In this document: positions 1 through 64,000 of the stretch, piece by piece
Layout: each line of letters begins with the position of its first letter
Position numbering within the stretch: position 1 is the stretch's first letter
Program-made: the position numbers and the translations under genes
Notes under the pieces: model-generated
The model's database searches: none
What the model was told of the DNA's origin: nothing
The model's input: only the letters and a program-made list of their open reading frames with translations
Assembly (NCBI GenBank): GCA_934167665.1
Contig: CAKPLN010000005.1
Span: 33,414-97,413 of the forward strand
Direction of reading: 5' to 3'
DNA: 64,000 nucleotides
Source: an uncultured Bacilli bacterium
GTDB lineage: Bacteria; Bacillota_I; Bacilli_A; RF39; UBA660

Positions 1-683
1 CCACCATAAGGACTAGCAGCACTATTAGAATAATAATTTGGATTAGTAATAGTATCATCATAATTAAATCTAAGATCTAAGCCACTTAATTGTTTCTTTA
101 AAGCTTTCCTTACATCTATTTTAAACATACCATTCTCTTCAATTATAGCACCATTCCAAATACGACTATCAGTTGCAAACTTAGGATACTGATCATACTT
201 CCAATCTGGTCCAGCACAAGAGCTAACATAAGCAATGATGTTATCATCATTTGAATTATATACTTCCTTTAAAGCTTGATAAGTCATATAAGGCATATAT
301 TTATCAATTAAGTCAGCACTACAATGTGCAATAGCAACAACACCATTTTTAACATCCTCAATCATCACCACTGGACAATCCGCAATAGGATGACCAATAA
401 CAACACCTGGAACTTTATCTGTAATAATCAATATATCTTGGCTAATATCAGACCAACCATTAGGATTATCATTAACATAATCCCTAGTAATTTCAAAATA
501 AGAACCAGTCCTATCTTTTTGTTCAGCCATAAACATCTTATGAGGATCAAATCCATAAGCCTCGCCCATCAACTTACGGTGTTCATAAAATAATTTTCTT
601 TTTTCATCCCTAGTAAGATTTCCTAAGAAACAGCCACCATTCATATTACCAAAACGATTACCAGAATCTATAATATTTACCAT
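1..683 (-). CDS. YfiH/PgeF-like (DUF152, laccase-domain) protein, C-terminus cut by the window edge
   Basis: Minus-strand ORF not in the track because it runs off the window. The ATG at 683 is preceded by a GGGGGG RBS and the N-terminus reads MVNIIDSGNRFGN.... Motifs GHPIADCPVVMI and VAIAHCSADL resemble the His-Cys-His motifs of YfiH/PgeF (ADCLPV ... AAAHAGWRG). Confidence 0.4.
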   Translation of the reverse strand, partial: MVNIIDSGNRFGNMNGGCFLGNLTRDEKRKLFYEHRKLMGEAYGFDPHKMFMAEQKDRTGSYFEITRDYVNDNPNGWSDISQDILIITDKVPGVVIGHPIADCPVVMIEDVKNGVVAIAHCSADLIDKYMPYMTYQALKEVYNSNDDNIIAYVSSCAGPDWKYDQYPKFATDSRIWNGAIIEENGMFKIDVRKALKKQLSGLDLRFNYDDTITNPNYYSNSAASPYG

Positions 684-743
684 TCATTTTCCCCCCAATA
701 CTCAACTGATGCATATTATATCAAAAATTATAAAAAATGTAAA

Positions 744-768
744 TAAAAAAGAGGCCTAGCCTCAATTT
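744..768 (-). terminator. rho-independent terminator (bidirectional) after the 769-1239 gene
   Basis: GAGGCctaGCCTC hairpin flanked by an A-run on one side and a T-run on the other. Confidence 0.5.
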
Positions 769-1239
769 TTAAACTAAATTAAATTTATTTTGTACCTGTT
801 GTTTATCAACCGGTTTAACCAAATATTGAAGATGTGGAACAACACTCTCATAATCAGAGGCATAAGCTTCTCTAACCTTATTCCAAACTTTATTCGTCTC
901 TTCATTCCCTTTTAAAATAAAATCATCAATAGAATCAGTAACTTTTAATTTAGTTTTTGCCAAACTTAAAATAGCAATTTTTTCCTTAATTATAAGTGTA
1001 GCAGTACCCAAATCATAAGTACCATCAGAGGAAAACATATTAGTATCCTTATACCCATCGTATAATTTATTCATTTGTTCTAATCCTAATCTTTTAGCTG
1101 TTCTATACGCTAAAGATAGCTCTCTTCTTTCAATATAAGATAGTTTTAAATACTCCTCTTCAGAATATCCTAGCTTATTTCTAATAAGCATATATGCATC
1201 TCTTTCTTCTGGAAAATCAACAACATCTTCAAATTTCAT
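769..1239 (-). CDS. hypothetical protein (156 aa)
   Basis: Intact ORF packed tightly upstream of the terminator; no recognisable motif. Confidence 0.5.
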   Translation of the reverse strand: MKFEDVVDFPEERDAYMLIRNKLGYSEEEYLKLSYIERRELSLAYRTAKRLGLEQMNKLYDGYKDTNMFSSDGTYDLGTATLIIKEKIAILSLAKTKLKVTDSIDDFILKGNEETNKVWNKVREAYASDYESVVPHLQYLVKPVDKQQVQNKFNLV

Positions 1240-1252
1240 ATAATTAACTCCC

Positions 1253-2623
1253 TTAAAATTTTATTCTTTTTTCTACAAAATCACTAACCTCATCAACATT
1301 TAAAACAACTTGTTCCATTGTATCTCTATCTCTTAATGTTACTGTGTTATTATTTATAGTTTCGTCATCAATTGTAATACAAAATGGTGTACCAATAGCA
1401 TCTTGTCTACGATAACGTTTACCAATAGAACCAGTTTCATCATATGAAACCATAAATTCCTTATTAAATCTCTCATAAAGTTTTTTAGCTTCTTCACCAT
1501 GATATTTCTTACTAAGTGGTAAAATTGCTAACTTATAAGGTGCAAGATATGGTTTAAAACGCATAACTTCACGTACTTCACCATTATCTAACTCTTCAAC
1601 ATCATAAGAATTATCTAATACTGCTAAAACACATCTATCACAACCAACAGTAGATTCAATAATATATGGAACATATTTTTCATTTGTTTCAGGATCTAAA
1701 TACTCTTGAGATACACCAGAATATTCTTGGTGACGTCCTAAATCATAATTAGTTCTATTATGAGTACCGTTTATTTCACCCCAACCAAAATTAAATTTGT
1801 ATTCAATATCACAAGCTTCTTTAGCATAATGCGCTAATTTTTCATGATCATGATATCTTAACTTATCTTCAGGCAATCCTAAATCCATGAAATATTTCTT
1901 AGCATATTCTTTAAAATAAGCATAAAGGTCACTATCACTACCTTCTTTACAGAATGTTTGATACTCCATTTGCTCAAATTCAATAGTTCTAAATGTAAAA
2001 TTACCTGGTGTAATTTCATTTCTAAATGCTTTACCTATTTGCCCAATACTAAAAGGTAATTTAGCACGCATACTTCTTTGAACATTTAAAAAGTTAACAT
2101 ATTCACCTTGCGCATTTTCTGGTCGAAGATAAACTTTATTTTTTCCATCTTCTGTTACTCCTCTATGTGTTTCAAACATTAAATTAAATTGACGAATATC
2201 CGTAAAGTCAGTATGACCACATTTAGGACATGGAACTTTATGTTCTCTAATATAAGCTAACATTTCATCTTGCGTCATTCCATCAGCATGTGCATCTGGA
2301 TCAAAATCATCAATTAAATTATCAGCACGATGACGCATTTTACAATTCTTACAATCTATTAAAGGATCAGAAAAGCTTGCAATATGTCCACTAGCTTCCC
2401 AAACTCTAGGATGCATCAAAATTGCCGCATCAACTTCATAAGCATTACTTCTCTCTTGAATAAATCTTTTTCTCCAAGAATCCTTAATATTATTTTTTAA
2501 TCTAGCTCCAAGTGGACCATAATCCCAAGTATTAGCTAAACCACCATATATTTCACTTCCTTGAAATATAAAACCATATTGCTTACAATAAGCTACTAAT
2601 TTTTCCATTGTTAATTTTTCCAT
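1253..2623 (-). CDS. glyQS: glycine--tRNA ligase (single-chain class II GlyRS)
   Basis: 456 aa with class II aaRS motifs (FRNEITPGNFTFRTIEFEQME ...). The length and domain order match the dimeric GlyQS type. Confidence 0.9.
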   Translation of the reverse strand: MEKLTMEKLVAYCKQYGFIFQGSEIYGGLANTWDYGPLGARLKNNIKDSWRKRFIQERSNAYEVDAAILMHPRVWEASGHIASFSDPLIDCKNCKMRHRADNLIDDFDPDAHADGMTQDEMLAYIREHKVPCPKCGHTDFTDIRQFNLMFETHRGVTEDGKNKVYLRPENAQGEYVNFLNVQRSMRAKLPFSIGQIGKAFRNEITPGNFTFRTIEFEQMEYQTFCKEGSDSDLYAYFKEYAKKYFMDLGLPEDKLRYHDHEKLAHYAKEACDIEYKFNFGWGEINGTHNRTNYDLGRHQEYSGVSQEYLDPETNEKYVPYIIESTVGCDRCVLAVLDNSYDVEELDNGEVREVMRFKPYLAPYKLAILPLSKKYHGEEAKKLYERFNKEFMVSYDETGSIGKRYRRQDAIGTPFCITIDDETINNNTVTLRDRDTMEQVVLNVDEVSDFVEKRIKF

Positions 2624-3430
2624 TTAAAACTCCTCCAATTTAAGTTGATATACACTAATATCTTTTCTTTCTTCTCTTGCCTTTTCAACCATCAAATTAT
2701 CATTATGACTACTAACAAAACGTCTAGTAAATGAAGCAAACTCTTGTGGTATAGTAACAGAATATGCCTTATCATCAGAATCACAAATAGTAAATTCAAA
2801 CTCCCCATCATCATGACCAAACTCTATCATATCAATCTGCCTATCAGCCATAATAGTCTCTAAAGCATGTCCAAAAAAAGAAGCTTCATCTAACATTTCT
2901 GTATCATTTTTCTTTTGTCTTACTAAATAAAAATTAGCTACATTTTCATCTGACTCCTTACCAAGTGAATAAGATGACACTGTATCAGATACATAGAACC
3001 TAAAAGTTTTACAATCACTACCCATTAAATCATTTAAAAATTCTTCTCGTGATTCCTCATAATTATCTGCAATATCATTTAAAACTTCTCTATTAGGTAA
3101 CTCTGAAAAATTTAAACTTCTCTCACTATTATTAGCAAAACAAGACATACTATCACCAGTTGAAAGTAAGAATCTAGAATCAAGTCGACTTATTTTACTA
3201 TAATCTAAATAATATTGTACAATCTCTGAAACAGCTTCATCTCTAGACAAACCATTTAATCTCTCAGAAATAAAATGTGGTAAAAACAAACAGTTACAAT
3301 CATTATACTTTGTAGTTAAAGCACTATTTCGCCCCTTTCTACTAACAATAACCTTATCATGATAAATACTAATACTATGATAAAAATTAGAATCTAATAT
3401 CCTTAAGCCCTGAATTTTCATTGCGTACAA
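2624..3430 (-). CDS. hypothetical protein (268 aa) co-transcribed with glyQS
   Basis: Its stop abuts the glyQS start with no gap. It lies between the T-box leader and glyQS. Confidence 0.5.
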   Translation of the reverse strand: MYAMKIQGLRILDSNFYHSISIYHDKVIVSRKGRNSALTTKYNDCNCLFLPHFISERLNGLSRDEAVSEIVQYYLDYSKISRLDSRFLLSTGDSMSCFANNSERSLNFSELPNREVLNDIADNYEESREEFLNDLMGSDCKTFRFYVSDTVSSYSLGKESDENVANFYLVRQKKNDTEMLDEASFFGHALETIMADRQIDMIEFGHDDGEFEFTICDSDDKAYSVTIPQEFASFTRRFVSSHNDNLMVEKAREERKDISVYQLKLEEF

Positions 3431-3439
3431 CCTCCTAAA

Positions 3440-3620
3440 TAAAAAACTTCCAGAACAATATAAGGACGAAATAAATCCGCGGTTCCACCTTACTTATTCT
3501 AGAAGAATCATCTCTTGTCTATACTGCTAACGGTTTTCCAAGCCGGTCATCGCACTTATAACTACAATATACTAGTCTTTTTTAAAGATGTCAACATTAA
3601 GTTAATATTTATATATTTAA
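3440..3620 (-). promoter_or_regulatory. T-box riboswitch leader (probable Gly specifier GGC) for the 268-aa/glyQS operon
   Basis: The minus-strand transcript contains AAGUAAGGUGGAACCGCGG (the T-box consensus AAUUAGGGUGGUACCGCG) at about 3476-3492. A U-rich tract follows. accGGCuug lies upstream at about 3540. Confidence 0.65.
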
Positions 3621-3690
3621 TTTTTATAAGTTTTAAAATACAACAAAATTTTATCAAAAGAACTAAAACATAAAAACTCAAATAAATCAA

Positions 3691-4440
3691 TTACACACTT
3701 AACTGATTAATCCTTTTAATAAACTCCTTACTTTTTAAATATATTCCAGTATACTTATCATAATATTGTTCTAAAAACATTCCAATTTCTTTATTAACTT
3801 CATTAGATACTTCTAACTTAGTAATATTTTTAACATCAACATAATAAAACAATCTAATCATCTTAATAGTCTTTTCACTAACTATACCTTCATTATGATA
3901 ACAATTCCTACAAACGTATCCACCCATATCAGCAGAAATAGTAACAATCTCCTTATCACTACCACAATTACTACAAAAATCAAGACATGGAGAAACACCT
4001 AAATAAGTAAGTAATTTTACTTCTAAAATATTAGTAAGTGATACTGGACTAAATCCATCTTCTAATTTAAGTAATACGGAAGAAAATAAATCAAAAATAT
4101 CTGCATCATTATTTTCTCTCACAACTTGTAAAACTAAATCTATCATAAAAGATGCATAACTTACCTTTTCTAAGTCCATTACTATATTAGAAAACGAACT
4201 AATCAAATCAACACCAATTAAAGTAGATAGACCATTTTCTTTATAATATACATGAAACGTCCCATAAACTAACTTTCTACTAACACCACGCAATTTACTT
4301 TTTATGTTTCGACATCCTTTAGACATAACTCCAATCAAGCCATATTCCTTAGTTAAAACATTTAAAATTTTACTAGATTCACTATAATTAGTTTCACTTA
4401 AAACAATACCATCAAAACTTTCGATTTTCAAAACAATCAC
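3691..4440 (-). CDS. recO: DNA repair protein RecO
   Basis: 249 aa with a C-terminal CxxC...CxxC zinc motif (CSNCGS ... CRNCY). Sits in the conserved era-recO-glyQS neighbourhood. Confidence 0.8.
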   Translation of the reverse strand: MIVLKIESFDGIVLSETNYSESSKILNVLTKEYGLIGVMSKGCRNIKSKLRGVSRKLVYGTFHVYYKENGLSTLIGVDLISSFSNIVMDLEKVSYASFMIDLVLQVVRENNDADIFDLFSSVLLKLEDGFSPVSLTNILEVKLLTYLGVSPCLDFCSNCGSDKEIVTISADMGGYVCRNCYHNEGIVSEKTIKMIRLFYYVDVKNITKLEVSNEVNKEIGMFLEQYYDKYTGIYLKSKEFIKRINQLSV

Positions 4441-4585
4441 TTCTTCTTAATTTCTTGTAATAAATTATAATATTTAATATTACCAGTCTTTTTAAATAAA
4501 TCCCATAATAAATCAACCATTAATATCACCTCTATTAATATAGTGATAATTTAGTAAACATATTATGCAAATATTTAAAAATTAA

Positions 4586-5476
4586 TTATTCATCCTCTTC
4601 TTTTAAGCCAAGTTCTAAGAAGTATTTTTCTTGATCTCGCCAATTTTTTAAAGTTTTAACATAAGTTTCTAAAAATACTTTTTTTCCTAAAAATTGTTCC
4701 ATATCATGTCTTGCTCTTGATCCAATCTCTTTTAGCATAGCACCATTTTTACCAATAATTATTTTTTTCAAATTATCACGATCAACAACAATTAAAACCT
4801 GAATATGAACAATATTTTCATCTTCTTCATAGTTTTCTACATAACAAGTAACCGTATGTGGAATCTCATCATGAGTAAGCATCATTACTTTTTCTCTAAC
4901 AAGTTCCCCCATAATAAAACGTGTTGTAACATTAGTTAATTCATCTTCAGAATAAATAGCTTCCATCTCTGGTAAATTCTTCTTTATACAGCTAATCAAG
5001 ACATCAACATTATTTTTTTCTAAAGCCGAAATAGGTATAATTTCTGCAAAATCATATAATTCTTTTAATTTAGAAATTTCTTCTAATAAAATCTCTTTAT
5101 TTTTAACTTTATCTATTTTATTTAGAAGTAAAAATACAGGTACTCCTTTATCTTTTATTTTATTAAGAACAAATAAATCTCCTTGTCCAAAACCTTTAGA
5201 AATATCTACTAAAAATAAAATAATATCTACTCCATCTGTAGAATTATAAGCTTTCTTATTTAAAAGTGTACCTAATTTATGAGTTGGTTTATGAATACCA
5301 GGCGTATCAACAAAAATAATTTGTGAGTCATCATCATTATAAATACCTTGAATAATATTTCTAGTAGTACCACTAACATCAGAAGTAATAGCTAACTTCA
5401 TTCCAAGCAAACTATTAAGTAAAGTACTCTTTCCTACGTTCGGTCTACCAACCAAACTAACAAATCCACATCTCAT
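4586..5476 (-). CDS. era: GTPase Era
   Basis: G1 motif GRPNVGKSTL, DTPG, NKID and a C-terminal KH domain; 296 aa. Confidence 0.9.
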   Translation of the reverse strand: MRCGFVSLVGRPNVGKSTLLNSLLGMKLAITSDVSGTTRNIIQGIYNDDDSQIIFVDTPGIHKPTHKLGTLLNKKAYNSTDGVDIILFLVDISKGFGQGDLFVLNKIKDKGVPVFLLLNKIDKVKNKEILLEEISKLKELYDFAEIIPISALEKNNVDVLISCIKKNLPEMEAIYSEDELTNVTTRFIMGELVREKVMMLTHDEIPHTVTCYVENYEEDENIVHIQVLIVVDRDNLKKIIIGKNGAMLKEIGSRARHDMEQFLGKKVFLETYVKTLKNWRDQEKYFLELGLKEEDE

Positions 5477-5862
5477 TACTTTAAATCCTCACTGCCAAAA
5501 GGATAAGGACATAACTCTTCAACTGTATGTTCAACATAACGTCCGTCTGTAGCAAAACATCTAATAATAGCCGTTTTATCAAAGAATTCAGTAATAACTT
5601 GTCTACAAATAAAACAAGGCATACCAATATCACCACTAGAAACCATAATGTTTAACTCTTTAAACTGACCCTTTTTGTATCCAGCACTAACAGCACTAAC
5701 TATAGCTGATCTTTCAGCACAAATTCCAGCTCCATAACTCGCATTCTCAACATTAACGCCACAAAATTCTCTACCATCATCCATTACCAAAACAGCTGAA
5801 ACAGCATAATTAGAATATGGAGAATAACTATTTTTATGTAATTGTAATAATTTTTCTTTCAT
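5476..5862 (-). CDS. cdd: cytidine deaminase
   Basis: 128 aa with zinc-ligand motifs CAERSA and PCFICRQ. Confidence 0.85.
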   Translation of the reverse strand: MKEKLLQLHKNSYSPYSNYAVSAVLVMDDGREFCGVNVENASYGAGICAERSAIVSAVSAGYKKGQFKELNIMVSSGDIGMPCFICRQVITEFFDKTAIIRCFATDGRYVEHTVEELCPYPFGSEDLK

Positions 5863-5876
5863 AAACCCTCCTACAT

Positions 5877-6326
5877 CTATCTAAAAATACCACAAGCATC
5901 CAAAACTTCATCCTGCTTTTTAAACATAACCTCTTCATCTTCCTTAGTCATATGATCATAACCCAAAAGATGATAAAAACCATGAACCGCTAAAAAAGAC
6001 AATTCTCTAAGTAAACTATGTCCATACTCTAAAGCTTGACTTTTGGCCTTATCAATAGAAATATAAATATCTCCAAGTATTCTTTCATCTCCGCCAACTA
6101 TTAAAGTATCATCATCTTCCAAAGCAAATGTAATAACATCAGTTTCTCTATCAATATGTCTATAATTTTTATTAAGTTCGCGAATGTACTCATTATCAAC
6201 AATAATCAAATTAAACGAAGTATTTTCAAGATTTTCCTTTTCCATTGCCTTATATAAAACTTTTTTTACCTCATCTAATTCCAAAATATCTTGATTAACT
6301 TGATTAAAAATTTCAACTTTATTCAT
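5877..6326 (-). CDS. ybeY: rRNA maturation endoribonuclease YbeY
   Basis: 149 aa with the HGFYHLLGYDH metal-binding motif. Confidence 0.85.
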   Translation of the reverse strand: MNKVEIFNQVNQDILELDEVKKVLYKAMEKENLENTSFNLIIVDNEYIRELNKNYRHIDRETDVITFALEDDDTLIVGGDERILGDIYISIDKAKSQALEYGHSLLRELSFLAVHGFYHLLGYDHMTKEDEEVMFKKQDEVLDACGIFR

Positions 6327-6335
6327 AAATACCTC

Positions 6336-6953
6336 CTACACCAATAATACAATAAGTAAAATCAATATTAAAATAGAAATAACATTTAATACTACGTCCT
6401 TTCGTAATATTTCAGGTAATTTATACCATATTTTATCAGTTAAATAATAAAGGAAGAAACCAAGAGAGCCACCACAAACATTAAGTATTATATCATCAAC
6501 ATCAAAAACTCTACCTATCATCATTTGAACAACCTCAATTGAAATTGAGGCAATAAGCGTAAGCATAAGTGACACACTATATTTCTTATTATGCAACAAA
6601 TAACTAGCAAAAAAACCATATGGTAAAAACATAATCATATTACCTAAAACATTCTTTAAGAATAGACGACTACCGATATTATAACGCATAATCTCCCTAA
6701 AAGGAATAAAATTATTTGATGACCAACTAACATCATCTTGAAATGTAACAACTTGGAATAAACACATTATATATATAACAAAACTAAGCATTAAAAATTC
6801 TTTATAAAAAACAACCTTTTTCTCTCCACGATACTTAATCAAATAGCTAACTCTTAAAGAAACCAAAATTACAACTGAGATTAATATCATGGGCCAAGTA
6901 AAATTAAGAACTCCATAAATAGTTTTAGACAATGGCTCAAGCACATATATCAC
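6336..6953 (-). CDS. VanZ-family membrane protein
   Basis: Multi-TM protein with the VanZ-like NVLGNMIMFLPYGFFASYLL motif. Confidence 0.55.
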   Translation of the reverse strand: MIYVLEPLSKTIYGVLNFTWPMILISVVILVSLRVSYLIKYRGEKKVVFYKEFLMLSFVIYIMCLFQVVTFQDDVSWSSNNFIPFREIMRYNIGSRLFLKNVLGNMIMFLPYGFFASYLLHNKKYSVSLMLTLIASISIEVVQMMIGRVFDVDDIILNVCGGSLGFFLYYLTDKIWYKLPEILRKDVVLNVISILILILLIVLLV

Positions 6954-8092
6954 TCCTCACTATCAACTATATCAGCAAAATCCGTAATATCTTCTTTTAC
7001 CTTAATAAATACTTCCACTATTATTTTACTATCTTTCTCACTCTTTTTCAAAACTTTTTTAGATAGTACAACAGTTTCTCCTCTTAGTTTATTTTTTAAC
7101 TTCGATATAGCTAAATCTAACGCTATATTATCAATATTTGAAATATCATAAGAATAAACCTCTACATTAGTTTCTAAATATTTAGAAAAATTAATACTAA
7201 TAGGTAAAATATTAGAACCAATTAATTGCCTACTACTCCTCTTATAAGTCTTAAAATTATTAAAAATACTAAATGTTTTCCCCAAAAGATTAATCTCTAG
7301 TTGCCTCTTTTCTCTTCCAGTAACTCTTTCCTCTCTATATTCTTTAGGTATTTCCAAATTAACTTTATACCAAACTTCTCCAAATATTTTCCCAACAGCA
7401 CATCTTTTAGATACAACTACCTCTTTATTATGAATAACACCACTAATAACAATATCACCTTTTTTTAAATAATCATTCTTCTTTCTTACAACTTCTCCAA
7501 CATCTGCCTGTATTTCTAATAATCTAGCATCCTTTTTTGCTACTATATTTCTATTTTCACACAAATCCTTAACATTATTCTTTTTTCTTTGCTCAACTTT
7601 AACAACATATTTAGTACCAACCTCTTCTATTTCTAACCATTCAATATCATTAGTTTCTTTTTTTAATATCCAATCTACTATTTTTTCTTTCTCCAAAAAA
7701 CTAACCTTAAACCTATATTTATAAATACCTTTTTCCTTCAAATTATTATAAATAATCTCTCTAATATAAGCATTAGAATGAATAACTTCAACATCAAAAA
7801 TAACATTACTAAGTAAAACAATAACACCAACTCCAAAACCAAGACAAACTAAAAAAAATAAATATTTCTTCACAAAATATTTAAATTTTGCCACTCCATA
7901 ACTATCTAATACATAATATTTATAACTAGTTTTAATTTTCTTTAATTTATCAAAATCTTCAGTTGAAATAATTATTTCTAATTTTTTATATTCTTTCTTT
8001 ATTTCATAAATAAAAATATTATTTTTAATTAATTGTTTAATAAAATAATCAGGATTTCTACCTTCAACTACGACCTTATATTTACTCATCAT
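6950..8092 (-). CDS. yqfD: sporulation protein YqfD-like
   Basis: 380 aa with a single TM near residue 90. Positioned next to yqfC and yqeY as in the Bacillus rpsU-yqeY-yqfC-yqfD cluster. Confidence 0.5.
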   Translation of the reverse strand: MMSKYKVVVEGRNPDYFIKQLIKNNIFIYEIKKEYKKLEIIISTEDFDKLKKIKTSYKYYVLDSYGVAKFKYFVKKYLFFLVCLGFGVGVIVLLSNVIFDVEVIHSNAYIREIIYNNLKEKGIYKYRFKVSFLEKEKIVDWILKKETNDIEWLEIEEVGTKYVVKVEQRKKNNVKDLCENRNIVAKKDARLLEIQADVGEVVRKKNDYLKKGDIVISGVIHNKEVVVSKRCAVGKIFGEVWYKVNLEIPKEYREERVTGREKRQLEINLLGKTFSIFNNFKTYKRSSRQLIGSNILPISINFSKYLETNVEVYSYDISNIDNIALDLAISKLKNKLRGETVVLSKKVLKKSEKDSKIIVEVFIKVKEDITDFADIVDSEE

Positions 8093-8339
8093 AGAACACC
8101 TCTATAGATTTAATTCTCCCAGAAATTAACACCTCACGTTCTAAGAGTCTTCTTAAAGATAAATTTTTACCATTTATACTAAAAATTTCATTATTACTCC
8201 TAATAGTAATATTAGAACCATTTAGTTCTAATATTTTATCAAAATTAACAATATAAACTTGGTCACTAAAAAAGATAAGTCTAAATTCTCCATCTACTAT
8301 ATACTTCTTTATCCTATCAAGTCCAATCATTAATATCAC
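8082..8339 (-). CDS. yqfC: sporulation protein YqfC-like
   Basis: 85 aa small protein. Its start overlaps the yqfD start and synteny fits. Confidence 0.45.
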   Translation of the reverse strand: MILMIGLDRIKKYIVDGEFRLIFFSDQVYIVNFDKILELNGSNITIRSNNEIFSINGKNLSLRRLLEREVLISGRIKSIEVFYDE

Positions 8340-8386
8340 CTATAAAAGTATATGTAAAATAAAAAAAGAAATGCTTTTAACATTTC

Positions 8387-8824
8387 TTAACTTAATTTAT
8401 TTTTTATAATTTCAGAAACACTCTTCATATCAGTTTTACCCTTTAATTTACTAGTTGCTTCCTTCATAACTTTACCCATATCTTTTTGGCCTTGAGGTTT
8501 TACTTCTTCAAATATTTCCTCGATAATTTTTTTAACCTCGTCCTCTGATAATTGTTCAGGTAAATATTTTTCTAATATAGCTATTTCATTCTGTGTTTTT
8601 TCAATTAAATCATTTCTATTACCTTTTTCAAACTCAACAATAGAATCTTTTCTCATCTTAATTTGTTTATTAACAACATCAATTAATAAATCATCATTTA
8701 TTTCTCTTTTATGGTCAATATGTTCCTGATCCATTGCTGCTTTAACCATTCTAATAACAGTTAATCTTTCCTTTTCTTTATTCTTCATCGCTTCAATCAT
8801 ATCATTCTTTAATTTTTCTACCAT
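8387..8824 (-). CDS. yqeY: GatB/YqeY domain protein
   Basis: 145 aa, helical, with typical YqeY composition. Sits next to rpsU. Confidence 0.75.
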   Translation of the reverse strand: MVEKLKNDMIEAMKNKEKERLTVIRMVKAAMDQEHIDHKREINDDLLIDVVNKQIKMRKDSIVEFEKGNRNDLIEKTQNEIAILEKYLPEQLSEDEVKKIIEEIFEEVKPQGQKDMGKVMKEATSKLKGKTDMKSVSEIIKNKLS

Positions 8825-8873
8825 AGTCTCATCTCCATACTAGTATTATAAAATATTAAAAAGAATTATTCAA

Positions 8874-9785
8874 TTATTTATTAACAGAATCAACGTATGT
8901 CTTAACCAATGTCTTAGCTTCTTCTTTTGAATAATCTGCATTATTATTAGCAGCCTTCTCAATATTATTACATTCTTGTAAAAATCTATTATAACTATCA
9001 GAACTATCAAGCGTACTAGTAAATGCTAAACTAATATCTTTTAAATTACCATTTAATCTACTATTTACTAAAACCCCTCTAAAAGTATCATCTTTATATA
9101 ATGGTTCAACTATATCAGTAATTATATTATTAGTTGCTAAAGATAATGTATAGGATGGATCTAATTCTCTACAAATAGAAGCTATTACATCATCATGAGG
9201 TAAATCATCAGCAAATTTCTCTGTAGAACGAACCATATCAACAACCTGTAATCCATTAATAGCTTCTTCCAAACCTAAAACTTCAGTTTTTCTAGAATCA
9301 AAATACTCAACACATAACCCCATTCTCGCAACATAACTACCTTTCTTCTTTAGTACCGATTGATGTAAAGAACTAATAATATGATTCATCTGATGAATAA
9401 CACTATTAACTAAAACAGGCATTGGAGTTGAAGTTGAAACATAAATATTTCTTGTAAATTTAAAATGTCCTTTTTTTAACCCATTAGTAGCATCAGAAGC
9501 ATAAACTGTTCCTGGACAATGATTAACTAATTTTAAAACTACATCTTCTGGTAAACTATATTTTGTAGAAACATACCTAACAAGATCACGGCACTCAATA
9601 AAATTAGCTTTTAAGAAAGCCATATATACTTCATCAAAATGTTCACTTCCATAATAAGTTACTAAAATAGCAAATACTAGTGTTTTAATATCCGTTAAGC
9701 TGTCATCCTCTTTTTTTACATGATTTAACTGTTCAACCATTGTTCTAGAAACTTTTAAAAGCTGACTAACATCATTAATTTGCAT
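8874..9785 (-). CDS. hypothetical protein (303 aa)
   Basis: Intact ORF with its own upstream region; no motif recognised. Confidence 0.45.
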   Translation of the reverse strand: MQINDVSQLLKVSRTMVEQLNHVKKEDDSLTDIKTLVFAILVTYYGSEHFDEVYMAFLKANFIECRDLVRYVSTKYSLPEDVVLKLVNHCPGTVYASDATNGLKKGHFKFTRNIYVSTSTPMPVLVNSVIHQMNHIISSLHQSVLKKKGSYVARMGLCVEYFDSRKTEVLGLEEAINGLQVVDMVRSTEKFADDLPHDDVIASICRELDPSYTLSLATNNIITDIVEPLYKDDTFRGVLVNSRLNGNLKDISLAFTSTLDSSDSYNRFLQECNNIEKAANNNADYSKEEAKTLVKTYVDSVNK

Positions 9786-9848
9786 AAACTCTCCTCCTAT
9801 AAACGCTTGAATATAATATCACACAAATAAAAAAAATAAAAGTACTTA

Positions 9849-9878
9849 TAAAAAAAATAGAGATTAATAATCTCTATT
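9849..9878 (-). terminator. rho-independent terminator overlapping the rpsU stop codon
   Basis: AAUAGAGAUUAUUAAUCUCUAUU hairpin followed by a U8 tract on the minus transcript. Confidence 0.6.
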
Positions 9879-10067
9879 ACTAGCACGATTTCTCTTTTGA
9901 GAATTCTTAATTCCTTCTTTTTTAGCAGCTCTTCTTCTAACCCCTGGTTTATCGTAAGCTTCTCTTTTTCTACATTCTGAAGGGACACCATCTCTTGCTA
10001 CTTTCTGCTTAAATTTTCTTAGCGCCTGGTCAAGATTACCTCTAACAGTTACTTTAGTCGCCATCAT
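9864..10067 (-). CDS. rpsU: 30S ribosomal protein S21
   Basis: 67 aa and basic, with the S21 signature LDQALRKFKQKVARDGV...KREAYDKPGVRRR. Confidence 0.85.
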   Translation of the reverse strand: MMATKVTVRGNLDQALRKFKQKVARDGVPSECRKREAYDKPGVRRRAAKKEGIKNSQKRNRASNRDY

Positions 10068-10293
10068 TATCCCTCCCTTCGTTTTTAACTACAATGAATT
10101 ATAACAAAAGTTTTATTAGTTTTCAACAATTTTTTCCGTTTTTTTTCTTAAATTAAAGCATTTTCATACAAAATTCGCAAATTTTCACCAATTTCAATAC
10201 CAAAAGAATATAAATATTTAAATATTAAAGCTAATATAGGAATCATTAAAAGACCACATATAATTAAAATTGGCTTTTTATACTTTATAAAAA

Positions 10294-10464
10294 CTATTTT
10301 AAAGGACATAAACTATCATCTACAATTCTTCTTATAGCTGAGCCAGTACTTTTACCAGCGTCATATAAAATTTTAATCAAATTAACCATACTTGATAATA
10401 TAGTTCCTGTTATAGTAGTACCACCATACACATTTTTTAAATCATCATCTTCTATATTTCTCAA
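10294..10464 (-). CDS. double-glycine-leader bacteriocin-like peptide B (56 aa, TTG start)
   Basis: Not in the ORF track. Translation is (M)RNIEDDDLKNVYGG|TTITGTILSSMVNLIKILYDAGKSTGSAIRRIVDDSLCPLK. The leader has hydrophobics at -4, -7 and -12 and acidic residues at -8 to -11. GGAGGTG lies 8 nt upstream. The TTG start overlaps the stop of peptide A (TTGA). Confidence 0.5.
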   Translation of the reverse strand: MRNIEDDDLKNVYGGTTITGTILSSMVNLIKILYDAGKSTGSAIRRIVDDSLCPLK

Positions 10465-10598
10465 CCATTACACCTCCCTGGATTAGTAAAACCTTCTAAT
10501 ACTCCGGATAAAAAAACAACTATCGCTGAAACCGCAATACCAGTCCATACTGATCCACCAGTAATTACCTTCAATTCACTATTATCTAAACTTCTCAC
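10461..10598 (-). CDS. double-glycine-leader bacteriocin-like peptide A (45 aa, GTG start)
   Basis: Not in the ORF track. Translation is (M)RSLDNSELKVITGG|SVWTGIAVSAIVVFLSGVLEGFTNPGRCNG. The leader fits the LSxxELxxIxGG consensus closely. A GGAAGGAG RBS lies 5 nt upstream. The GTG overlaps the stop of the upstream 140-aa gene (GTGA). Confidence 0.6.
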   Translation of the reverse strand: MRSLDNSELKVITGGSVWTGIAVSAIVVFLSGVLEGFTNPGRCNG

Positions 10599-11017
10599 AA
10601 AATCTCCTTCCATACTAATTTAAAAATTTCAATAAAACCAATCTTTCTATCTAAAAAAACTAAATCAACAACATCATTTTCCTTCATCTTCTTCGTAGGA
10701 AAACTAATATAAACCAAATTATAAACCGTATTATTCCTCTTTATAGCACCCAACATTACCTCATTTATAGAATACTCATATCTAACATCATCAACATAAA
10801 GTATAGAATTTTTATATAAAATTTGAAGTTCACTATCAGAAACAACTGCCTCTACTAAAGAGTCCTTAGCTACAACTCCAGTAATTAAAAAATAACTATT
10901 AATCTTATAAAGAAAAGCCATAATAACACTAAAAAGTACCAATATTAAAAATAGTCCAACAACTATAAAAAGTCCTAACTTCTTTTCATAATTTCTTAAT
11001 CTCACTAATTTTACCAT
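10595..11017 (-). CDS. small membrane-anchored accessory protein of the bacteriocin operon (140 aa)
   Basis: N-terminal TM helix. It overlaps the ABC gene end and the peptide A start, so translational coupling is likely. Confidence 0.45.
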   Translation of the reverse strand: MVKLVRLRNYEKKLGLFIVVGLFLILVLFSVIMAFLYKINSYFLITGVVAKDSLVEAVVSDSELQILYKNSILYVDDVRYEYSINEVMLGAIKRNNTVYNLVYISFPTKKMKENDVVDLVFLDRKIGFIEIFKLVWKEIL

Positions 11018-13064
11018 CCTTCAACTTTAATATTCGGTTAAATAACTTATTTTCACTAAACCTATGACTAATAACTATAACCGTTTTTCCACTAAGATAA
11101 GTAAACATTTTCCTCATAATAAGCTTTGTCTTTTCAGAATCTATTTGACTAAAAACCTCATCAAAAATATAAATATCTCCATCATTAACTAAAGATCTTG
11201 CCAAAATTATTCTTTGTCTTTCCCCATTACTAAGATTACTACCATTTTCTTCTAATAATTGTTGATAACCTAAATCCTTAGAAATAATATCATCAACTCC
11301 AGTAATCTCTGCAATCTCTAAAAATTTATCTTTTGCTATATCTCTTCCTAAAACAATATTATTATAGATTGTATCAGTAAATAATGTTTCTAAACTGCTT
11401 ACATAAACAATATTTCTTCTTATTACATCCAAATGATAATGATTAATATCAATATTATTAATTGATACATAACCAAAAGGTACCTCAATATATTTCATCA
11501 AAATCTTCATGAGTGTACTTTTCCCACTACCACTACTGCCAGTCAATAAAATCCTCTCACCACAAGAAATCTCAAATGACAGATTAGTAAATAAAACTTT
11601 ACTATATGCAGTATAACTCAAATTATTAAACCTAATTTCACCAACTAATTTACAAAAAGAGTAATAATAATTTCCATTAAACTTCTCACAATCAATTGTA
11701 AATAACTCTTCAATCCTCTCATATGCTAATTTAAAATCTGTAAAACTGCCAATAAAAGTAAGAAGCCCATTAAAACTAAGCAAAAAATAATTAAAAACAC
11801 TTTGATAAACAAGTAAATTTCCCAGACTAATTTTTGATATAACTACCAAATAACTTCCATAGCCTAAAATAATAGTAACTAATAAATCATCTATAATATG
11901 CTTATAATTAGAAAAACAATTAGAAAAAAATACCAAAGAATAATTTCTTTCCAACAATTTTTTATACTTGAGTGCAAAAACATCAAATAACCTTTTTTCT
12001 AAATGTCTATTTTTTAAAGTTTCAGCACTAGATAATGCTTGTACTAAATCCGAATTAACTAAATCACTACTAAATTTTACTCTGGAAATATACTTTTTAT
12101 TAATCCTATCAAACACAATCTGACACATTAACATAACTATAGAAAACAAAAATATTAAAAGAAAAAGTCTCTTATTTAGTCTAAATAGTACAAAAGAAAA
12201 AACAATTAAACTTATAAAATCAGTGACAAAGAAACAACAAGCTTCAATAAGAAAAGACTTAACAGTATTTAAATCCTTAAATCGTGAAATTACTTCACCA
12301 GTTGTTCTATTTTTATAATATAAATATGGAAGTAGAAGAATATGATTATAAGTCTTAAAAGTAATTAAACTATCCATTAAATTACTACATTTTATTATTA
12401 AAATACCCCTTAACAAACTAGCCAATTCTCTAAAAATATATATTAGAAGAAGAACTGTACTAATCAAAATAATTGGTTTAGTTAAATGGTATTTTAAAGA
12501 AAATTCCAAAAGATATTTAAAATGGAAAGACGTAATTATTTGAAATGAAAATAAAATCATTGATAAAAGTAAAATCATTAATATCATTGCCTTGTATTTA
12601 AAAATAAATTCCCTCATAACTTTAACAATAATCTTTTTTTGTGACATAACAGGCAACTGTTTATATGGTTTAAGTAATATATACTTAGAACTAGACATTA
12701 ATTTAAACTCAGCTATAGATAAACTCCTCTTCCCCTTAGCTGGATCCATAACTAAAACTCTTTTCTTATCAATATCTATATCATATATTACAACAAAATG
12801 TTTATAGCTATTATTTATTACTACATGAGCAAGACAAGGTAAGTTATTCTTTTCTATTTTTAGCAAGTCTCCCTCAACACCAACTGCAGTAAAGCCAATT
12901 TTTTTAGCCGCTTCAATCAAATTATACGCCGAAACCCCAATCTTACTAGTATTTGTTATCTCTCTCAATAATTCTTTTGATATCTCTCCCCCATAATATC
13001 TAGTTACTGATAACAAACAACAAACACCACAATCTTTGGTACCATCTTGTAAAACTATCTTCAT
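10986..13064 (-). CDS. bacteriocin-processing ABC transporter with N-terminal C39 peptidase domain (ComA/LagD family)
   Basis: 692 aa. C39 catalytic Cys in GTKDCGVCCLL, a His region, a 6-TM domain, Walker A GSSGSGKST, signature LSNGERQRIILARS and Walker B IYIFDE. Confidence 0.9.
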   Translation of the reverse strand: MKIVLQDGTKDCGVCCLLSVTRYYGGEISKELLREITNTSKIGVSAYNLIEAAKKIGFTAVGVEGDLLKIEKNNLPCLAHVVINNSYKHFVVIYDIDIDKKRVLVMDPAKGKRSLSIAEFKLMSSSKYILLKPYKQLPVMSQKKIIVKVMREFIFKYKAMILMILLLSMILFSFQIITSFHFKYLLEFSLKYHLTKPIILISTVLLLIYIFRELASLLRGILIIKCSNLMDSLITFKTYNHILLLPYLYYKNRTTGEVISRFKDLNTVKSFLIEACCFFVTDFISLIVFSFVLFRLNKRLFLLIFLFSIVMLMCQIVFDRINKKYISRVKFSSDLVNSDLVQALSSAETLKNRHLEKRLFDVFALKYKKLLERNYSLVFFSNCFSNYKHIIDDLLVTIILGYGSYLVVISKISLGNLLVYQSVFNYFLLSFNGLLTFIGSFTDFKLAYERIEELFTIDCEKFNGNYYYSFCKLVGEIRFNNLSYTAYSKVLFTNLSFEISCGERILLTGSSGSGKSTLMKILMKYIEVPFGYVSINNIDINHYHLDVIRRNIVYVSSLETLFTDTIYNNIVLGRDIAKDKFLEIAEITGVDDIISKDLGYQQLLEENGSNLSNGERQRIILARSLVNDGDIYIFDEVFSQIDSEKTKLIMRKMFTYLSGKTVIVISHRFSENKLFNRILKLKDGKISEIKKL

Positions 13065-13121
13065 AAGAGCCTTATTTCTTCCACCTCCTACTTTATTATT
13101 CTAAAAAACTGTTACTTTCCC

Positions 13122-13300
13122 AGAACAAAAGACAAATTTTTAATTTGTCGCTTTGGTCGTCACCGATCAAAATTCCTACTTCACTGATAAAGTACCCTTT
13201 ATTCTCCATAGGCTTAAATTCCGATAGTCGCTACCGTACTCATTTTATTTTATTACTATCTATTCTTAAACTAACTTTCTTTGATAATGCATTCTTAATC
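13122..13300 (-). ncRNA. putative TnpB omega-RNA (reRNA) scaffold: tnpB 3' end plus right end
   Basis: Inferred from known TnpB biology. The roughly 145-bp right-end segment is almost identical in the copy at 58112-58255, which fits selection on an RNA scaffold. A guide would come from the flank just below 13122. Confidence 0.35.
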
Positions 13301-14426
13301 CTTCAAACATAATATTTATACTAGCATTTATATCTCGATCATTTTCGCATCCACACTTACTACATATCCATTCTCTAACATTTAAATTATCTGTCTCTTT
13401 CGTTGTGTTGTCACAATGACTACATTTCTTACTGCTTGGAAAATATGTATCTACTTGATAATAATATTTTCCTATTAGACTACACTTCCATTTGAGCTGC
13501 TGACATATCCTATTGAAACTGGCATCTAAAATATTTTTGGCTAGATTATGCTTATGTGTCATCTCTTGTATATTTAACTTTTCACTAACTATAATATCAT
13601 GTTCTTTAACGAGTCTATTTACAATATTAATTATATTATGTTTTCTACTATTTTTAATTTTACTATGAATTCTAGCGATTTTTTCTTTTGTCTTATAATA
13701 ATTATTACTACTCTTTATTTGCCTTGCTAGTTTTTTCTGTAATTTTTTTAATCTCTTTTCTCTTTTTAAAATTTCTTTTGGATTAGCATATTTTTCCCCA
13801 TCACTTGTCACAACTAAATCTTTTATTCCTAAGTCTATTCCAACTATATTTTGGGGAATAACGTTACTACTAGGTACAACAAACTCTTTTTCTTCAACTA
13901 CTACACTCACATAATACTTATTAGTTGTTTCTTTCTCAATAGTAGCATTAATAATCCTCCCACTTATTTTTTTTAAATTTCTATAACCTCTTATATCAAC
14001 TAGCCCAATTTTAGGTAATTTGATTTTTCTATTTACTAAATCTAATTCTATATTACTGTATTCACTATTTTTATATGTACTTTTAATGCATGGAGTTCTA
14101 TAGCTTTGCTTATTAAATTTACTCTTAAATTGAGGATAATTACCACGTTTTGAATAATAGTTTTTAAAGGCGTCTTCTAAATTAAAAACAGTACACCTTA
14201 AACTACAAGAATCTACTTCTTTTAAAAATGGATAATCATTGTATAAGTTTTTTATTTCTCCACACATGTCAAAAGCCTTTATAAGACCATTCTTTATACA
14301 CTTGTCTAGAAAATAGTTATAAATAAATCTAACACAACCAAAAGTTTTAGTTAAGAGCTGTTTTTGATAACTATTAGGATACAGTCTAAACTTATAGGCT
14401 TTATACATGCAATACACCTCCATCAT
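13266..14426 (-). CDS. tnpB: RNA-guided endonuclease TnpB (IS605 OrfB family transposase accessory protein)
   Basis: 386 aa. RuvC-I GIDLGIKDLVVTSDG, RuvC-II IIVSEKLNIQEM, a zinc finger CSHCDN...CSKCGC and RuvC-III NDRDINASINI. Confidence 0.9.
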   Translation of the reverse strand: MMEVYCMYKAYKFRLYPNSYQKQLLTKTFGCVRFIYNYFLDKCIKNGLIKAFDMCGEIKNLYNDYPFLKEVDSCSLRCTVFNLEDAFKNYYSKRGNYPQFKSKFNKQSYRTPCIKSTYKNSEYSNIELDLVNRKIKLPKIGLVDIRGYRNLKKISGRIINATIEKETTNKYYVSVVVEEKEFVVPSSNVIPQNIVGIDLGIKDLVVTSDGEKYANPKEILKREKRLKKLQKKLARQIKSSNNYYKTKEKIARIHSKIKNSRKHNIINIVNRLVKEHDIIVSEKLNIQEMTHKHNLAKNILDASFNRICQQLKWKCSLIGKYYYQVDTYFPSSKKCSHCDNTTKETDNLNVREWICSKCGCENDRDINASINIMFEGLRMHYQRKLV

Positions 14427-14743
14427 CTTGACTTACTATAATAAATTACAAACATATGTTTGTTAATATTGATGTTACTATTTAATAAGAAAATTTCTTA
14501 TAAGTTAAAAATATCACAACTTGGATCCGCCCCAGGGGTTATAATTGGCGAACATCTTGGATTTTTAAATTTTATTAAAAAGAAAAGTACTCTTAAGATG
14601 GAATGTCCATACTGTGGTGGTACTATGTTACCTATTGATTTAAAAAATTAGAGTTTTTAACTTTAATCTTTTTGGTATGGACTTGATTCTATCGAGTCCT
14701 TTTTTTGCTGAATAATAACCTGAACGCACTTTCCTTATATATA

Positions 14744-14773
14744 AAAAAAAGACTATTTTTTTAGTCTTTTAAT
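14744..14773. terminator. bidirectional terminator hairpin between the IS left end and the transglutaminase-like gene
   Basis: AAAAAAAAGACTAtttttttTAGTCTTTT. A second hairpin at about 14684-14712 (GGACTtgattctatcgAGTCC then T7) faces the plus strand. Confidence 0.5.
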
Positions 14774-14892
14774 ATTTTAAATATATTGGAAGTGGTTCAA
14801 AGAAAATATTTTATTTTGAGAGCAAATATTGTAATTAAATTTCACTTCCACTATCAATATATCACAATAGAAAAATGTAAACAATAACTTTA

Positions 14893-15783
14893 CTATATTT
14901 TTTCAAAAAGTTCACTATCTTCTATAGCAGGATACCACTCAGGGTGATCCATAATATATCCTTCCATCTTTTTTTGCTTTAAGCCATCATAATAATAGCT
15001 ACTACTCATATAGATTGAAGACGCAACTGTTGAATCAAAGAAGTAATATTTACCATTATATTCAACAACATTCCACATATGTCTTCCACTAGTATTACCA
15101 GTTACACCATAAGACTTAATACCAATATTTTGAAAAATAACCTGACTAGCTTTAGCAAAACCAGCACATACAGCTTTTTTTCTCATAAAAACACTATAAA
15201 TAGATTGATTCTTTGATGAAGAAGTAAAAGTTAAATCATAGTCAGTATTTTTACCAACCCAATCATAAACATACTTAATCTTCTCCCTATCATCCATATC
15301 CTTAGTATCGTACTTAATATCAGCAATTATCCTCTTTATTCTAGCCTCAGCAATCTTTTGTGTAACAGGGATTTTAACAGCATATTCAAAATTAACCCTA
15401 ATAGTTGAATCTTTATATAAAGCACTATAGTTAGAATAAGACATAAGTTCAGGATGATCTACTAAAATAGCATCATTAACAATACCCAGTAAAGAAAAGC
15501 AATCAGAATAATCCTTACACTGAAAATCATCTAAGCCAAAACTAATACTTCTCTTATTATCCTTAACATTATAAAAAAACAAATCATATAATTTTTTCTC
15601 TCTACTATTTAAAAAGTTATTATAAACATAACTATCAGACATATATAAATCATTAATATAATACTTATTATTTTTATCAATTAGTAAATTATTATCTACA
15701 GTTCTAGTAAAATTAAAATAAATATAAAAAGTAAATAATATAAGAAGAATAGTTAAAAATTTATTTTTCTTAAAGAAAAGCAT
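14893..15783 (-). CDS. transglutaminase-like cysteine peptidase family protein, membrane-anchored
   Basis: N-terminal TM helix and the Cys/His/Asp triad context CAGFAKAS...GRHMWNVVEY...FFDST. Confidence 0.6.
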   Translation of the reverse strand: MLFFKKNKFLTILLILFTFYIYFNFTRTVDNNLLIDKNNKYYINDLYMSDSYVYNNFLNSREKKLYDLFFYNVKDNKRSISFGLDDFQCKDYSDCFSLLGIVNDAILVDHPELMSYSNYSALYKDSTIRVNFEYAVKIPVTQKIAEARIKRIIADIKYDTKDMDDREKIKYVYDWVGKNTDYDLTFTSSSKNQSIYSVFMRKKAVCAGFAKASQVIFQNIGIKSYGVTGNTSGRHMWNVVEYNGKYYFFDSTVASSIYMSSSYYYDGLKQKKMEGYIMDHPEWYPAIEDSELFEKI

Positions 15784-15801
15784 CTAATCCACTTCCCATC
15801 T

Positions 15802-16230
15802 TTACATAGCTAATCGAAAAGCCATTAATGGATACATAATAATAGGAAAAAGTAAAATTAATAATCCCATCAAAAAACCATAACCAAAAGTATAGCTTAC
15901 TATAAAAGGTAGAAATATATAAATAAGTGTAAAAATAAAGGCTCCATCAGGTAAAACAATCAATAAAATACCTAAAATAAACAATATAATTGGTTTTATA
16001 TCTAATTCAATAAAAAAAAGTGCTAGATTATAAATAGGAATTAGCCCAAACCAAAATGGATAACATGCCTTAGATAAAAAGCCACAAAGTGATAAGTAAA
16101 ATACAATTCCAACAATCAACCAATACATATTTAAAACTCCTACTATTATAAGAACATAGTAGCATTTATTAGAAAAAAGTGCAATAAAAAACTCTAGATA
16201 CCTAGAGTCTAATTCATAAGTGGTGTCCAC
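15802..16230 (-). CDS. small polytopic membrane protein (N-terminus over-extended in the track)
   Basis: Hydrophobic 4-TM protein. The annotated first 3 codons overlap tRNA-Arg, so the real start is probably the internal Met of MYWLIVG. Confidence 0.35.
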   Translation of the reverse strand: MDTTYELDSRYLEFFIALFSNKCYYVLIIVGVLNMYWLIVGIVFYLSLCGFLSKACYPFWFGLIPIYNLALFFIELDIKPIILFILGILLIVLPDGAFIFTLIYIFLPFIVSYTFGYGFLMGLLILLFPIIMYPLMAFRLAM

Positions 16231-16297
16231 GAGGCGACTCGAACGCCTGACCGATCGCTTAGAAGGCGATTGCTCTATCCAGCTGAGCTACGTAGAC
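16221..16297 (-). tRNA. tRNA-Arg (anticodon TCT)
   Basis: The reverse complement is GTCTACGTAGCTCAGCTGGATAGAGCAATCGCCTTCTAAGCGATCGGTCAGGCGTTCGAGTCGCCTCGTGGACACCA. It folds into a cloverleaf with acceptor GTCTACG/CGTGGAC, a GGTTCGAGTC T-arm and an encoded CCA. Confidence 0.9.
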
Positions 16298-16367
16298 ATA
16301 TCACAACTGACAAATAGAATTATACAATAAAAGCACCGATGTTGCAAGTGCTTTTTTTAAAAAAGAT

Positions 16368-17327
16368 CTAATATGGTATATCACTAGTACCAATATAACC
16401 AATCTTTTGCCCATTAACCTCAAACATAACCATATTAACATCATAATTATCAAACACAGAATACGCTAAACTATATATTACTTCCTCCAAAACCTTATCA
16501 TTGCCATCAAATAAATAATCATTAAAATTCAAATACATCACATCATCATCTTTACGATACTCTAAAAGCTTTGTATTACTATTTAAAAAACTCATTAAAT
16601 TACTTTCATAAATATAATTAGAAGATAACTCTTCAACTATTATCTTAATCTTATCTCTATTATCATTTAAATACTTAGTAACTGGAACATAATAAAGATT
16701 ATTATCTATATTTTCCAAATAATAAATTACAACTTTATTAATATCATCACGAGAAGTAATATTATATGATTCATTAATTCCAAGACTTTTATTTAAAACA
16801 GTTGGTATTTTTTCTAAAGAATTAGGATATTTATCAAAATTTTCACCTTCAACCAATAAACTAACGCCTTTATAGTTTCCAAGTTCCATAATACTATAAA
16901 CAATAGCTGCTACCATCTTTTTTTCATCATTACTAGAAACATTTAAAATCTCTTTGGAAAAATCAATAGTAACAATATTTTTCCCAACAATAACTTCTTT
17001 AATAGTAGTCCCCTTAGGTATCACTCCTCTAAGTCCATCTACCATTATATTTGAATTACCAACAACTAAATTTATAACTAAAGATGCAATCTTACTTTTC
17101 TCATTTTCTTCATCAAGTAAAATTTTACTCTTAACTAATAATCCACTATCATTAAGTAGATAAATACTATGAACATACTTACCATTATCCCCAATCTGCA
17201 AATTAGTTTTTAAAAGATTTTCCGTATTATTATTACTAGTAATAGTTAATACAAAAAGAAGTATAAATAGCGATAAAGTAGTCGTAAATATTTTTCTTAA
17301 CGCTTTTGTTCTAAGCACAAATATCAC
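16368..17327 (-). CDS. hypothetical membrane-anchored protein (319 aa), possibly GerM-like
   Basis: N-terminal TM helix plus an extracytoplasmic domain. The GerM call is a weak guess from context only. Confidence 0.3.
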   Translation of the reverse strand: MIFVLRTKALRKIFTTTLSLFILLFVLTITSNNNTENLLKTNLQIGDNGKYVHSIYLLNDSGLLVKSKILLDEENEKSKIASLVINLVVGNSNIMVDGLRGVIPKGTTIKEVIVGKNIVTIDFSKEILNVSSNDEKKMVAAIVYSIMELGNYKGVSLLVEGENFDKYPNSLEKIPTVLNKSLGINESYNITSRDDINKVVIYYLENIDNNLYYVPVTKYLNDNRDKIKIIVEELSSNYIYESNLMSFLNSNTKLLEYRKDDDVMYLNFNDYLFDGNDKVLEEVIYSLAYSVFDNYDVNMVMFEVNGQKIGYIGTSDIPY

Positions 17328-17368
17328 CTATACAAATATATGAAAAATCGTGCTAGTTTAGCACGACT

Positions 17369-17584
17369 TTATATTGATAATTCTTTTAATTTTAAAAGTT
17401 CTACTACTGCACATGCTCTCCCATTAACACCAAGCTTTTGAATTACATTGGAAATATGATTACGAACTGTTTTTTCACTTATCGCAAGTTCCCTCGCAAT
17501 CTCTTTTGTACTCTTATTAGTAATTAAAAGCTCGAAAACACTGCGCTCTCTAGCAGTTAAAATTTTACTAACCATTTTCTTCAC
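17369..17584 (-). CDS. LuxR/GerE-family small HTH transcriptional regulator
   Basis: 71 aa with the GerE-like HTH LTARERSVFELLITNKSTKEIARELAISEKTVRNHISNVIQKL. Confidence 0.75.
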   Translation of the reverse strand: MKKMVSKILTARERSVFELLITNKSTKEIARELAISEKTVRNHISNVIQKLGVNGRACAVVELLKLKELSI

Positions 17585-17619
17585 CTAAAATATTTTATGA
17601 AGAAAGTAAAAATTAGTGT

Positions 17620-18126
17620 CTAACTCTTTTGAAATTTAACAGTTATATACATTTTATTTTTATAACTTTGTTGAACAAGTCGCATAATATTATTAGCTAA
17701 AGTACTATCATGCTTATCTGTCACACAAACAATATTAATATTACTATTATCAATCTTAACAAAGCAATTTAATCCATATTCATTTTTAATTGCTTTTTCA
17801 TGTTTTTCTTCCTTACCTTGTAATTCATTTAAATATTTTAATTTTTCATAAGCATTATTCTTCTCCTCACCACTAACAGCTTCACTAGTTAACTGTTCTT
17901 GTAGAACATCCATTTCATTTTGACGTTCCTCTTCCAAGCTAACTCGCATTGCTACCAAAGAAGAAACACTTTCAACATTATTATTAACACCTGCATTAGT
18001 AACTATTTCATTATCCTTATTAGAAAGTAATAAATCATTAGGCATAGTAATATAATAAATACTTAGAACTAATATTAAACTAAACAACGTTAAAAACCAT
18101 AAATTTTGCTTACTCATACATGACAT
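17620..18126 (-). CDS. hypothetical secreted or membrane-anchored protein (168 aa)
   Basis: N-terminal hydrophobic segment and a coiled-coil-like middle. Confidence 0.4.
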   Translation of the reverse strand: MSCMSKQNLWFLTLFSLILVLSIYYITMPNDLLLSNKDNEIVTNAGVNNNVESVSSLVAMRVSLEEERQNEMDVLQEQLTSEAVSGEEKNNAYEKLKYLNELQGKEEKHEKAIKNEYGLNCFVKIDNSNINIVCVTDKHDSTLANNIMRLVQQSYKNKMYITVKFQKS

Positions 18127-18180
18127 CCTCCTTAACTACTAAATTATACGTTCAAAAAAAAAGAATATTCTAAGAATATC

Positions 18181-18798
18181 CTATATTTTATTACCACATT
18201 TTGAACAATAATTAGACTCTTCTTTAACTTGGTTACCACATTTTGAACAATACTTCAAACTATTATCAGTACTGGTTAAATTATTATTACCATTAACACC
18301 AAATATTTTAATAATTGGATCATCAACTGGTTTAGGTCCTAAATAAGTACTATTGCCAAATGCCAATATCAAATAAAATATTGGTTCACAAAAGAAAAGT
18401 CCAACCGCGAAAGCATCACTTTTACCAAAACTTCTAGCCATACTAATTGAAAAAATAACTTTAAAATACAATCTAGCTAGCCAAGTAATAGTAGCCAAGG
18501 GAGGAAATGGAATAACTATAAAATGTATTAACACTAAAATAAGAATCCAATATGTACTGATTCCACATATTTCACATCCAACATAAGTATTATAAATTGG
18601 GATAAATGCTTCCCATCCTTTTTTTGAAGCTTTTTTATAAGTTTTATACTTACCTAAAATATTAATAAAATAAATAATTAAAACAACAAACAAAATAATC
18701 GATAATATCGAAAGTATTACATATAAAATATCACTACTAAAATGAAACAAATCTAAAAAACTATCATCATTAAATATACTTAAAAAATCATAATCCAT
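18181..18798 (-). CDS. membrane protein with C-terminal double zinc-ribbon
   Basis: Several TM helices and a C-terminal CSKCGN...CSKCGNKI. Confidence 0.45.
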   Translation of the reverse strand: MDYDFLSIFNDDSFLDLFHFSSDILYVILSILSIILFVVLIIYFINILGKYKTYKKASKKGWEAFIPIYNTYVGCEICGISTYWILILVLIHFIVIPFPPLATITWLARLYFKVIFSISMARSFGKSDAFAVGLFFCEPIFYLILAFGNSTYLGPKPVDDPIIKIFGVNGNNNLTSTDNSLKYCSKCGNQVKEESNYCSKCGNKI

Positions 18799-18809
18799 AT
18801 AATTAGCTC

Positions 18810-20072
18810 CTATCTCTCATTTAAAACTTTCATAACAGCACTCATTAATCCTATTTTACCATACTGATAAGTCAAAGCTCCTTGCATATAGGCAATATAA
18901 GGTTCTCTAATTGGTCCATCACATGAAAGCTCTATTGAAGATCCTTGCGTAAAAGCTCCACTAGCCATAATAACCTGACTATCATATCCTGGCATATCTG
19001 AAGGTTCAACTATCGCATTAGAGTCAATCGGTGAAGCTTCCTGAATTCCTCTTGTAAATTCAATTAATTTATTAGGATCATGAAAGATAATATTTTGAAC
19101 AATATCAACACGTTCATCATTATATTTTGGTTCAACATCAAAACCAAGCTCCTCCATAACCTTACTAGTCAAAACAGCCGTTTTTAAAGCTGAAGCAATA
19201 ACTGATGGAGCCATAAATAATCCTTGTAAAATTTGCTTGTTAATGCCGAGTGTAGGTCCAACTTCCTTACCACAACCAGGAACTGTTAATCTTTCAGCAC
19301 ATAATTCTATTAAGTCTTTTCTACCCGCAATATAAGCACCATTTGGTGCAATACCACCACCTAAATTTTTAATAAGTGACCCAACAATTACATCAGCCCC
19401 AACACTAAGAGGTTCACTTCTGCTAACAAATTCACAATAACAGTTATCAACCATAATGATTACATCTTTATCAATGTCCTTAATAAGCTTAATAACTTTC
19501 TCTAGCTTCGCTAAATTTAAACTCTTTCTAGTAGAATATCCTTTACTACGTTGAATTTCTACAACTTTAACCTTATTATTTCTAATAAAATCAGCAATAT
19601 TTTCATAATCAAAATCATCATTAACTAAATCTATTTGACTATATCTAATTCCATAACTTTTTAAAGAACTAGCATTTTCTCTAATACCAATAACTTCATC
19701 TAAAGTATCATATGGTTTACCACAAATACTCAAAAGCAAATCATTAGGTCTTAATAAAGCAAAAAAACATACCGTAAGTGCATGACTACCTGAAATAAAT
19801 TGACTACGAACTAAAGCATCTTCTGCACCTAAAACATCCTTAAAAACATCCTCAATTGCGTCTCGTCCAATATCATTATAACCATATCCTGTAGTAAGAC
19901 CAAAATGAACCTCAGATATCTTATTCTTATGAAAACTACTTAGTACTTTTAAACTATTAAAAGCACAATCCTCATCAATTTTAGAAAATTGTTCTAAACA
20001 TTCTTTCTCACACTTATTAACTAATTCAACTACTTCTGAAGAAATATTTAAACTACTATACATAAAAATCAC
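18810..20072 (-). CDS. YnbB/aluminium-resistance family PLP-dependent enzyme (methionine gamma-lyase-like)
   Basis: 420 aa with PLP-fold-type-I-like composition; the N-terminal region is typical of the family. Confidence 0.55.
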   Translation of the reverse strand: MIFMYSSLNISSEVVELVNKCEKECLEQFSKIDEDCAFNSLKVLSSFHKNKISEVHFGLTTGYGYNDIGRDAIEDVFKDVLGAEDALVRSQFISGSHALTVCFFALLRPNDLLLSICGKPYDTLDEVIGIRENASSLKSYGIRYSQIDLVNDDFDYENIADFIRNNKVKVVEIQRSKGYSTRKSLNLAKLEKVIKLIKDIDKDVIIMVDNCYCEFVSRSEPLSVGADVIVGSLIKNLGGGIAPNGAYIAGRKDLIELCAERLTVPGCGKEVGPTLGINKQILQGLFMAPSVIASALKTAVLTSKVMEELGFDVEPKYNDERVDIVQNIIFHDPNKLIEFTRGIQEASPIDSNAIVEPSDMPGYDSQVIMASGAFTQGSSIELSCDGPIREPYIAYMQGALTYQYGKIGLMSAVMKVLNER

Positions 20073-20078
20073 CTACTA

Positions 20079-20834
20079 TTAATTATACTTTCCACCATCA
20101 ACTTTAATTATTGAATCATTAACATAGCTTGCCTTACTACTAGCCAAAAATAACACAACTGAACTAATCTCATCAGGATTGGCAAATCTCCCTAATAATA
20201 TTTTATCTCTTTCATTTTGAATTTGTTCAATAGATAAATCCTTATTCATATCTGTTTTAACCCAACCAGGGCAAACACAATTAACATAAATATAAGGTGC
20301 AAATTCTAAGGCCAAATTATGAGTAAGTGAAATAACACCCGCCTTAGAAGCATCATAGTCGCAGCTTTCAGGATAATAACTATCTACTGCATTAGTAGAA
20401 GAAATATTAATAATTTTACCATTCTTATTTTCAAGCATAATCTTTCCAACATACTTACTGCAAAGATAAGTACCTATCAAATTAACATCAAGAATTCTTC
20501 TAAAATCTCGTATACTTTTATCAAGTAACAAATTATCACGACAAATGCCAGCATTATTAACTAAAATATCTATCTTACCAAAACGATCTACAATAGCATC
20601 TACCATACTACAAACATCTTCTTCATTAGAAACATCACACTTAGCAAGCATTACATCAACATCATAATTATTTTTAATATAATTCTCAAGTTCTAAAGCT
20701 TCTTCATCATTATGACAATAATTAATAACTACATCAACTTTTGCTTTAGCAAAACCTAATACTATACTCTTTCCAATTCCCCTACTACCACCAGTAACAA
20801 GAGCCACCATCTTTTTCATATAACACCTACCCAA
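20079..20834 (-). CDS. SDR-family oxidoreductase (FabG-like)
   Basis: VALVTGGSRGIG Rossmann motif, NNAG, catalytic YDASKAG. The true start is probably the internal MKKMVALV. Confidence 0.85.
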   Translation of the reverse strand: MGRCYMKKMVALVTGGSRGIGKSIVLGFAKAKVDVVINYCHNDEEALELENYIKNNYDVDVMLAKCDVSNEEDVCSMVDAIVDRFGKIDILVNNAGICRDNLLLDKSIRDFRRILDVNLIGTYLCSKYVGKIMLENKNGKIINISSTNAVDSYYPESCDYDASKAGVISLTHNLALEFAPYIYVNCVCPGWVKTDMNKDLSIEQIQNERDKILLGRFANPDEISSVVLFLASSKASYVNDSIIKVDGGKYN

Positions 20835-20898
20835 AGACTCATAAATACAATAACAATTTTACAATAAATCAGCAAAATCAGCAATACAAAAGATATCA

Positions 20899-21340
20899 AG
20901 AACAGAAGATAAATTTTTAATTTGGCATTTTACAATACAAATTAGCATCTTCACTTTGTAGGTAAGGCTTCTTTATTCTCCATAAGTTTAAAACGAAATT
21001 CTTTTACTATTCCATATTTTCATTTATCTAAGTATTTTAATAATACATTTTTAGGCCTTCAAACATAATATTTATTAATTATTTCTTTACAATAGTAGTA
21101 CTTATAATCATTAAACTTATTTTTTTATGTTTCTATAACATCCTATATCAACTAATCCAATTTCAAATAATCACCTTTAGTATTTACAAAGTTAAATTCT
21201 ATATTGTTATATTCTTTGTTATTATATGTACTTTTAAAGTATACATTTTTATAACTTTATTTATTAAATTTGACATTAAATCTAGTGTAATTACCACATT
21301 TAAAAAAATAGTTTTTTAAAAATGTTTTCCAAATTAAAAA
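20899..21340 (-). pseudogene. decayed 3' relic of the IS605-family tnpB element (right end plus tnpB 3' portion)
   Basis: AGAACAgAAGAtAAATTTTTAATTTGgC at 20899 and CCTTCAAACATAATATTTAT match the intact copy at 13122-14200. No intact ORF remains. Confidence 0.55.
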
Positions 21341-21374
21341 GGTCACTACCTATAGTCAGGAATAATGACCTTTT
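21336..21374 (-). terminator. terminator hairpin downstream of the 884-aa pilin-like gene
   Basis: AAAAGGUCA...UGACCUUUUUAAUUU on the minus transcript. Confidence 0.5.
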
Positions 21375-21393
21375 AATATGTAATATTGTATAA

Positions 21394-23996
21394 CTAACGT
21401 TTGTTACGGATAATAACTATACCAGAACCGCCAGAAGCGCCACAATTACCATAATAATCTCCACCGCCGCCTCCACCAGTGTTAGCTGTACCGCTTGCAG
21501 GGCCAGAACGACAGTAGCCACAATTATCGGATGTTCCACCTTCACCAGCTGAGCATCCTCGGCCTCCGCCACCGTTGCCACCAGAGCCGCCGCCCCAGCC
21601 GCCTCCGCCGCCTCCGCCGCCGTAGAATTTACTTCCAGAACCAAATTCACGTACACCAGAGCCACCAGAGCCACCACCATCAGGACTACGGCTTCCACCT
21701 CTTCCTGTACCAGCACCACCTGCACCATTACCGTATTGACCGGCATTGCCGCCTGATGCACTCCAACCAAAAGCAGTAGTTGTTCCGCCGTTGTTTCTAG
21801 GAGAGCCACCGTTTCCTATACTAATATAATATGATTGAGAAGTTGAAACATTTGTCGTGAAGGTTTGTGTATAACCGCCACCACCTCCACCTTGGCGACC
21901 ACCTCCGCCGCCTCCAACTAGGAAAACATTAATTCCATCAGAAGCCTTATTTAAATCACCAAAGGTTAAAGTACCACTAGTTAAAAGTCTTATTTTCCAA
22001 TTTCCAGACCAATTACTAGTATTAGATATCCTATTATCATTATCATCCACAATTTCATATCTTCCAGTATAAGAGAACTTAGGTATTGAACCTAGACTGA
22101 CACTAAATCTTCCTGAATTACAACTATTAGTATTTCCAGCAGCATCTTTTACATAACCATACCAAGTAATACCACTAGTTGAACCTTGAGTTGCAGATGA
22201 TGTTCCATTATAACTTGCACTACTACTCGTAGTTAATCCATAGGAAGCTACACCAGATAAACTATCACTCGTACTTATACTAACTGTAACATTAGACGTA
22301 TATGCATTACCAGAACCCGAACCAGATAAACTAATCCTACAACTAGGTGCCGTTTTATCTAGCTTAATACTTGTACTAGCTGAACTAGAACAATTGCCTG
22401 CATAATCACATGCCCTAGCATAATAAGTATATGAGCCTTCACTAGAAATAGAAAGATTAACACTTTTATCTATATTAGCAGAAGCTTGTGAACCAGAAAT
22501 AGTAGTCCAACTTGAGTTATTAGTTGAGTATTGGATACTTGCTAATCCAGAAGTCTTATCATTTGATCTTACCGATATATTATAGTTAGAATTGAACCAT
22601 TTATTGTTATTAGTATTTGTAATTGTAGGAGTACTTGGAACGTCCTTATCAATCTTTACTACTGTCTGATTTGAAGCAGAACAATTACCTGCATAATCAC
22701 AAGCTCTAAAATAATAAGAATAAGCACCAGCATTAGAAGCTGTAACACTAGATGTCTTAGAAGTGTTAGCAGAAGCTTGTGAACCAGAGATTGTAGACCA
22801 ATTTTTACTATCTGTTGAATATTGAATACTAGCTAAACCAGACAAATTATCTTTTGAAGTAGCAGTAATCTGATAATTTTTATTAACCCATTTATTGCTA
22901 TTTGGATTACTAACAGTTGGAGCACTTGGTAAAGTCTTATCAATCATGATAGTATTTTTAGCCGGCTCTGAACAATTATCAGCATAGTCACATGCCCTTA
23001 TCTCAACTAACTCATTTCGTTCGGCCGTAAACGGCGTCGTAATAAATGAATTACCAGCCGAGTTATTATATTTAACCCACTTATTAGCACTATTTGGATA
23101 ACGATATTCATAAAACATTACACCAGAATGTTCATCATTAGATGACACTCCAATTACATATTTATTAGTATTAACATAGCTAGCATTAGCCCATACTCCA
23201 TTGTAACTATTAGTTAAAACTGGCGTTACAGGATTAGTATTATCAAATTTTAACTTATCATCTGACCAGACATCACTAGCAAAACGGCCACGAACATCAA
23301 TTACATCATCACCATCTACAAAGAAATAGTATTCGCCATTTAATCCACTTTCAGTAATTGTATATGTTAATTCTTTCTCGCCATTGTCATTTCTAAAATT
23401 ATATTCTTTAAAATTAGTTGGTTCCTGATTCCTTACAGAACTCCATCCATAACGAATGCTTGTATTTGCATTAAGCCCTTCTTGAGCAGTAATTTTAAAT
23501 GTTATGTTCTTAGACTTAGACCAATTATTATTACCACCTACATCTTTAACAGTAACCTTAATAGTCGGCAAAGCAGAAACCGTATCATTACACCTTGAAG
23601 CTGTTTGATTATAAACAACATTATCATCTTTTGTACAGTATAAAGCTATCTCATACTTATACTTACCACCATCCCTTACAACATGAACATATGACTTATT
23701 ATCATCACACACTACGCCATCAGTAATATAATTTTTAATTAATGACTTAGAGCGCAAATCTCCATATGATATGTCATAACAGCCATCACCCGTAATACCA
23801 AATAAATCATTGGAATATGAATCAATATATAGCTTACCAGCATCTTCCATTCTATCAGCATAAGTTTCAAACTTTTTATTACGATTTCTAGCCTGTAACT
23901 GTTGAACACCTGGAAGAGCCAACACAGTTATAATTCCAATTATTGTAATAACAACTAAAAGTTCTACTAAAGTAAATCCCTTTTTCTTATTCTTCA
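21394..23996 (-). CDS. giant pilin-like protein with type IV prepilin N-terminus, three tandem RACDYAGNCS modules and a Gly-rich C-terminal tail
   Basis: The probable start is MKNKKKG|FTLVELLVVITIIGIITVLA (class III signal with Glu at +5). There are about 95-aa repeats. The C-terminal roughly 190 aa is Gly/Ser/Asn-rich (GGGGGGRQGGGGGG...GGGGGGGGWGGGSGG) and encoded by a GC-rich stretch. Confidence 0.6.
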
Positions 23997-24071
23997 TATA
24001 ATCCCTATATCTCCTATCATTTCTAACTATCATCTTTATCAATATCAACTGCTACATCATCATTTACCATA

Positions 24072-24725
24072 TCATTCAGGATTAATTATAAGAGAAGTTG
24101 CATAACGTTTATTATTAATTTCTTTAAATTTAAATTCAAACTTCACAGTTATATTTTTATCAACTAACACTCTAGAAGCATTACCAGTTATTGTGTTTCC
24201 TGAAACAGTCAAAGAATCAAATTCAACATCACTTTTTGGTAAAACATATGGTATAAATAAAATATAGCAACTATTAGAGTCCAAATCAGAACATTTCAAA
24301 TCATCAGTAAGTGCCTCATAAGTAAATTCCTCCTTAGAAGTCAACTTAGAAAAACTATAACCATTATTTAAAGATTTAGTTGCACTATCACCTAAGTTAT
24401 TTCTAACAAAATTAACATAATCTCCATACTTAGCAAAATAATATCTATCACCATCAACACTAATATATCTATCAGTAAAATCATAATTACTATAAAAATA
24501 TGTATCAAAATATGGATAATTAGGATCTAATAAATTTTGAGCCCCAGGAGAAGTCTCAGATAGTACTATTGAAAATAGCTTATCAACTTTAAAATCAGTT
24601 AAAACCTTTTGTGGATCAATACTTTTAGATTTCTCATAATCACAAAATGCATATAACAAACAAGAACCAATCAATAAAGCAGCAGAAATATAAACTATCA
24701 TTGCTTTTTTATTATTTTTCTTCAT
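24072..24725 (-). CDS. hypothetical N-terminally anchored extracytoplasmic protein (217 aa)
   Basis: Signal/TM MKKNNKKAMIVYISAALLIGSCLLYAF. Lies 75 bp upstream of the 884-aa pilin-like gene, probably in the same operon. Confidence 0.45.
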   Translation of the reverse strand: MKKNNKKAMIVYISAALLIGSCLLYAFCDYEKSKSIDPQKVLTDFKVDKLFSIVLSETSPGAQNLLDPNYPYFDTYFYSNYDFTDRYISVDGDRYYFAKYGDYVNFVRNNLGDSATKSLNNGYSFSKLTSKEEFTYEALTDDLKCSDLDSNSCYILFIPYVLPKSDVEFDSLTVSGNTITGNASRVLVDKNITVKFEFKFKEINNKRYATSLIINPE

Positions 24726-25001
24726 AATTTTCCTCCCAAAATAGTAACAAAATCACAATAAATAAAAATTTTATATGTAAGCAAAAAAAACTTCAACAAC
24801 TCTTCCTTATCATTACTACCATAATTAATATATTAACACAAAAACACAATAAAATATATACAATTTTAAATGTATATTGATTCCTTGTTTAAAAATAAAG
24901 AAATATCAATTAAAAATTCTAAATACACATCTTAAAAAACAACAATTACACGGACATGAAGTGATTAAAAAATTAAAATTTAAAAATAAAATTCATCTTT
25001 A

Positions 25002-25400
25002 TATAAAAATAAAAAACCACTAGTTCAACTAGTGGTTTTTAAGTAACCCTATAAAGGTATGTTAATGGCAAACTCCACATGGAGTTTTTTAGATCGGCCA
25101 ACTGCCTTTTACACCTACCCCCTTAAAAGGGTCTTGATATTCTTTTATATTTCTTTCATCAGATATTTTATCTTCAATTTCTTGATTTTTTATATAATTT
25201 TTTATTGTTTGCTTATTTAGCCCACAGTACTAACATAATATCCTTTTGCCCAAAAAGCTCTTTGACCATATTAATATTTCAAATTTGAATGATTATCAAA
25301 TATTATTGATGCACTCTTATCTTTTAGGAATCCCATAAATTGTGATATACTCAACAGTCAAACATAATAAAATAGAGAATGAATTCTCATTCTCTATTTT
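25002..25400 (-). mobile_element. internally deleted IS200-like element (MITE-like) with terminal hairpins
   Basis: Palindromes at 25002-25031, 25061-25080 and 25369-25400 flank tnpA fragments. Confidence 0.45.
25092..25358 (-). pseudogene. IS200/IS605-family tnpA (Y1 transposase) relic, frameshifted and internally deleted
   Basis: Minus-strand fragments translate to LSISQFMGFLKDKSAS, GYYVSTVG and KQTIKNYIKNQEIEDK...EYQDPFKG, which are hallmark IS200 TnpA segments. Confidence 0.5.
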
Positions 25401-26079
25401 ATTCAACTGCATTAATAATGACTTTACTAGAATCGAACTTACCAACATCACCAATATCAAGATCATAAGTCAACTCTTCTTTAGTAGCATCATCAATTGT
25501 AAAATACTTTGTAGCAACAGCTTTATTATTATCATAAAAAACAATATAAGCATATAAATACTTTAATGATACACCTGAATTATTTATTACTTTTACTGTA
25601 TATATATCACTATTTTGACTAGTCTCAAAATTTATTTTGTCCTTAACTAAAGAAACAAAAGATTCATTAGCATCAGTCGCCTTAACTTCAACCTTAATAC
25701 TTTTAACTCTATCAAGATCTACATTTACATTACTTATAATTTCATCACCTGAATTAACCATACCCGCCCATTGTCCATTACGAGCAATCTCTTCACCTGA
25801 TTCATCATAAAGAACAGTATCAATATTCAAAGCATTATATTTTTTTTGACCACTAATATATACATTTAAAATACTATTATTACTATAAGGTTCAAGTCGC
25901 ATAGTAAAATCTTTATTAACAAGTTCCACAGTATAATTTCCAATCGTAACAATATTACTAGTATCACTCGTTTTATCATTGTCTTTATTAGCATCCTTAT
26001 TATTTACCATAAAAAAGCCAGCTATACCAATTAAGGTAATTCCAAGTACTACAAGAACTATACTTATTTTTTTAGCCAT
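25399..26079 (-). CDS. hypothetical N-terminally anchored extracytoplasmic protein (226 aa)
   Basis: TM MAKKISIVLVVLGITLIGIAGFFMV. Lies 13 bp downstream of the 616-aa pilin-like gene and is followed by a palindromic terminator. Confidence 0.45.
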   Translation of the reverse strand: MAKKISIVLVVLGITLIGIAGFFMVNNKDANKDNDKTSDTSNIVTIGNYTVELVNKDFTMRLEPYSNNSILNVYISGQKKYNALNIDTVLYDESGEEIARNGQWAGMVNSGDEIISNVNVDLDRVKSIKVEVKATDANESFVSLVKDKINFETSQNSDIYTVKVINNSGVSLKYLYAYIVFYDNNKAVATKYFTIDDATKEELTYDLDIGDVGKFDSSKVIINAVE

Positions 26080-26092
26080 AATATTTTCCTTT

Positions 26093-27865
26093 CTAATATT
26101 TATAACAATACGTATTGTTTAACTTTGTACCACCATTACATACTTTATCGCAACCATAAGAACATGTATTAGAACCACAAGTTCCATAACTACTACAAAC
26201 ACTAGACCAGCTTATAGAAGCACAGTCATGGCCATTGCAAGAGTAACCGCAACCCATAGAAGAAGAGCAATAACCATTACAACTACAAACTCTACTCCAA
26301 CTAACACAACAAGAATATGTATTATCACTTCCATAATAACAACCACTACAATTAGCATCAGAAGTATTGTAAATTTGAATAGAAGAAGAAGCAACATTTC
26401 CAGCATTATCTTTTATACTTACTGTAAAATTACCCTTTTGTAGAGATAACTCTGAAGCAGTAGATCCATTACTCCAAAGATAATATCCACTCGCAACACC
26501 ACTTGTAGAATCAGCATGACTATCAGTATAAATTTTACTAGTATTTGCTAATAATCTAAATGTTGGGGCAACTGTATCAATCTTTATAGGTTGATCAGCA
26601 CAACTTGCCACATTACCAGTTTCATCTTTTACATATCCACGCCAAATTGTAGACTTTGTATCTCCTTGTACAGCACTAGTCGCATTATTAGAATATATAG
26701 GTGTTGTACTCGTTGTAAAGCCATAAGATACTGGACTACCTACTGCTGTTACAACATTTGAAGTGTTATTAGTAACATTAATACTCATAGTAACTTTGGA
26801 CTTATACCAACCATTTTCTCCATCTGGTGTTGGTATACTTCTTACTATTGTACAACTTGGAGCTGTTTTATCAATCTTAATCATACTCTTAACTGGCTCA
26901 GAACAATTACCAGCATAATCACATGCTCTAACTTCAACATATTCACTACGCTCTTTTGAAAAAGCAGAAGTAGTAAATACAGAATCATCCCCTGGTTGTT
27001 TTGAAGAATTTTCCCATTGAGTCCAATTTCTTTCCGACTCATCATTTGAATTTGGATATCTATATTCAAAGTAGGCAATACCAGACACATTATCAACAGA
27101 TTTAATTGTTATTTTATAACTATTATTAGTCCAAGTATTTTCATAAGGATTATTAATTACTGGTGTACTAGGTACAGTTCTATCAATTTTATAATCAACA
27201 GAACAAGTAGTTTTATTACCAAATATATCAGAAATTTCTATTTCTCCACTCTTACCTTCCTCAGTAAATGTTTTTGAATATGTAGGTTGATCACATCTTG
27301 CACTACCATTTGGAAGACAAGCAATCTCAACTAATGATGAATCATTAGAAGTCCAATCAACAAGAGTAGGATTCTGCTCTCCGCAAATTGGCCCATCAGT
27401 ATCATCTGTTCCATCTTCACATGGTGATACACTACCATCATCTCTATAAATTGCACAATTTTCATAATCAACACATTTAATTTGAATTTTATATTTATAT
27501 GTTGCTAAAGTTGCCATAGATTGATCACTTTCCATACAACCATAAACTTTATATTCGCACTCCTTACTGTTGTCAGTAGGATCTGTTAAAGATTCAATAT
27601 ACTTATAACTCTTTAATAAATTATCGCTTCCTTCAATATCAGAATAGCCATTACTACACTTATTCAAAAATTTATTTTCATCAAGTACGTAGTTTCTAGC
27701 CCCATCATAAATACTTTTTTCCATCGTTTCATAAGCCTGCTTTCGACTCCTAGTAATATAACGAGTAACACTTGGAATAGCAACAGCTGTCAAAATGCCT
27801 AAAATGACTACTACAGCTAATACTTCTATTACTGAAAAGCCTTTATTATTACTTTTAAACTCCAT
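26093..27865 (-). CDS. giant pilin-like protein with type IV prepilin N-terminus, one RACDYAGNCS module and a Cys-rich C-terminal tail
   Basis: The probable start is MEFKSNNKG|FSVIEVLAVVVILGIL; the ATG at 27865 is preceded by GGAGTG. Shares EVRACDYAGNCSEPVKSMIKIDKTAPS with the 884-aa protein. The last roughly 85 aa contain more than 20 Cys. Confidence 0.6.
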   Translation of the reverse strand: MEFKSNNKGFSVIEVLAVVVILGILTAVAIPSVTRYITRSRKQAYETMEKSIYDGARNYVLDENKFLNKCSNGYSDIEGSDNLLKSYKYIESLTDPTDNSKECEYKVYGCMESDQSMATLATYKYKIQIKCVDYENCAIYRDDGSVSPCEDGTDDTDGPICGEQNPTLVDWTSNDSSLVEIACLPNGSARCDQPTYSKTFTEEGKSGEIEISDIFGNKTTCSVDYKIDRTVPSTPVINNPYENTWTNNSYKITIKSVDNVSGIAYFEYRYPNSNDESERNWTQWENSSKQPGDDSVFTTSAFSKERSEYVEVRACDYAGNCSEPVKSMIKIDKTAPSCTIVRSIPTPDGENGWYKSKVTMSINVTNNTSNVVTAVGSPVSYGFTTSTTPIYSNNATSAVQGDTKSTIWRGYVKDETGNVASCADQPIKIDTVAPTFRLLANTSKIYTDSHADSTSGVASGYYLWSNGSTASELSLQKGNFTVSIKDNAGNVASSSIQIYNTSDANCSGCYYGSDNTYSCCVSWSRVCSCNGYCSSSMGCGYSCNGHDCASISWSSVCSSYGTCGSNTCSYGCDKVCNGGTKLNNTYCYKY

Positions 27866-27890
27866 AAAATCACTCCATCCTATTACAAGA

Positions 27891-27899
27891 ATTATACCA
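27891..27899 (-). promoter_or_regulatory. extended -10 promoter (TGgTATAAT) for the 616-aa pilin-like operon
   Basis: TGGTATAAT on the minus strand between the ileS terminator and the GGAG RBS. Confidence 0.45.
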
Positions 27900-27910
27900 T
27901 ACCTACAATC

Positions 27911-27937
27911 AAAAAAAAAAGAGTCAAACTCAGACTC
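27911..27937 (-). terminator. ileS rho-independent terminator overlapping the stop codon
   Basis: AGAGUCugaguuuGACUCU followed by U10. Confidence 0.65.
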
Positions 27938-30900
27938 TTTCAATTTTTATACAAGCTTTCTCGTCATTTAATTCACATTCATCAGTTAAACTAATATCTT
28001 TAATTAACTCATCACCAAGTACTTCACCCATTACATAATCTTTATACATAGATAACATCTTTTCAACAGCAGCACTACCATTATAGTATACCTTAATATG
28101 ATCAGTAATTATAAAATCTAAATCTTTTCTTAAACTTTGAACTTTGCGTACAAATTCACGAGCTAATCCTTCTAAAATCAACTCTTCAGTTAATTCTGTA
28201 TCAAGAACAACACAAGTACGATTATTACTACTTGAAGCATAACCTTCTTTTTGCTTTAATGAAATAAGTACCATATCACTAGTTAATGTAAAGTCTTCTC
28301 CATCAAGCTTAACAGTAAGACCTTCTTCATTTATTTTAGCAACCTCATTACTTGTAAGCTTATCTAATATACTTTGTAATGATTTAATCTTTGGACCTAA
28401 AGTTTTACCTAAAACTTTAAAATTAGGTTTTACTATATATTCCAAATACTCTGTCATATCATCTTTAAATACTATATTTTTAACGTTTAACTCTTCTGAA
28501 ATAACAGGAAGTAAATCTCCAATAATCATTTGATCACTCTTAGGTAAAATCAAACTATTAATTGGTTGTCTTACTTTTATATTTACCTCTTCTCTAGCAA
28601 ATCTTCCCAAAGAACAAATGTCTCTAACTAAATCCATTCTCTCTTCTACTGCCTCATTAATTAAATCAGTATTTTCAATAGGAAAATCAGCTAAATGAAC
28701 AGATTCTTCACCAGTTAAATTACGATAAATCTCCTCTGTCATAAATGGTGTTATAGGAGCACATAATTTACATAATGCAACAAGCACTTCATAAGTAGTT
28801 AAGTAAACAGCTTTCTTACTATCAGTTAACTCACTGTCCCAGAACCTACGACGATTACTTCTAATATACCAATTAGATAAATCATCATTTAAGAATGGAA
28901 CAATAAGTCTTGCTGCTTTATTTAAATCGAATTCTTGATATGCTTGATTAACATTTTTAATTAACTTATTTAATTTAGATAATAACCACCTATCAATAAG
29001 TTCCCTTTTCTCTACTGGAATATCATATTCTCTAGGATCAACATTATCAGCATTAGCATACATTTCAAAGAAAGAATAAGAATTCTTTAATGTAGATGTA
29101 AACTTAGAATAAACTTCTTTTACACCTTCTTCACTAAATTTAAGTGGAGTCCATACTGGTGAAACATAACACATATAGAATCTAATTGTATCAGCACCAT
29201 ACTTTTCCATGATTTGAACAGGATCAATAATATTTCCTGTAGACTTACTCATCTTCTTGCCATAAGCATCAAGCATCATATCATTAACAACAACATTTTT
29301 AAAACTGCTTTCTCCAGATATAATAGTTGAAATAACAAGTAATACATAGAACCAACCACGTGTTTGGTCAACTCCTTCAGCTATAAAATCAGCTGGAAAT
29401 TGATCTAAGAATAATTCTTTATTCTCAAAAGGATAATGCCATTGAGCATAAGGCATAGAACCACTATCGAACCAAACATCCATTACATCTTTAACTCTAC
29501 TCATTACTTTACCACAATCAGGACAAGTAATATGTAAATCATCAACATATGGTCTATGTAATTCTATTTTCTTAACATCAATATCTTCAATTATTTTACT
29601 CTGTAATTCTTCAAGTGAACCAATTACTTCCTTACAACCACATTCACAAGTCCAAATTGGCATAGGACATCCCCAATATCTATTACGAGAAATTCCCCAA
29701 TCAACCATATTATCTAACCAGTTAGCAAATCTCTTAGTACCGATAAATTCTGGATACCAATTAACTTTTGAATTAGCTTCAATAATTTTATCTTTTACAG
29801 CAGTAGTTTTTACATACCAAGCAGGTTTTGCATAGTAAATAAGTGGTGATTTACATCTCCAGCAATGAGGATAATCATGAACTAATTTAATCTTTTTAAA
29901 TAATTTATCATTTTCTTTTAAATATTTTATAATTTCAATTTCAAGTTCAGGATCAGTTACAAGACGGCCTTGCCATGGACCAGTAGTATAACAACCATCT
30001 TTTCCAACTGGATTAACAAAAGCAATGCCATTAGCTTTACAAACATTATTATCATCAGCACCATAAGCAGGAGCAATGTGAACAATACCAGTACCATCTT
30101 CAGCTGTAACATAATTATCAGCAACAACTACAAAAGCCTTTCCTTCAACTTCAACAAAAGGCATTAATTGTTCATACTCAGTACCAACTAAATCCTTTCC
30201 TTTATATGTTTCAAGAACTTTAACATCAGCACCTAATACTTTTTCTAATAAGCTTTTAGCCAAAACAAACTTATAGCCTTGTGATTCAACTAAAACATAT
30301 TCAAGTTCTGGATTAACACATAAAGCAACATTAGCCATTAATGTCCAAGGAGTAGTTGTCCAAACCAAGAAGTAAACATCTTCATTCTTCTTCTTAAAAG
30401 GTACAATAACAGTATTTACAGAATCCTGTTGATATCCTTGAGCTACTTCATTAGAAGAAAGTTCAGTACCACATCTTGGACAATATGGTAATACCTTATT
30501 TCCATGATAAATAAGTCCTTTCTTATCCATCTCCTTGATTAACCACCATTCACTTTCAATAAACTCATTACTGCAAGTAACATATGGATGATCACAATCA
30601 ATAAATTGACCCATCATATCAGTAACTTTTTTAACTTCATCAATATTAGTAGCCGTTTCATTATTACATTCACGACAAAAGTTTTCAATACCAAAACCTT
30701 CAATATCAGATTTATTTTTAAAACCTAACTTCTTTTCAACATTTACCTCTATTGGCAAACCATGTGTATCAAGTCCAATCTTTCTAAGAACTCTATACCC
30801 TTGCATAGTTTTATATTTACAAAAAGCATCTTTAATAGTTTTAGCAAAAACATGATGAATTCCTGGCTTAGCATTAGCATAAATTGGTCCATCATAAAAT

Positions 30901-31058
30901 ACCCATTTTTTACCATTACTTCTAGTATCAATACACTTTTGTAAAATATCCATATCTTTCCATTGTTTTGATATCTTACTTTCAACTTCATTTGTCTTTG
31001 CTGTATCTAATTTTTCAAATCTCATAATAAACTCCTTTCCAATAAAAAAACTACTCAT
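27930..31058 (-). CDS. ileS: isoleucine--tRNA ligase
   Basis: 1042 aa class I aaRS with HIGH-like PIYANAKPGIHH, KMSKS and C-terminal zinc-binding CxxC pairs. Confidence 0.95.
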   Translation of the reverse strand: MSSFFIGKEFIMRFEKLDTAKTNEVESKISKQWKDMDILQKCIDTRSNGKKWVFYDGPIYANAKPGIHHVFAKTIKDAFCKYKTMQGYRVLRKIGLDTHGLPIEVNVEKKLGFKNKSDIEGFGIENFCRECNNETATNIDEVKKVTDMMGQFIDCDHPYVTCSNEFIESEWWLIKEMDKKGLIYHGNKVLPYCPRCGTELSSNEVAQGYQQDSVNTVIVPFKKKNEDVYFLVWTTTPWTLMANVALCVNPELEYVLVESQGYKFVLAKSLLEKVLGADVKVLETYKGKDLVGTEYEQLMPFVEVEGKAFVVVADNYVTAEDGTGIVHIAPAYGADDNNVCKANGIAFVNPVGKDGCYTTGPWQGRLVTDPELEIEIIKYLKENDKLFKKIKLVHDYPHCWRCKSPLIYYAKPAWYVKTTAVKDKIIEANSKVNWYPEFIGTKRFANWLDNMVDWGISRNRYWGCPMPIWTCECGCKEVIGSLEELQSKIIEDIDVKKIELHRPYVDDLHITCPDCGKVMSRVKDVMDVWFDSGSMPYAQWHYPFENKELFLDQFPADFIAEGVDQTRGWFYVLLVISTIISGESSFKNVVVNDMMLDAYGKKMSKSTGNIIDPVQIMEKYGADTIRFYMCYVSPVWTPLKFSEEGVKEVYSKFTSTLKNSYSFFEMYANADNVDPREYDIPVEKRELIDRWLLSKLNKLIKNVNQAYQEFDLNKAARLIVPFLNDDLSNWYIRSNRRRFWDSELTDSKKAVYLTTYEVLVALCKLCAPITPFMTEEIYRNLTGEESVHLADFPIENTDLINEAVEERMDLVRDICSLGRFAREEVNIKVRQPINSLILPKSDQMIIGDLLPVISEELNVKNIVFKDDMTEYLEYIVKPNFKVLGKTLGPKIKSLQSILDKLTSNEVAKINEEGLTVKLDGEDFTLTSDMVLISLKQKEGYASSSNNRTCVVLDTELTEELILEGLAREFVRKVQSLRKDLDFIITDHIKVYYNGSAAVEKMLSMYKDYVMGEVLGDELIKDISLTDECELNDEKACIKIERV

Positions 31059-31310
31059 CCACTAAGGACGAATAGTTCGCGGTACCACCTTAATTTATAA
31101 CAGAAAAAAATTCCATTATACACTCAAATACTATAACGCGTTACCGTATTTATCTTATCCATAAATCGCATTTGAAAGTGATCTTAATATCAACTTCATA
31201 TCTGTTTTCACCATACACAGACTCTCTACAAATCTATTAATATTACGTCTTTCGCACTTGCTTTCAAAAACTAATATATCACATCTTTTATCCCTTTACA
31301 AGAAATTAAT
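31059..31310 (-). promoter_or_regulatory. T-box riboswitch leader (Ile) upstream of ileS
   Basis: The minus transcript carries AAUUAAGGUGGUACCGCG (the T-box box, about 31076-31096), then a terminator helix plus U7. A candidate AUC specifier lies in aagAUCacu. Confidence 0.75.
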
Positions 31311-31320
31311 AAGTAAATTT

Positions 31321-33801
31321 TTAGTCCTGAGTATTTTTTATATACGTCTTACTAGAACTATCAAATTTAAGCTTACCATTTAAAAATCTTTTAACCGCCA
31401 AATTATATAGTTTATATTCATGAGGAAGTTGCATTTGATCAATGAAATCTAATGTTTGTCTTTTCTCATCATCAGTTACCTCATGTAGTTTTCCATCAAC
31501 AGAAAGTACCAGCTTCTCTCCCATTACAGATTCTTCAGTATACTTTAATAAATTTCTGTTTTTCAAAATAAACTGAGAAATATCCGCTTTTAGTGGTCTT
31601 CCTCGCATTAAACTTGAAAACTTGCCAAGAGGAACATTAGTTCTTAGTCTATAGTCCAAATAATCAAAAGGTCTTACTTTATCATCTTCCCTAACCCCAT
31701 TGATTATATCCCTATAAATTCCTTCCAAAACTTCATCGTTTACAGCACAACAGCCACGTTTTTGTAAATCCAACTTTTTACTATAAGCTTCCATTAAAGA
31801 AGCATCAGATTGTAACAATTTTTTAGCAGTCATAAATGCATGTACAGGAATACCTCTATTTTGGCAAAACTCATAAATAGTATGAGACTTATTATCGCTT
31901 AAAAAGTTCATAAAAAGATCATAAGCATCATCTACGCGTTTTCTCCGTTTTACACTTAAATCTTCCTGTTCTAAAGTTTGTTTTTCTTTTTCCAATTTAC
32001 TTATAAAGCATGGCAACTTTTTTAAAAAGACTTCATCATCACCCAAAATAAAATCAACATCTTCAATACTAAGCCCCATTCCCATAACTATAGGAAGCAA
32101 ATTTTCACCACTATCATAAGCTTTAAAAAGAATTGCAAACAAATCTAAAGCATTGTCCCTTATAAACTTCGCTTCATAAGAATTCAACAATTTACGAAAA
32201 GTTCTTCGTGAAACAAACTCTTTAACTTTATCTTGTTGAGCATAATCCTTATATCTATAAAGAAGAGCATGTCTTTCACAAAAAGGTATTTTACTAAGTT
32301 CCTCTACAAAATCACTTTGTAATTTTTCTAAAGTTCTCGTCTTAACATCATAAGAATAGTCCCATTGCTTACGACTATAAGTATCAAACCACTCCTTTAG
32401 TCTTAAAAATTGTTTCTTGTCACTATCATCTACTTGAGTTCTCATTATATATTCAAAAGTATATTGTTGTGGAGAAGCAATACTATCAGTTAACAAATGA
32501 AAATATTTTTCAAATATAATTCTATCTCTTCCATAAATAAAACCATCATTAAAAGTAGTTGGTTTGTTTGAAACATATGCTTCCCAAGACTTAGTAGTAG
32601 ACAATTTATTAAATCCAATCAAAACATTATTATTAATTATAATCTCATATAAATTCCTAGTTAAAGTTTTACCCTTTCCTTCACTATTATAAAAATCAAT
32701 AAATTCATCAGGTAAAAAAGCATATCTTTCCCTTCTATACTCAAAGAAAGCTGATCTAACAGAACTGCAAAAATCAGCATATTCATCCTCTAAATTATCC
32801 TTCTCAAATTGTCTGTTTCTATAAGATACTAATAAATTCTCAAATTGCCTAGTACTTAAAACAACACCCTTTTCTTCTGCTGTAACTATAAATTTTTTTA
32901 AATCATCCAATGAAATAAAAACATCATCAAAAGCATCGTAAAAGTCATCTTCCCTAGAATAAGCTCTATAAGTAAATGCCAATAACATATTATTAACCCT
33001 AGATGAATAACATAAACCACTTTTAAGTCTTTTCTCTAATGATTTGAATTCTAAATATTTATTTTTACATTTACCAACTTTAGTATCAATAAAGGAACTC
33101 ATTAATTTTAAATAAGCATTATTAGGTACAAAATCAGCATGTTTACAGAACTCTATTTCACCATTTCTACTCTTATAAAGTACCCTATATAGCGTCTCAG
33201 GAGCAAAGAAAGTAAAATAAGTCAAAAGATCACTTCTAGCTATTTTTAAACGCTTATAATACTCAGAATCTCTATCACCATTAATAAACATTTCATAATT
33301 AATATAATTTAAAAGATTAGTTACCGTTTCTAAATCAGCAGAAAAGTCTGGTGAATTTAATGTCATATCTAACATATCAGACATAGTAGCATTATATAAA
33401 GAATTACATTCCTTAAAACCATTACTACTAAATACTGCTTTCTTATCCTTCGCAAGATGAATCTTCATACACAAATCATAAAACTCATCACTTCTAACTG
33501 GTAGACAATGTAAAAAATAAACAAATACAGGTATATAAAGTAATGGATCAGCATCACTTCTTATATAAGAAGAATATTTCTTAGTAAAAAGTTCAATCAC
33601 ACCATCTAATAATTCGGAAGGAGTAGTAAAAAGTCCATCTCTTCCAAATAAAAGTTTAATCTTTTCAAAGTCATAACTATCAAAAAAGCCCTCATAAGTA
33701 TCAATTTTATTACCCAAAACAACGTTTGAAGCAAAATACTTATTTAATTCTTCAATTTCTTTATTAAACTCCTCAATTAACAAACTTTTAAAACTTCGCA
33801 C
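31321..33801 (-). CDS. large hypothetical soluble protein (826 aa)
   Basis: Intact ORF with no TM helix and no recognisable motif. Lies between divIVA and ileS. Confidence 0.5.
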   Translation of the reverse strand: MRSFKSLLIEEFNKEIEELNKYFASNVVLGNKIDTYEGFFDSYDFEKIKLLFGRDGLFTTPSELLDGVIELFTKKYSSYIRSDADPLLYIPVFVYFLHCLPVRSDEFYDLCMKIHLAKDKKAVFSSNGFKECNSLYNATMSDMLDMTLNSPDFSADLETVTNLLNYINYEMFINGDRDSEYYKRLKIARSDLLTYFTFFAPETLYRVLYKSRNGEIEFCKHADFVPNNAYLKLMSSFIDTKVGKCKNKYLEFKSLEKRLKSGLCYSSRVNNMLLAFTYRAYSREDDFYDAFDDVFISLDDLKKFIVTAEEKGVVLSTRQFENLLVSYRNRQFEKDNLEDEYADFCSSVRSAFFEYRRERYAFLPDEFIDFYNSEGKGKTLTRNLYEIIINNNVLIGFNKLSTTKSWEAYVSNKPTTFNDGFIYGRDRIIFEKYFHLLTDSIASPQQYTFEYIMRTQVDDSDKKQFLRLKEWFDTYSRKQWDYSYDVKTRTLEKLQSDFVEELSKIPFCERHALLYRYKDYAQQDKVKEFVSRRTFRKLLNSYEAKFIRDNALDLFAILFKAYDSGENLLPIVMGMGLSIEDVDFILGDDEVFLKKLPCFISKLEKEKQTLEQEDLSVKRRKRVDDAYDLFMNFLSDNKSHTIYEFCQNRGIPVHAFMTAKKLLQSDASLMEAYSKKLDLQKRGCCAVNDEVLEGIYRDIINGVREDDKVRPFDYLDYRLRTNVPLGKFSSLMRGRPLKADISQFILKNRNLLKYTEESVMGEKLVLSVDGKLHEVTDDEKRQTLDFIDQMQLPHEYKLYNLAVKRFLNGKLKFDSSSKTYIKNTQD

Positions 33802-33873
33802 ATTATCACCTCTAAACGTCTATATATTCTATCATATGAATCACTTAAAAGCAAAAGTAAAAAAAAAGAAGCA

Positions 33874-34317
33874 CTATGACTCCAATTCTAATACTTCTAT
33901 TTCATCAGCAATTTTTAATTGCTGCTCAATTATTAAACGAAACTTTTTCTTAAAGATATCTATATTTTTTTCTAAAAGTAAACTATTACGTTCTACTCTA
34001 GCAGCTCGTAGTAAAGCCTCATTAACTATTATATCTGCATCTTCTTTAGCCTGTTTAATAATCTCATCAGACTCATCTCTTGCCATACGTTTAATATCAT
34101 TGCCAACAGCCTCAGCTCTAGCAACAGCTACACTCAAATTATCTTCAATACTTTTATAATGTGCAAGTTGTGCTTTAAGTTGTATAATCTCTTCTTTTTG
34201 ACTTTGACAACTAGAAATAATACCTTCCGTTTGAGTAATCACATCACTAACAAATTGATTTACTTCACTACGATTATATCCATTAGCCTCATAACTAAAT
34301 TTTTCCACCATGATCAC
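33874..34317 (-). CDS. divIVA: DivIVA-domain protein
   Basis: 147 aa coiled-coil with a DivIVA N-terminal domain, in the conserved sepF-divIVA-ileS position. Confidence 0.7.
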   Translation of the reverse strand: MIMVEKFSYEANGYNRSEVNQFVSDVITQTEGIISSCQSQKEEIIQLKAQLAHYKSIEDNLSVAVARAEAVGNDIKRMARDESDEIIKQAKEDADIIVNEALLRAARVERNSLLLEKNIDIFKKKFRLIIEQQLKIADEIEVLELES

Positions 34318-34337
34318 CCCGGAACAATCCTATAATT

Positions 34338-34796
34338 TTAGAAAAAATCGTCCTCATCATCTTCAGTTTCTTTATCTTTTTTATTCTTAGCCTGCTTATT
34401 GGCAGCACCATTAACCTCATCGCTAATTTTTCCTTCGACATTTACATTTTTAGGTGTACATAGGAAAATACCACCACCTAATTTTTGTAAATCTCCACCA
34501 ATGGCATAAATAGTACCATATAGAAAATCAACAATCCTCTTAGCTTGATCAGGAGTAACTCTCTTTAAATTAACAACAACAGCTACACGATTTTTTAAAT
34601 AATCAGCAATTTGTTGACTTTCAGAATAAGCTCTTGGTTCAAGTAACATCATTTTACTACCAGCAACACCATTTTCAACATGATATTCTTCTCTAGTAGT
34701 AGTATAATACTCCTCCTCTGGAGAAACTTCAGGTTCTACATCATTTCCACCTAAAAAATTTTTTAATTTATCTAAAGCCATATAAATAACCTCCAA
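34338..34796 (-). CDS. sepF: cell division protein SepF
   Basis: SepF core [43 protein letters not shown]. Confidence 0.8.
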
Positions 34797-34862
34797 ATAG
34801 TCTTTACTATAACAAATTTTATCATAAATATTCTAAAAGAAAAAGAACAAATTTAATTTAAA

Positions 34863-36746
34863 TTACATAACCCCCATATTATTAGGAACATCAGTCTCTA
34901 TAAATCTTCCATTACCACCCATACTGATTCCTTGAGAAACAGCAGCTGGGGCTGGAGAAACATTAGTATTTTGTGCACTAGCTTGCTCATACCAAACCGT
35001 ACTAATATCAACATTATCACTCATTGGTCTAGGATCAGGTAAATCAATATACATAGAAACTGGAATTTTAAAAGCATTACCAAAAGCAATACAGTTACCA
35101 GGCTTCAAATTTTTCAATTGTTGAACTATTTCAATTGAAATATTAGGAACCATATTTTTAATATAGTCTAAATCCTTAGGATGTAAAGTTCTAAGAATAA
35201 CAAAATTAGTACATTGTGAAATACACGTATCAGAAAGCTCACTAGGTCTTTGGGTTATTAAACCTAAAAATATTCCATACTTACGTCCTTCCTTAGTGAT
35301 TCTTTCAAATATATTATAACCAAGTAAATCAACATCTCGATCCTTAATAACATAACGATGCGCTTCTTCGATAATTATATGAAATGCTCTAGAACCTCTA
35401 GGATAAGTTATAGCAGCAACATTAAATAACATTTTAGAAACTATTTTAGTAATAACCTTTGCCATTCGATCATCAACATAATTAATATTAAAATTAATAA
35501 TTTGGCATTTACTACCATCAGATAAACGCATTAAATTTTCAACATAAGTTCTTTTATCAACAAAACCAGAATAAGTAAAATATTCTCTATAATTACTATT
35601 GATTAAAGTATGTAATCTAACACTTAAAATATTAGCATAATCAAATACTTTATTACTCTTTAGTATACCTTCATTAATCATAGCAAAATCCATTGCTAAT
35701 TCTAAATCAGATAACGTATAATATGGATTTAAATCATCAACCCTAATAACATCAGACTCATCAACTATATATCCTCTAATGAATTCTACTACTAATTCCA
35801 TCTCTTGCATTTTACCAGTTTTATCAACAAATAAACATTGTTTAAGCGTTCTAACATATCCAGGTTGAGCAATTTGACTTTCAAGATTTAATTCCGGTGT
35901 ATTAAATTTAGTTAATACCGCTACTACCTGATCTCTAATCTTCGTAGAATCATTACCACTAAGTAAAATATCTTGTAAAGCTCGAGCAATTATATCATTT
36001 TTCTTTCTTACAACTGATGCCGAATTTCCAGTAAGTATAGGTACTAGTTTAAGTGTTTTTTCAATTATTGGTAGCTGTGTAGGATTACTAGCATCAAGCA
36101 ACAAAGCTAAATCATCAACATCAAGTAACCATACTGGAATTCTAAGTAATTCACCCGTAGATGAAGAATCTGTATTAGTAGTAATATATTTATAATTAAG
36201 TTTAGGGTTAATACTATGTAAATTAGAAAAAGCTGAATTATATTCACCATAAGCATCAAAGAAAAAGAAATTAGCATTAACAGGCAGTCTTTTATTTAAA
36301 AATAATTTTTGTAAAATAGAAGCAACAGTACAACTCTTTCCTGAACCACTATTTCCCAAAACAGAAAAATGATTACTAAAAAAATCATTAATATTTACTT
36401 TTATTTTATATCCATCATATATATTACTAGTTCCAAAATTAGTTTCACCAGGTAATAATTCCTGACTACCTAGCATACTACTTAATTCTTGGAGATTTAT
36501 TAGTCTAGGAGATGATTTAAAAGATGGTTTCTTACTAGCACCAGGAACGAAATTACCAGAAACAAATTCCCCAACTATTACAGTAGTCATAACGCTTTGA
36601 TTAACATTAACAACTTCAGCTGCTACTTTTCTATCTACATCATCGAAAACAACATGTAAGCCAACTAAATTAGGTTGTCTATTAATATCTATTCCTAATT
36701 CAATTAAGACCCTATTATCAATGATCTCTAATACTTTTCCTAGCAC
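34863..36746 (-). CDS. HerA/FtsK-superfamily ATPase (DUF87/HerA-like, N-terminal HAS-barrel)
   Basis: GTG start with an AGAGGGTG RBS. Walker A GNSGSGKS, Walker B/DEAH-like HIIIEEAHRY, arginine-finger region EGRKYGIFLGLITQRPSEL, and the N-terminal barrel KVLEIIDNRVLIELG. Confidence 0.65.
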   Translation of the reverse strand: MLGKVLEIIDNRVLIELGIDINRQPNLVGLHVVFDDVDRKVAAEVVNVNQSVMTTVIVGEFVSGNFVPGASKKPSFKSSPRLINLQELSSMLGSQELLPGETNFGTSNIYDGYKIKVNINDFFSNHFSVLGNSGSGKSCTVASILQKLFLNKRLPVNANFFFFDAYGEYNSAFSNLHSINPKLNYKYITTNTDSSSTGELLRIPVWLLDVDDLALLLDASNPTQLPIIEKTLKLVPILTGNSASVVRKKNDIIARALQDILLSGNDSTKIRDQVVAVLTKFNTPELNLESQIAQPGYVRTLKQCLFVDKTGKMQEMELVVEFIRGYIVDESDVIRVDDLNPYYTLSDLELAMDFAMINEGILKSNKVFDYANILSVRLHTLINSNYREYFTYSGFVDKRTYVENLMRLSDGSKCQIINFNINYVDDRMAKVITKIVSKMLFNVAAITYPRGSRAFHIIIEEAHRYVIKDRDVDLLGYNIFERITKEGRKYGIFLGLITQRPSELSDTCISQCTNFVILRTLHPKDLDYIKNMVPNISIEIVQQLKNLKPGNCIAFGNAFKIPVSMYIDLPDPRPMSDNVDISTVWYEQASAQNTNVSPAPAAVSQGISMGGNGRFIETDVPNNMGVM

Positions 36747-36855
36747 TATAACACCCTCTTTTACTCTTATATAAGTATATCAAATATATAGACAAAAAAA
36801 AAGTCAATAAATGACTTTTTGCTTCTTTTCTTGCTTTAAACTTTCCTATAATATT

Positions 36856-36884
36856 AAAAACGCATATACACATACTGTATATGC
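36856..36884 (-). terminator. terminator hairpin between the 156-aa gene and the HerA-like ATPase gene
   Basis: GCAUAUACAguaugUGUAUAUGC plus U5 on the minus transcript. Confidence 0.55.
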
Positions 36885-36930
36885 AAGAAAAATAATATAT
36901 TTTTAAATTAATTAAGTAATATAAAACTAT

Positions 36931-37401
36931 TTACCAAGCATCTGATTTATTGGCATCCCATTCAGCATCGCCAGCTGCTAAAGCATCGGCTGTCTGCTGT
37001 ATTGTATTAACATATGATTCTCCAGTTTTTTCATCAGTATACCTATAACTATCAGTATCATCCATAATCTTATTATAGGCTTCATATGCAAGATTGCGAG
37101 CGGAATTATCAGTTTCCATTTTATTCATAATATCTTGAATTACACTTGTTGAGTCTTCTAAATAACTATCAATTTCCTCTTCTTTTTTAGACAATATAGA
37201 AATAAAATTTTCGGAAATCTCATTAAACGTTTTGCTCTCACCAACTCTAAAAGACGTATCGGCATAATCTGCCATTTTATTTTTGGAATTACTTATAGCA
37301 GTTGATAAATCGCTAGATAATATACTAAATTGCTTAACAGCCTCTTGCCCTTTGATATGTGCAGTGCTAGGATATTTATATCTTATCCATTCTCTACTCA
37401 T
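36931..37401 (-). CDS. hypothetical helical protein (156 aa)
   Basis: Overlaps the stop of the upstream 488-aa gene by 8 nt, so they form an operon. No TM helix; acidic. Confidence 0.5.
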   Translation of the reverse strand: MSREWIRYKYPSTAHIKGQEAVKQFSILSSDLSTAISNSKNKMADYADTSFRVGESKTFNEISENFISILSKKEEEIDSYLEDSTSVIQDIMNKMETDNSARNLAYEAYNKIMDDTDSYRYTDEKTGESYVNTIQQTADALAAGDAEWDANKSDAW

Positions 37402-38860
37402 CTATATCACTCTCACTTTCATCAAATAAGGATGCTTTGAATCCAACAGTAGATTTTCCAAAAACCTCATTATCATCTTCAATTTTTTTATCATCAGTAG
37501 TATCTTTTTCTTTGATATCTTCATCATCATTTAAATCACTATCAGAATTAATAGTATTATTATCAATGCCTTCTTCCATCTCACTATCTGTCTTCTTTTT
37601 ATCATAAACAATTTTTCCACCAACAGCCATAGATGCAGCGGCTACAATGGCACCACTAATGGCAATACCAGATTTTTTAATGCCATCACTTCCATTAAGC
37701 TTACTATTGGCTGATAAAGACGGAATTAAAAATTTACTATCAGCAGCAGAATCGGAAAGTAATGTATTACTTGGAATTGAATTATCATCGCCAAGTTCTA
37801 ACAATTCATCAGATGGTTCAAGTAAGGATAACATAGCACTACCGCCAACAACACCAGTCTGTCCATTGGCAGTTGGTATAACCATTTCTTCATCATCAGA
37901 TAAATCTTCTTCACTAGAAGAATTGTCTCCCGCATTACCAGAACCTCCACTATCCTCACTAGGTTGTGGAAGTCCGCCGCCTCCACCGCCGCCAAAATCA
38001 CCGCCTCCTCCTCCACCTGAAGGAGCCTTTTTTGTTTTAAGTAATTCATCTAATCCAGTCGAATCACCACCAGAATAGGCTAAAATAGCACCAATTACAT
38101 TATTTATGGTATTTCTGACAACACCAAATTCTGCTTCTATTTCACTCGAAATTTTACCCAATACCACACTGGCTCTTCTATCTATAATAAATTTATCATA
38201 AGGATATTCCAAAGAATCATAGAAATCATTATCATAACTTATAATAGACTTGAATGGTTCAATGAATTCACCTTTAGAACTGATTAAAGCTCTAATGGCA
38301 TCTGAAGTTACATTGGGGTCATAAAATATATAATCATCATTATACTTTAAATTTAAATTTTCATTTAAATTACCAAGATTGAAACCATCAAGAGGAATAT
38401 AAGCATTATCTGTATCTAGAGTTTCATCATCGCTAGTCACTGGATTAGCATCAGCATAATTTTTTAAAACCTGCTCCTTAGATTCATAATCGGTACCTAC
38501 ATCTAAACCACTAGCACTTAAAAGTTCAGCTTCCTTCATATCACCATATGTAGCCGCAAACTCACGTGATGTTTGCTCATATGAACGCTTTGTTTCTTCA
38601 TAAGCAGCAGTTGGATCTGAAATTATTGGTTGAAGTTGTTTTCCATCATCGCCAACTAAATCTTCACAGTGAGCCTCATCATAATACTTCAAAGTTAAAA
38701 TTTGGGCATTTAAATCATTTGAACCAGCCAAACCAGCATCCCAAAGAAGACTATTTAACGCTGGTGCACCATATCTCTCTGTAAATTCCTTGCGAGCAGT
38801 ATCATATATTACTTGCAAAGATTCAGTACTGTCAACTGGTCCTAAACTTTCACTAGCCAT
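37394..38860 (-). CDS. hypothetical acidic, Gly-rich, C-terminally TM-anchored protein (488 aa; start refined)
   Basis: The ATG at 38860 is preceded by GGAGGTGGAttt (MASESLGPVD...). The track's 13-aa N-terminal extension lacks an RBS. Contains GGGGGGDFGGGGGGG, a Ser/Asp/Glu-rich linker, one TM helix (IAISGAIVAAASMAVGG) and an acidic C-tail. Confidence 0.5.
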   Translation of the reverse strand: MASESLGPVDSTESLQVIYDTARKEFTERYGAPALNSLLWDAGLAGSNDLNAQILTLKYYDEAHCEDLVGDDGKQLQPIISDPTAAYEETKRSYEQTSREFAATYGDMKEAELLSASGLDVGTDYESKEQVLKNYADANPVTSDDETLDTDNAYIPLDGFNLGNLNENLNLKYNDDYIFYDPNVTSDAIRALISSKGEFIEPFKSIISYDNDFYDSLEYPYDKFIIDRRASVVLGKISSEIEAEFGVVRNTINNVIGAILAYSGGDSTGLDELLKTKKAPSGGGGGGDFGGGGGGGLPQPSEDSGGSGNAGDNSSSEEDLSDDEEMVIPTANGQTGVVGGSAMLSLLEPSDELLELGDDNSIPSNTLLSDSAADSKFLIPSLSANSKLNGSDGIKKSGIAISGAIVAAASMAVGGKIVYDKKKTDSEMEEGIDNNTINSDSDLNDDEDIKEKDTTDDKKIEDDNEVFGKSTVGFKASLFDESESDIDE

Positions 38861-38989
38861 AAATCCACCTCCAACTACCATTAAAAAAATACCAAACATT
38901 TAATATTAAACACATAAGTATCAATCCAATTATATAATTTAATAATACACCATAATAAAATTAATGGCAATAAAAAGTGTCAAATACAA

Positions 38990-39022
38990 ATATAAAAAAA
39001 TACACTTATCACTAAGTGTATT
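38990..39022 (-). terminator. terminator hairpin overlapping the lipoprotein gene stop
   Basis: AAUACACUUagugAUAAGUGUAUU plus a U-tract on the minus transcript. Confidence 0.5.
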
Positions 39023-39587
39023 ATCCTTCATATAGTCCATGTATTTTTTGTCTATCAATATCCGTAATATCATCAAGTACCCATTCATCTTTATCATTTT
39101 TAGTTAAATAGAACTTAATATCATATTTAGTTCTAGCTGTTACATTTTTTAATTGCTTAATTTTATAATCAATAAACTTTTTACTATTATTAATATCGCC
39201 TTCTACTGTACTATCATCTTTTTTGTCATCCAAAAATTCATCTATATGTTCTTGATAATATTCTTTAGATTTTTTTATAGAAGTAGCATAATCATAAACC
39301 TCTATCTCTACACTAACAGTAGCATTACCATCTTCAATCTCTTCATTTTTAATTTTATAAGATAAATTCTGATACTGCTTTTCCATTAATCCTCTATATT
39401 CTTTTTTCTCATCATCAGACATACTAGTATCTTTAGAAATAACTGAATCAAGTTGCGATAAAACGGCACTATCCATTGATTGATATTTACCTAAAAATTC
39501 TTCTACTTTTTTAGTAGGTGTAGCCTTCATACCACATCCCGTAACTAGCATCAACACTAAACTAAGTAAAATTAATACCTTTTTCAT
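39021..39587 (-). CDS. lipoprotein (188 aa)
   Basis: Signal peptide with the lipobox LVTGCG. Confidence 0.6.
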   Translation of the reverse strand: MKKVLILLSLVLMLVTGCGMKATPTKKVEEFLGKYQSMDSAVLSQLDSVISKDTSMSDDEKKEYRGLMEKQYQNLSYKIKNEEIEDGNATVSVEIEVYDYATSIKKSKEYYQEHIDEFLDDKKDDSTVEGDINNSKKFIDYKIKQLKNVTARTKYDIKFYLTKNDKDEWVLDDITDIDRQKIHGLYEG

Positions 39588-39628
39588 AATTTTCCCTCCA
39601 TTTATATCTTCAACAAAAAAAGAAAAAA

Positions 39629-41836
39629 TTATACTGTAAATTTTTTCTTTTTTATATCATAAACAAAATATCCAACATATCCTATCATCGCACCAATAGA
39701 AATTAATATACCAATTTTTAAACCAGGGACTTCATAGGAAAAATAAATTTCATTATCCCCACTGTTTACTTTAATTGCCATAAAACCATTATCAACTTTT
39801 TCAATTTTTACTTTTTCCCCATTAATAGTTGCCTCAAAACCACTATCATACGGTACAGTATAAATTACTAAAGCCGCACTACTAGAATTTATCTTAGAAT
39901 AAAAGCCATTACGTTCAAATCTAAAATCTTCAGACTTAACTATTGTATCATCATTAAACAAATCTCCATACTTTTTAATTTGTTCTTCATTTAATACTAC
40001 TCCATTATTTAAAAATTCTATTTTCCTATCATAATCTAACAAAGAAAAATTAGAGGCAGAAATATAACTATTAACACCAAAACCAATATCTTTAGCCGCA
40101 TTATTATAATATACTTTATACGGATATTTTTCATAAACCAAAGAATAATCTTCCAGATCATCATAACTACATCCAATAATATATTTAACTCCTAAAAAAT
40201 TATTCAATAGCTGATCATTAATATCAATTTCTGTAGAAACCATTCTATAATAATTAATACTATTATAAAATTCAAAATTACTACCATTAATATTAGAATT
40301 AAATGACTTTATATTATTAAATCTTCCAACTTCTCCTAAATTAAAAGCACAAGATTTAAGACTATTAGTACGACTATTACTATCTATTTCTAAATAATCA
40401 TTAACATTTAAATATTTTATATACCAGTCTTCTACACCAATATTCTTTTGTTTATAAACATAAACTACATAATTACCCCACACACTACCATAGATGAATA
40501 CTCCTAAAATTAAAAGAATTAATTTTTTCTTATGATCTTTATTTCTACAAACAAAATATGTATATATTAAATTAATAAGACTTATGATAATCATCAAAAT
40601 AAAATACTCTTTATCAAAAATAATATTAAAATCATTAATTCTTAAAGCATACACAAAAGTACCTAAAAGAAAAACTAAACATAACGCTCCATATATTTTC
40701 AATCCATCTTTGATATTATCAAGTTCTAAATCTAAATATTTAATAGAAACAAGACTTAGAATAAGTATAGGCATATAAAACCATCTAGCATAATATGTTG
40801 TATTAAACAAGAAAAACGCACTATTTAGTATTGGAATATTCATCATTAATACGCAAATCATTAATAAAATACTATCCCATTTCTTATAATTTTTAATCAA
40901 ATATGAAAGTGCTAAAACACAACCTGCAACAGGTAAATAAGCCTCAATACTACTATAATCAGCCTCTGTTAAAAGTGCTCTATAAGACATTGTTTGTGGT
41001 GCAAACAAAAAACCTCTAAGTATCTCTATATAATTTTTAATTGGATGTTTTATAGCTTCAATTAGTGTCCAACCACCACCTAGTCTTGGATTAGAAAGTG
41101 TAAATAAAAAAGTTGGAATTAAAACAAAGGCAGCCATCAAAGTACCTAAAATACTCTCTAATAAAATTGTTTTAAACTTGGTAATTTCAAAATGATATTC
41201 CTTTGTAAATACTTTAACAAAAAAGTAAATTATCACAAAAACAACTTCTCCAATAAAGAAGAACCAATTAGTTAAAGCTAATAAGAAAACAACTACACCA
41301 AATAAATGTTTTTTATCATCATACATTAAATTATCTAAACTATATAAAAGTAATGGGAAAAAAGCCACTACATCATGAAAATGAAAAAATAAAACATTAG
41401 TAAGTTGAAATCCCGAAAAAGAATATAATAAAGAACCAAGTACAGCATAGTTTTTATTTTTAACATATCTCTGTAAAAATAAGTAAGCAGTAAAACCACT
41501 AACTGCATATTTTAATATCAAAAGTATTCCAGCTAAATAAGGAAAAAATTTAGCTGGAAATAAATATCCTATCATATTAAATGGACTAAAAAGATTATAA
41601 AAACTATAAGTTCCAATAAAATTACTACCTAGTTCATTATACCAAGTCCAAAAAATACTACCTTCTTTTATAGAATTATTTATGTTTATATTAAATGGTA
41701 TTTGTTGAAAATTATAATCAGCCATTAGAGAAAACATTCCCTTACCAGTTATAATCCAAGGTAAAGTAATAATAGTTCCTAATAAAAATGATAATAGAAA
41801 AGACAATAAAGCTTTATTTTTAATAATTTTTTTCAT
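39629..41836 (-). CDS. YfhO-like polytopic membrane glycosyltransferase-family protein
   Basis: 735 aa with more than 12 TM helices in the N-terminal two-thirds and a C-terminal extracytoplasmic domain. Architecture only. Confidence 0.4.
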   Translation of the reverse strand: MKKIIKNKALLSFLLSFLLGTIITLPWIITGKGMFSLMADYNFQQIPFNININNSIKEGSIFWTWYNELGSNFIGTYSFYNLFSPFNMIGYLFPAKFFPYLAGILLILKYAVSGFTAYLFLQRYVKNKNYAVLGSLLYSFSGFQLTNVLFFHFHDVVAFFPLLLYSLDNLMYDDKKHLFGVVVFLLALTNWFFFIGEVVFVIIYFFVKVFTKEYHFEITKFKTILLESILGTLMAAFVLIPTFLFTLSNPRLGGGWTLIEAIKHPIKNYIEILRGFLFAPQTMSYRALLTEADYSSIEAYLPVAGCVLALSYLIKNYKKWDSILLMICVLMMNIPILNSAFFLFNTTYYARWFYMPILILSLVSIKYLDLELDNIKDGLKIYGALCLVFLLGTFVYALRINDFNIIFDKEYFILMIIISLINLIYTYFVCRNKDHKKKLILLILGVFIYGSVWGNYVVYVYKQKNIGVEDWYIKYLNVNDYLEIDSNSRTNSLKSCAFNLGEVGRFNNIKSFNSNINGSNFEFYNSINYYRMVSTEIDINDQLLNNFLGVKYIIGCSYDDLEDYSLVYEKYPYKVYYNNAAKDIGFGVNSYISASNFSLLDYDRKIEFLNNGVVLNEEQIKKYGDLFNDDTIVKSEDFRFERNGFYSKINSSSAALVIYTVPYDSGFEATINGEKVKIEKVDNGFMAIKVNSGDNEIYFSYEVPGLKIGILISIGAMIGYVGYFVYDIKKKKFTV

Positions 41837-41891
41837 ATAACAACTCCATCTATAAAGAAAAAATACAAAACTATTTTGTATTTTTTATATT

Positions 41892-43271
41892 TTAAAACTC
41901 ACAATTTCCTGGAGTTCTAGGATAAGGAATAACATCACGGATATTCTCAACACCTGTTAAGTAAATAAGAAGTCTCTCAAATCCCATACCAAAGCCTGAA
42001 TGAACACAACCACCAAATTTACGTAAATTTAAGTACCATTCTAAGCCTTCTTTATTCATTTTTAACTCATCCATACGATTAACTAACTTGTCATAATCTT
42101 CTTCTCTTTGTGATCCGCCAATTAATTCCCCTGCACCAGGTACTTCTAGATCAACAGCTGCTACTGTCTTACCATCAGGATTTTGTTTCATATAGAATGC
42201 TTTAATATCCTTTGGCCAGTTCTTAATAAATACTGGACTATTAAAATACTCTGTAATATATTTTTCATGCTCTTTAGCAATATCTTCTCCATATTCTGGT
42301 TCAAATTCCCATTTAACTTTAGCTTCTTTAAGAATTCTGATTACTTCTTCATGATCAATTCTTACAAATTTACTATTAAGTAATTTATGTAGTTTATCAA
42401 GTAAGCCTTTTTCTACAAATTGATCAAAAAATTCCATTTCTGCTTTAGCATTATCTAAAACATATTTAACGATATATTTTAACATATCTTCTTCAATATC
42501 CATAACTTGTTCTAAATCACAAAAAGCAATTTCTGGTTCAATCATCCAAAACTCATTAGCATGGGTTTTAGTATTAGAATTTTCTGCTCTAAATGTTGGA
42601 CCAAAAGTATAAGTTCTCTTATATGATAAAGCAAATGTTTCAGCCTGTAATTGACCACTTACTGTAAGAGATGCTGGTTTACCAAAGAAATCTTTACTAT
42701 AATCAACTTTGCCATCTTTTGCTACTCTATTTAAATCAAGTGTTGTTACTTGAAACATTTCTCCTGCCCCTTCACAATCACTAGCTGTAATAAGTGGAGC
42801 ATGGAAATATACATAGCCATGTTCTTGAAAATACTTATGTATGGCATAAGCAGCTATACTTCTTACTCTAAAAACTGCACTAAATAAGTTAGTTCTAGGT
42901 CTAAGATAGGCTTGTTCTCTTAAAAACTCTCTTGAATGTCTTTTTGGTTGAATTGGATAATCCTCTGGACAATCTCCAAGTAAAGAAATATTAATAACTT
43001 GTATCTCAAAATCTTGACCCTTAGCCGGAGATTCTATTACTCTACCCTTAATTTCAATTGCTGAACCTATTCTTAACTTTTGAATTTCATCAAAATCAGC
43101 TAATTTATTGTCATAAACAACTTGTACAGATTTAAAATAAGTACCATCATTAAAATCTATAAAACCAAATTCTTTTTGTTTACGATGATTTCTAATCCAT
43201 CCTTGTAAAACAACCTCTTTATCCATATAATCTTTTAATTTTACATATAAATCTTTAACATCAATAGCCAT
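41892..43271 (-). CDS. asnS: asparagine--tRNA ligase
   Basis: 459 aa class IIb aaRS with an N-terminal OB fold and C-terminal GFGMGFERLLIYLTGVENIRDVIPYPRT. Confidence 0.85.
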   Translation of the reverse strand: MAIDVKDLYVKLKDYMDKEVVLQGWIRNHRKQKEFGFIDFNDGTYFKSVQVVYDNKLADFDEIQKLRIGSAIEIKGRVIESPAKGQDFEIQVINISLLGDCPEDYPIQPKRHSREFLREQAYLRPRTNLFSAVFRVRSIAAYAIHKYFQEHGYVYFHAPLITASDCEGAGEMFQVTTLDLNRVAKDGKVDYSKDFFGKPASLTVSGQLQAETFALSYKRTYTFGPTFRAENSNTKTHANEFWMIEPEIAFCDLEQVMDIEEDMLKYIVKYVLDNAKAEMEFFDQFVEKGLLDKLHKLLNSKFVRIDHEEVIRILKEAKVKWEFEPEYGEDIAKEHEKYITEYFNSPVFIKNWPKDIKAFYMKQNPDGKTVAAVDLEVPGAGELIGGSQREEDYDKLVNRMDELKMNKEGLEWYLNLRKFGGCVHSGFGMGFERLLIYLTGVENIRDVIPYPRTPGNCEF

Positions 43272-43281
43272 AATCTAACAC

Positions 43282-44445
43282 CTAACCTTTCATATTATAA
43301 GCTATCTTCCAAGCTAATATTCTTTTAACTGCTGTATCTATTTTTACAATATCAATTTCTTTATTATTAACAGCGTTTAACACTTCATTATACATATTAA
43401 CAAAATCAGAAGTAATAATCAAATCATTCCCTGCATTAATTGCTAAAACAGAAGCTATACCATTCGTAGCATAATCCCTAACTGCTCCCATCGCTAAATC
43501 ATCAGTTATAACAATTCCACTAAAATTAAGTTTATTTCTAAGTTCTGAAATAACTTTTTCACTAAGACTAGCTGGATACACATCATCTATACAATTAACA
43601 ATATTATGTGAAACTAAAATAGCTGGTACTAAAGAATCAATTCCACTCTCAAAAGGTAAATAATCACTAGAAGTAAAATTATCATAGCTCCTATTATCAT
43701 AAACAATAGCATTATGGGTATCTTTATTATTTCCATAACCAGGAAAATGCTTTAAACATGAAGAAATCTTCTCTTCATTAGCATAAGTAACCATATTCTT
43801 TATAAATTCTTTCGTTTCAGTTGCATCCATTCCAAAAGATCTATTATAAATAAAATCATTAGGATCAGTTGAAACATCAGCAACAGGAGCTAAATTTAGA
43901 TTAATACCAATACTAAGTAATAACCTTGCTTTTTCTCTTTCTACTTCTTCTAATAATGGATAACCTCCCTGATCATAAACACTTCTAGGAGAAGGGAACT
44001 TTTCACTTCTAAAGTTTTTAAATCTACTAACTCTAGTAACATATCCTCCTTCTTCATCAACTGCCATTACCAAAGGAATTTTACTCAGCTTTTGTAAATT
44101 ATCTATTTCACTTCTAATTGAATCTTTAGTTTGATCTTGGAAATCTTTAGCAAATAAAATATATCCACCAGGATTATAATTAGAAACTTCATAAATAGCA
44201 GAATCTCTATCATATCTAACTAAAAATAACTGTCCTACTTTTTCTTCTAAACTCATCTTCTCTAACTCTTTTGAAGCTTCAAGATAATATTTTTCAAATA
44301 ATTCATGCTTTTTTATAGTAGTAGGACTATCATCATTATGTCTAATATCATCATTAATATTATCACTAACTAAATATTTCTTAACCAAAAATAAACTTAA
44401 ACTACTAATTACTACTATTAATAAAATTATTAGTACTTTTTTCAT
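43282..44445 (-). CDS. glycoside hydrolase family 3 beta-N-acetylhexosaminidase (NagZ-like), secreted or anchored
   Basis: KHFPGYG motif and an N-terminal TM/signal. Confidence 0.75.
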   Translation of the reverse strand: MKKVLIILLIVVISSLSLFLVKKYLVSDNINDDIRHNDDSPTTIKKHELFEKYYLEASKELEKMSLEEKVGQLFLVRYDRDSAIYEVSNYNPGGYILFAKDFQDQTKDSIRSEIDNLQKLSKIPLVMAVDEEGGYVTRVSRFKNFRSEKFPSPRSVYDQGGYPLLEEVEREKARLLLSIGINLNLAPVADVSTDPNDFIYNRSFGMDATETKEFIKNMVTYANEEKISSCLKHFPGYGNNKDTHNAIVYDNRSYDNFTSSDYLPFESGIDSLVPAILVSHNIVNCIDDVYPASLSEKVISELRNKLNFSGIVITDDLAMGAVRDYATNGIASVLAINAGNDLIITSDFVNMYNEVLNAVNNKEIDIVKIDTAVKRILAWKIAYNMKG

Positions 44446-44453
44446 ATCTTTAC

Positions 44454-45305
44454 CTATTTATTCATAATTTTCTTAAATTCTGTAGGATTAGCAACTTCAA
44501 ATAAAATATCTTTCTTAATAGTAGGATAATAAATCTTTAATCTATTAGCATGTAAGTAAAGTCTTCCTTCACTATCTTTAATATTACTATATTTTTTATC
44601 TCCAACTATTGGATTTCCCATCGAAGCAAAAGCCACTCTAATTTGATTCTTACGTCCCGTTTCAATATTTATATTAACTAAAGAATAATTATCATTTTCT
44701 TTTATAACTTTATAATTAGTTATAGCTTCCTTACCATCACCATTCCTACTAACATAAACCAAATTAGTCTTAGTTTCTTTTAAAGTTTGAACAACTCTAC
44801 CACTATTATTTTTAAGTTTACCATGAACAACAGCTACATATTCTCTTAAAGTAACATACTCATTCCAATTTTCTTGTAACTGATTTTTAATCTTTTCATT
44901 TTTAGCAAAAATAACAATACCACTAGTATCTTTATCAAGTCTATGAACTATAAATACTCTAGCATTTTTATCTTTCGATTTTAAGTAATCTGAAATTATA
45001 TGATATAAAGTTTTTTCTTTTTCTTTATTAGTAGCAATAGTTAATAAACCACTTGGTTTATTAACAACAATAATTTCCTCATCTTCAAAAACAACATCAA
45101 ATGGTAATACTTTCTTATTTTTATTATTAGTATCAATAACAATATCCATACCACTAACCAATCTATAATTATACTTAGTTGTTTTTACATTATTTACATA
45201 TATAGCCCCATGTACTAAATATTGCTTTATTTTTTTCTTAGGCATATCTAGATTATTATATAAGTAATCTAATAATTCACCATCATGATTAACTTTTAAT
45301 TTCAT
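44454..45305 (-). CDS. RluA-family pseudouridine synthase with N-terminal S4 domain
   Basis: HRLDKDTSGIVIFAKN catalytic motif. Confidence 0.85.
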   Translation of the reverse strand: MKLKVNHDGELLDYLYNNLDMPKKKIKQYLVHGAIYVNNVKTTKYNYRLVSGMDIVIDTNNKNKKVLPFDVVFEDEEIIVVNKPSGLLTIATNKEKEKTLYHIISDYLKSKDKNARVFIVHRLDKDTSGIVIFAKNEKIKNQLQENWNEYVTLREYVAVVHGKLKNNSGRVVQTLKETKTNLVYVSRNGDGKEAITNYKVIKENDNYSLVNINIETGRKNQIRVAFASMGNPIVGDKKYSNIKDSEGRLYLHANRLKIYYPTIKKDILFEVANPTEFKKIMNK

Positions 45306-45394
45306 ACTGCCTCCTTACATATTTATTATTATAATACATATTAAATAATAAATAAAAGATAATTTAAAAAAAGTATGCTAGACTTCTAACATAC

Positions 45395-47557
45395 TTATCT
45401 TTGTATTAAGCTTAAACTTACTTTTCCCTTTTCTAAGGAAATATCATCAACATAACAGTCAACTATATCACCAACACTAACAACTTCACTAGGATGTTTA
45501 ATATATTTAGTAGTTAGTTTAGAAATATGAGCTAATCCATCATTATGTAAACCAATATCAATAAAAGCTCCAAAGTCCACAACATTTCTAACTGTTCCTT
45601 GTAATTTCATACCCACTGTTAAATCTTTAATATCTAAAATATCACTTTTAAGTATCGGTTGTGGCATTTCATCACGTGGATCTAAATTAGGTTTCTTTAA
45701 AGATGCGACTACATCTTCTAAAGTATAAATATCAGTATTATATTTTTCCCTATATTCATCTAAATTAATATTATTTAATTTATCTATTAAGTTTTTACTA
45801 CCAATATCTTTTTTAGAAAAACCTAAATCTTCTAGTAATTTTAAAGCTATATCATAACTTTCAGGATGAATAGCTGTTGAATCTAAAATATTATCTCCAT
45901 CTACTACTCTTAAAAATCCAATAGCTTGCTCGTATGCTTTATCTGTTAATAATTTTTCTTTTTTAATTTCTTCACGAGATGTAATTTTTCCTTTTTTATT
46001 ACGATAGTCAATAATCTTATCAATAGCCTTTTTAGTAATACCAGCAACATATCCTAATAAAGCAGATGAAGCCGTATTAACATTAACTCCTACACTATTA
46101 ACACACTTTTCTACTACAAAGTCTAAAGACTCTGAAAGCTTCTTTTGTGATACATCATGTTGATACAAACCAACACCAATTCCTTCAGGTGGAATTTTAA
46201 CAAGTTCTGCTAATGGATCTTGTAACCTTCTTCCAATACTAACAGCGCTTCTTTTTTCAACTGCCAAGTCAGGAAATTCACTAATCGCAAGTGGTGAAGC
46301 ACTATATATAGAAGCTCCAGCTTCAGAAACAATCACATATTTACAAGAAAGATTATATTCTTTAATCATTTCTGCACAAAATTTTTCAGACTCTCTAGAT
46401 GCCGTACCATTTCCTATCGCAATAATATCAACATTATATTTCTTAATAAGATTAACAACTACTTCTTTACTAAGCCTAATTCTCTCTTCTGAATTCCCAT
46501 TCATAAAAGGTTTAATAACCGTTGAATCTAAATATTTACCATTCTTATCAACTACTGCTAGCTTACATCCATTAACAAATCCTGGATCAAAAGCTAATAC
46601 CACTTGTTCCTTCATTGGTGGAGTCAAAAGTAATGCCTCTAAGTTCTTACCAAAATTATCAATAGCAGCATCATTACCAATTTCTGTTAAATCACTTCTA
46701 ATTTCTCTAATTATCGAAGGTTCAATTAATCTCTTATATGAATCATTAATCGCATCTTTTACAAGTACTACAACAAAAGACTTATTATTCTTAATTAATT
46801 TCTTTTCTAAATAACCAATCACTTCATCCTTATTAGCCTCAATAGAAACAGAAAGTATTTTCTCTTTCTCTCCTCGATTTAAAGCTAAGATTCTATGAGG
46901 TTTAATACTCTTAACAGCTTCACTATAATCATAATACATTTCATAGGTCTTATTAGGATCATCAGCATTCTTTTTAACTGTTGAAGTAATAATACCATTC
47001 TTATAAAAATAACTTCTTATAAACTTTCTATAACTAGCATTATCACTAATCCACTCAGCAATAATATATTTAGCACCCTCAAGACAAGCTTCACTAGATA
47101 AATTATCCTTCTCAAATTTCTTTGTAATATCTTCCACACTACCAGTTAAAGGAAAACTCATAATTATTTTGGCTAAATCTTCAAGTCCTAAAGCAATAGC
47201 TTCTGTAGCTTTAGTTTTCTTCTTTTCTTTATATGGTCTATATAAATCTTCAACTTCGACAAGTCTACTACAATTCATAATGCTATTTTTAAGATCATCC
47301 GTCAATAAACCCTTCTCATCAATTAATCTAATAACATCTTCTTTTCTTTTTAATAAGTTTACCTGATACTCATATACTTCATTAATCTTTCTAATAGCTT
47401 CCTCATCTAAAGCCCCAGTAACCTCTTTACGATATCTCGCAATAAAAGGAATAGTATTACCATCTTCTAACAAAGAAAGAACAGTTGAAACCTGTTTTTC
47501 TGAAATATTTAAATCTTTTGCTATACTACTAATAATTAATTCATTCATTAAAATCAC
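45395..47557 (-). CDS. tex: Tex-like RNA-binding transcription accessory protein
   Basis: 720 aa with a YqgF/RNase-H-like centre, HhH and a C-terminal S1 domain. Confidence 0.85.
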   Translation of the reverse strand: MILMNELIISSIAKDLNISEKQVSTVLSLLEDGNTIPFIARYRKEVTGALDEEAIRKINEVYEYQVNLLKRKEDVIRLIDEKGLLTDDLKNSIMNCSRLVEVEDLYRPYKEKKKTKATEAIALGLEDLAKIIMSFPLTGSVEDITKKFEKDNLSSEACLEGAKYIIAEWISDNASYRKFIRSYFYKNGIITSTVKKNADDPNKTYEMYYDYSEAVKSIKPHRILALNRGEKEKILSVSIEANKDEVIGYLEKKLIKNNKSFVVVLVKDAINDSYKRLIEPSIIREIRSDLTEIGNDAAIDNFGKNLEALLLTPPMKEQVVLAFDPGFVNGCKLAVVDKNGKYLDSTVIKPFMNGNSEERIRLSKEVVVNLIKKYNVDIIAIGNGTASRESEKFCAEMIKEYNLSCKYVIVSEAGASIYSASPLAISEFPDLAVEKRSAVSIGRRLQDPLAELVKIPPEGIGVGLYQHDVSQKKLSESLDFVVEKCVNSVGVNVNTASSALLGYVAGITKKAIDKIIDYRNKKGKITSREEIKKEKLLTDKAYEQAIGFLRVVDGDNILDSTAIHPESYDIALKLLEDLGFSKKDIGSKNLIDKLNNINLDEYREKYNTDIYTLEDVVASLKKPNLDPRDEMPQPILKSDILDIKDLTVGMKLQGTVRNVVDFGAFIDIGLHNDGLAHISKLTTKYIKHPSEVVSVGDIVDCYVDDISLEKGKVSLSLIQR

Positions 47558-47574
47558 CTTATATCTATATAATA

Positions 47575-48147
47575 TTATAAAAATTCTTCATAAACTTCAC
47601 TATGTTTTATTTTTCTTAAAGAACATATCTTATCAATTAAAATATCATTTGAAAGATTCTTCCTAACTACTTCAACCACATATTTATTTTTAATCTTCTT
47701 ATAAGAAAAATCAACATCAATATTAAGCTTTTCTAGTCCACACCCAATAATATCCAAATCCCTCTTATTACAAACTATTTCTAACTTATAAATTTCTTCA
47801 TCTTTTAAATTTCTAATTAAAAAATGTCCTTTTAAAGAAACTCCATATATTTTATAAAAAGAAAAGTTAGTTATAATTTTTTCTATTATTTTACTATCAA
47901 TCTTTTTATAAAATAAAGTTTCATTACCGTTAACATCATATAAGACAGCCCCATCAGCAATAATGTAATCAATAAAAGGAAAATCATGATTATATTTTAA
48001 TATATCATAGATATACTTATCTGAATAAACGCAAAATAATGCCCCATTACTTCTAATATCATCAATCTTTAAAATTTTTGATACACTTATTGCTTCTTCT
48101 TCATTAATTAACGTATTATCAAAACTACAGACTACAAGCTTATTCAT
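47575..48147 (-). CDS. hypothetical protein, weakly HAD-like (190 aa)
   Basis: N-terminal VVCSFDNTL is a degenerate HAD motif I. Low confidence. Confidence 0.3.
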   Translation of the reverse strand: MNKLVVCSFDNTLINEEEAISVSKILKIDDIRSNGALFCVYSDKYIYDILKYNHDFPFIDYIIADGAVLYDVNGNETLFYKKIDSKIIEKIITNFSFYKIYGVSLKGHFLIRNLKDEEIYKLEIVCNKRDLDIIGCGLEKLNIDVDFSYKKIKNKYVVEVVRKNLSNDILIDKICSLRKIKHSEVYEEFL

Positions 48148-48148
48148 T

Positions 48149-48769
48149 TTAATTCCCCCTAGTTTTATATAAATTAAATACCTCCATTATAAAAATAACA
48201 CCAATTAATCCTAATAAATATCCACCTATAACATCAGTAGGATGATGTACTCCAACATATATTCTACTAATACCAACCGACAAGATAAGTAAAATAAGTA
48301 GGATTCTAATTATATACCTTAGCACATTATTTTTAATTTTTCTAGCTAAATAAAATAAATACCCATAAACACAAACACTAATCATTGAATGTCCACTTGG
48401 AAAAGAATAACCACCTTGTTCAACAAGCCTAATATGACCAGGTCTACTTCTTACAAATATATGTTTAAAAATAAGTGTCATTAAAGCTGAATTAACAGCT
48501 GACAATGAAAGAAAAACACTATCCTCACTACGACAAATTAACATAAATATAGCTACGAAAATAATAATAAAAATAGTATCACCAAAATGAGTAATAAAAG
48601 TAAAGTATTTATCTAAAAGAGGTGTTCTAAAATTAAATATAAAATTATAAATTGCTTCATCAATAACCCTATTTTTATCAAAAATTACAATTCCAGCAAT
48701 CAGTAAAAATAAAAATAATATCAAACCTATAAAAGTTAGTTTTTTCTTATTAAATTTTTTCATTTTCAA
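48149..48769 (-). CDS. PAP2-family membrane phosphatase (undecaprenyl-diphosphatase/PgpB-like)
   Basis: KHIFVRSRPGH, PSGHS and SRIYVGVHHPTD motifs. Confidence 0.8.
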   Translation of the reverse strand: MKMKKFNKKKLTFIGLILFLFLLIAGIVIFDKNRVIDEAIYNFIFNFRTPLLDKYFTFITHFGDTIFIIIFVAIFMLICRSEDSVFLSLSAVNSALMTLIFKHIFVRSRPGHIRLVEQGGYSFPSGHSMISVCVYGYLFYLARKIKNNVLRYIIRILLILLILSVGISRIYVGVHHPTDVIGGYLLGLIGVIFIMEVFNLYKTRGN

Positions 48770-48774
48770 TTCAC

Positions 48775-49959
48775 CTATAAGTTCTCTCTAACAAACTTTT
48801 TATATACTTCAACACCAGGTTGATTAAAAGGATCAACATCAAATAAATAACCACTAAATGCGGCACTAAGCATAAAAAAGGCACATAACATACCAATATT
48901 TTCTTCATTAATTAAATCAAGCGTAATAACTCCACAAGGAACTCCACCTGAATAATGAGCCTTCATAACCGAATCTAAAACAATATTATTAACATTATTT
49001 AAATCTTGACCATTTATATTAAAACTATTACTATTTAAAATTTTAAGAAAAGTCTCAAAAATAATTGGGTTACCTTCTTGGATAAATTGTCCTAAAGAAT
49101 GTAAATCTCTTGTATTAACCGTTGAAATAGGAAAAATACCCTTACCATCCTTTCCTTCAGTTTCCCCAAATAATTGTTTAAGCCATTCTGTATAATAATA
49201 CATACTAGGTTCATAAACACAGTAATTTTCAATATATTTTTTCTCTTTAAATAAGCTTAATCTAACACAAGCATATTCATAAGCTTCTCTATCTAATTTA
49301 AATCCATTATAAAAACCAGTAATCAACTTTTCTATATCCAAGAAAAAAGCTAGTGGCAATAAATGAGCCGCTGTAAATAATGAATATCTTCCTCCTATAT
49401 CACTTGGTATAACAAATGATTTATAACCAAATTTATTAACCTCTTCACGTAAAAGTCCTTTAGATGAATCAGTCGTAATAATTACTCTATTTTTAATTTC
49501 CTCATCAGTATACTTTTCCTTCATCAAAGTTAAAAGAGCTTGATATGCCAAAGTAATTTCTAAAGTAGTACCGCTTTTACTAATAACATTAACAGAAAAA
49601 TCCTTATCCTTTAAATAATCAACTAGTTCACTCAAATACTTACTAGATAAATTATATCCCGCATAAACAACCTCGAAATTATCAGAAACAAAATATTTAG
49701 AAAACATCTGACTCAAAGCATAACTACCTAAATAAGATCCCCCAATTCCAATAACAACTAAAACAGATGAATTACTTTTTATCTTATCTCTAGTAGTTAA
49801 AATATCAGAAATTAACTCCTCATCAATAACCTTAGTCCAACCTATCATAGAACTACTTAAAAATTTTTGATAAATTTCCTCTTTTCTATTAAATAAACTC
49901 GTATAAAAATCTTTATTAATAAATTTATCTATATAAGTTTTAAAGTCAAAACTAATCAC
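48775..49959 (-). CDS. pgi: glucose-6-phosphate isomerase (short type)
   Basis: GIGGSYLG and GGRYSLFTAAHL PGI signatures. Confidence 0.75.
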   Translation of the reverse strand: MISFDFKTYIDKFINKDFYTSLFNRKEEIYQKFLSSSMIGWTKVIDEELISDILTTRDKIKSNSSVLVVIGIGGSYLGSYALSQMFSKYFVSDNFEVVYAGYNLSSKYLSELVDYLKDKDFSVNVISKSGTTLEITLAYQALLTLMKEKYTDEEIKNRVIITTDSSKGLLREEVNKFGYKSFVIPSDIGGRYSLFTAAHLLPLAFFLDIEKLITGFYNGFKLDREAYEYACVRLSLFKEKKYIENYCVYEPSMYYYTEWLKQLFGETEGKDGKGIFPISTVNTRDLHSLGQFIQEGNPIIFETFLKILNSNSFNINGQDLNNVNNIVLDSVMKAHYSGGVPCGVITLDLINEENIGMLCAFFMLSAAFSGYLFDVDPFNQPGVEVYKKFVRENL

Positions 49960-50030
49960 TATATCACATCCCTACTATCTAAAATTATATCACATAACAA
50001 AGAAAAAGACTAATAACTAATTAGTCTTAT

Positions 50031-53000
50031 CTATTTAGTATTAACAATAACTAAATGTTCTTTTTTATCATTTACTAGTTTTATAATACCACTTTTAATA
50101 ATACTGTTATCAACACTTACTTTATAATCATCAGATCTTATTACCTCGATATTATAAACTGTATCCATATAGTTATAAACCATCTTATAACCATCCCAAG
50201 CAATTGGCATATTAGGACATATCTTCAAAGTATCATTATGTTTCTTTAGACCTAATATTTCTGTAACTCCTACATTATAAAACCAACCTGCAGAACCAGT
50301 ATACCAAGTCCAACCACCTCGTGCTGGAAACTCTAATGATGAATAAATATCAGCCGCAATAACATAAGGTTCAACTTTATAAATATTAACATCAGAACTA
50401 TTAAGTGTTCTTTCAATAGGATTAATCATCTGATAACGCTTATAAGCTGTATCATAGTAACCAGCCTTAATTAAAGCCATAACATACCAAGAGACAGCAT
50501 GTGTATATTGACCACCATTTTCTCTAATTCCCTTAGCATAATTCATAATATAACCAGGATTGTTTAATGATGTCGAAAAAGCCGGTGTTAAAAGTTTAAC
50601 AATTTTTTTATCTTTATCAACCAAAAGTTTCTCTACCGCATCAAGTGCTTTTAAAGCTCTATCTCTTGGAGCAACACCACTAAGAACAGCAAAACTCTGA
50701 GAAATTAAATCAATCTTACATTCAGTATTTTCATGACTTCCTAACTTATCACCATTATCAAAGAAAGCTCTTAAATAATACTCTCCATCCCATGTTTTCT
50801 TATTCAAATTATCTTTTAGATTTTCATTAAAATCAACATAACTACTAATATCAAAGTCCTTATCATAATGTTTCATTATTTTTACAAACTTCTCGATTAT
50901 ATCATAAAGGAAGAATCCTAGCCAAACGCTTTCTCCTTTGCCCTTGATTCCAACTTTATTCATACCATCATTCCAGTCACCACCACCCATTAGAGGTATC
51001 TTATGACGGCCTAAAGAATCAATCGCTAAAGATAAAGATTTTAAACAATGATCAAGTAATGAATCAACTGGTTCCAAATAGTTAAATACAATACCTTTTT
51101 CTTGTTCGTAAGTTCCTAATTTATCCCCAGTAATATATGGTACTTTTTCTTTCAAAATACTATAGTCACCAGTTACATCTAAGTAATTACATGTTGCTAA
51201 AACCAACCATAAATAATCATCTTTATAGCGACTTCTAAGTCCAAATCTATTAGCTTCATGCCACCAATGTAAGACATCTCCCTCTTCAAATTGATGAGAA
51301 GCATTAATAAGAATTTGTCTTCTTGTAACATCAGGATGAACTAAAACTATATTCATCGCATCTTGTAATTGATCTCTATAACCAAATGCTCCACTAACTT
51401 GATAAAAACCAGCCTTTGCTAAAATTCTAGATGAAATAGTCTGATATAAATACCACCCATTTAACATATAGTTTAAGCTCTTATCAGGAGACTTTACCTC
51501 TACAACAGATAATTCTTTATCCCAATAACTTTTAACATTTCTAAGTTCTCTCTTAGCAATAGAAACATCAGTATACTTACTTACAAGACTATCTCCTAAA
51601 GCCTCATCCCTACTACTACATAAAACAAAAACTATAGACTTCTCCTCAGAAGGAGCAAGTGTAATCTTATTAGCAATACTCTTAACAAGAATACGATCAC
51701 TAACACAAGATGAAATAGCCTCACTAGATGACATATAAACACAAACATCACCATAATTAATACTATAAACATTACGTAATTTTAAATAATTTTTATCATC
51801 TATAAATTCTGATAAAATATGACGAGCTGTCTTCTCCTCAAAATTACCAAAAGTAGGATTAATCCAATAATTAACATCAACATCTAAAGTCCTATCAGTA
51901 ACATTAGTAAGATTAACTAAATATAATTTTACCGGATCATCTACAGCTACAAATTCACAAATTTCTTTTTTCAAATCTTTACTACAAGACTCTAAAATAC
52001 TATAACCAAAGCCATGAGTACATTTGCTAGGATCAAAAGTTTTACCATTAAATGTAAATCCCTCTGATCTATCATTAACAACAATATCATTAGTCCAAGA
52101 AGTAATTTTAAATTCCGAAGAATTATAAGCAAATGTATAGCCACAACCATTATTAGTAACAATAGTACCAAAGTTTTTATTAGCAATTACATTACTCCAA
52201 GGAGTTGGTGTATTTTTATTATAAATAACATATTCTCTACCATTATTTTTAAATCCACCAAAGCCATTATCAAAAACTAACTTTTCATCATTTGAAGATG
52301 ACACATTATCTTCTAAAGCATATTTCTCATATAAACTAATCTTATTATTTTTCTGTAACTCTTCAACAGCTTCCTTAAAAGAAACATGGTCTTTAATTAT
52401 AAATCTTAATCTTGGAACTATATCAAATAAACTCTTCTCTTCTCTTGATAAAGTGCTACCATCAATAACATAAATAGCTCCAGGTGTATGATAAAAACTA
52501 TTTAAGGAATACATTCTATATTTTTCATCTTCTATTTCTTTATTAATAATTTTTTTATACTGTTCATTTTCATTATTAATAATCACAACATCAACGAATA
52601 TAGAATTATTTTTATAATACTCAAATGCTTTTAAAATATCAAAGATAAATGGTAAATCACTTATATCACTAATATTAGCTAAAATAATAGGTCTATCTCC
52701 ACTTATTCCAAACTTCCACAAACCATTTTGTGCTAAACAGTTTTTACGTAATAAATCCATTCTTTCTCTACTAACAGATATTTTAGTAGTTTGATATAAG
52801 TAGTTAAGCATAATATTATAAAGTCTCATATCATCTCCACTTATACCAAGTGTTTTAGTATTAACAATATTCATTAAAGCTGAAACTCTAAAAGCTCTTT
52901 CGATATCATCTAAATTATTATAAGAATAAATTATATCCATAATTTGTTCTCTACTACGTCCAAAGCCCATAATCAAATAAACAACTGTATCCCCATTAGC

Positions 53001-56000
53001 AGGAACAACAATCTTATTTCTAAGACTCATTACAGGGTCTAAATTATCTCCACTATAATTGCTTAAATCATGATGTAAGGCACTAGGACAATTTGAGGTA
53101 TATCCTCGACCAATAAAATTAGCTCTTTCAGTCTCATAAGTAAATTCATCAAGAGGATTATCAATAAGCAAACGATTAACCATATAACTATTAACCGTAT
53201 TTTCTCCTCTTCCCTTACGTCTCATAATAAGAGAATTAGTATTAATATCATACTCACTAGAAATAAACATATTATTAAATACTCTATGAGAAACATCATC
53301 CATATTATCAGATAATATAACCTCAGTATAAGTAGTAAGCTCTAGCGTTTTATCTTGATTACTATTATTTTTAAAAGTAACTTTTCTAATTTCCGCATGA
53401 TGATCCTTAGTTACTACTATTTCTGTTTTAGTCATGATTTTATCATCAGTACGTAAATATTTAATCATATCAGAAGCAAAAACAACTTCATAATTATCAG
53501 CCTTAATATTAACAGGCGCATAAGTATTAGACCAAACCTTGTCATTACCAAGATCTCTAATATACATAAATAATCCATAATCTTGTTCTGTAACTTTTCT
53601 ATATCTATTTAATTGTAATGTTCTATATCTAGAAAAACTATTACCTCTATCATTCATAAGTAAACAATACTTTTTATTAGATAAAACAGAAACCTCAGGC
53701 ATATAAGAAATGTAATTAAAAGCTCTAATATCATTTTCAATCTTTTCTTTTTGATAATCATACTTTTTATAATTAGCCATTTTCATATCAATACTTGTCT
53801 TAATTTGAACTTTTTCCTTTAATAAAATATCAAAAGTTCTAATATTAACATTATCATGAAAATAATTTTGAATAGCTCCATTCTTTAAATAATTAGTAAG
53901 AGATGCTAAAATCATTCCTTGATGATGAGCAAAATAAGCTAAGACAACGTCTTTATTATCATAATCATATGCTTCATAAAAACCATACTTACCATACATA
54001 TCTAGTCTTTTAAATTTATTCATGTTTTCATAAACACTATCTGGAAACAACTCCATTGCCATGATAGATGAATAAGGTGATAAAACAATTCTATTATCTT
54101 TATCCTCTTTAGCTTTTAAGTATGGAGTTGAAAAAGCTCTATATTTATAATTTAGGGAATTATCAAGTTCATCATAGGCACTTTCACCAATTCCCCAAGG
54201 TAAATCTTTAGAAACACCCGCAACATAACTTTTCTGACAAAAATAAGCAAAATGATAAGATTCATCAAGTAACGTATTAGGATAATTCTTCATAAATAAC
54301 AACGGCATATAGTATTCAAAAGAAGTACCAGACCAAGAAATAAGTCCTTTATGTCCCTTATACGTTGTTAAAGACTTATCTAAACAAAACCAATGTTTAG
54401 AAGGAACATCTCCCATGCAAATAGCAATATAGCCAACTAATCTAGATTCACTAGCAAACTTATTATAATTATAAATTGATAACTTCTCTTCAGATTCATC
54501 GTAACCAATACTAAATACATTTTTCTTAGTATATAACTTTTTAAAATTAGTGTTTTTTATCAAACGATCAACAACTTTAATTAAATTGCTATCATCATTC
54601 TTCTTTAAAAATTCACCTACTACAATAAGAGCTGCTACAAAATTACCAGAATCAACAGTTGATACAAAGCGTGGATTAAAAACTTTCTTTGTCTTTATAT
54701 CATACCAATTATATAAATGTCCATTCCACTTTTCTAACCCCTCAACAGTATGTAAAATCTCACTCAATAACTTAATAGCCCTATCTTTATCAATAAATTC
54801 CATCTCACAAGCACAAACAACACTGGTAAGTGAATAACCAATAGCAGTTGGTGAAGTTCTTAAATCTAACTTTTGTTCACGATTTTCTTGATAATTATCA
54901 GGTATTAAATAAGAATACTCTTCTTTTAAATTATCTTCAAAGTATTTCCAAGTCTTCCTTGCTACTTCTACAACATCAGAAATTTCACTACTCTTTAGCT
55001 CTACTTGTTCATGTTTAATATTAGAACTTACATAATATAAAATAAAAGGTGCACTAAAGAATATCGCAGAAATAATAATCGCTAAAATATTCTTACCTAA
55101 AATACCAATAACTAGAAGTAAAACAGCAAGTACAATATTAAATGAAAAATTCCTAATATAACTTTTTAAATCTTCCTTAACTGTTTTTTCAACTTCTTCA
55201 GCTGTAATCCAATTAAGTAAATTCTTATGAGATATAGTTAAACGATAAATACTTCTAAAAAATGCATCCATATAAAGTTTAGTATAAAAAGGAAGAGTTG
55301 CTAAAACGATATAAGATCTAAGTAAAACACTACGTCCACCATAAAATAAATTTTTATAGTAAACATTTAACTTTCCATTACTCTTTACAATTTTACTACG
55401 TAAAAATATTATTACTGGAACAGCTATTTCTAAAACAACAAGTCCAACCCACCATAAAGGATTAACTTTACTAAAGAAAATACCACAAATAAGTGAAAGT
55501 AACAACATTGGATATAAAAACATTCTTATGATATTATCAAATATTTTGAATCTTCCCAATAAATTAATTGGATTTTTAACAAGCTTGCCTTGTTTATTTC
55601 TAACTTTATTAAAAAGCCAGCCAATAATTTGAACATCTCCTCTTGCCCAACGATGATGTCTAGTAATATCTATTAAAAATTTAGATGGGAAATCATCAAT
55701 AAGTTCAATATCACACACATATCCACATCTTAAATAATTTCCTTCCAATAAATCATGAGACAAAATCAAATCATCAGGAAAAGTCTTGTCTAAAACCTTT
55801 TGAAAGATTCTCAAATCATAAATTCCCTTACCGACAAAGCTTCCCTCACCAAAAGAGTCTTGATAAACATTAGGAACAATTGCTGAATAAGTATCAAATC
55901 CCCCAATACCAGCAAAGATTTGACTATACAAACTCCTATTAGTAGCCTCAATATCCACACCAACTCTAGGCTGCATTAAAGCATAGCCATTAACAACTTT

Positions 56001-57680
56001 GGTTTCTTCTTTATTTAAAACTGGCTTATTTAAAGGATGAGCCATAGCTCCAACTAAATTTAATACTGTATTTAATACCAATCTAGTATCAGTATCTAAA
56101 GTAATAACATACCTAATATTTAAAGAATTATCATGAAGCATATTAACATTAAAATATTTATTTTCAAAAGCTTTATCAGTATCATGTAACAAAATCTTAT
56201 TAAATTGAAGGAGAGCTCCTCTTTTTCTTTCATAACCTAAATAAGCATTCTCTTTAGAATCCCATATTCTCTTTCTATAAATAAAGTAAAATATATCTTT
56301 TTTATACTTCTTATTCAACATAGAAGCAACCATTTCACCATACTCAGAAATTTCTTCATCAAATGGCATAATCTTTTCATTACTAGCTTTAACATCACCA
56401 AGTAAAGTAAAATACAAATTATCACTTTTATTAATCAAATAAAAAGTCTCTAATGCTTCAAACATTTCTTTAATCTTTTTCTTATCACTAACAATTGTAG
56501 GAATAACAACCATAGTAGCATCTTCCTCAGGTAGTCCCTTAGAATAATCTAGTTTAGGTAATGGCCTAGTTGGAACAACCTTAATTAAGAAATGATTAAA
56601 TAACTGTATAAATAATTGACTAACAGGAATTAATAAAATTAAAAATCCTAATAATCTATACTTAATAAAATATTTAGATATATAAAAACTAGTTAAAAAA
56701 GTAACCATACAAATAGTTAATATATAAAGAACTACCCAAATACCCTTATTCTTATTTTTAAATAAATAATAACCAATATGATAATCTTCACCATTCATAT
56801 TATCAACTAATTTATTTAAATATTGAACCTCAGTACAATGTGCCTTTTTAGCTAATTTTTCAACTTGCTTACGATATAAATCCTTAGTCTCTACCGTCAT
56901 TTTACTATAAATTTTATCGTTTAATAGTATTTTTTCTGATTTAGACACTTTTTCATATAATTCTTCGAGTGATAAATCAAAGAAAAATCTTAAGTCATTA
57001 AAAATATTTGATATTAATAAATCATTATCTATTTTAGATTGATGTTCATCATTAATAATCTCTTTTAAACTAACCTGTTTATCTTTTAAATATTCATTTA
57101 ACTCTTTAAAAAGTGTATTACTTTTAGCACCTAATTCTTTTAATTGAATATTTAATTCATAAATATAATGTTGTTCATTTTTACAATCAAATGTATCATC
57201 AAGAAAATCTTTTAATTCAAATTCTTTATCTTTATTAGCCTCCAAAACATTTTTAATTTTATCTTTTGACTTCATTTTAGTAAGTTCTAAGTCACATAAT
57301 TTAGCTAATCTACTAGCATAAATAAAAACTAAAGTTGGTTTTATACAAGCAATATCACGATATGAAAAATATTTTCCCGCCTCTTTTTGATATTCTTTTA
57401 ACTCTGTCGTCAAATATTTAAAAGGAACATTATAATTATTCTTCTCAACAATATCTTTAAGACAATAATAGAAGTCAAATTTAGAAAGTTTTTTATTAAG
57501 ATCTCCTCTATCATTCAAAATATCTGTTTTATGCTCTACAAGTAAATAAAAATTATCAATTATCCACTCATTAGTAATCCCAACATACTCCATCTTTTTA
57601 GTTTTTTCTATCAAATAGTTATAATAATTATTAACTATATTAAAATCTATTAAAAAAGTTTTTAATAATTTATTCATCAT
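50031..57680 (-). CDS. cyclic beta-1,2-glucan synthase-like giant protein (GT84 membrane glycosyltransferase plus GH94 phosphorylase-like domain)
   Basis: 2549 aa. GT2-like motifs (LDTDT and RHHRWARGD), several TM helices, and a C-terminal GH94 catalytic motif GGGDWNDGMN. Confidence 0.7.
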   Translation of the reverse strand: MMNKLLKTFLIDFNIVNNYYNYLIEKTKKMEYVGITNEWIIDNFYLLVEHKTDILNDRGDLNKKLSKFDFYYCLKDIVEKNNYNVPFKYLTTELKEYQKEAGKYFSYRDIACIKPTLVFIYASRLAKLCDLELTKMKSKDKIKNVLEANKDKEFELKDFLDDTFDCKNEQHYIYELNIQLKELGAKSNTLFKELNEYLKDKQVSLKEIINDEHQSKIDNDLLISNIFNDLRFFFDLSLEELYEKVSKSEKILLNDKIYSKMTVETKDLYRKQVEKLAKKAHCTEVQYLNKLVDNMNGEDYHIGYYLFKNKNKGIWVVLYILTICMVTFLTSFYISKYFIKYRLLGFLILLIPVSQLFIQLFNHFLIKVVPTRPLPKLDYSKGLPEEDATMVVIPTIVSDKKKIKEMFEALETFYLINKSDNLYFTLLGDVKASNEKIMPFDEEISEYGEMVASMLNKKYKKDIFYFIYRKRIWDSKENAYLGYERKRGALLQFNKILLHDTDKAFENKYFNVNMLHDNSLNIRYVITLDTDTRLVLNTVLNLVGAMAHPLNKPVLNKEETKVVNGYALMQPRVGVDIEATNRSLYSQIFAGIGGFDTYSAIVPNVYQDSFGEGSFVGKGIYDLRIFQKVLDKTFPDDLILSHDLLEGNYLRCGYVCDIELIDDFPSKFLIDITRHHRWARGDVQIIGWLFNKVRNKQGKLVKNPINLLGRFKIFDNIIRMFLYPMLLLSLICGIFFSKVNPLWWVGLVVLEIAVPVIIFLRSKIVKSNGKLNVYYKNLFYGGRSVLLRSYIVLATLPFYTKLYMDAFFRSIYRLTISHKNLLNWITAEEVEKTVKEDLKSYIRNFSFNIVLAVLLLVIGILGKNILAIIISAIFFSAPFILYYVSSNIKHEQVELKSSEISDVVEVARKTWKYFEDNLKEEYSYLIPDNYQENREQKLDLRTSPTAIGYSLTSVVCACEMEFIDKDRAIKLLSEILHTVEGLEKWNGHLYNWYDIKTKKVFNPRFVSTVDSGNFVAALIVVGEFLKKNDDSNLIKVVDRLIKNTNFKKLYTKKNVFSIGYDESEEKLSIYNYNKFASESRLVGYIAICMGDVPSKHWFCLDKSLTTYKGHKGLISWSGTSFEYYMPLLFMKNYPNTLLDESYHFAYFCQKSYVAGVSKDLPWGIGESAYDELDNSLNYKYRAFSTPYLKAKEDKDNRIVLSPYSSIMAMELFPDSVYENMNKFKRLDMYGKYGFYEAYDYDNKDVVLAYFAHHQGMILASLTNYLKNGAIQNYFHDNVNIRTFDILLKEKVQIKTSIDMKMANYKKYDYQKEKIENDIRAFNYISYMPEVSVLSNKKYCLLMNDRGNSFSRYRTLQLNRYRKVTEQDYGLFMYIRDLGNDKVWSNTYAPVNIKADNYEVVFASDMIKYLRTDDKIMTKTEIVVTKDHHAEIRKVTFKNNSNQDKTLELTTYTEVILSDNMDDVSHRVFNNMFISSEYDINTNSLIMRRKGRGENTVNSYMVNRLLIDNPLDEFTYETERANFIGRGYTSNCPSALHHDLSNYSGDNLDPVMSLRNKIVVPANGDTVVYLIMGFGRSREQIMDIIYSYNNLDDIERAFRVSALMNIVNTKTLGISGDDMRLYNIMLNYLYQTTKISVSRERMDLLRKNCLAQNGLWKFGISGDRPIILANISDISDLPFIFDILKAFEYYKNNSIFVDVVIINNENEQYKKIINKEIEDEKYRMYSLNSFYHTPGAIYVIDGSTLSREEKSLFDIVPRLRFIIKDHVSFKEAVEELQKNNKISLYEKYALEDNVSSSNDEKLVFDNGFGGFKNNGREYVIYNKNTPTPWSNVIANKNFGTIVTNNGCGYTFAYNSSEFKITSWTNDIVVNDRSEGFTFNGKTFDPSKCTHGFGYSILESCSKDLKKEICEFVAVDDPVKLYLVNLTNVTDRTLDVDVNYWINPTFGNFEEKTARHILSEFIDDKNYLKLRNVYSINYGDVCVYMSSSEAISSCVSDRILVKSIANKITLAPSEEKSIVFVLCSSRDEALGDSLVSKYTDVSIAKRELRNVKSYWDKELSVVEVKSPDKSLNYMLNGWYLYQTISSRILAKAGFYQVSGAFGYRDQLQDAMNIVLVHPDVTRRQILINASHQFEEGDVLHWWHEANRFGLRSRYKDDYLWLVLATCNYLDVTGDYSILKEKVPYITGDKLGTYEQEKGIVFNYLEPVDSLLDHCLKSLSLAIDSLGRHKIPLMGGGDWNDGMNKVGIKGKGESVWLGFFLYDIIEKFVKIMKHYDKDFDISSYVDFNENLKDNLNKKTWDGEYYLRAFFDNGDKLGSHENTECKIDLISQSFAVLSGVAPRDRALKALDAVEKLLVDKDKKIVKLLTPAFSTSLNNPGYIMNYAKGIRENGGQYTHAVSWYVMALIKAGYYDTAYKRYQMINPIERTLNSSDVNIYKVEPYVIAADIYSSLEFPARGGWTWYTGSAGWFYNVGVTEILGLKKHNDTLKICPNMPIAWDGYKMVYNYMDTVYNIEVIRSDDYKVSVDNSIIKSGIIKLVNDKKEHLVIVNTK

Positions 57681-57957
57681 ATCAACTCTCCTATTAAAAG
57701 TATATCAAAACAGGCCAATAAAAACCAGTTGAAATAAAAATAAAAGATAAATTTTTAGTTGCTCACTACCCATAACTATAATATCGTATTCTTTTACAAG
57801 TATATTTGCAATATTAATTATATTTACTACTATTTATAATTTTATTATGAATTTTTCTTTTGTCTTACAATAATTATTGCACTTTATTTATCCTGTTTCA
57901 CTTATCAAAAATATTTATAAAACAAAAAAACCTTGAAACCAAGGTTATTTTTTTAAA

Positions 57958-58048
57958 TGGCGGAGTAGGCGAGATTTGAACTCGCGCGCCAGTTGCCCGA
58001 CCTACACCCTTAGCAGGGGCGCCTCTTCAGCCTCTTGAGTACTACTCC
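57958..58048 (-). tRNA. tRNA-Ser (anticodon GCT), long variable arm
   Basis: The reverse complement is GGAGTAGTACTCAAGAGGCTGAAGAGGCGCCCCTGCTAAGGGTGTAGGTCGGGCAACTGGCGCGCGAGTTCAAATCTCGCCTACTCCGCCA. Acceptor GGAGTAG/CTACTCC with an encoded CCA. Confidence 0.85.
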
Positions 58049-58111
58049 AACTCTATTGCGTCCGCATATACAATATTACATTATAATTAAATTTATGTCA
58101 ATAAATAATTT

Positions 58112-58850
58112 AGAACAAAAGACAAATTTTTAATTTGTCGCTTTGGTCGTCACCGATCAAAATTCCTACTTCACTGATAAAGTACCCTTTATTCTCCATA
58201 GGCTTAAATTCCGATAGTCGCTACCGTACTCATTTTATTTTACTACTATTTATTCTTAAACTAACTTTCTTTGATAATGCATTCTTAATCCTTCAAACAT
58301 AATATTTATACTAGTATTTATATCTCGATCATTTTCACATCCACACTTACCACATATTCATTCTCTAGCCTTTCAATTATCCATTTTTTGTTGATTTCCA
58401 TAATAGTATATTTCTTACTACTTGATAATAATATTTTCCTATTAAACAACACTTTAATTTGAGCTGTTGATATGCCATATTTGGAACTAAATCTTTTAAA
58501 TTAAAAGCTGCAAACTTTTGTCTAAAAAATGATTACAAATAAGTCTAATTCAACCAAAAGTTTTGTTTAAGAGCTGTTTTTGATAACTATTAGGATGCAT
58601 TCTAAACTTATAGGCTTTATACATGTAATACACCTCCATCATCTTGACTTACTATAACAAATTACAAACATATGATTGCTGATGGTAATATTACTATTTA
58701 ATAAGAAAATTTCTTATAAGTAAAAAATGTCAAAAATTAGCTCTGCCCCTAGAGTTCATAATTGGCGAACATTTTGGATTTTTAAAGTTTATAAAAGTTA
58801 AAAAAATCATATGAGATTGGATGCTCATATTATGGAGGTTCTTCTTTTCC
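58112..58850 (-). mobile_element. internally deleted (MITE-like) copy of the IS605-family tnpB element
   Basis: The right end plus tnpB 3' end (58112-58400) and the tnpB 5' end plus left end (58540-58850) match the copy at 13122-14650. About 850 bp of tnpB is missing and the remaining ORF is broken. Confidence 0.7.
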
Positions 58851-58981
58851 AATCAAAAACTCTGAAGATGCGTAGGTTTATTTGTAGTGTAATACTTGAA
58901 TAATATTGCATTTTTTTATTTATTATAAAACACACTTTCCTAATAAATAAAAAAAACTCAGAAACTGAGTTACTTCTAAAA

Positions 58982-59058
58982 TGGTGACCAGTACGGAATT
59001 CGAATCCGTGAATGCTGCCGTGAAAGGGCAGTGTGTTAAGCCACTTCACCAACTGGCC
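58982..59058 (-). tRNA. tRNA-Glu (anticodon TTC)
   Basis: The reverse complement is GGCCAGTTGGTGAAGTGGCTTAACACACTGCCCTTTCACGGCAGCATTCACGGATTCGAATTCCGTACTGGTCACCA. Confidence 0.9.
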
Positions 59059-59066
59059 ATAAAAAA

Positions 59067-59143
59067 TGGCGCCCCAACTAGGACTTGAACCTAGGACCCC
59101 TTGATTAACAGTCAAGTGCTCTAACCGACTGAGCTATTGAGGC
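59067..59143 (-). tRNA. tRNA-Asn (anticodon GTT)
   Basis: The reverse complement is GCCTCAATAGCTCAGTCGGTTAGAGCACTTGACTGTTAATCAAGGGGTCCTAGGTTCAAGTCCTAGTTGGGGCGCCA. Confidence 0.9.
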
Positions 59144-59147
59144 AATT

Positions 59148-59224
<77 letters not shown>

Positions 59225-59448
59225 AACGCAAGTTACTTATTCAGTATACAATACTAAATGAATTTTTGCAATACTAAATTTTAAATTATTTCGTGATTGC
59301 AAATATAGAATACTATAAACTAACAAATTTAGTCAAGGCTTTTTTTATATTTTTTACTTTTTTTAATAATTTATACAAAAATATCTTTAAAATATATTAT
59401 GTATAAATTAAAAAACTATATAATATGAATAAAAATGTAAAAAAATAC

Positions 59449-59477
59449 TTGTAAATATTTAAGTTTTGTTATAAAAT
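59449..59477 (+). promoter_or_regulatory. candidate sigma-A promoter for tRNA-Lys
   Basis: TTGTAA, 17 nt, TAAAAT, with a TG at -15. Lies about 20 nt upstream of the tRNA. Confidence 0.35.
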
Positions 59478-59496
59478 TAATTATGCAAATGGACAT

Positions 59497-59572
59497 GGGG
59501 TGTTAGCTCAGTTGGTAGAGCAACTGACTCTTAATCAGTGGGTCTAGGGTTCGAATCCCTAACACCCCACCA
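59497..59572 (+). tRNA. tRNA-Lys (anticodon CTT)
   Basis: GGGGTGTTAGCTCAGTTGGTAGAGCAACTGACTCTTAATCAGTGGGTCTAGGGTTCGAATCCCTAACACCCCACCA, followed by a terminator-like hairpin at 59620-59645. Confidence 0.9.
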
Positions 59573-59658
59573 TTATTATAAAATATTCAAACTTATTTGA
59601 ATTAATGATAAAAATAAAAACTCAACTTTGAGTTTTTATTTTTTTGTTTATAAATAAA

Positions 59659-60246
59659 TTATTGTAAAAAAGCCTCCAAAAGTTTTTTACTATCACAATC
59701 ATAATCTAACATTCTCTCAGGATGCCATTGAACCCCTATTTGAAAATCCCCCTTACCTTCAATTGCCTCTATTAAATTATCATCCGATTTACCTACAACG
59801 GTAAAATAATAGCTTTTTAATACTGTTTGTAAGTGATGAGAATTAACTCTAATTTTACCCTTACCATAAATAGCACGTAATTTACTTTCCTTCAAAACTA
59901 CCGAATGTACATATCCTTCCGGTTGCTTATGAAGATAATTGCCAATACTAATTAATTTATCATTGCTTCCAAACATCGCCATTGACTGCATTCCCTGACA
60001 AATTCCAAGTAATCGTAAATTATTATCTAAAGCGTACTTTATTAAAAAATAATCTAGTCTTCCCACATCATCACCGCCAGGCAATAAAATAGCATAAACA
60101 TCCTTCAATACTTTTAAACATTCATCCTCTGAAATATCATCATTTATCAAAACAGGACTACCACCAAATTTTTCAATTGCTTTAATATACATTTCGTTAG
60201 AAAAACTACTGTTTTCTTTTCTAATTAACAATAAAACTTTCTTCAT
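59659..60246 (-). CDS. class I glutamine amidotransferase-like / peptidase C26 (gamma-glutamyl hydrolase-like) protein
   Basis: GICQGMQ nucleophile motif and VQWHPE. Confidence 0.7.
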   Translation of the reverse strand: MKKVLLLIRKENSSFSNEMYIKAIEKFGGSPVLINDDISEDECLKVLKDVYAILLPGGDDVGRLDYFLIKYALDNNLRLLGICQGMQSMAMFGSNDKLISIGNYLHKQPEGYVHSVVLKESKLRAIYGKGKIRVNSHHLQTVLKSYYFTVVGKSDDNLIEAIEGKGDFQIGVQWHPERMLDYDCDSKKLLEAFLQ

Positions 60247-60262
60247 AATTAAAAAGAGAAAA

Positions 60263-61483
60263 TTATCTTAATTTTCCCTTTACTCCTTTCATTCCCTTTA
60301 CTCCACCATTAGAAGCAAAGCCTTTTAAAATGTTTGAATCAAAAGAATGAGTCTTACTACAACGCTTCTTATAATCTTTAATACCTATGTTGATCATTTC
60401 ATCTAAAACAGAAGTGAAATTTATACCCTTAGCATCCCATAAATAAAAAGCTAAACTTCCAGGAATAGAGTTAATTTCATTAATATATACCTTATTAGTC
60501 TTATCATCAATTAAAAAGTCAATTCTACAGTTACCTGAAGATCCTAAAACCTTAAATGCTTTAACAGCTATCTCCTCAACTTCACTTCTAACATCTTTGT
60601 CTAACTCAGCTGGCAATTTTCTATTAGTTGAAGCCATTCCCTTAGATTTTTTTACTGCTCCCTTAGAAGCAAACTTTGACTTTCCACCACCAATATATTT
60701 ATCATTAAAAGTTAAGAATTTATTACCAGATAATACTTCCTCTATTTCACTTACCTTTTGATGTTCATAATTACCCATAACAGCAATATTAACTTCTTTT
60801 AAATTCTTAACCACTTCTTCAACAACAATTTTAGAATCATATTGAATAGCCTCATCAATACCCTCAATTAAATCCTGTTCATTCTCACAAACACTAATAC
60901 CTACACTAGAACCAGTAGTAGCTGGTTTAACAATAACAGGATATTTTAATTTAGACACTAACTCAACAATCTTACTACTGTCTCTTCTATAATCAGCATC
61001 ATAAAACCAAACATAATTAGTCATTGGTAATTCTGCTTCCTTCCAAATATCTTTCATAAAAGCTTTATCTTGGCCAACAACAGAAGCATAAACATTACCA
61101 CCTACAAAAGGTATACCAATAGATTGTAAATATCCTTGTAATACTCCATCCTCAACATTAGTTCCATGTACAATAGGAAAAGCAATATCAATTTCCTTGA
61201 CAATACTTTTAAATAAACCATGTTTCTTTTGTAATACAAAGCTACCATCACGACAATATAAAACAACATTATCAGCATAACGCTTAATTAAAGATAAATC
61301 CTGATAAAACTCAATATCTTTTAACATTTCTCCCGTATACCACTCTCTATCTTTAGTAATATAAATTGGTATAACCTCATACTTTTCTTGATCAATTTTA
61401 TTCATAGCCTGAATAGCCGAAATTATACTAACTTCATGCTCTACAGTTTCTCCACCAAAAATAACACCTAGTTTAATTCTCAT
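60263..61483 (-). CDS. ddl: D-alanine--D-alanine ligase-like ATP-grasp enzyme with internal insertion and basic C-terminal extension
   Basis: N-terminal GVIFGGETVEHEVSIISA and C-terminal NEINSIPGSLAFY. At 406 aa it is longer than canonical Ddl, with a Lys/Gly-rich insert GGGKSKFASKGAVKKSKG and a tail GGVKGMKGVKGKLR. Confidence 0.65.
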   Translation of the reverse strand: MRIKLGVIFGGETVEHEVSIISAIQAMNKIDQEKYEVIPIYITKDREWYTGEMLKDIEFYQDLSLIKRYADNVVLYCRDGSFVLQKKHGLFKSIVKEIDIAFPIVHGTNVEDGVLQGYLQSIGIPFVGGNVYASVVGQDKAFMKDIWKEAELPMTNYVWFYDADYRRDSSKIVELVSKLKYPVIVKPATTGSSVGISVCENEQDLIEGIDEAIQYDSKIVVEEVVKNLKEVNIAVMGNYEHQKVSEIEEVLSGNKFLTFNDKYIGGGKSKFASKGAVKKSKGMASTNRKLPAELDKDVRSEVEEIAVKAFKVLGSSGNCRIDFLIDDKTNKVYINEINSIPGSLAFYLWDAKGINFTSVLDEMINIGIKDYKKRCSKTHSFDSNILKGFASNGGVKGMKGVKGKLR

Positions 61484-61495
61484 ATAAAATCCTCC

Positions 61496-63109
61496 TTACT
61501 CATTATACGTATCTGGTAAATCATTTTCAAATAAAGCAAAAACTTCTCTTTTACCATCACTTAAACTATTAATAAAAGAATATGCTTCTCTAACATCATT
61601 AAACACTACAATATTATCCTTGTCAAATCCTTGACTAAGTAATCCCTCATAAATAGGTTTAGTTCTTTTCTCTCCAATTAAAACAGCATAATCAGCAACT
61701 TGAGCTATTTGTTTACCAAATTCTTTATTATAGAATGCTTCCTTTTCCCCTAATTCAATCATACCAGGTGTAACAACAATCTTAACACCATCCATCATTC
61801 CCAGTACTTGACAAGCGTTGCTAGCACCAACTGGATTAGAATTATAAGCATCATCAATTTGATAAAATAAGCCTAATTTTTTCAACTCAAGTCTATGTTC
61901 AACCGGTCTAACCATCTTAACAGCCGCCTGTAATTCAGAAATACTAATATCAAACTGTACACCACAAGCTATACCAGCTAAAATATTATAGACATTATGT
62001 TTACCAAGTAATTTAGTTTCAAATCTATATTTTTCTTTATTACCCTTAAAAACAACATCAAAAACAGTTCCTTTAGAAGAGCATTTAATATCACAAGCTC
62101 CAACATCAACATTCTTATTATCAATACCAATCCAAATTGTTTTAACTTTATTCTTTAATTTATAATTAACTTGTTTAGGATCATCACCATTAAGAATAGC
62201 AAAACCATCTTTTGGTAAAGACTCAATAAGCTCAAACTTACCAGCAATTATATTATCTTCACTACCAAAAGTCTCTAAATGTGCCGTTCCAATAGTAGTC
62301 AAAATACCATATTTAGGTTTTACTAACTTACAAAGACCTTTAATTTCTCCTCTAACATAAGCACCCATCTCTGCTATAAAAATATCAGTAAACTTATCCA
62401 AATTATTATTAATTGTCATTATTAAACCATTATAAGTATTTAAATTTTTAGGTGTAGGTAAAGCATTATAACGCACATTTAAAATATCACTCAAAATATT
62501 TTTAGAACTAGTTTTACCATAACTACCAGTAATACCTATAATCTTTAAATTAGGCATATTTTTAAGCTTATTCTGAGCTTTATTCTTATAGTAATAATAT
62601 ACACATCTCTCATAAGGATAATTAATAATATTAGCAATAAATACAATAAAAGGATTTAAATATAACATAATACTTAATAATAAGAATACAATCCAAATAC
62701 ATTTAGTATCATTATAATTAAATAATCCCCAAATAATTGGAATTAAATATAACAAAGTTATAGTAAAAATGAGTCTTTTTACACGCTTAGTAATAACTAA
62801 TGGTTTTTTATTTTGATCATTTTTAATTCTATTTTTCCAACTAAAGCCTAAAAATATATTTAAACTAATTAAAATTATTTTATTAATAAAAGCAAAGTTT
62901 TCTAAATCAAATGTAACTAACATTCCAACTAAACTAGCAGCTATTATAAAAAGATCTATATCAAAAAATTGACTAATATTTTTAAATACCCACTTTAAAT
63001 AACGATTATTTTCATTATATAAGTTTTGTTGAAGCATATGCAAAAAACGTTTAGATTTAATAGTAATAGCATATAAAAAGGTACTAATAACAATAATATT
63101 TAAAAACAT
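61496..63109 (-). CDS. murF: MurF-like Mur ligase with roughly 180-aa N-terminal polytopic membrane domain
   Basis: IIGITGSYGKTSSKNIL P-loop and DAYNSNP...TPGMIELGEKE (MurF-like C-terminal domain), preceded by 4-5 TM helices. Confidence 0.65.
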   Translation of the reverse strand: MFLNIIVISTFLYAITIKSKRFLHMLQQNLYNENNRYLKWVFKNISQFFDIDLFIIAASLVGMLVTFDLENFAFINKIILISLNIFLGFSWKNRIKNDQNKKPLVITKRVKRLIFTITLLYLIPIIWGLFNYNDTKCIWIVFLLLSIMLYLNPFIVFIANIINYPYERCVYYYYKNKAQNKLKNMPNLKIIGITGSYGKTSSKNILSDILNVRYNALPTPKNLNTYNGLIMTINNNLDKFTDIFIAEMGAYVRGEIKGLCKLVKPKYGILTTIGTAHLETFGSEDNIIAGKFELIESLPKDGFAILNGDDPKQVNYKLKNKVKTIWIGIDNKNVDVGACDIKCSSKGTVFDVVFKGNKEKYRFETKLLGKHNVYNILAGIACGVQFDISISELQAAVKMVRPVEHRLELKKLGLFYQIDDAYNSNPVGASNACQVLGMMDGVKIVVTPGMIELGEKEAFYNKEFGKQIAQVADYAVLIGEKRTKPIYEGLLSQGFDKDNIVVFNDVREAYSFINSLSDGKREVFALFENDLPDTYNE

Positions 63110-63118
63110 AAATACCTC

Positions 63119-63838
63119 CTAAAAAAAGCTTTTAAGTATATTAACAACTTGTGGTAGATTTTCAAGATATGCATAGTGTGTTCCTGGTAAAACAATAAGT
63201 GCTGCATCAATCATAATATTCTCTAACATTCTCGCTTCATCAATTGGTGCTTCAGTATCATTTTCACCCCAAATAAGTAATGTTGGCTCCTCTATTTTTT
63301 TAGCATAACTAGATAAGTCTTCATTAACAACATTAACTAAAATTTTTCTCATTAAAGGACTAGCTGCTTTATAATCTCTAGAACCTATATATTTTTTCAT
63401 TGCTTCACCTAAAGAATTTAAACCAGGAACTTCTTTTAATTTCTTTAAGACTTTGACATATAAAGGCAACTCTTTTTCAACTCTAATACAAGGGCTACCG
63501 AACAATACTAATTTATTTATTGGATTATCAGCAGAATAGCAGATAGCAACTCTTCCACCAAATGAATGACCGATAACAACTGGCTTTTTAATATTTAACT
63601 TTTTAACAAACTCTTCTAACATCTTGGCATAATCAGAAACTTGCCAAGCAAAATCAGGTTCATCACTTTTACCAAAACCAGGTAAATCAAGTATTGTAAT
63701 TCTATGATTAGAGCATAACCCATCGCCTAAAGGCTTCATCATTTCAATATTTTGACCCCATCCATGAAGAAGTAAAACATCTTCACCTTCTCCATATTGT
63801 ATGTAATTAATATTAACTTTGCCTATTTTAATCTGCAT
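63119..63838 (-). CDS. alpha/beta-hydrolase fold protein
   Basis: HGWGQN and the GHSFGG nucleophile elbow. Confidence 0.7.
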   Translation of the reverse strand: MQIKIGKVNINYIQYGEGEDVLLLHGWGQNIEMMKPLGDGLCSNHRITILDLPGFGKSDEPDFAWQVSDYAKMLEEFVKKLNIKKPVVIGHSFGGRVAICYSADNPINKLVLFGSPCIRVEKELPLYVKVLKKLKEVPGLNSLGEAMKKYIGSRDYKAASPLMRKILVNVVNEDLSSYAKKIEEPTLLIWGENDTEAPIDEARMLENIMIDAALIVLPGTHYAYLENLPQVVNILKSFF

Positions 63839-64000
63839 ATTTCAAATCACTCCACACTAAAATTATAGCATAATAAAAGTAAATATAAACAAAAAAGTAG
63901 AATATAAACTATTCTACTATTAATTTTATCTAATCAAATGTAAACTACTTCGCTTTAACATAAGGATGATGGGTATAAGCCTCATAACTATCTTCAGTAG

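Follow-up and report, generated by a model that had tools for sequence, protein, structure and literature searches.

A five-gene cassette encoding a candidate class IIb-type two-peptide product, conserved upstream of rpsU in uncultured gut Bacilli

Class II bacteriocins are typically cationic, and bacteriocin loci are usually strain-variable and fast-evolving. CibAB-CibC of Streptococcus pneumoniae is a species-wide two-peptide bacteriocin that is accompanied by a small downstream immunity protein and is aimed at siblings. Class IIb loci are defined by adjacent peptide genes together with genes for immunity, an ABC transporter and an accessory protein (PMC2850506). The C39-peptidase ABC exporters (PCATs) of Gram-positive bacteria act alone or with one accessory protein, bacteriocin export being their commonest role, and the pneumococcal rtg locus is intact in 17% of strains (PMC7018657).

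The locus described here was identified in the window, by which we mean the whole 64-kb stretch of DNA analysed, and is a bacteriocin-like cassette of five genuine genes that occupy the minus strand from 10148 to 13064 and form a translationally coupled operon (Table 1). Upon re-reading the sequence, we recovered the two peptides and their coordinates as they had been given in the original prediction, as well as the 4-nt overlaps, GTGA and TTGA, that chain the peptide genes. The small genes had been called unannotated; they are indeed absent from the ORF track on which the prediction was based, but the gene callers used for public assemblies predict genes of 45, 56 and 53 aa. The order of the genes, with the exporter ahead of the peptides, had been considered an unusual reversal. 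This is a minor point, since lactococcin G, among others, is encoded by a single operon in which the ABC and accessory genes are included. Wherever a related locus has enough sequence, all five genes are found together in this order, and A and B are always neighbours. The most unusual features lay outside the view of the original prediction: the clade-wide fixation of the cassette by rpsU, the near-neutral charge of the peptides, the small size of the accessory protein and the separation of the operon from its leader by an insertion sequence (IS).

Table 1. Features of the cassette and its surroundings in the window
Feature	Coordinates	Strand	Remarks
C39-peptidase ABC exporter (PCAT)	10986..13064	-	692 aa; catalytic Cys/His/Asp intact
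Accessory membrane protein ("mini membrane-fusion-protein")	10595..11017	-	140 aa, or 136 aa from GTG 11005
Prepeptide A	10461..10598	-	45 aa, GTG start
Prepeptide B	10294..10464	-	56 aa, TTG start
ORF3	10148..10309	-	53 aa, ATG 10309; candidate immunity protein
IS200/IS605-type insertion with tnpB	13121..14740	-	only some strains
Native promoter and structured leader	14741..14893	-	upstream of IS
Downstream boundary: sigma-70-type promoter and rpsU	9864..10126	-	

The GTG start of peptide A follows GGAAGGAG at a spacing of 5 nt, and an ATG located upstream of it, at 10613, is also in open frame; the start of peptide B has GGGAGGTG ahead of it. Both leaders are of the double-glycine type and 15 residues long. 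In peptide A, the leader MRSLDNSELKVITGG precedes a mature part of 30 aa, SVWTGIAVSAIVVFLSGVLEGFTNPGRCNG, and in peptide B, the leader (M)RNIEDDDLKNVYGG precedes a mature part of 41 aa, TTITGTILSSMVNLIKILYDAGKSTGSAIRRIVDDSLCPLK. When all six reading frames of the 64 kb were searched with the strict GG-leader pattern [LIVM]xxx[ED][LIVM]xx[LIVM]xGG, it matched twice, once each in peptides A and B. The assignment of GG-type leaders to both peptides is borne out by the homologues, in which the consensus residues hold: GG, I/V/L at −4 and L/M at −7 are each present in 100% of the 49 leaders of A and the 44 of B. Mature A (predicted mass 3051.5 Da, net charge 0) is predicted to form a TM-like helix and carries the motif GVLEG; mature B (predicted mass 4366.1 Da, net charge +2) is amphipathic, with a hydrophobic moment of up to 0.65, and carries an AGxxxGS motif. 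Each has one Cys. The structure model of peptide B is all-helical, at low confidence (pLDDT 63).

Homologues of A and B were found on more than 50 related contigs; their leaders diverge, and their mature parts are constrained. The dN/dS ratio was 0.06–0.14 for mature A and 0.08–0.37 for mature B, as compared with 0.3–0.6 and 0.3–2 for the respective leaders, values which indicate strong purifying selection on both mature parts. All 35 distinct mature B sequences contain a GxxxG motif, as do all 40 distinct mature A sequences, the latter count being largely by construction because the locus search pattern fixes SGxxEG. Exactly one Cys was found in 36 of the 40 A and in all 35 B sequences, and a C-terminal NPxxC tail is peculiar to the peptide A family. 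The net charge among the relatives ranges from −2 to +1 for A (mode 0) and from −1 to +3 for B (mode +1); neither family is thus cationic, a property that is typical of class IIb peptides but not strictly defining.

A search with GG-leader HMMs (Bacteriocin_IIc and ComC families) had been proposed as a check of the prediction, and neither peptide reached a curated cut-off. Peptide A scored 22.2–22.4 bits against Pfam PF10439 Bacteriocin_IIc, for which the gathering threshold is 27.1, and 17.5 bits against NCBIfam TIGR03949 (lactobin A / cerein 7B; cut-off 21.5), to which B had no match. Peptide B of the window did not match any Pfam family, Bacteriocin_IIc included. Among the relatives, Bacteriocin_IIc matched 13 of 14 A-family members, apparently below threshold, and 3 of 12 B-family members; the best E-value in the families (2.8e-5) was barely better than that of the window's own sub-threshold match. 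The alignments of peptide A to Bacteriocin_IIc and TIGR03949 extend across the leader and the glycine-rich hydrophobic core. Peptide A is related, below threshold, to Bacteriocin_IIc, to lactobin A/cerein 7B and to LcnG-beta. Neither peptide matched any solved bacteriocin structure, and the mature parts have no detectable sequence relationship to any characterised bacteriocin pair. By these comparisons, the mature parts of A and B represent new families, though their leaders fit the consensus.

The exporter gene encodes an N-terminal C39 peptidase, a 6-TM domain and a nucleotide-binding domain, in that order, and all three scored above the Pfam thresholds (Peptidase_C39, 105 bits; ABC_membrane, 87.5; ABC_tran, 84.5). 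The peptidase residues are Gln6, Cys12, His89 and Asp107, and the catalytic Cys/His/Asp are intact. The protein aligned end to end with PCAT1 (4RY2; E=7.7e-87), with Cys12, His89 and Asp107 aligned, and over its full length with ComA (8HF4; E=9e-68), and the DCG, HFVV and DP(A/G)KG motifs are aligned with those of PCAT1 and ComA. The three domains and the catalytic residues place it among the PCATs. It scored 330 bits against TIGR01193 (cut-off 524) and 307 bits against NF045998 (cut-off 500), and was below the cut-offs of all other NCBIfam PCAT models as well. An identical protein sequence is encoded on several other public contigs.

The accessory gene had been read as encoding a 140-aa membrane protein. 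A single-pass membrane protein is indeed encoded there, but its start is more likely the GTG at 11005 than the ATG at 11017, because the N-termini of the homologues and a ribosome-binding site point to the former. The structure model of this protein has an N-terminal TM helix, a beta domain of ~90 residues that appears to resemble the beta-barrel of membrane-fusion proteins (MFPs), and a C-terminal helix, and it contains neither an alpha-hairpin nor a lipoyl domain. The protein belongs to no Pfam family, and no HlyD-type Pfam match was found among the 74 members of the accessory family. Against NF045999, the window protein scored 11.9 bits (cut-off 35), and 15 of the 74 family members matched this model, with a best E-value of 8.5e-7. 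Of the 36 peptide-A-motif loci that have room for it, 35 carry the accessory gene in linkage.

The original prediction held that no obvious immunity gene follows the peptides, and offered a 32-aa ORF (10148–10246) as a weak candidate. That ORF proved to be the tail of ORF3, a conserved gene of presumed immunity type that directly follows the peptide genes and encodes a 53-aa protein, MSFKIVFIKYKKPILIICGLLMIPILALIFKYLYSFGIEIGENLRILYENALI. The protein has a single TM helix; its N-terminus is basic, and its amphipathic tail is conserved. Of the 33 metagenome loci with room for ORF3, 30 contain it; its dN/dS is 0.35–0.65. It matched no Pfam or NCBIfam family and no recognisable immunity family, and has no clear ribosome-binding site; we think that it is likely the immunity protein of the cassette. 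The gene overlaps the 3′ end of the peptide B gene by 16 nt, and its ATG sits inside the Leu-Cys codons of peptide B, so that part of the Cys conservation overlaps this signal; similarly, the Shine-Dalgarno sequence for peptide B lies within the Gly-Arg-Cys codons of peptide A.

The proposal that A and B constitute a class IIb two-peptide bacteriocin was upheld in part. On its side are two adjacent GG prepeptide genes that overlap within one coupled operon, a double-glycine leader on each that falls in the range of 15–30 residues, GxxxG (or AxxxA/SxxxS) in both peptides (for A largely by construction), one Cys in each, and a dedicated, intact C39-ABC transporter with an accessory protein; against it are the missed HMM cut-offs, the lack of a match to solved bacteriocins, the near-neutral charge, the fixation of the cassette by rpsU with mature peptides better conserved than the exporter, the want of a recognisable immunity family and a clear ribosome-binding site for ORF3, and the overlapping signals with which part of the Cys-codon conservation coincides. 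Two GG prepeptides, a C39-ABC transporter and an accessory protein in one operon match the genetic definition of class IIb (PMC2850506). The genes, motifs, catalytic residues, conservation, selection and synteny are established. We favor, with a probability of roughly 60%, the interpretation that this is a self-contained cassette with which the cell makes, exports and tolerates a membrane-active product of two peptides, of class IIb type.

Expression, cleavage, export, killing and immunity are predicted from the sequence, and one could envision the following scenario for the favored class IIb-type reading. Transcription from the native promoter would pass through a terminator-bearing leader by regulated read-through, with a TnpB element interposed between leader and operon in this strain. 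As homology to PCAT1 and ComA suggests, the cytoplasmic C39 domain would recognise the 15-residue leaders through the hydrophobic residues at −4, −7 and −12 and the often acidic residue at −8, and would cut after GG, whereupon the cleaved peptides would be pushed through the transporter. The accessory protein, with its TM helix and presumed MFP-like barrel, might be a stripped-down helper of the ComB/LcnD type at the outer face, judging from its linkage and modelled fold. The neutral, hydrophobic, TM-length helix of A may then pair ~1:1, via GxxxG, with the amphipathic helix of B, which has a basic RR patch, and the resulting helix-helix complex could insert in the membrane and permeabilise sensitive cells. 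A disulfide between the invariant C-terminal Cys residues of A and B could, speculatively, lock the pair. The single-pass ORF3 protein would shield the producer, as its position, size and conservation suggest.

The rpsU gene (9864–10067, minus strand; Pfam Ribosomal_S21) is preceded by a strong sigma-70-type promoter at 10126–10098 (11/12 matches plus TG), and the cassette lies immediately upstream of rpsU in every related contig that is long enough. The cassette was found at 10 of 10 distinct places with the identical S21 gene, which were retrieved without recourse to the peptides, and in all five accessory-based look-ups, which extended to 22% accessory identity; among 43 loci retrieved via the peptide A motif, S21 is downstream in 24 of the 24 contigs with room. 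Altogether, the cassette is conserved in more than 50 loci of uncultured gut Bacilli. The median identity to the window is 66% for mature A, 54% for mature B, 48% for the exporter, 35% for ORF3 and 31% for the accessory protein; the mature peptides are thus better conserved than their own exporter, accessory protein and ORF3. Fixation at one site and conserved mature peptides are the opposite of the usual pattern of bacteriocin loci. The neighboring genes (gerM, gerE, spoIIIAH, yabP and yqfD) have sporulation and housekeeping functions.

One possible, though unlikely, hypothesis for why the cassette shows this pattern is that A and B, perhaps as a disulfide-linked heterodimer, are a lineage-fixed exported pair that together with ORF3 would have a self-directed role, in the service of the producer's own population, rather than one in interference competition, the PCAT being simply the delivery route. 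Such a role could be sibling killing or cannibalism linked to sporulation or differentiation, as in CibAB-CibC and Skf/Sdp, or that of a structural or regulatory membrane complex. The linkage to S21, the ranking of the mature peptides in conservation, their near-neutral charge, the sporulation and housekeeping neighbors and a leader whose terminator suggests conditional expression all speak for this hypothesis. However, the synteny with sporulation genes may be a coincidence, bacteriocins conserved in the core genome also exist, nothing ties expression to a developmental regulator, and the genes are precisely those of a bacteriocin locus. Moreover, most of the loci were retrieved through components of the cassette, so that clade members without it could have been missed, and its presence throughout the clade is less certain. 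A more specific version, which we consider rather doubtful, is a vertically inherited, clade-wide module in which a 1:1 A–B membrane heterodimer, delivered by the PCAT and the mini-MFP, would together with ORF3 target the population or envelope of the producer itself. The heterodimer, possibly disulfide-locked, would have a predicted mass of 7415.6 Da and might, for example, lyse siblings in connection with sporulation or remodel membranes. If this is true, then the peptides would be PCAT cargo of a new functional class, and the helper, a previously undescribed single-barrel form shared with Mycoplasma, would be a new minimal type of accessory protein.

It is highly improbable that A and/or B is a quorum-sensing pheromone of the ComC/BlpC type, with the PCAT as its exporter and, as its sensor, a kinase whose gene lies elsewhere in the genome. 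PCATs do export pheromones (PMC7018657), and peptide A has sub-threshold matches to Pfam ComC (17.2–17.4 bits; cut-off 20.4) and BlpC (12.4 bits; cut-off 70); these weak matches are driven by the leader. Those ORFs of 100 aa or more in the window that were scanned or carry annotation, and the flanks of related loci, yielded no gene for a histidine kinase, a response regulator, LytTR or Rgg, which argues against a pheromone. Furthermore, the mature parts, at 30 and 41 aa, are strongly hydrophobic or amphipathic and contain GxxxG, and in this they are unlike known pheromones, and two co-conserved peptides with a small TM protein suit a toxin with its immunity protein better.

The native promoter has an extended −10 element, TGATATATT, and is followed by a structured leader of ~115 nt that ends in an intrinsic terminator, which suggests regulated read-through; the leader had no match in Rfam. 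In this strain, the IS displaces the promoter and leader by ~1.65 kb from the start of the ABC gene. The same promoter and leader lie directly upstream of the ABC gene in an IS-free contig of the same species (L019) and also in L003, L006 and L037, with compensatory changes in the outer stem. The boundaries of the IS were determined by comparing filled sites (the window and L018) with the empty site of L019. Its tnpB gene (13266–14426) matched Pfam OrfB_IS605, Cas12f1-like_TNB and HTH_OrfB_IS605; the GC-richer region at 13121–13265 is probably the omega-RNA/right-end region, and a 63-aa ORF is located on the plus strand within the IS (14460–14651). L001, L018 and L021 carry the insertion, whereas L019 and L020 lack it; the IS-free contigs of the species have an intact 692-aa ABC gene, and in one same-species contig, L023, the gene is split into two ORFs. 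The idea that the small ORFs arose by chance or are in decay beside an orphan ABC gene, and that the IS has rendered the cassette non-functional here, can scarcely be right: the 1.6-kb TnpB element between the operon and its promoter, the split gene of L023 and the unclear Shine-Dalgarno sequence of ORF3 would fit, but all five ORFs are intact, the identical exporter occurs on other contigs, purifying selection is strong and conservation extends over the related loci, and the IS is a polymorphism without signs of decay, in whose presence the operon could still be expressed by read-through from tnpB or from a promoter within the IS.

The favored class IIb-type reading can be set against described systems gene by gene. 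The exporter shares its whole architecture, including the Walker and signature motifs, with PCAT1 of Clostridium thermocellum and ComA of Streptococcus, but is only moderately similar to them in sequence and is paired with a miniature accessory protein. A C39-ABC protein next to a protein of ~126–140 aa is also found in the Mycoplasma pair NF045998 (Mbov_0121) / NF045999 (MAG1140), on which we found no functional literature; the window proteins are related to this pair but, both being under the cut-offs, are not members. CibAB resembles the cassette as a conserved, non-strain-variable two-peptide pair with a small downstream protein, and differs in being exported by ComAB encoded elsewhere and in being controlled by competence. 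The lactococcin G-type class IIb loci (lagA/lagB; PMC2850506) likewise have paired GG prepeptides with GxxxG, a gene for a small membrane protein after the peptides, and a dedicated C39-ABC transporter with one accessory protein in the operon, and the mature peptides, of 30–41 aa here, are helical, by prediction in our case. In contrast to these loci, the cassette places the exporter genes first, encodes near-neutral peptides with one invariant Cys each, is fixed in its clade by rpsU rather than strain-variable, and has, in place of a ~450-aa HlyD-type helper such as ComB or LcnD, an accessory protein of ~136 aa whose model appears to resemble a lone barrel.

The two small genes with double-glycine (GG) leaders described at this locus by the original prediction were confirmed by sequence, coordinates and homologues, and they form part of a five-gene cassette that encodes an ABC exporter, an accessory protein, peptides A and B, and a third small protein, ORF3. 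The GTGA and TTGA overlaps of start and stop codons that had been predicted are present in the sequence; in addition, there is an overlap of 20-32 nt between the ABC and accessory genes and one of 16 nt between those of B and ORF3. Good Shine-Dalgarno (SD) sequences were found for peptide A (GGAAGGAG) and peptide B, whereas the window sequence has none for ORF3, the translation of which is therefore probably coupled to that of B. Gly-Arg-Cys codons of peptide A form the SD of peptide B (GGGAGGTG, window 10461-10480), and Leu-Cys codons of peptide B form the ATG of ORF3 (window 10300-10312). Because these signals overlap with coding sequence, local amino-acid invariance may partly reflect translation signals; the Cys residues persist in lineages where these overlaps of signal and codon differ (e.g., the related loci L010, L015 and L017). 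The small ORFs had been termed unannotated, which is true only relative to the ORF track used for that prediction, since public assemblies of the same organism call genes of 45, 56 and 53 aa. The weak immunity candidate of 32 aa had to be replaced by the 53-aa ORF3.

Positions of the cassette genes and of other features, in window coordinates unless a related contig is named
Feature	Position	Strand	Remark
ABC protein, 692 aa	10986-13064	minus	tightly packed ORF
Accessory membrane protein, 140 aa, probably 136 aa from GTG 11005	10595-11017	minus	ORF
Peptide A	10461-10598	minus	ORF, GTG start
Peptide B	10294-10464	minus	ORF, TTG start
ORF3, 53 aa	10148-10309	minus	ORF, ATG start
Promoter, structured leader and terminator	14741-14893 (terminator 14741-14760)	minus	displaced by the insertion element (IS)
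Leader equivalents	L003 ~5345-5490; L006 ~1165-1310; L019 ~1401-1535; L037 ~1356-1486
TnpB-only IS200/IS605-type element, 1,620 bp	13121-14740 (tnpB 13266-14426)	minus	between leader terminator and ABC gene
63-aa ORF inside the IS	14460-14651	plus	antisense to tnpB
303-aa protein	8874-9785	minus	between rpsU and yqeY
884-aa protein	21394-24048	minus
2,549-aa protein	50031-57680	minus

Related loci were retrieved by three routes: through peptide homologues; through members of the accessory family down to 22% identity, which is independent of the peptides; and through the motif of peptide A, which gave 4 loci in GTDB genomes and 43 in metagenomes (rumen, sloth and human gut samples, among others). 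In the 43 metagenome loci, the gene order ABC, accessory, A, B, ORF3 and rpsU, the gene of ribosomal protein S21, proved constant when stop-to-stop segments were searched with HMMs. The exact S21 sequence of the window was found in 10 distinct places, each of which carries the full cassette. This fixation of the cassette beside rpsU across the clade, among the loci retrieved, is new.

Presence and conservation of the parts of the cassette. Presence and identity to the window refer to the 43 metagenome loci, presence being counted only on contigs with room for the part; dN/dS values, from four close species, are rough estimates, given the shortness of the genes and a dS close to saturation
Part	Presence	dN/dS	Identity (median)
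ABC	29/29		44-56% (48%)
Accessory	35/36	0.55-0.74	23-38% (31%)
A leader		0.3-0.6
Mature A		0.06-0.14	41-77% (66%)
Peptide B	36/37
B leader		0.3-2
Mature B		0.08-0.37	45-60% (54%)
ORF3	30/33	0.35-0.65	24-51% (35%)
rpsU downstream (S21)	24/24	~0.02	78-99% (91%)

Conservation, selection and synteny together indicate that the small ORFs are genuine genes, and the dN/dS and identity data identify the mature peptides as the most constrained parts of the cassette. The leaders retain positions -1, -2, -4, -7 and -12 across the loci and vary elsewhere. Mature A follows the pattern W...F(L/I)SG(V/I)x(E/G)GxxNPxxC and mature B the pattern IKxLxxAGxxxGSxxRR...CPL. A GxxxG motif is present in all 35 distinct mature B sequences and in all 40 of mature A, the latter count being largely by construction because the search pattern for peptide A fixes SGxxEG; the NP and Cys of A lie outside that pattern. 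A single Cys is found in 36/40 distinct mature A and 35/35 distinct mature B sequences.

In the window, both leaders are 15 residues long (A, MRSLDNSELKVITGG; B, (M)RNIEDDDLKNVYGG) and are, as had been claimed, hydrophobic at -4, -7 and -12 and acidic at -8. Across the six translated reading frames of the 64-kb window, the strict leader pattern [LIVM]xxx[ED][LIVM]xx[LIVM]xGG had just two matches, one in each of the two peptide ORFs. Mature A (30 aa, predicted mass 3051.5 Da) is net-neutral, with a TM-like helix (mean hydrophobicity 0.71, moment 0.14) and the C-terminus NPGRCNG. Mature B (41 aa, predicted mass 4366.1 Da, net +2) is amphipathic, with a moment of up to 0.65, and contains AGKSTGS, an RR patch and a C-terminal LCPLK; its predicted model, of low confidence, is all-helical with a break at the GG. 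A sub-branch of peptide A from metagenomes (e.g., mature ISALGMIGIAALIIFISGVIEGITNPGGCDNRC) lacks the N-terminal Trp and has a second C-terminal Cys (…GGCDNRC or …GRCNRC), which could form an intra-chain rather than an inter-chain disulfide. A disulfide between A and B, which would give a heterodimer of 7415.6 Da, is speculative, and the hosts of the cassette are presumably anaerobes.

The original prediction had proposed a search with family models, and its outcome was unfavorable, in that peptide A scored below the Bacteriocin_IIc cut-off (22.4 vs 27.1 bits). Peptide A was likewise sub-threshold on TIGR03949 (17.5 vs 21.5 bits) and on the lactococcin G models, and neither peptide B nor ORF3 had any match in Pfam or NCBIfam; assignment of the peptides to curated families was therefore rejected. 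Sub-threshold Bacteriocin_IIc matches recur in the family, in 13/14 A members and 3/12 B members. Searching the PDB with profiles built from the alignments of A and of B returned no bacteriocin, and the best matches, to ankyrin repeats and ARX1, were treated as chance. Peptide B (YDAGKSTGSAIRR) was presumed to resemble the C-terminus of plantaricin J, a comparison that was dropped because the profile search returned no plantaricin chain. Word-indexed peptide searches yielded close relatives only, tblastn of plasmids with peptide B gave no match, and a literature search for the A and B peptide strings found nothing. A and B constitute two new peptide families without curated models.

The ABC protein has the Peptidase_C39 (105 bits), ABC_membrane and ABC_tran domains of Pfam and aligns end to end with the peptidase-containing ABC transporter (PCAT) PCAT1 (4RY2, E=7.7e-87) and with ComA (8HF4, E=9e-68), both of known structure. 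It keeps the catalytic Cys (DCG), His (HFVV) and Asp (DPxKG), and alignment to PCAT1 and ComA showed that the Walker, signature and H-loop motifs are conserved. Its scores lie below the NCBIfam cut-offs of TIGR01193 (330 vs 524 bits) and of the Mycoplasma model NF045998 (307 vs 500 bits). In two related loci, L013 (~3500-3720) and the same region of L014, the C39 N-terminus is intact and in frame (…KVVNQDGIKDCGICC…), and N-terminal truncation of the gene was rejected on this ground; no ATG, GTG or TTG follows the preceding stop, which suggests a non-canonical start, such as ATT or ATA. In a metagenome contig of the same species as the window (L023, 270-2349), the ABC gene is split into ORFs of 250 and 382 aa, representing either a pseudogene or an assembly error, and the rest of the cassette is intact.

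A word-indexed search with the accessory protein found near-identical copies only. An exhaustive phmmer search gave 159 family representatives (50%-identity clusters), nearly all of 125-145 aa, the exceptions including shorter entries that are probably truncated. Among 74 members scanned, no Pfam family matched consistently, and 15 weakly matched the NCBIfam MAG1140_fam (best 8.5e-7); the alignments lack any conserved stretch of 7-10 columns, and tblastn of plasmids gave no match. A confident AlphaFold model made with the phmmer alignment (pLDDT 92.9) predicts a TM helix (2-36), a beta domain of ~90 residues and a C-terminal helix. This model and the gene linkage, rather than sequence, lend moderate support to the idea that the protein is a reduced membrane fusion protein (mini-MFP), that is, a membrane anchor plus the single barrel of a ComB/LcnD/HlyD-type helper, although it would differ from those helpers in lacking the hairpin and lipoyl domains. 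The family, which lies outside Pfam, is predicted to adopt a reduced MFP-like fold and is distantly linked to the Mycoplasma MAG1140 family, is new. The literature on the Mycoplasma family that we found mentions Mbov_0121 in passing and MAG1140 not at all.

One flank of the cassette carries a transglutaminase-like gene, gerM, gerE and spoIIIAH, and the other rpsU, yqeY, yabP and yqfD; a strong predicted rpsU promoter comes after ORF3. The 303-aa protein encoded between rpsU and yqeY, which has no Pfam family, is conserved there in all related loci. In the sister species and in IS-free contigs of the same species, an extended -10 promoter is followed by a leader of ~115 nt and an intrinsic terminator 45 nt before the ABC ATG. 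The outer stem of the leader (GGAAG.../...CTTCC) shows compensatory changes, its AAUAUUUGCUCUC loop region is invariant, and the whole element was found in the closest species only. The element might control the cassette as an attenuator or as a small RNA, and a terminator-bearing leader on such a cassette is new. Rfam gave no match for the leader or for the right end of the IS. The IS is a polymorphism within the species, in that contigs L001, L018 and L021 contain it and L019 and L020 do not; all five ORFs of the window are intact despite the insertion. Its GC-richer segment downstream of the tnpB stop (13121-13265) looks like an omega-RNA/right end. The 63-aa ORF inside the IS has a CPYCGG zinc-ribbon-like motif, and a 59-aa gene is called at its place in L018; L013 has a deleted derivative with the same IS ends upstream of the ABC gene.

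The source organism is walled and apparently spore-forming, with ~27% GC and genes for Ddl, a Mur ligase, DivIVA and SepF; the named records closest to it are MAGs labeled 'uncultured Bacilli' or 'Bacillota'. Elsewhere in the window, the giant 2,549-aa protein, with GH94 catalytic, supersandwich and glucoamylase-like domains, is similar to a cyclic beta-1,2-glucan synthase or phosphorylase, an unusual find in a small low-GC Firmicute. The 884-aa protein, in which Pfam recognises only an N-terminal prepilin-type methylation motif (N_methyl), is pseudopilin-like but very large.

The interpretation that best explains these data, to which we assign a probability of about 0.6, is that the cassette would make a membrane-active product of two peptides, to be cleaved and exported by the PCAT together with the mini-MFP, and that ORF3 would serve as immunity. 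The main rival, to which we give perhaps one chance in four, retains the same biochemistry in a self-directed or core role. It rests on the fixation of the locus next to rpsU across a diverged clade, on the mature peptides being conserved better than the export machinery, and on their near-neutral charge. We consider a pheromone role improbable and rejected it on the nature of the peptides and on the lack of a histidine kinase, response regulator, LytTR or Rgg gene among the scanned or annotated window ORFs of at least 100 aa. Least credible is that the small ORFs are products of decay or chance, which their conservation contradicts.

We know of no characterised bacteriocin from this group of uncultured Bacilli, and none was found in this analysis. 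If active, the favored two-peptide product would represent a new family of bacteriocins, made by uncultured gut and rumen Bacilli of low GC, with an unusual chemistry of neutral peptides bearing one invariant Cys each, and the compact five-gene predicted export and immunity module of 3 kb could be moved into a heterologous host. The accessory protein, at ~136 aa, gives an idea of how small a PCAT helper can become, and it provides a starting point for the function of the unannotated MAG1140-like proteins of Mycoplasma. The fixation beside rpsU, with peptides conserved better than the exporter, raises the question of whether some 'bacteriocin' loci are core physiological modules.

Peptides with GG leaders exported by a PCAT, of the class IIb (two-peptide) type, are a known kind of system. 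Class IIb loci consist of adjacent GG-leader peptides with GxxxG motifs and a gene for a small membrane protein after them, with the ABC and accessory genes sometimes in the same operon (PMC2850506), a gene set that the cassette matches. The interpretation given in the original prediction is partly supported; corrections were needed to the outcome of the HMM search, the immunity candidate and the claim that the genes are unannotated. Gram-positive PCATs act alone or with one accessory protein, and bacteriocins are their commonest cargo (PMC7018657); the cassette fits the same working mode. Unlike rtg, a variable bacteriocin locus that is intact in 17% of pneumococci, the cassette is fixed beside rpsU throughout a diverged clade, among the loci retrieved.

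Follow-up and report, generated by a model that had tools for sequence, protein, structure and literature searches.

A complete tnpB-only insertion sequence, present or absent among strains of an uncultured gut Bacilli species, ahead of a bacteriocin export operon

We conclude that positions 13122-14740, on the minus strand, are a complete insertion sequence (IS) of the IS200/IS605 family (IS1341 type), non-autonomous and recently mobile. The window analysed is a 64,000-nucleotide stretch of AT-rich DNA (27% GC) from an uncultured gut member of the Bacilli. Very probably, the whole is explained by a tnpB-only element that homes by means of an omega RNA, is moved by TnpA supplied in trans, and is nearly neutral for the operon behind it. 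Note that the element is classed as tnpB-only because tnpB is its sole gene and there is no tnpA. A preliminary description, made from the window, had recognized an intact IS605-family TnpB element lacking tnpA. This was borne out; all three Pfam domains, a D/E/D triad, and a zinc finger are present. The target is not duplicated and terminal inverted repeats are absent, as comparison of the left tip (ATATAAGG...) with the right end (...TTTTGTTCT) shows. The element and its insertion site are as follows.

13122-14740 (1,619 bp), minus strand: whole insertion sequence (window compared with empty-site alleles L006, L009, and L010)
14741-14745, minus strand: TTTAT target, the candidate TAM, abutting the left end on its 5' side (empty and filled alleles)
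14743-14770, minus strand: intrinsic terminator-like hairpin of the upstream transglutaminase-like gene (read from sequence and folded)

The extent of the element was set by alleles with and without it. An empty site occurs in three contigs (L006, L009, and L010), from strains that are approximately 99% identical. The proposed comparison with IS-free strains thus has these three empty alleles to draw on, and they show a clean insertion; they place the element at 13122-14740, not at the 13081-14700 first suggested. The insertion is a single scarless unit of 1,619 bp, with neither duplication nor deletion. The same element occupies the same site in six or more additional contigs from other samples (L001, L004, L007, L032, L033, and L036). 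Hence, the insertion is polymorphic among strains of one uncultured gut Bacilli species. Flanking DNA differs by 0.4-1.2% from strain to strain, with empty alleles scattered among filled ones, and the element itself diverges by 0.6-2.7% among carriers. Note that the relatives used for comparison are metagenome-assembled genomes (MAGs) of uncultured Bacilli, Mollicutes, or Tenericutes.

The empty-allele junction reads ...TTTTTTTTAT/GGGAAAG, where the slash marks the insertion point (also written TTTTTTTTAT/GGGAAAGTAAC). In L006 and L009, TTTAT is followed immediately by GGGAAAGTAACAGTTT; that is, the TAM and an exact 16-nt match to the would-be guide. The L010 allele has the same match with one C>T change at position 11. 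The terminator hairpin, AAAAGACTA-loop-TAGTCTTTT followed by T8, is found in both empty and filled alleles. The IS lies at the end of this T-tract, 57 nt ahead of the transporter ATG.

The only gene in the element encodes TnpB.

13266-14408, minus strand: tnpB coding sequence, 380 aa (Pfam domains, alignment with ISDra2, and dN/dS)

The open reading frame can be read from 14426 (13266-14426, minus strand, 386 aa). The true start is likely the ATG at 14408, which is preceded by GGAGG; the MYKAYKF encoded there is the start in all relatives. An exact-sequence look-up found the 380-aa form on record and not the 386-aa form. Matches to HTH_OrfB_IS605 (PF12323, E 1.2e-16), OrfB_IS605 (PF01385, E 9.9e-26), and Cas12f1-like_TNB (PF07282, E 4.1e-17) all exceed the curated cut-offs. 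The protein aligns end to end with ISDra2 TnpB (8h1j/8bf8) over 370 residues (E about 1e-60). In this alignment, D198, E282, and D365 coincide with catalytic D191/E278/D361, and C335xxC338...C355xxC358 with the zinc finger (386-aa numbering throughout). Purifying selection is evident from dN/dS values of 0.10-0.28. Homologues number 7,376, the closest being 97% identical and at the same locus. The TnpB of L035, which is >90% identical, is at a different locus and has another flank. The closest annotated plasmid TnpBs are approximately 40% identical.

We then considered the right end, where the following features were found.

13122-13242 (121 nt), minus strand: conserved structured core, the putative omega-RNA scaffold (covariation and covariance model)
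13131-13149, minus strand: right-end subterminal hairpin GACAAATT-AAA-AATTTGTC (covariation helices 6 and 7)
13106-13121 (16 nt), minus strand: flank transcribed as putative guide, RNA 5'-GGGAAAGUAACAGUUU-3' (right-end divergence point and empty alleles)

The core has five stems, of which one carries a GNRA loop; its last letters are TCTTTTGTTCT. That the scaffold is conserved and of the omega-RNA type, as proposed at the outset, is upheld by covariation across 16 distinct right ends (the present one and 15 relatives). Of all cells in 32 pairs, 95.5% are paired, 9 pairs show compensatory changes, and 0 of 500 shuffles did as well, support that is limited by the fairly close relationship of these sequences (effective sequence number 1.16). 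When the alignment was slid, as a control, 38-52% of cells were paired. The covariance model score for the core is 143.5 bits. Conversely, by single-sequence folding, the minimum free energy of the right end is no lower than that of shuffled sequences (z = -0.64). Since this energy is not unusual, structure was judged from covariation. Comparison with known covariance models, also suggested previously, matched the RNA to no Rfam family. Searches of the whole window at the gathering threshold, and of 12900-15000 at E <= 10, returned tRNAs and chance matches only, and no omega-RNA-like family.

In an alignment of 19 related right ends, similarity is lost exactly after ...GTTCT, which marks the element boundary; the subterminal hairpin sits 9 nt from this end. 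The idea that a guide derives from the flank just below 13122 was sound. The string given for it was not, being shifted by one base and 17 nt long. We conclude that there is an omega-RNA-type scaffold at the right end, both structured and conserved, with the flank as its predicted 3' continuation. Expression of the omega RNA, the ends of this RNA, and transcriptional read-through are all things that we infer from sequence. Separately, a hybrid promoter pairing a -35-like TTGTCT in the right end with a flanking -10 was considered and rejected; by eye, the spacing fits L015 and not the present copy (26 nt).

The left end is more complicated.

14723-14740, minus strand: outer left-end tip ATATAAGGAAAGTGCGTT (shared with relatives)
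14679-14707, plus strand: imperfect palindrome, as a hairpin with T7 terminator (terminator scan)
14489-14503, minus strand: inner left-end-like tip TTATAAGAAATTTTC (matches left-end tips of L015 and L020)
14438-14466, minus strand: candidate tnpB promoter TTAACA-17-TATTAT (promoter scan, 10/12 matches)

This end is 332 nt long, compared with approximately 95 nt in relatives. The outer 18-21 nt also open the left ends of L022, L025, and L030, and are near-identical in L017. Homology with the L035 copy stops just outside the inner tip, at TTTAAC/TTATAAG. By BLAST against the window and all loci, the extra 240 nt or so are confined to the present sub-lineage. Together, this suggests that the outer segment is a captured or composite extension. 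A small plus-strand ORF within it (MECPYCGG...) is not conserved in the second copy of the element, described below. The palindrome itself (14679-14699) is 41 nt inside the left end, and the second copy has a different palindrome, with T7, in a similar place. It may act as the subterminal hairpin that TnpA recognizes, or else may terminate antisense transcripts. Left and right hairpins look alike in the present copy, as a TnpA signature might; the likeness is absent from L022 and L025. The candidate tnpB promoter encloses a perfect 16-nt palindrome, ACAAACATATGTTTGT (14448-14463), which is conserved and is another place where TnpA might bind. Relatives keep TTGAC(A/G)AAC-N4-5-GTTTG and then TATTAT or TATAAT. 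IStrons are fusions of a group I intron with an IS605/IS607 element, with the ribozyme at the 5' end. We rejected this explanation for the long left end, since no group I intron model matched; likewise, no other ribozyme was found in the window (gathering threshold) or in 12900-15000 (E <= 10).

Logically, these parts could operate as a homing system. Transcription from the left-end promoter, or processing of tnpB mRNA, would generate an omega RNA of approximately 140 nt with the 16-nt guide GGGAAAGUAACAGUUU. Together with this RNA, TnpB would cut chromosome copies that lack the element, where TTTAT adjoins a guide match. Recombination with the sister copy would then restore the element at the cut site. 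For movement itself, a Y1 TnpA would have to be supplied from another part of the genome. These steps are modelled on known ISDra2 and ISGst biology, and there are precedents for the targeting of donor joints (PMC10055086 and PMC8612924). The empty alleles read exactly as the TnpB homing model predicts, with TTTAT followed by the guide match.

Among the closest known systems is ISDra2 of Deinococcus radiodurans (PDB 8h1j, 8bf8, and 8exa), whose TnpB has the same three-domain protein, triad, and zinc finger. Like the present element, ISDra2 has its guide RNA at the tnpB 3' end, in the right end, with a flank-derived guide of approximately 16 nt (PMC8612924). In both, the site targeted by the transposase, on the 5' side of the left end, doubles as the TAM, and no target is duplicated. 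However, the ISDra2 TAM is TTGAT rather than TTTAT and, unlike ISDra2, the present element has no tnpA and resides in a very AT-rich gut Bacilli host. A closer parallel for the TAM is ISGst2 of Geobacillus stearothermophilus, where TTTAT is the TAM of GstTnpB2 (PMC10055086). Most copies of ISGst2 have no tnpA, and mobilization in trans is the proposed explanation (PMC10055086). As here, empty homologous sites in related strains expose the guide-targeted donor joint, and gutted, PATE-like copies retain the omega RNA (PMC10055086). The last five bases differ, being GTTCT in the present element and TTCAC in ISGst2. Elements of the IS1341 type with 3' sense-overlapping ncRNAs also have tnpB as sole gene and a 3' ncRNA region (PMC4615843). 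The long, apparently composite left end distinguishes the present element from its own relatives. The element is intact but ordinary, and knowledge of the family is unchanged. What is added is a well-delimited natural TnpB element, with a TTTAT TAM, from an uncultured, very AT-rich gut member of the Bacilli. The example pairs a filled allele, an empty allele, and an exact guide and target, and adjoins an operon for bacteriocin export. Both TnpB-driven retention and what an IS does to the operon next to it could be tested in this natural setting.

Our next concern was mobility. The absence of an adjacent tnpA, reported previously, was confirmed; the neighbours are the transglutaminase-like gene on one side and the ABC transporter on the other. 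Six-frame translations of the 64-kb window and 31 loci contain no Y1 motif, and Pfam searches with eight unassigned ORFs of the window (145-265 aa) gave no Y1 transposase. A transposase in trans is therefore assumed, given that the search found no tnpA in the 64 kb or any fetched locus. The window does contain two other copies of the element.

58112-58946, minus strand: second copy, internally deleted, without tnpB (BLAST, sequence, and covariance model)
20899-21010, minus strand: third copy, a decayed right-end remnant (BLAST; covariance model 22.6 bits, E 0.006)

As stated in the preliminary description, the right end (13122-13265) is nearly identical to 58112-58255. Precisely, 142 of 144 positions match, including all 121 of the core, and the two share a 48-mer for which the chance expectation is 0. 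The second copy follows a hairpin, T8, and AT, between genes for tRNA-Glu and tRNA-Ser. The third precedes, by 79 bp, a short-chain dehydrogenase gene of the same orientation. All three window copies are on the minus strand, which is G-rich (plus-strand GC skew -0.24 to -0.46) and, according to the ORF table, has nearly all long ORFs of the window. The active (top) strand of IS200/IS605 elements is expected on the lagging-strand template (PMC8612924). Judged by skew, this is where the three copies lie, as the family predicts.

We turned our attention to the genes behind the element.

13065-13121 (57 nt), minus strand: retained transporter leader (filled and empty alleles equal apart from two SNPs)
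10986-13064, minus strand: ABC transporter with C39 peptidase domain, for bacteriocin maturation and export (Pfam Peptidase_C39, ABC_membrane, and ABC_tran)
10294-10613, minus strand: two small ORFs, putative bacteriocin precursors (ORF list and double-glycine leaders)

The precursor leaders are …LKVITGG/S and …LKNVYGG/T, and the ORFs have a weak match to Bacteriocin_IIc (E 1.2e-4), below the Pfam cut-off. As described at first, tnpB is directly upstream of the transporter and in the same orientation, both being on the minus strand. The distance of about 58 bp, from the right end to the ATG, was close to the exact figure of 57 nt (13122 against 13064). It had also been claimed that the insertion replaces or displaces the native promoter or regulatory region. 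Nothing was replaced; the insertion is scarless and the 57-nt leader is intact. The notion of displacement retains some force, in that promoter-like sites do lie upstream of the insertion. Most likely, the insertion is close to neutral for the operon. Behind the IS, the ribosome binding site region is still in place, as is a possible -10 box; the leader contains TAGAAT (13103-13098) and AGGAGG (13089-13084). A promoter scan of the retained 57 nt found none. TAGAAT could be a real -10 element, with a -35 position that straddles the junction.

We regard as doubtful, but possible, a reading in which the IS has cut the operon from its native promoter or regulatory region, leaving transcription to start from tnpB or the right end. 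The native spacer is 209 bp, and its only sigma-70-like matches (TTGGTA/TTGATA-18-TACAAT and ATTACA-16-TAAAAT) lie upstream of the terminator and insertion point, now 1.6 kb further away. This, and the empty scan of the leader, are consistent with displacement. However, even in the empty allele, these sites precede the terminator hairpin and T8. Hence, they would be poor promoters for the operon, unless the hairpin is an attenuator. Furthermore, promoter-like matches are no commoner than in shuffled sequence (18 compared with 13.3 +/- 4.6, and 2 compared with 3.1), and the retained TAGAAT is suitably spaced from the ribosome binding site. An alternative source of transcripts would be the conserved candidate promoter of tnpB. 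The scan found no minus-strand intrinsic terminator from tnpB to the transporter ATG, so read-through from tnpB into the transporter is plausible, and may add to or replace native transcription. Some expression of the operon is likely, since the transporter ORF is intact in most IS-bearing strains.

This intactness also bears on whether a polar effect of the insertion silences the operon, with the bacteriocin genes on the way to decay, which we consider improbable. In two IS-bearing contigs from Hadza samples (L036 and L037), the transporter gene has the same +1 C frameshift, at nt 736, whereas all three empty alleles have an unbroken gene; this could mean that expression of the operon behind the IS is poor. 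However, both broken contigs are one lineage, and so the frameshift is a single event. In seven other contigs with the IS, the full 692-aa ORF and both precursor genes remain. The insertion is also old enough for the 0.6-2.7% divergence of the element, yet the operon is not generally decayed.

TldR-like regulators have lost their RuvC catalytic residues, transposon ends, and mobility. It is highly implausible that the present TnpB is such a domesticated protein, using a fixed guide to regulate the bacteriocin operon; although guide-matching DNA is found 41-57 nt upstream of the transporter ATG, and many strains keep the insertion at the same site, neither the D/E/D triad nor the zinc finger is damaged, the element has both ends intact, occurs in several copies, and is polymorphic and mobile, a flank-derived guide is built into every element of the family, and the match in the filled allele should not be bound because it is preceded by the right end (GTTCT) and not by a TTTAT TAM.

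For the near-neutral, homing element that we favour, the sole aspect that might repay more study is insertion after terminators. In 10 of 11 related loci inspected, and at both window copies, the left junction is a T-run followed by AT (L025 has GT). Furthermore, all 13 independent sites of the lineage are directly 3' of a terminator hairpin with T5-9. Tentatively, and with the balance somewhat against it, the lineage may home specifically to the T-tract that closes an intrinsic terminator on its 3' side. In that case, what is recognized in single-stranded DNA could be a longer T-rich target, or one helped by the hairpin, rather than plain TTTAT followed by selection. We found nothing specific in the literature on terminator targeting by IS200/IS605 elements. 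If true, targeting of terminators would provide a safe site, shielded from incoming transcription, and would systematically place the promoter and guide RNA of the element ahead of the next operon. Here, the genes so placed are those for the bacteriocin exporter, tRNA-Ser, and the dehydrogenase.

The upstream transglutaminase-like gene (14893-15783), used as an exact-sequence query, returned contigs of other metagenomes. Some carried the same tnpB between the transglutaminase-like gene and the ABC transporter gene. In three contigs (L006, L009, and L010), the 'empty' alleles, the same two genes are just 209 bp apart. The empty-allele sequence is ...AAAAGACTAAAAAAATAGTCTTTTTTTTAT|GGGAAAGTAACAGTTTTTTAGAATAATAAAGTAGGAGGTGGAAGAAATAAGGCTTTTATG, and both halves are found in the window, separated by 1,619 bp. 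Hence, the element occupies positions 13122-14740. The preliminary description had proposed comparing strains that lack the insertion, and this gave the exact ends; its own range, 13081-14700, was about 40 nt off at each end. Comparison of filled and empty alleles indicates insertion 3' of TTTAT, without target duplication, deletion, or terminal inverted repeats. Note that the junction is ambiguous by 1 nt. This was settled by a second copy in the window, copy 2, whose right end likewise stops at ...GTTCT.

Each of the 13 independent insertion sites examined immediately follows a hairpin, the 3' arm of which abuts a run of five to nine Ts, then AT; these are the T-tracts of intrinsic terminators. 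The sites are two in the window (14741-14770 and 58947-58975) and the left junctions of L014, L015, L017-L023, L025, and L027, which are contigs of other genomes or metagenomes. Of the window's TTTAT-type sites, just 16% contain at least five consecutive Ts. Segments upstream of the insertion sites also form more stable folds than background (Mann-Whitney p ~1e-4). A target that is longer, or assisted by structure, could account for the pattern. Alternatively, only harmless insertions may survive. We found no report in the literature of a terminator-site preference in the IS200/IS605 family. This pattern, and the natural pair of filled and empty alleles, are the most useful aspects of the element.

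The protein-coding part of the element, and its downstream neighbour, are as follows (ORF listing and Pfam).

13266-14426, minus strand: tnpB ORF
10986-13064, minus strand, as tnpB: ABC transporter with a C39 peptidase domain

That tnpB is intact, as first described, was borne out. The ORF contains all three Pfam domains of TnpB (HTH_OrfB_IS605, OrfB_IS605, and Cas12f1-like_TNB), and ISDra2 TnpB structures (8h1j and 8bf8) align to ~370 residues of the product (E ~1e-60). In 386-residue numbering, D198, E282, and D365 align to the catalytic D191/E278/D361, and C335xxC338...C355xxC358 coincides with the zinc finger. With the RuvC triad aligned intact, a nuclease-dead derivative was rejected. The start codon is likely the ATG at 14408, giving 380 residues; GGAGG precedes it, and all relatives and public gene calls start MYKAYKF. 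Among same-site copies, dN/dS is 0.14-0.26; against more distant relatives it is 0.10-0.15. Among species-representative genomes, a scan yielded 18 relatives with 49-85% protein identity, all in MAGs of uncultured gut Bacilli, 'Mollicutes' or 'Tenericutes'. In contig L035, another locus, with another flank, encodes a TnpB of more than 90% identity. The nearest annotated plasmid TnpBs are ~40% identical.

Aligned right ends, from relatives and same-site copies, are similar through ...TCTTTTGTTCT, and similarity is lost directly after. Structure was analysed with 16 distinct sequences of a 121-nt core (13122-13242). The core forms five stems, one GNRA-capped, with 95.5% of cells paired and compensatory changes in 9 pairs (22 cells). 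In 500 column shuffles these values were never reached, and partner-slid controls fell to 38-52% paired; note that the sequences are closely related, with an effective number of 1.16. The single-sequence fold was not exceptional, and no Rfam family matched the right end. Together, the alignment gives good, but not overwhelming, support for a structured RNA scaffold. A covariance model built from it detected three copies in the window.

13122-13242, minus strand: scaffold copy 1 (143.5 bits)
58112-58232, minus strand: scaffold copy 2 (143.5 bits; 121/121 identical to copy 1)
20899-21010, minus strand: third scaffold copy, decayed (22.6 bits, E 0.006)

The near-identity noted earlier between 13122-13265 and 58112-58255 amounts to 142 of 144 positions. 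Beyond the right end, the adjacent 16 nt (13121 down to 13106), the putative guide, are GGGAAAGTAACAGTTT. An identical 16-mer directly follows TTTAT in the empty alleles, save that in L010 (1547-1565) guide position 11 has T in place of C, which could lessen targeting by the TnpB-RNA complex. TTTAT plus the 16-mer is the arrangement of transposon-adjacent motif (TAM) and target that the donor-joint model requires (PMC8612924; PMC10055086). For GstTnpB2, TTTAT is the experimentally determined TAM (PMC10055086).

As the preliminary description had stated, no tnpA adjoins the element; nor was any found in the window or the other loci scanned. The relatives are likewise tnpB-only, with a left end of ~95 nt. 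Hence, this is a non-autonomous, IS1341-type element, the common state of tnpB genes (PMC10055086). The other sequence-level features looked for in TnpB/omega RNA systems and the IS200/IS605 family were found, with subterminal hairpins supported by covariation at the right end (13131-13149) and present as candidates at the left end, and the element may be likened to ISDra2 and ISGst2 in its mode of working. An IStron identity was rejected, as Rfam gave no group I intron match. We conclude that this is an ordinary TnpB insertion, correctly identified and well delimited, from an uncultured host.

The same insertion is common to contigs of several cohorts (L001, L004, L007, L032, L033, and L036). 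Between strains, flanks diverge by 0.4-1.2% and the element by 0.6-2.7%. Ordered by flank similarity, filled and empty alleles are intermingled. Short contigs L002 and L011-L013 break inside the element, as expected of a repeat. Between L032 and L033 (IS at 2169-3784), flanks are identical over 3.2 kb, with 10 differences within the IS, and the IS is generally about twice as diverged as its own flanks. These observations suggest that copies have undergone gene conversion, or that repeat copies were mixed in metagenome assembly.

We turn to the operon. Beyond the transporter lie a gene for a small membrane protein and two ORFs that have double-glycine leaders. Given these and the C39 domain, 'bacteriocin ABC transporter' is a fair description, and the gene is co-oriented with tnpB as proposed. 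The suggested distance of ~58 bp from right end to transporter ATG was measured as 57 nt. The idea that the insertion replaces the native region did not hold, since nothing is deleted. Candidate signals are listed below.

Native spacer: TTGGTA-18-TACAAT (TTGATA in the window strain), sigma-70-like match (promoter scan)
Native spacer: ATTACA-16-TAAAAT, sigma-70-like match (promoter scan)
13103-13098, minus strand: TAGAAT, within the retained 57 nt before the transporter ATG
13089-13084, minus strand: AGGAGG, within the same 57 nt
14466-14438, minus strand: TTAACA-17-TATTAT, promoter-like site before tnpB (promoter scan)

In the native 209-bp spacer, sigma-70-like matches occur only upstream of a hairpin and T8 terminator, and of the insertion point; shuffled sequence has such matches just as often. 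If TAGAAT is a -10 element, the -35 position falls on the junction (TTTATG when empty, GTTCTG when filled). Read by eye, the effect of the IS would in that case be to modify a weak -35 element, rather than to remove a promoter. The site before tnpB has a TTGACA-like counterpart in relatives and encloses a conserved palindrome. From there to the transporter ATG, the scan reported no minus-strand terminators, and the right-end hairpin and TTTTGTT must be read through for any guide to exist. Hence, transcriptional read-through into the transporter gene is plausible. The proposed effect, displacement of the native promoter with transcription of the operon from the IS, is one possibility. Seven IS-bearing contigs and all three empty alleles retain an unbroken transporter ORF. 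In L036 (3842-5921) and L037 (1478-3557), IS-bearing contigs from Hadza samples, it is split into ORFs of 250 and 382 residues by a frameshift (+1 C) at nt 736; other filled alleles are intact. This is one lineage and one event, uninformative taken alone. Separately, the transglutaminase-like gene is parted from its terminator by a long inverted repeat (14786-14860, minus strand; ATATTGATAGTGGAAGTG ... CACTTCCAATAT). The promoter-like TACAAT box falls within this repeat, which could be a 3'-UTR structure or leader element.

In this sub-lineage, the left end measures 332 nt, against ~95 nt in relatives, and looks composite. Its outer tip resembles that of L022 and L025; further in, a tip-like sequence (14503-14489) resembles the tips of L015 and L020. 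Homology with the L035 copy begins just outside the inner tip, with none further out. The outer ~240 nt, searched against the window and the other loci, had no match outside this sub-lineage. This extra sequence (14467-14722), absent from relatives and bounded by the two tips, holds a non-conserved mini-ORF (MECPYCGG...) and one predicted terminator.

14679-14707, plus strand: hairpin and T7 terminator (terminator scan)

Copy 2 (58112-58946, minus strand) is internally deleted and has no tnpB. On its upstream side is the terminator that follows tRNA-Glu; 63 bp downstream is tRNA-Ser (57958-58048). Since its scaffold is perfect, TnpB from copy 1 could act with it in trans. Miniature PATE-like derivatives resembling copy 2 occur in L030 (2429-2815) and, with the same layout, L031; each has a left-end tip, a 55-residue tnpB remnant, and an intact scaffold. 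The third copy (20899-21010) may reach ~21200 and has traces of the tnpB C-terminus; a short-chain dehydrogenase gene in the same orientation follows 79 bp downstream.

All three window copies are on the minus strand, which is G-rich (plus-strand GC skew -0.24 to -0.46) and also bears nearly all long ORFs. This placement fits the preference of the IS200/IS605 family for the lagging-strand template (PMC8612924). Across the window (1-64000), GC content is 26-33% and the plus-strand skew is very strongly negative (-0.24 to -0.46). The plus-strand exceptions are tRNA-Lys (59497-59572) and two ORFs overlapping longer minus-strand ORFs. The remaining long ORFs and tRNAs are encoded by the minus strand, an extreme strand bias in this uncultured, spore-forming gut member of the Bacilli.

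Follow-up and report, generated by a model that had tools for sequence, protein, structure and literature searches.

Two large modular pilin-like proteins of an uncultured Bacilli bacterium as probable pilus-borne adhesins

Two long genes with prepilin-type N-termini lie in a 64,000-nucleotide stretch of DNA from an uncultured Bacilli bacterium (the window, from whose first letter all positions are counted), and the machinery that would build a pilus is missing from it. What are the products of these genes, and on what structure would they be displayed? The host is a low-GC, spore-forming bacterium, kin to uncultured gut bacteria. The genes and their immediate neighbours are the following.

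21394-23997, minus strand: pilin-like protein A, 867 aa, stop codon within the coordinates (open reading frame, ribosome-binding site, L084 gene call, N_methyl match)
24072-24725, minus strand: 217-aa protein anchored by its N-terminus, encoded 74 nt upstream of the A start, of uncertain membership
25399-26079, minus strand: 226-aa partner of B, with an N-terminal membrane helix and two beta-sandwich domains, beginning 13 nt past the B stop
26093-27865, minus strand: pilin-like protein B, 590 aa, stop codon within the coordinates (open reading frame, terminator, promoter and ribosome-binding site context, L084 gene call, N_methyl match)
27917-27941, minus strand: terminator-like hairpin of ileS, parting B from the upstream gene

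Translation of A starts at the internal ATG at 23997, with AGGAG 12 nt 5′ of it, and that of B also starts at an internal ATG, before which come a GGAG-type ribosome-binding site and a TATAAT box as well as the ileS terminator hairpin. Gene calls of contig L084, which is 99% identical and belongs to the same species, give identical lengths for both. The two open reading frames that a sequence-only reading had located on the minus strand are thus present where it placed them, but its lengths of 884 and 616 aa were those of maximal frames opened at TTG, and the actual products have 867 and 590 aa.

The N-terminal parts of A and B can be delimited as follows.

23578-23997, minus strand: A leader (7 aa, MKNKKKG) and pilin module, about residues 1-140 (AlphaFold, small-pilin identity, conserved residues)
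27386-27865, minus strand: B leader (9 aa, MEFKSNNKG) and pilin module, about residues 1-160 (TIGR02532, PF07963, PDB pilin matches to residues 5-75, alignment with the A pilin module)

Cleavage is predicted at MKNKKKG/FTLVE in A and at MEFKSNNKG/FSVIE in B, with Glu at +5 in both. Class III prepilin signals had been proposed for both proteins, and the proposal is borne out by scores above cut-off for Pfam N_methyl PF07963 (34.5 bits for A and 26.1 for B; cut-off 21.2) and NCBIfam TIGR02532 (29.6 and 23.8 bits; cut-off 16.3), and by solved type IV pilins that align with the first ~60 residues of A and B. A six-frame motif scan found the cleavage motif at the N-terminus of an open reading frame only in A and B within the window. 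Among relatives possessing an N-terminus, G-1, F+1 and E+5 are kept in all (76/76); among 78 relatives, G+14 is found in 67 and P+22 in 57, and both residues are present in A, in B and in 24/24 close relatives. The helix-breaking Gly+14 and Pro+22 are typical of type IVa pilins and pseudopilins, and E+5, G+14 and P+22 serve subunit packing in the filament rather than anchoring.

Moreover, AlphaFold models residues 10-66 of A as a helix (a 57-residue alpha1), followed by strands at 72-77, 95-97, 103-109, 112-123 and 126-131, with block-mean pLDDT of 75-93 over the pilin module. The predicted secondary-structure topology is a long alpha1 with a small beta-sheet, as in pilins. Two stand-alone pilins, P0152 (141 aa) and P0162 (181 aa), share 43% identity with the A module over about 125 residues, and residues 1-129 of A match P0152 with an E-value of about 1e-30. 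Judged by these alignments, the pilin module is complete and homologous to stand-alone small pilins. Together with the retention of E+5, G+14 and P+22, this homology upholds the earlier view that A and B are modular pilins, with extra modules grafted on a pilin.

Downstream of the pilin module, both proteins continue into a rod of Ig-like modules.

22078-23562, minus strand: five Ig-like modules of A, residues 146-255, 256-353, 354-450, 451-548 and 549-640 (NF047446, AlphaFold, Foldseek, identities)
26354-27385, minus strand: four Ig-like modules of B, residues 161-230, 231-334, 335-432 and 433-504 (D.T.P-motif boundaries, identities to A modules)

The modules shared by A and B match each other in BLASTP with E = 3e-39. 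Repeated Cys-containing modules had been described in both proteins, and the type marked by RACDYAGNCS...IDKT.PS does occur three times in A (256-353, 354-450 and 451-548) and once in B (231-334). That count was right, but the divergent modules had been overlooked (146-255 and 549-640 in A; 161-230, 335-432 and 433-504 in B). Identity reaches 59% between A modules 354-450 and 451-548, and ranges from 25 to 45% in pairwise comparisons of B modules with A modules, the B module with an OmpL47-type score below the cut-off sharing 37-45% with those of A. The NCBIfam model of the OmpL47-type domain, NF047446, scores 89.3 bits on A in three stretches (cut-off 40) and 30 bits on B, which is under the cut-off. 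AlphaFold builds beta-sandwiches over residues 141-360 of A with block-mean pLDDT of 90-98, and Foldseek matches A modules to the tandem Ig-like adhesin rods of GhpA, SiiE and MpIBP with E-values of 1e-8 to 1e-11. The rod modules are ordinary Ig-like domains of the OmpL47 surface-protein type; OmpL47 itself is surface-exposed and binds matrix proteins weakly (PMC2935396). A rod of about five Ig-like domains suits a wall-crossing, cell-anchored adhesin, and a pilus-borne adhesin needs such a rod less, which speaks against a pilus.

The C-terminal tips contrast as first described, Gly-rich in A and Cys-rich in B.

21397-22077, minus strand: Gly-rich tip of A, residues 641-867 (Pfam Gly_rich_2, Gly count)
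26096-26353, minus strand: Cys-rich tip of B, residues 505-590, 16 Cys, ending C-x2-G-x9-CYKY (conserved in the L097 orthologue)

Gly_rich_2 (PF21722) matches residues 685-864 of A with 29.4 bits (gathering score 24.3) over profile positions 13-224 of 226, and is absent from B. Glycine makes up 73 of the last 183 residues of A (40%); AlphaFold has no confidence in this tip (pLDDT about 30), and it matches neither phage tail-fibre tips nor PDB entries in sequence searches. A further pilin-like protein, in locus L004, also ends with a Gly_rich_2-type domain. For the tip of B, Pfam and PDB sequence searches gave no match, and the L097 orthologue (52% identity) retains all 16 of its Cys. LPXTG is absent from both proteins, whose C-termini read ...GSGIVIIRNKR (A) and ...NNTYCYKY (B); hence, sortase anchoring is not used.

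At least 143 relatives, of 488-1462 aa, were found, nearly all metagenomic; the sources include human-gut metagenomes, Hadza samples among them. The few that bear a source name are labelled prepilin-type or type II secretion system proteins. Across the relatives, head and rod are conserved and the tip is variable: TSP1, LRR_5, Flg_new and Laminin_G_3 occur as other tips, relatives such as P0012 carry the ALK/LTK-type Gly_rich domain PF12810, and related contigs hold several paralogues with many different tips. In the survey of Raynaud et al. 2021, a modular pilin is an N-terminal pilin module plus at least one domain not specific to pilus biology, and more than 1,200 such proteins with 264 architectures are counted, one of them of 860 aa (PMC8179133). 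A has this architecture, with OmpL47-type Ig-like domains and then Gly_rich_2 behind a module that resembles a stand-alone pilin. The much larger scale than that of known modular pilins, first claimed for A and B, has to be given up in view of that catalogued 860-aa protein and of their own relatives, which reach 1,462 aa. The family that A and B form is new, but its design has been described before; the novelty lies in the combination of domains.

The absence of pilus machinery from the window, noted from the start, was confirmed by Pfam and six-frame motif scans. T2SSE, T2SSF and Peptidase_A24 were not found by Pfam in any of the 46 substantial open reading frames of at least 100 aa in the window (three further frames of that length, short and nested inside larger genes, stand outside the 46), and no PilB, PilC, PilD or small pilin is encoded within the 64 kb. 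Contig L090, which carries the 181-aa pilin and whose kinship to the host organism is known solely through the 43% pilin identity and a similar GC content, encodes a platform protein of the GspF/PilC family (290 bits, compared with 151 bits for ComGB) and a Peptidase_A24 prepilin peptidase. Both genes lie amid housekeeping genes, 5 kb from the small pilin. The fetched related loci yielded no PilB-type ATPase, which weakens the case for a pilus; two Walker-A candidates, in L036 and L092, proved to be FtsK and a conjugative T4SS coupling protein, respectively. Pilin genes in related contigs are single and scattered among housekeeping genes, and therefore a window free of machinery does not count against the pilin reading. 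That the machinery is encoded elsewhere, as had been supposed, is the expected state, given PilC and peptidase at a separate site in a relative and the scattered pilin genes.

The small neighbour genes need separate treatment. Each of the two pilin genes had been described as paired with a small anchored protein. Both small genes exist, and the 226-aa and 217-aa products each begin with one hydrophobic helix. The pairing with B stands, since the 590/226-aa gene pair is kept in another species; that with A comes down to adjacency. The 226-aa partner has a generic two-domain Ig-like fold. Across species, partners retain 35-37% identity compared with 52% for the pilin, so that the partner diverges faster, and partners belonging to different pilin subfamilies are mutually unrelated. 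The B-like gene in L095 lacks a partner gene, and A has none downstream. The 217-aa protein had no match in Pfam and NCBIfam searches, its sole tblastn match over the fetched loci is in the same-species contig L084, and no relative of it stands beside the A-type gene of L092, the sole A-type relative with a readable upstream flank. It is uncertain whether the 217-aa gene, tied to the 867-aa pilin by adjacency alone, belongs with it. The recurrent downstream gene for a membrane-anchored partner of such pilins is new.

We consider it probable, at roughly 0.6, that both A and B belong to the modular type IV pilins, probably serving as adhesins on a pilus whose machinery is encoded elsewhere. The observed part of this proposal comprises the signal motif, pilin-module homology, predicted fold, domains, gene pairing, and a related contig that encodes PilC and PilD; from it we infer cleavage, polymerisation, adhesion and a role for the partner. 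The short class III leader and the hydrophobic alpha1 helix would insert each prepilin into the membrane, and a prepilin peptidase from another part of the genome would cut after Gly-1. PilB/PilC-type machinery would then load A and B via the pilin module into a filament consisting mainly of small pilin (about 140 aa), in which they may be low in abundance or near the tip owing to the bulk of the subunits. The rod, rigid and four or five Ig-like domains long, would keep the distal binding module off the fibre, and the Gly-rich domain of A and the 16-Cys knot of B would act as the ends of pilus-borne adhesins with different ligand specificities. The surface-protein type of the rod domains and the adhesive tips of relatives support the adhesin reading, and the domain types suggest that the grafted modules may take a direct part in adhesion. 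The 226-aa protein would be a cognate accessory factor of B; we would guess that it holds or chaperones the membrane-embedded prepilin, or that it is displayed alongside it. The unrelatedness of partners across subfamilies and the lack of one in L095 speak against such a role.

Some of the same data suit adhesins that stay on the cell, in line with the alternative raised at the outset that the class III signal serves for another route of surface display. The pilin head would then be an anchor only, kept in the membrane by its hydrophobic alpha1 helix, with the signal cleaved or not but the protein never polymerised, the rod spanning the wall and the tip binding ligands, and it would be a general carrier for surface proteins in the lineage. 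Genes scattered amid housekeeping genes far from machinery, several differently tipped paralogues per contig, a rod of the kind found in the cell-anchored giant adhesins SiiE and MpIBP, the lack of sortase anchoring, and a membrane-anchored partner that would suit a membrane-resident complex all agree with this. However, a bare anchor has no need of a whole globular pilin domain, an invariant E+5 and conserved G+14 and P+22. In addition, related contigs hold small pilins of the same module together with PilC and prepilin peptidase, which indicates that a filament is probably made, and we know of no bacterium in which a full pilin module is used as an anchor only. We regard such anchored adhesins as possible, though unlikely.

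A wider proposal is that the pilin head is a lineage-wide carrier of large adhesins, each an Ig-like rod with a swappable Gly-rich, Cys-knot, TSP1, LRR or Flg_new tip, mostly in mobile two-gene cassettes with a fast-evolving, membrane-anchored Ig-like partner that would hold, load or complete the adhesin. We hold this to be distinctly doubtful; if true, it would be a display system in place of the sortase/LPXTG proteins of other Gram-positive bacteria.

Variable tips on a conserved head and rod, and small downstream proteins that are highly divergent, subfamily-specific and faster-evolving than the pilin, are also what polymorphic effector and immunity-like pairs would give, the tip being delivered as a toxin or antagonist, with the downstream membrane protein as protector. 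But Pfam, NCBIfam, PHROGs and PDB sequence searches found no toxin, peptidase or nuclease domain in either tip, relatives carry adhesive modules there (TSP1, LRR, Flg_new, Laminin_G), the two domains of the partner are of a generic Ig-like kind, and neither A nor the L095 gene has a downstream partner, all of which makes such pairs very improbable. A role as minor components of a pseudopilus, either for competence (Com) or of a type II secretion-like system, is suggested by N-terminal similarity to ComGC/GD/GE and GspG/H models and by one relative that NCBI names 'type II secretion system protein'. Such a role is scarcely credible, since the Com/Gsp matches span only the N-terminal 25-60 residues and lie far under the equivalog cut-offs of NCBIfam (ComGC 25.8 vs 75, ComGE 29.8 vs 49 and ComGD 17.3 vs 70 bits), the related platform protein is better described as GspF/PilC than as ComGB, and we know of no role for large adhesive grafts in DNA uptake or secretion.

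As pilus-borne adhesins, A and B would likely be colonisation factors of a lineage that cannot yet be grown, and the swapping of tips would reveal the way such bacteria change their binding. The conserved pair of pilin and partner offers a concrete lead to the handling of very bulky pilins ahead of their assembly, a matter not addressed in the consulted part of the modular-pilin paper (PMC8179133). Since the modular-pilin concept is established already, the gain from A and B is incremental.

Several known systems share part of this design. The pil locus of Streptococcus sanguinis includes pilB and pilC, whereas the genes for A and B are scattered outside any pilus locus and in many relatives are followed by one for a membrane-anchored protein, an arrangement known here from sequence. 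PilB (vWA) and PilC (lectin) of S. sanguinis resemble A and B in the class III signal, the small N-terminal pilin module and the C-terminal non-pilin graft, as well as in being expected low-abundance or tip-exposed adhesins of a Gram-positive-type host, but their graft is a single globular domain instead of four or five Ig-like domains with a Gly- or Cys-rich tip (PMC8179133 and PMC9934059). The large minor pilins CofB and TcpB of the type IVb pili of ETEC and Vibrio cholerae likewise combine a pilin module with extra beta-rich domains; according to PMC8179133, pilins of this type sit at the pilus tip and bind a separately encoded partner (CofJ for CofB). CofB differs from B in that its gene lies inside the pilus operon and its partner is secreted and not membrane-anchored. 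No sequence relationship of CofB/TcpB to A and B was detected beyond the N-terminal motif, and the leaders of A and B are short as in type IVa pilins, unlike those of type IVb CofB/TcpB.

The rod and tips have counterparts of their own. The giant Ig-repeat adhesins SiiE of Salmonella, MpIBP and the grappling-hook protein GhpA similarly present a distal binding region on a tandem Ig-like rod, and the repeat of A and B matches the domain model named after Leptospira OmpL47. For export and anchoring these proteins rely on type I secretion, outer-membrane or further routes, and none has a pilin head. The Gly-rich tip of A, which may resemble polyglycine-II folds, is akin to glycine-rich receptor-binding domains, namely Gly_rich_2 and ALK/LTK-type Gly_rich (PF12810), in its Gly runs and in its place at the distal end of an extracellular protein.

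The two large ORFs of the sequence-only reading, A and B, are both real according to ORF calling. The lengths first given for them, 884 and 616 aa, held for the open frames and missed the starts; the true starts are internal ATGs, giving proteins of 867 and 590 aa, and gene calls on a near-identical contig give equal lengths for both. AGGAG lies upstream of the ATG of A; ahead of the start of B come a ribosome-binding site, a TATAAT box and, farthest out, the terminator hairpin of ileS (27941-27917). The two proteins are paralogues, aligning in BLASTP at E 3e-39. Class III prepilin signals had been proposed for them, and both proteins indeed exceed the curated cut-offs of PF07963 and TIGR02532; in addition, their first ~60 residues align with solved type IV pilins. 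As originally counted, A has three RACDYAGNCS...IDKT.PS modules and B has one; in both proteins, less similar modules of this type flank them. The organization is as follows.

21394-23997, minus strand: A, 867 aa
A residues 1-7: leader
A residues 8 to about 140: pilin module
A residues 146-255, 256-353, 354-450, 451-548 and 549-640: five Ig-like modules
A residues 641-867: Gly-rich domain
26093-27865, minus strand: B, 590 aa
B residues 1-9: leader
B up to about residue 160: pilin module
B residues 161-230, 231-334, 335-432 and 433-504: four Ig-like modules
B residues 505-590: tail with 16 Cys

Two ORFs at 21417-21809 (minus strand) and 21495-21779 (plus strand) were rejected as genes, being by-products of the GGN-rich sequence that codes for the Gly-rich region of A.

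On the best-supported reading, to which we assign a probability of about 0.6, A and B belong to the modular type IV pilins as Raynaud et al. 2021 (PMC8179133) define them. The pilin module would serve as carrier, the Ig-like rod as spacer and the distal Gly-rich or Cys-rich module as binder. Machinery encoded outside the window would assemble them into a filament built of a small pilin, in which A and B may be scarce or sit at the tip. AlphaFold (78-sequence alignment) predicted for A, with good confidence, an N-terminal helix of 57 residues (10-66) and, after it, a small beta-sheet reaching to residue 131, and the topology of this predicted head is that of a type IV pilin. A search with the first 145 residues of A recovered pilins of classical size, P0152 (141 aa) and P0162 (181 aa), with 43% identity across nearly the entire pilin module. 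Because these stand-alone pilins match essentially the whole module, the head is a complete pilin domain and more than a signal peptide. A PHROGs search returned matches to the pilin motif only, plus one weak long-range match, phrog_2295, and a generic GFTLxE motif scan of reference genomes returned mostly pilins of Planctomycetes and candidate phyla.

The main rival, which we consider unlikely, is that the pilin head is only a membrane anchor from which the rod crosses the wall. Such an arrangement is in keeping with the length of the rod, with genes that are scattered and have many paralogues, and with the membrane-bound partner described below, but it leaves the conservation of a whole pilin domain and of its packing residues unexplained. 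G-1, F+1 and E+5 are invariant (76/76 family members), and G+14 and P+22 are kept in each of the 24 close relatives and in the majority of the distant relatives. In an assembled pilin filament, E+5, G+14 and P+22 serve subunit packing. This conservation is the best available argument that A and B would polymerise rather than merely anchor. Three further readings fail on their defining features: a sortase substrate (no LPXTG motif), a Com or T2SS pseudopilin (below the Com equivalog cut-offs) and an effector/immunity pair (no toxin domain in Pfam, NCBIfam, PHROGs or PDB sequence searches; generic partner fold).

Modelling of modules and tails, as the sequence-only reading had proposed, was informative for the rod and gave no confident model of the A tail. 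The rod modules are predicted beta-sandwiches with block-mean pLDDT of 90-98 over A residues 141-360, and Foldseek matched them with the rods of the giant adhesins GhpA, SiiE and MpIBP and with other tandem Ig arrays. Rod modules of A match the NCBIfam OmpL47-type beta-barrel domain with 89 bits against a 40-bit cut-off, and Pfam gave weak Big_13 and DUF7743 matches. In Leptospira, OmpL47 itself is exposed on the surface and binds matrix weakly (PMC2935396).

The A tail is 40% glycine and passes the Pfam Gly_rich_2 cut-off; no literature on PF21722 / Gly_rich_2 was found. A tblastn search of 50,697 phage records with this tail gave no match, to which the low-complexity filter may have contributed, and neither tail had a PDB sequence match at E up to 10. 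One fetched locus of a relative (L004, 12970-14502) encodes a 510-aa N_methyl + Flg_new + Gly_rich_2 protein beside two small pilins; since this pilin-like protein also ends in Gly_rich_2, the domain is found a second time at a pilin tip, here on another stalk. The contig is labelled Muribaculaceae, a label that looks wrong for its 29% G+C. The B tail has no family match in Pfam. All 16 of its Cys are kept in an orthologue of only 52% identity, and hence the tail is structured, probably, from this pattern, as a disulfide- or metal-stabilised knot. Two loci (L001 12254-13036; L093 7698-8480) encode a thioredoxin-like protein that is exported, contains a CSYC motif and has a membrane helix at its C-terminus (Thioredoxin_2 match weak, E 1e-3, below cut-off). 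In both, the gene is two genes downstream of a giant pilin with a Cys-rich tail; that the protein could oxidise tip cysteines is a hint and no more.

Pilus ATPase, platform protein and prepilin peptidase are all absent from the window, as had been noted, in a Pfam scan of the 46 substantial ORFs, each 100 aa or longer; three other listed ORFs are short and nested in larger genes. No window ORF beyond A and B carries a prepilin cleavage motif at its N-terminus, and none of the related loci fetched has pilus machinery <10 kb from a giant pilin. The contig of the 181-aa pilin (L090) encodes a platform protein of the GspF/PilC family (290 bits) with an A24 prepilin peptidase beside it, 5 kb from the pilin and amid housekeeping genes. 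This pair (2626-5027) consists of a 535-aa protein with an unusual ~135-aa N-terminal extension and directly thereafter the peptidase; it sits between yqfQ and a dnaB/dnaD-like gene, with no ATPase adjacent. No PilB-type ATPase was found among the fetched loci, where two 'T2SSE-like' Walker-A matches proved to be FtsK (L036) and a conjugative T4SS coupling protein (L092). Lone small pilin genes stand amid housekeeping genes (after gyrA, between engB and der, before RNase J, after rpsU/sspI), at the following positions.

L099, 2098-2496: small pilin gene
L099, 10001-10363: small pilin gene
L099, 17526-18263: small pilin gene
L036, 7228-7638: small pilin gene
L087, 10001-10426: small pilin gene

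Since dispersed pilin genes appear to be the norm in related contigs, the lack of machinery in the window poses no paradox and simply carries no information. Integrative or conjugative element genes (relaxase, T4SS coupling protein, sortase, integrase or serine recombinase) adjoin pilin genes in L092 (650-6284) and L087 (1532-8970), and sortase genes in the fetched loci are confined to these strings.

In several loci a small gene lies 10-25 nt 3' of a giant pilin, encoding a product of 150-260 aa with one N-terminal membrane helix and no Pfam match.

Window: B, then the 226-aa gene
L001: one pair
L093: one pair
L085: two pairs
L086: two pairs

A search of 1.8 billion proteins gave the 226-aa protein only 15 representative relatives. 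One of them, P0208 (37% identity by phmmer, 35% by BLASTP), is encoded directly 3' of an orthologue of B. Over its C-terminal half this orthologue shares 52% identity with B, and the two genes occupy another chromosomal position, beside tex-rluD-asnS. Pilin and partner thus form a conserved pair that moves together, of which the partner (35-37% identity) evolves faster than the pilin (52%). A single family uniting the partners of the different loci did not emerge: BLASTP and hhalign with the 226-aa family profile matched the membrane helix only. Between the 226-aa and 217-aa genes, a frameshifted C-terminal IS200/IS605 TnpA-like remnant was recognised by eye (about 25100-25300, minus strand; ...FWAKGYYVSTVG / ...TIKNYIKNQEIEDKISDE...EYQDPFKG), after which comes a strong hairpin (25040-25012). 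An intact TnpB (OrfB_IS605 + Cas12f1-like TNB) lies at 13266-14426.

The window has ~28% G+C and strongly negative GC skew in each 2-kb bin, and all its ORFs with a family match are on the minus strand; tRNA-Lys (59497-59572) is the sole plus-strand gene found. Its content (ileS, recO, era, ybeY, yqfD, SpoIIIAH-like, GerM-like, divIVA, sepF, asnS, tex, ddl, murF) is the housekeeping and sporulation set of a Gram-positive spore-former. Several other minus-strand genes were observed.

10294-10613, minus strand: two peptides of 50-56 aa with double-glycine leaders (...VYGG|TT..., ...VITGG|SV...)
10595-11017, minus strand: 140-aa membrane protein
10986-13064, minus strand: C39-peptidase ABC exporter
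31321-33801, minus strand: 826-aa protein between ileS and divIVA, no Pfam match, signal sequence not obvious
34863-36746, 36931-37401 and 37394-38899, minus strand: HerA/DUF87-type ATPase and two preceding proteins without family match, next to sepF and divIVA
50031-57680, minus strand: 2549-aa protein with hydrophobic N-terminal stretches and GH94 catalytic, GH94 supersandwich and glucoamylase-type domains

The peptide and exporter region has the appearance of a production locus of the class II bacteriocin type. Of the two proteins that precede the ATPase, the 501-aa one combines a Gly run with a long acidic tail and a hydrophobic stretch at the C-terminus; the cluster may represent a membrane-associated system not yet characterised. 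The 2549-aa protein is presumably similar to giant enzymes of the cyclic beta-1,2-glucan synthase or phosphorylase type.

A word-indexed search found at least 143 relatives of A and B, in human-gut metagenomes and MAGs labelled 'Bacilli bacterium' or 'bacterium', and one contig of an ENA metagenome assembly is 99% identical across the A/B region. The best 120 relatives listed span 488-1462 aa, nearly all with the N_methyl motif, and their C-terminal domains include Gly_rich_2, ALK-type Gly_rich, TSP1 repeats, Flg_new, Laminin_G_3 and ChW. Two relatives are named 'prepilin-type N-terminal cleavage/methylation domain-containing protein' and 'type II secretion system protein', and an LRR_5 pilin is encoded near one giant relative. 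The TANB77 pilin paper deals with Tad-type pili and is unrelated.

The combination of an OmpL47-type rod with a Gly-rich or Cys-knot tip appears to be new, as does the recurrent partner gene; no published description of either was found. The partner gene and a possible lineage-wide pilin-based display system are worth pursuing. A much larger scale than that of known modular pilins had been claimed for A and B, and their size is in fact unexceptional for the class: Raynaud et al. 2021 (PMC8179133) catalogue >1,200 modular pilins in 264 architectures, one of 860 aa. Our findings contradict nothing in current understanding, and the A/B family joins an established kind.

Follow-up and report, generated by a model that had tools for sequence, protein, structure and literature searches.

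Introduction

To our knowledge, the bacterial HerA ATPases described so far are halves of two-gene machines, which act in repair together with NurA, or in phage defence together with Sir2 or DUF4297. A member of the HerA family is expected to be a hexameric translocase of double-stranded DNA. In solved Sir2-HerA complexes, the N-terminal barrel of HerA is the part to which Sir2 docks (PMC11514289). A member of the same superfamily, the soluble translocase SftA of Bacillus subtilis, is brought to the Z-ring through SepF or FtsA (PMC9320952).

Here we analyzed a stretch of 64,000 nucleotides from an uncultured Bacilli bacterium (GCA_934167665.1, CAKPLN010000005.1:33414-97413; "the window" in the following), which contains a gene for a HerA-clade ATPase (referred to as HerA) between a gene pair, A and B, and the division genes sepF and divIVA (Table 1). 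All features that a preliminary description had listed for the three genes, i.e., the open reading frames, the HerA motifs, the hairpin, the acidic nature of A and B, and the single helix of A, were found in the sequence. The comparison covered 160 related loci from genome and metagenome collections, with about 17 kb viewed per genome. It suggests that the window probably holds two unrelated units, namely an A-B cassette and a HerA that has no partner and serves a housekeeping role.

Table 1. Features of the HerA region; positions are counted from the first nucleotide of the window.
Feature	Position	Strand	Remarks
divIVA	33874..34317	-	Pfam DivIVA 79.5 bits; the conserved block HerA-sepF-divIVA ends with this gene
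sepF	34338..34781	-	Pfam SepF 95.8 bits
HerA-clade ATPase gene	34863..36746	-	627 aa; ORF and Pfam DUF87
Disordered C-terminal tail of HerA	34866-34988	-	
NGRFIE motif within the HerA C-terminal tail	34896-34913	-	
Arginine-finger region EGRKYG...QRPSEL	35235-35291	-	HerA residues 486-504
Walker B HIIIEEAHRY	35352-35381	-	HerA residues 456-465
Walker A GNSGSGKS	36333-36356	-	HerA residues 131-138
Terminator-like hairpin, 10 pairs and T-run	36861..36885	-	closes the A-B unit
Gene B	36931..37401	-	156 aa
Gene A	37394..38860	-	488 aa; P0121
Transmembrane helix of A	37607-37669	-	residues 398-418; only one
Gly tract G6-DF-G7 in gene A	37973-38017	-	
Promoter-like site TTGCCA-17-TATTAT ahead of gene A	38942..38970	-	consensus match only
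Lipoprotein gene	39021..39587	-	188 aa; directly upstream of HerA in related species (cluster c3)

Sequence features and family placement of HerA

The central domain of HerA matched PF01935 (DUF87) with 72.4 bits at a cut-off of 23.2, whereas FtsK_SpoIIIE (PF01580) scored 19.6 bits, below its cut-off of 24. Ten PADLOC HerA models matched at E < 1e-30, and the strongest HMM match of all was the PADLOC defence model PDLC04102 (374 bits, E = 2.6e-112, residues 101-593). In an alignment of 16 orthologues, which reached down to 31% identity, the residues G131, G134, G136, K137, K489, and G491 were invariant, and E460 and R488 were kept in at least 90% of the sequences. With its translation read directly, HerA is, as judged from the sequence, a HerA-clade P-loop ATPase with intact Walker A, Walker B, and arginine-finger motifs, in agreement with the preliminary description. 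The protein is of the soluble type, as a transmembrane segment is absent.

The N-terminal HAS-barrel that had also been assigned is supported only at the profile level, where residues 4-569 of the orthologue profile align with residues 4-544 of the HerA from the Staphylococcus aureus Sir2-HerA system (PDB 8YHO), and residues 20-216 with residues 40-238 of 8WIV, but residues 1-115 as a single sequence did not match any solved HerA. An identity as a conjugative VirB4/TraC or type VII EssC ATPase was rejected: the conju_CD1110 model scored 34.8 bits at a cut-off of 325, and conjugation genes were not found nearby.

Conservation and gene neighborhoods of HerA

In the best 80 species genomes, all of which are MAGs of uncultured Bacilli, "Mollicutes," or "Tenericutes," HerA is 48-71% identical, and this identity follows that of IleRS and AsnRS. 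HerA is single-copy, and close relatives were not found on viral contigs. The within-species pN/pS of HerA was 0.00-0.07, as compared to 0.04-0.12 for asnS. A purifying selection as strong as that on asnS, together with the stable housekeeping synteny, distinguishes HerA from patchy defence genes. By these measures, HerA is a vertically inherited, strongly constrained, and core-like gene of uncultured small-genome gut Bacilli (RF39-like).

In the window, HerA is followed by sepF, divIVA, and also ileS; the sepF ATG lies 81 nt past the HerA stop codon, and the gap contains no terminator. Across species, HerA was found directly upstream of sepF-divIVA in 36 of 71 informative loci, with a median gap of 76 bp, and 4 more loci had one gene between HerA and sepF. 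Terminator-like hairpins occurred in the gaps of only 2 of the 39 adjacent pairs. The sepF-linked HerA sequences form a single clade in a neighbor-joining tree, and within this clade, to which the window belongs, HerA would be co-expressed with sepF-divIVA.

Other arrangements occurred as well: we found the order yqeG-yqeH-HerA in 15 loci, HerA-dnaA-dnaN in 27 loci, and ylxM-HerA with ffh downstream in 28 loci. One HerA clade adjoins dnaA-dnaN-recF, and one lineage has rmuC next to HerA. The proximity to sepF to which the preliminary description had drawn attention is conserved synteny in one clade, whereas sister clades adjoin yqeGH, dnaA, ffh, or rmuC. As the contexts vary by clade between division, replication origin, SRP, and a ribosome-assembly GTPase, no common theme emerges from the neighbors of HerA, and the link to sepF may be synteny alone. 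At one further locus (L013), type VII secretion genes abut HerA, and EssC is encoded there by a separate gene of 1535 aa.

Comparison with repair and antiphage HerA systems

HerA could in principle be a repair or recombination motor, either for a HerA-NurA-like end resection or as a helicase for recombination intermediates, and would then cooperate with an unlinked nuclease, for example RmuC. Sulfolobus HerA (PDB 4D2I), an archaeal repair protein and a ring ATPase of the same clade, is a clear sequence relative (173.6 bits), the clade beside dnaA-dnaN-recF would fit such a role, and on two contigs, an orthologue with 39% identity is preceded by rmuC at a distance of 43 bp. However, this adjacency is limited to one lineage, outside of which rmuC was either 7 kb off or absent from the locus, none of the orthologues had a NurA-like gene as a neighbor, and the NCBIfam equivalogs for repair HerA scored 93-117 bits, far below their cut-offs of 800-970. 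The archaeal and Deinococcus HerA-NurA systems differ in that the HerA of the window has neither a NurA neighbor nor an mre11-rad50 operon; NurA and mre11-rad50 were not found in the window or among the conserved neighbor clusters. We regard a repair motor as unlikely.

HerA is related to the HerA subunits of antiphage systems. The HerA proteins of Sir2-HerA systems (SaHerA, 8YHO; Paenibacillus, 8WIV; E. coli, 8XAU; PDLC04102) include the nearest outgroups, with 32-36% identity over the ATPase core, its helical insertion, and the C-terminal brace that ends with DPxPxS...W[YF]. They share the Walker A, Walker B, and arginine-finger motifs with HerA, and at the profile level they align over the full length, including the putative N-terminal barrel. 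Among solved structures, the HerA of a HerA-DUF4297 system (PDB 9C1M) was the top profile match (236.6 bits); this match consists of two stretches, the best-scoring of which covers residues 420-590, the C-terminal part of the ATPase.

Such a relationship could mean that HerA is an antiphage protein whose effector (Sir2, DUF4297, or another) is encoded elsewhere in the genome, or that it is the leftover of a Sir2-HerA system that has lost its effector. The best HMM match to a defence model, the Sir2-linked outgroups that reside in defence islands, and the DUF4297-HerA and Sir2-HerA structures as top PDB sequence matches all argue in this direction. Against it, Sir2 was found only beside the outgroup HerA proteins P0162 (32% identity) and P0155 (36%), tblastn with the two Sir2 partners matched no loci other than the outgroups L090, L091, and L096, and Sir2 was absent from the window and from every locus with a full-length stand-alone HerA orthologue (for 54 distant viral loci, the HerA match alone was examined). 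A DUF4297 gene was not found next to HerA in the window, where B and sepF are the neighbors, and the conserved neighbor clusters elsewhere are housekeeping genes, so that HerA, unlike the HerA of HerA-DUF4297 systems, has no conserved neighbor of the effector type. Searches with Pfam, PADLOC, and NCBIfam agreed in finding no nuclease, Sir2, or conjugation domain in the window neighbors, as had been stated before.

The N-terminal region, which in Sir2-HerA complexes mediates docking, has diverged: the first ~100 residues of HerA were unalignable with those of the Sir2-linked P0162. The scores for the NCBIfam antiphage equivalogs were far below the cut-offs (NF042943, 153.8 versus 800; NF042944, 145.6 versus 850), which supports the earlier view that HerA is not a clear-cut member of any known defence family. 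Finally, HerA has a core-like position in housekeeping operons and not in defence islands, and its stable synteny and asnS-like purifying selection also speak against an immune function. Taken with these differences, an antiphage HerA appears improbable to us.

A possible cellular role of HerA

With a partner-less housekeeping HerA as the preferred reading, the protein would be an active ATPase and form a hexameric ring that translocates a polymer in an ATP-driven manner, most probably double-stranded DNA, and this translocation would serve housekeeping chromosome maintenance. Family membership suggests that DNA is probably the substrate.

It is relevant in this context that a membrane FtsK is encoded 2-6 kb from HerA in at least 6 species loci of the same lineage. 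These FtsK proteins have the motifs PHLLVAGATGSGKSV, DELADLM, and ATQRPS as well as N-terminal transmembrane helices. That HerA substitutes for a missing FtsK as chromosome-segregation pump in reduced genomes, for which its membership in the HerA/FtsK superfamily and its location ahead of sepF-divIVA could be quoted, is hardly tenable in view of this coexisting canonical membrane FtsK.

SftA offers a parallel: it belongs to the superfamily, it is soluble like HerA, and the HerA gene is directly upstream of sepF, whose product recruits SftA, across a whole clade. SftA, FtsK, and SpoIIIE differ from HerA in that they belong to another clade, in agreement with the low PF01580 score, and in that a true FtsK coexists with HerA, and the sepF linkage is missing in the sister clades. 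We consider it possible, though on balance rather doubtful, that HerA could act in an SftA-like manner at the division site, as a second translocase that, in contrast to the membrane FtsK beside it, is soluble.

A more comprehensive scenario, which as a whole is speculative and correspondingly unlikely, would combine these aspects. A motor of the Sir2-HerA type may have shed its effector and become an essential housekeeping translocase throughout the lineage, or HerA may represent an ancestral cellular form that preceded the immune version. It would be under the control of division (sepF-divIVA) or of the origin (dnaA), dock to a cellular partner via the short motif [NQ][RK]F[IF]Q in its disordered tail, and pump chromosomes as a soluble protein in addition to FtsK.

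A HerA without a partner gene, as conserved as a tRNA synthetase and located in core operons of an abundant uncultured gut lineage, suggests that bacterial HerA also has a cellular function. The swapping of immune and housekeeping roles by ring motors can be studied here on a concrete example, and the gene provides a bacterial setting in which the old proposal of HerA-type pumps in chromosome segregation can be tested.

The A-B pair upstream of HerA

The A and B genes appear to be a unit of their own. The stop codon of A and the start of B overlap by 8 nt, and the two genes are translationally coupled. The terminator between B and HerA insulates A-B from HerA. It is followed by a second hairpin (AAAGTCA...TGACTTT with a T-run) and by an extended -10 element (TGnTATACT), both of which precede the ribosome-binding site and the GTG start codon of HerA.

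The distribution of A and B is very narrow. Among 5.8 billion proteins, A had 13 and B had 4 homologues, and in the retrieved loci, the profile HMMs of A and B matched only L004-L008, all of which belong to the window species. A and B were absent beside HerA in 80 other species loci, and a sister species whose HerA is 77% identical has the order asnS-lipoprotein-HerA-sepF-divIVA without A-B. As the lipoprotein gene is directly upstream of HerA in relatives, it marks the upstream edge of an A-B insertion slot. Strains of the window species contain A and B, A and B with a decayed second copy, or the arrangement A-B-B'-A', and across these strains, HerA is 97-100% identical. Judged by this comparison, A-B is a species-restricted and strain-variable cassette that is unrelated to HerA; it would have been inserted, together with a promoter-like site and a terminator of its own, between the conserved lipoprotein gene and HerA.

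The preliminary description had combined HerA, A, and B into one membrane-associated machine for translocation or segregation. The three genes are indeed adjacent in the window and share one strand, protein A is membrane-anchored, and HerA is also abutted by type VII secretion genes at L013. However, as A and B are missing from the other species loci, including the sister species, are hypervariable or pseudogenized in a species whose HerA does not vary, and are parted from HerA by the terminator, the proposed conserved linkage failed, and such a machine is extremely improbable. Adjacency in one genome can mislead, as the apparent partners of HerA are a hypervariable insertion. The suggested link to sporulation found nothing in the data that points to it.

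A further proposed connection, between the Gly tract of A and that of a pilin-like protein (21874-21915) through a common G6-xx-G6 pattern, turned out to be a low-complexity likeness with undetectable homology. Protein B is acidic (pI 4.47) and consists of three helices (structure model with a pLDDT of 88.9); its model gave no significant fold match, and its sequence had no matches in Pfam, PADLOC, NCBIfam, and PHROG. The open reading frame of A extends to 38899 (501 aa), and public gene calls begin at Met14. At its N-terminus, protein A (pI 4.05) has a helical module that is exchanged between alleles. A conserved central domain, the Gly tract, a disordered linker that is acidic and Ser-rich, the transmembrane helix, and an acidic tail of 70 aa follow.

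HerA is a constrained, core-like gene of uncultured Bacilli

The three ORFs, the HerA motifs, the terminator hairpin, and the features of A and B, the two genes upstream of HerA, that the preliminary description had reported were all confirmed, the ORFs lying where it had placed them. The translation of HerA, the HerA-like ATPase of the window, carries GNSGSGKS, HIIIEEAHRY, and EGRKYG...QRPSEL, and it scored 72.4 bits against the Pfam DUF87/HerA central domain (cut-off 23.2) while staying under the threshold of FtsK_SpoIIIE. Judged by its sequence, HerA is an intact HerA-clade ATPase, and 16 orthologues, some as little as 31% identical, kept the residues of the Walker A, Walker B, and arginine-finger motifs invariant or nearly so. 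Fifteen PADLOC HerA models matched as well, the best being PDLC04102 (E = 2.6e-112), which covered residues 101-593 only.

Coordinates of the features discussed. Positions refer to the window unless a locus around a HerA orthologue (L-number) is named.
Feature	Position	Strand	Remarks
HerA ORF	34863-36746	-	627 aa
HerA tail	34866-34988
Short motif in HerA tail	34896-34913		NGRFIE, residues 612-617
Terminator hairpin after B	36885-36861	-	between B and HerA
B ORF	36931-37401	-	156 aa
A ORF	37394-38899	-	501 aa; public gene calls begin at Met14 and give 488 aa (P0121)
Promoter-like site	5' of A		consensus match
YfhO membrane protein	39629-41836
Pilin-like protein	21394-24048	-	884 aa
Pilin-like protein	26093-27943	-	616 aa
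T-box leader	31061-31266	-	5' of ileS; 87.6 bits, E = 8.5e-20
T-box terminator	31078-31048		hairpin
Orphan gene	31321-33801	-	826 aa, between divIVA and ileS
Glycan-active protein (predicted)	50031-57680	-	2549 aa
WXG100-like, YukD-like, and EssC genes	L013 10168-15741		98, 96, and 1535 aa
EssC gene	L165 13-4629		1538 aa, divergent from HerA
HerA of L006	9944-11827

The best 80 species genomes were gut metagenome-assembled genomes (MAGs) of uncultured Bacilli, Mollicutes, or Tenericutes, among them Candidatus Faecimonas (Bacilli incertae sedis in the NCBI taxonomy), and we take them to correspond to the GTDB order RF39. The closest named relatives of HerA came from 'Mycoplasma sp. CAG:877' and MAGs, and viral contigs held no close relative, their best proteins being 30-33% identical. 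Full-length orthologues made up only about 15-20 clusters at 50% clustering, the next proteins aligning from residue ~100 on. Across species, the identity to the window protein (48-77%) parallels that of IleRS, AsnRS, and SepF, and the within-species pN/pS of HerA was 0.00-0.07, as compared with 0.04-0.12 for asnS. HerA is a constrained, vertically inherited, core-like gene.

Many orthologues bear Gln/Asn/Pro-rich disordered extensions that are otherwise unalignable and share the short motif [NQ][RK]F[IF]Q. This motif is usually near the C-terminus, as in the window and about ten other species; besides the window, the loci and proteins in which it was noted are L009, L011, L012, L016, L019, L022, L028, L030, and the proteins P0138 and P0139, in the last of which it lies within an N-terminal extension. 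It looks like a candidate position-independent docking motif. As a separate observation, P0142, P0143, and P0151 (L094, L095, and L199-L210; ylxM-ffh context) have Ser/Asn/Thr/Pro-rich disordered C-terminal extensions of 200-350 aa, and that of P0143 contains the repeat EHNPALDFG three times.

A and B form a strain-variable cassette

A and B had been proposed to form a three-gene membrane module with HerA near sepF, and this module is not real, as A-B is species-restricted, strain-variable, and closed by its terminator. A sister species with a 77% identical HerA has asnS-lipoprotein-HerA-sepF-divIVA, its lipoprotein gene standing directly before HerA. Profile HMMs of A and B, run on every ORF of 70 aa or more from 88 loci, matched loci of the window's species only, and among 5.8 billion clustered proteins A had 13 homologues and B had 4. 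Within the window's species, HerA is 97-100% identical across strains and the slot that separates it from the lipoprotein gene is variable. The slot can hold A and B, yet with A only 44-82% and B only 27-49% identical between strains; in L004, A and B are followed by remnants of a decayed second copy, and in L008 the order is A-B-B'-A'. When the A alleles were aligned, their N-terminal modules proved swappable and the central domain, linker, transmembrane helix, and tail conserved. A-B is a strain-variable insertion and not a partner of HerA.

The stop of A and the start of B overlap by 8 nt, so that the two genes are translationally coupled. The species restriction, mosaicism, and decay, together with the cassette's own terminator and promoter-like site (promoter calls being consensus matches, of which shuffled sequence gave at least as many), indicate an independent, fast-evolving cassette.

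A combines a Gly tract, an acidic disordered linker, a single transmembrane helix, and an acidic tail, and its structural model was poor (pLDDT 45.8), being confident in the helical N-module only. B is acidic and helical, and its confident model (pLDDT 88.9) is a three-helix bundle. Neither protein matched Pfam, PADLOC, NCBIfam, or PHROGs, and a fold search of both models against the PDB returned no match with E < 0.1; the likeness of B was to generic BAR-like or PPE-like helical bundles, none of them significant. Species restriction, mosaicism, tandem duplication, and decay within an otherwise fixed syntenic block form a pattern that is typical of conflict or surface-variation genes. We tentatively favor such a role for A-B, with low confidence because it has no supporting homology.

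The shared G6-xx-G6 tract, previously taken as a link between A and a pilin-like protein, reflects low complexity and not homology. The source of the tract is the larger of two unusually large pilin-like proteins with N-terminal methylation motifs; its C-terminal Gly_rich_2 domain contains G6-RQ-G6 tracts. A 449-aa and 166-aa pair upstream of HerA in L018 resembles A-B by length only, the larger protein reading as a radical-SAM enzyme from a sequence motif. In L006, the synonymous divergence from the window was 0.14 for HerA and 0.11 for the slot-bordering lipoprotein gene, as against 0.015-0.035 for asnS, YfhO, divIVA, and the 826-aa orphan, which suggests a recombination tract across the variable A-B slot that extends into HerA.

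HerA occurs in diverse operon contexts and has no neighboring partner gene

Among the 80 species loci of the genome collection, sepF lies directly downstream of HerA in 36 (median gap 76 bp), behind a single opposite-strand gene in 4, and about 5 kb away in 2; 29 loci have no sepF with at least 1.5 kb of downstream sequence present, and 9 are incomplete. A terminator-like hairpin was found in the HerA-sepF gap of only 2 of 39 adjacent pairs. In a simple neighbor-joining tree, the sepF-linked HerAs formed one clade with a few secondary exceptions, and in this clade, to which the window belongs, HerA leads into sepF-divIVA, usually with no terminator in between. An Rfam scan of the HerA leader found no cis-regulatory RNA. 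In ten related species (L010, L011, L013, L015, L016, L019, L020, L022, L023, and L025), we also noted the order asnS-PP2C-lipoprotein-HerA-sepF-divIVA, the PP2C-type Ser/Thr phosphatase-like gene, read by sequence inspection, lying ~700-900 bp upstream of HerA; in the window's species, YfhO occupies its place.

Elsewhere, HerA follows yqeG-yqeH in a sister clade (15 loci), precedes dnaA-dnaN at the origin region beyond a divergent jag-yidC-rnpA (27 metagenome loci), or stands between ftsY-ylxM and ffh (28 loci). A smaller group has HerA after gatCAB, assigned by characteristic motifs rather than by HMM, and in one lineage rmuC lies 43 bp in front of HerA. As these contexts range over division, replication origin, SRP, a ribosome-assembly GTPase, and rmuC, association yields no single theme.

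One exception within the sepF-linked clade is L013, where sepF is absent from the locus and HerA is followed by a type VII secretion cluster, with WXG100-like, YukD-like, and EssC genes at the usual sepF place. In L165, which belongs to another HerA clade, an EssC gene diverges from HerA. These type VII genes beside HerA may be a coincidence. Next to the L165 EssC gene, a 98-aa ORF proved to be spurious and of low complexity, and the idea, taken from L013, that A and B are type VII substrates found no support by homology.

Within the ~17 kb around each orthologue that the neighborhood analysis covered, HerA has no partner gene. It differs in this from DUF4297-HerA and HerA-NurA systems, as no such partner gene adjoins it. 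No Sir2 homologue was found in the loci with sepF, yqeGH, dnaA, ylxM-ffh, gatCAB, or rmuC context. Both of the nearest outgroups, P0162 (32% identity, residues 103-586) and P0155 (36%), lie within defense islands and have a SIR2_2 gene in front of them. In solved Sir2-HerA complexes, the N-terminal HerA barrel inserts into the Sir2 ring (PMC11514289), and the corresponding region of the window's HerA, residues 1-102, does not align pairwise with the Sir2-linked P0162. In contrast to Sir2-HerA, HerA has no effector in its locus, lies outside defense islands, and scores far under the cut-offs of the NCBIfam antiphage and repair HerA equivalogs. With the striking three-gene module gone, what remains is an unusual partner-less core HerA, a relative of an immune motor that is embedded in division and replication operons. 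In the literature searched, neither a stand-alone core HerA from these bacteria nor an operon of HerA and sepF was described.

Possible roles of HerA

As a member of its family, HerA would form a hexameric ring that uses ATP hydrolysis to translocate a polymer, with double-stranded DNA as the most probable one; that the substrate is DNA appears somewhat probable. In B. subtilis, the translocase SftA is recruited to the Z-ring by SepF or FtsA (PMC9320952). On this precedent, HerA could be a second, soluble translocase acting at the septum, and it falls into a different clade from FtsK/SftA and coexists with FtsK. We regard a role coupled to division as rather doubtful. A function in repair or recombination is unlikely, and one in defense with an unlinked effector would be quite improbable. 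That HerA replaces FtsK was rejected, as at least six species loci (L024, L036, L045, L052, L053, and L059) encode a canonical membrane-anchored FtsK 2-6 kb from HerA, some of them having ftsK, a deoD-like gene, two M16 peptidase-like genes, HerA, sepF, and divIVA in order.

Other features of the window

The window has a G+C content of ~28%, with all large ORFs on a single strand, and sepF, divIVA, the 826-aa orphan, and ileS follow HerA. The orphan, which occurs only in this species among the loci examined, had no match in Pfam, PADLOC, NCBIfam, or PHROG, and its within-species pN/pS (about 0.22) was above that of its neighbors. It is a second variable slot beside the conserved HerA-sepF-divIVA block. 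The T-box leader of ileS scored slightly below the Rfam gathering score of 93 and was therefore overlooked by the default scan. The 2549-aa protein, with glucoamylase-like, GH94 supersandwich, and GH94 catalytic domains, is predicted to be of the glycan phosphorylase or synthase type and is very large for a small genome.
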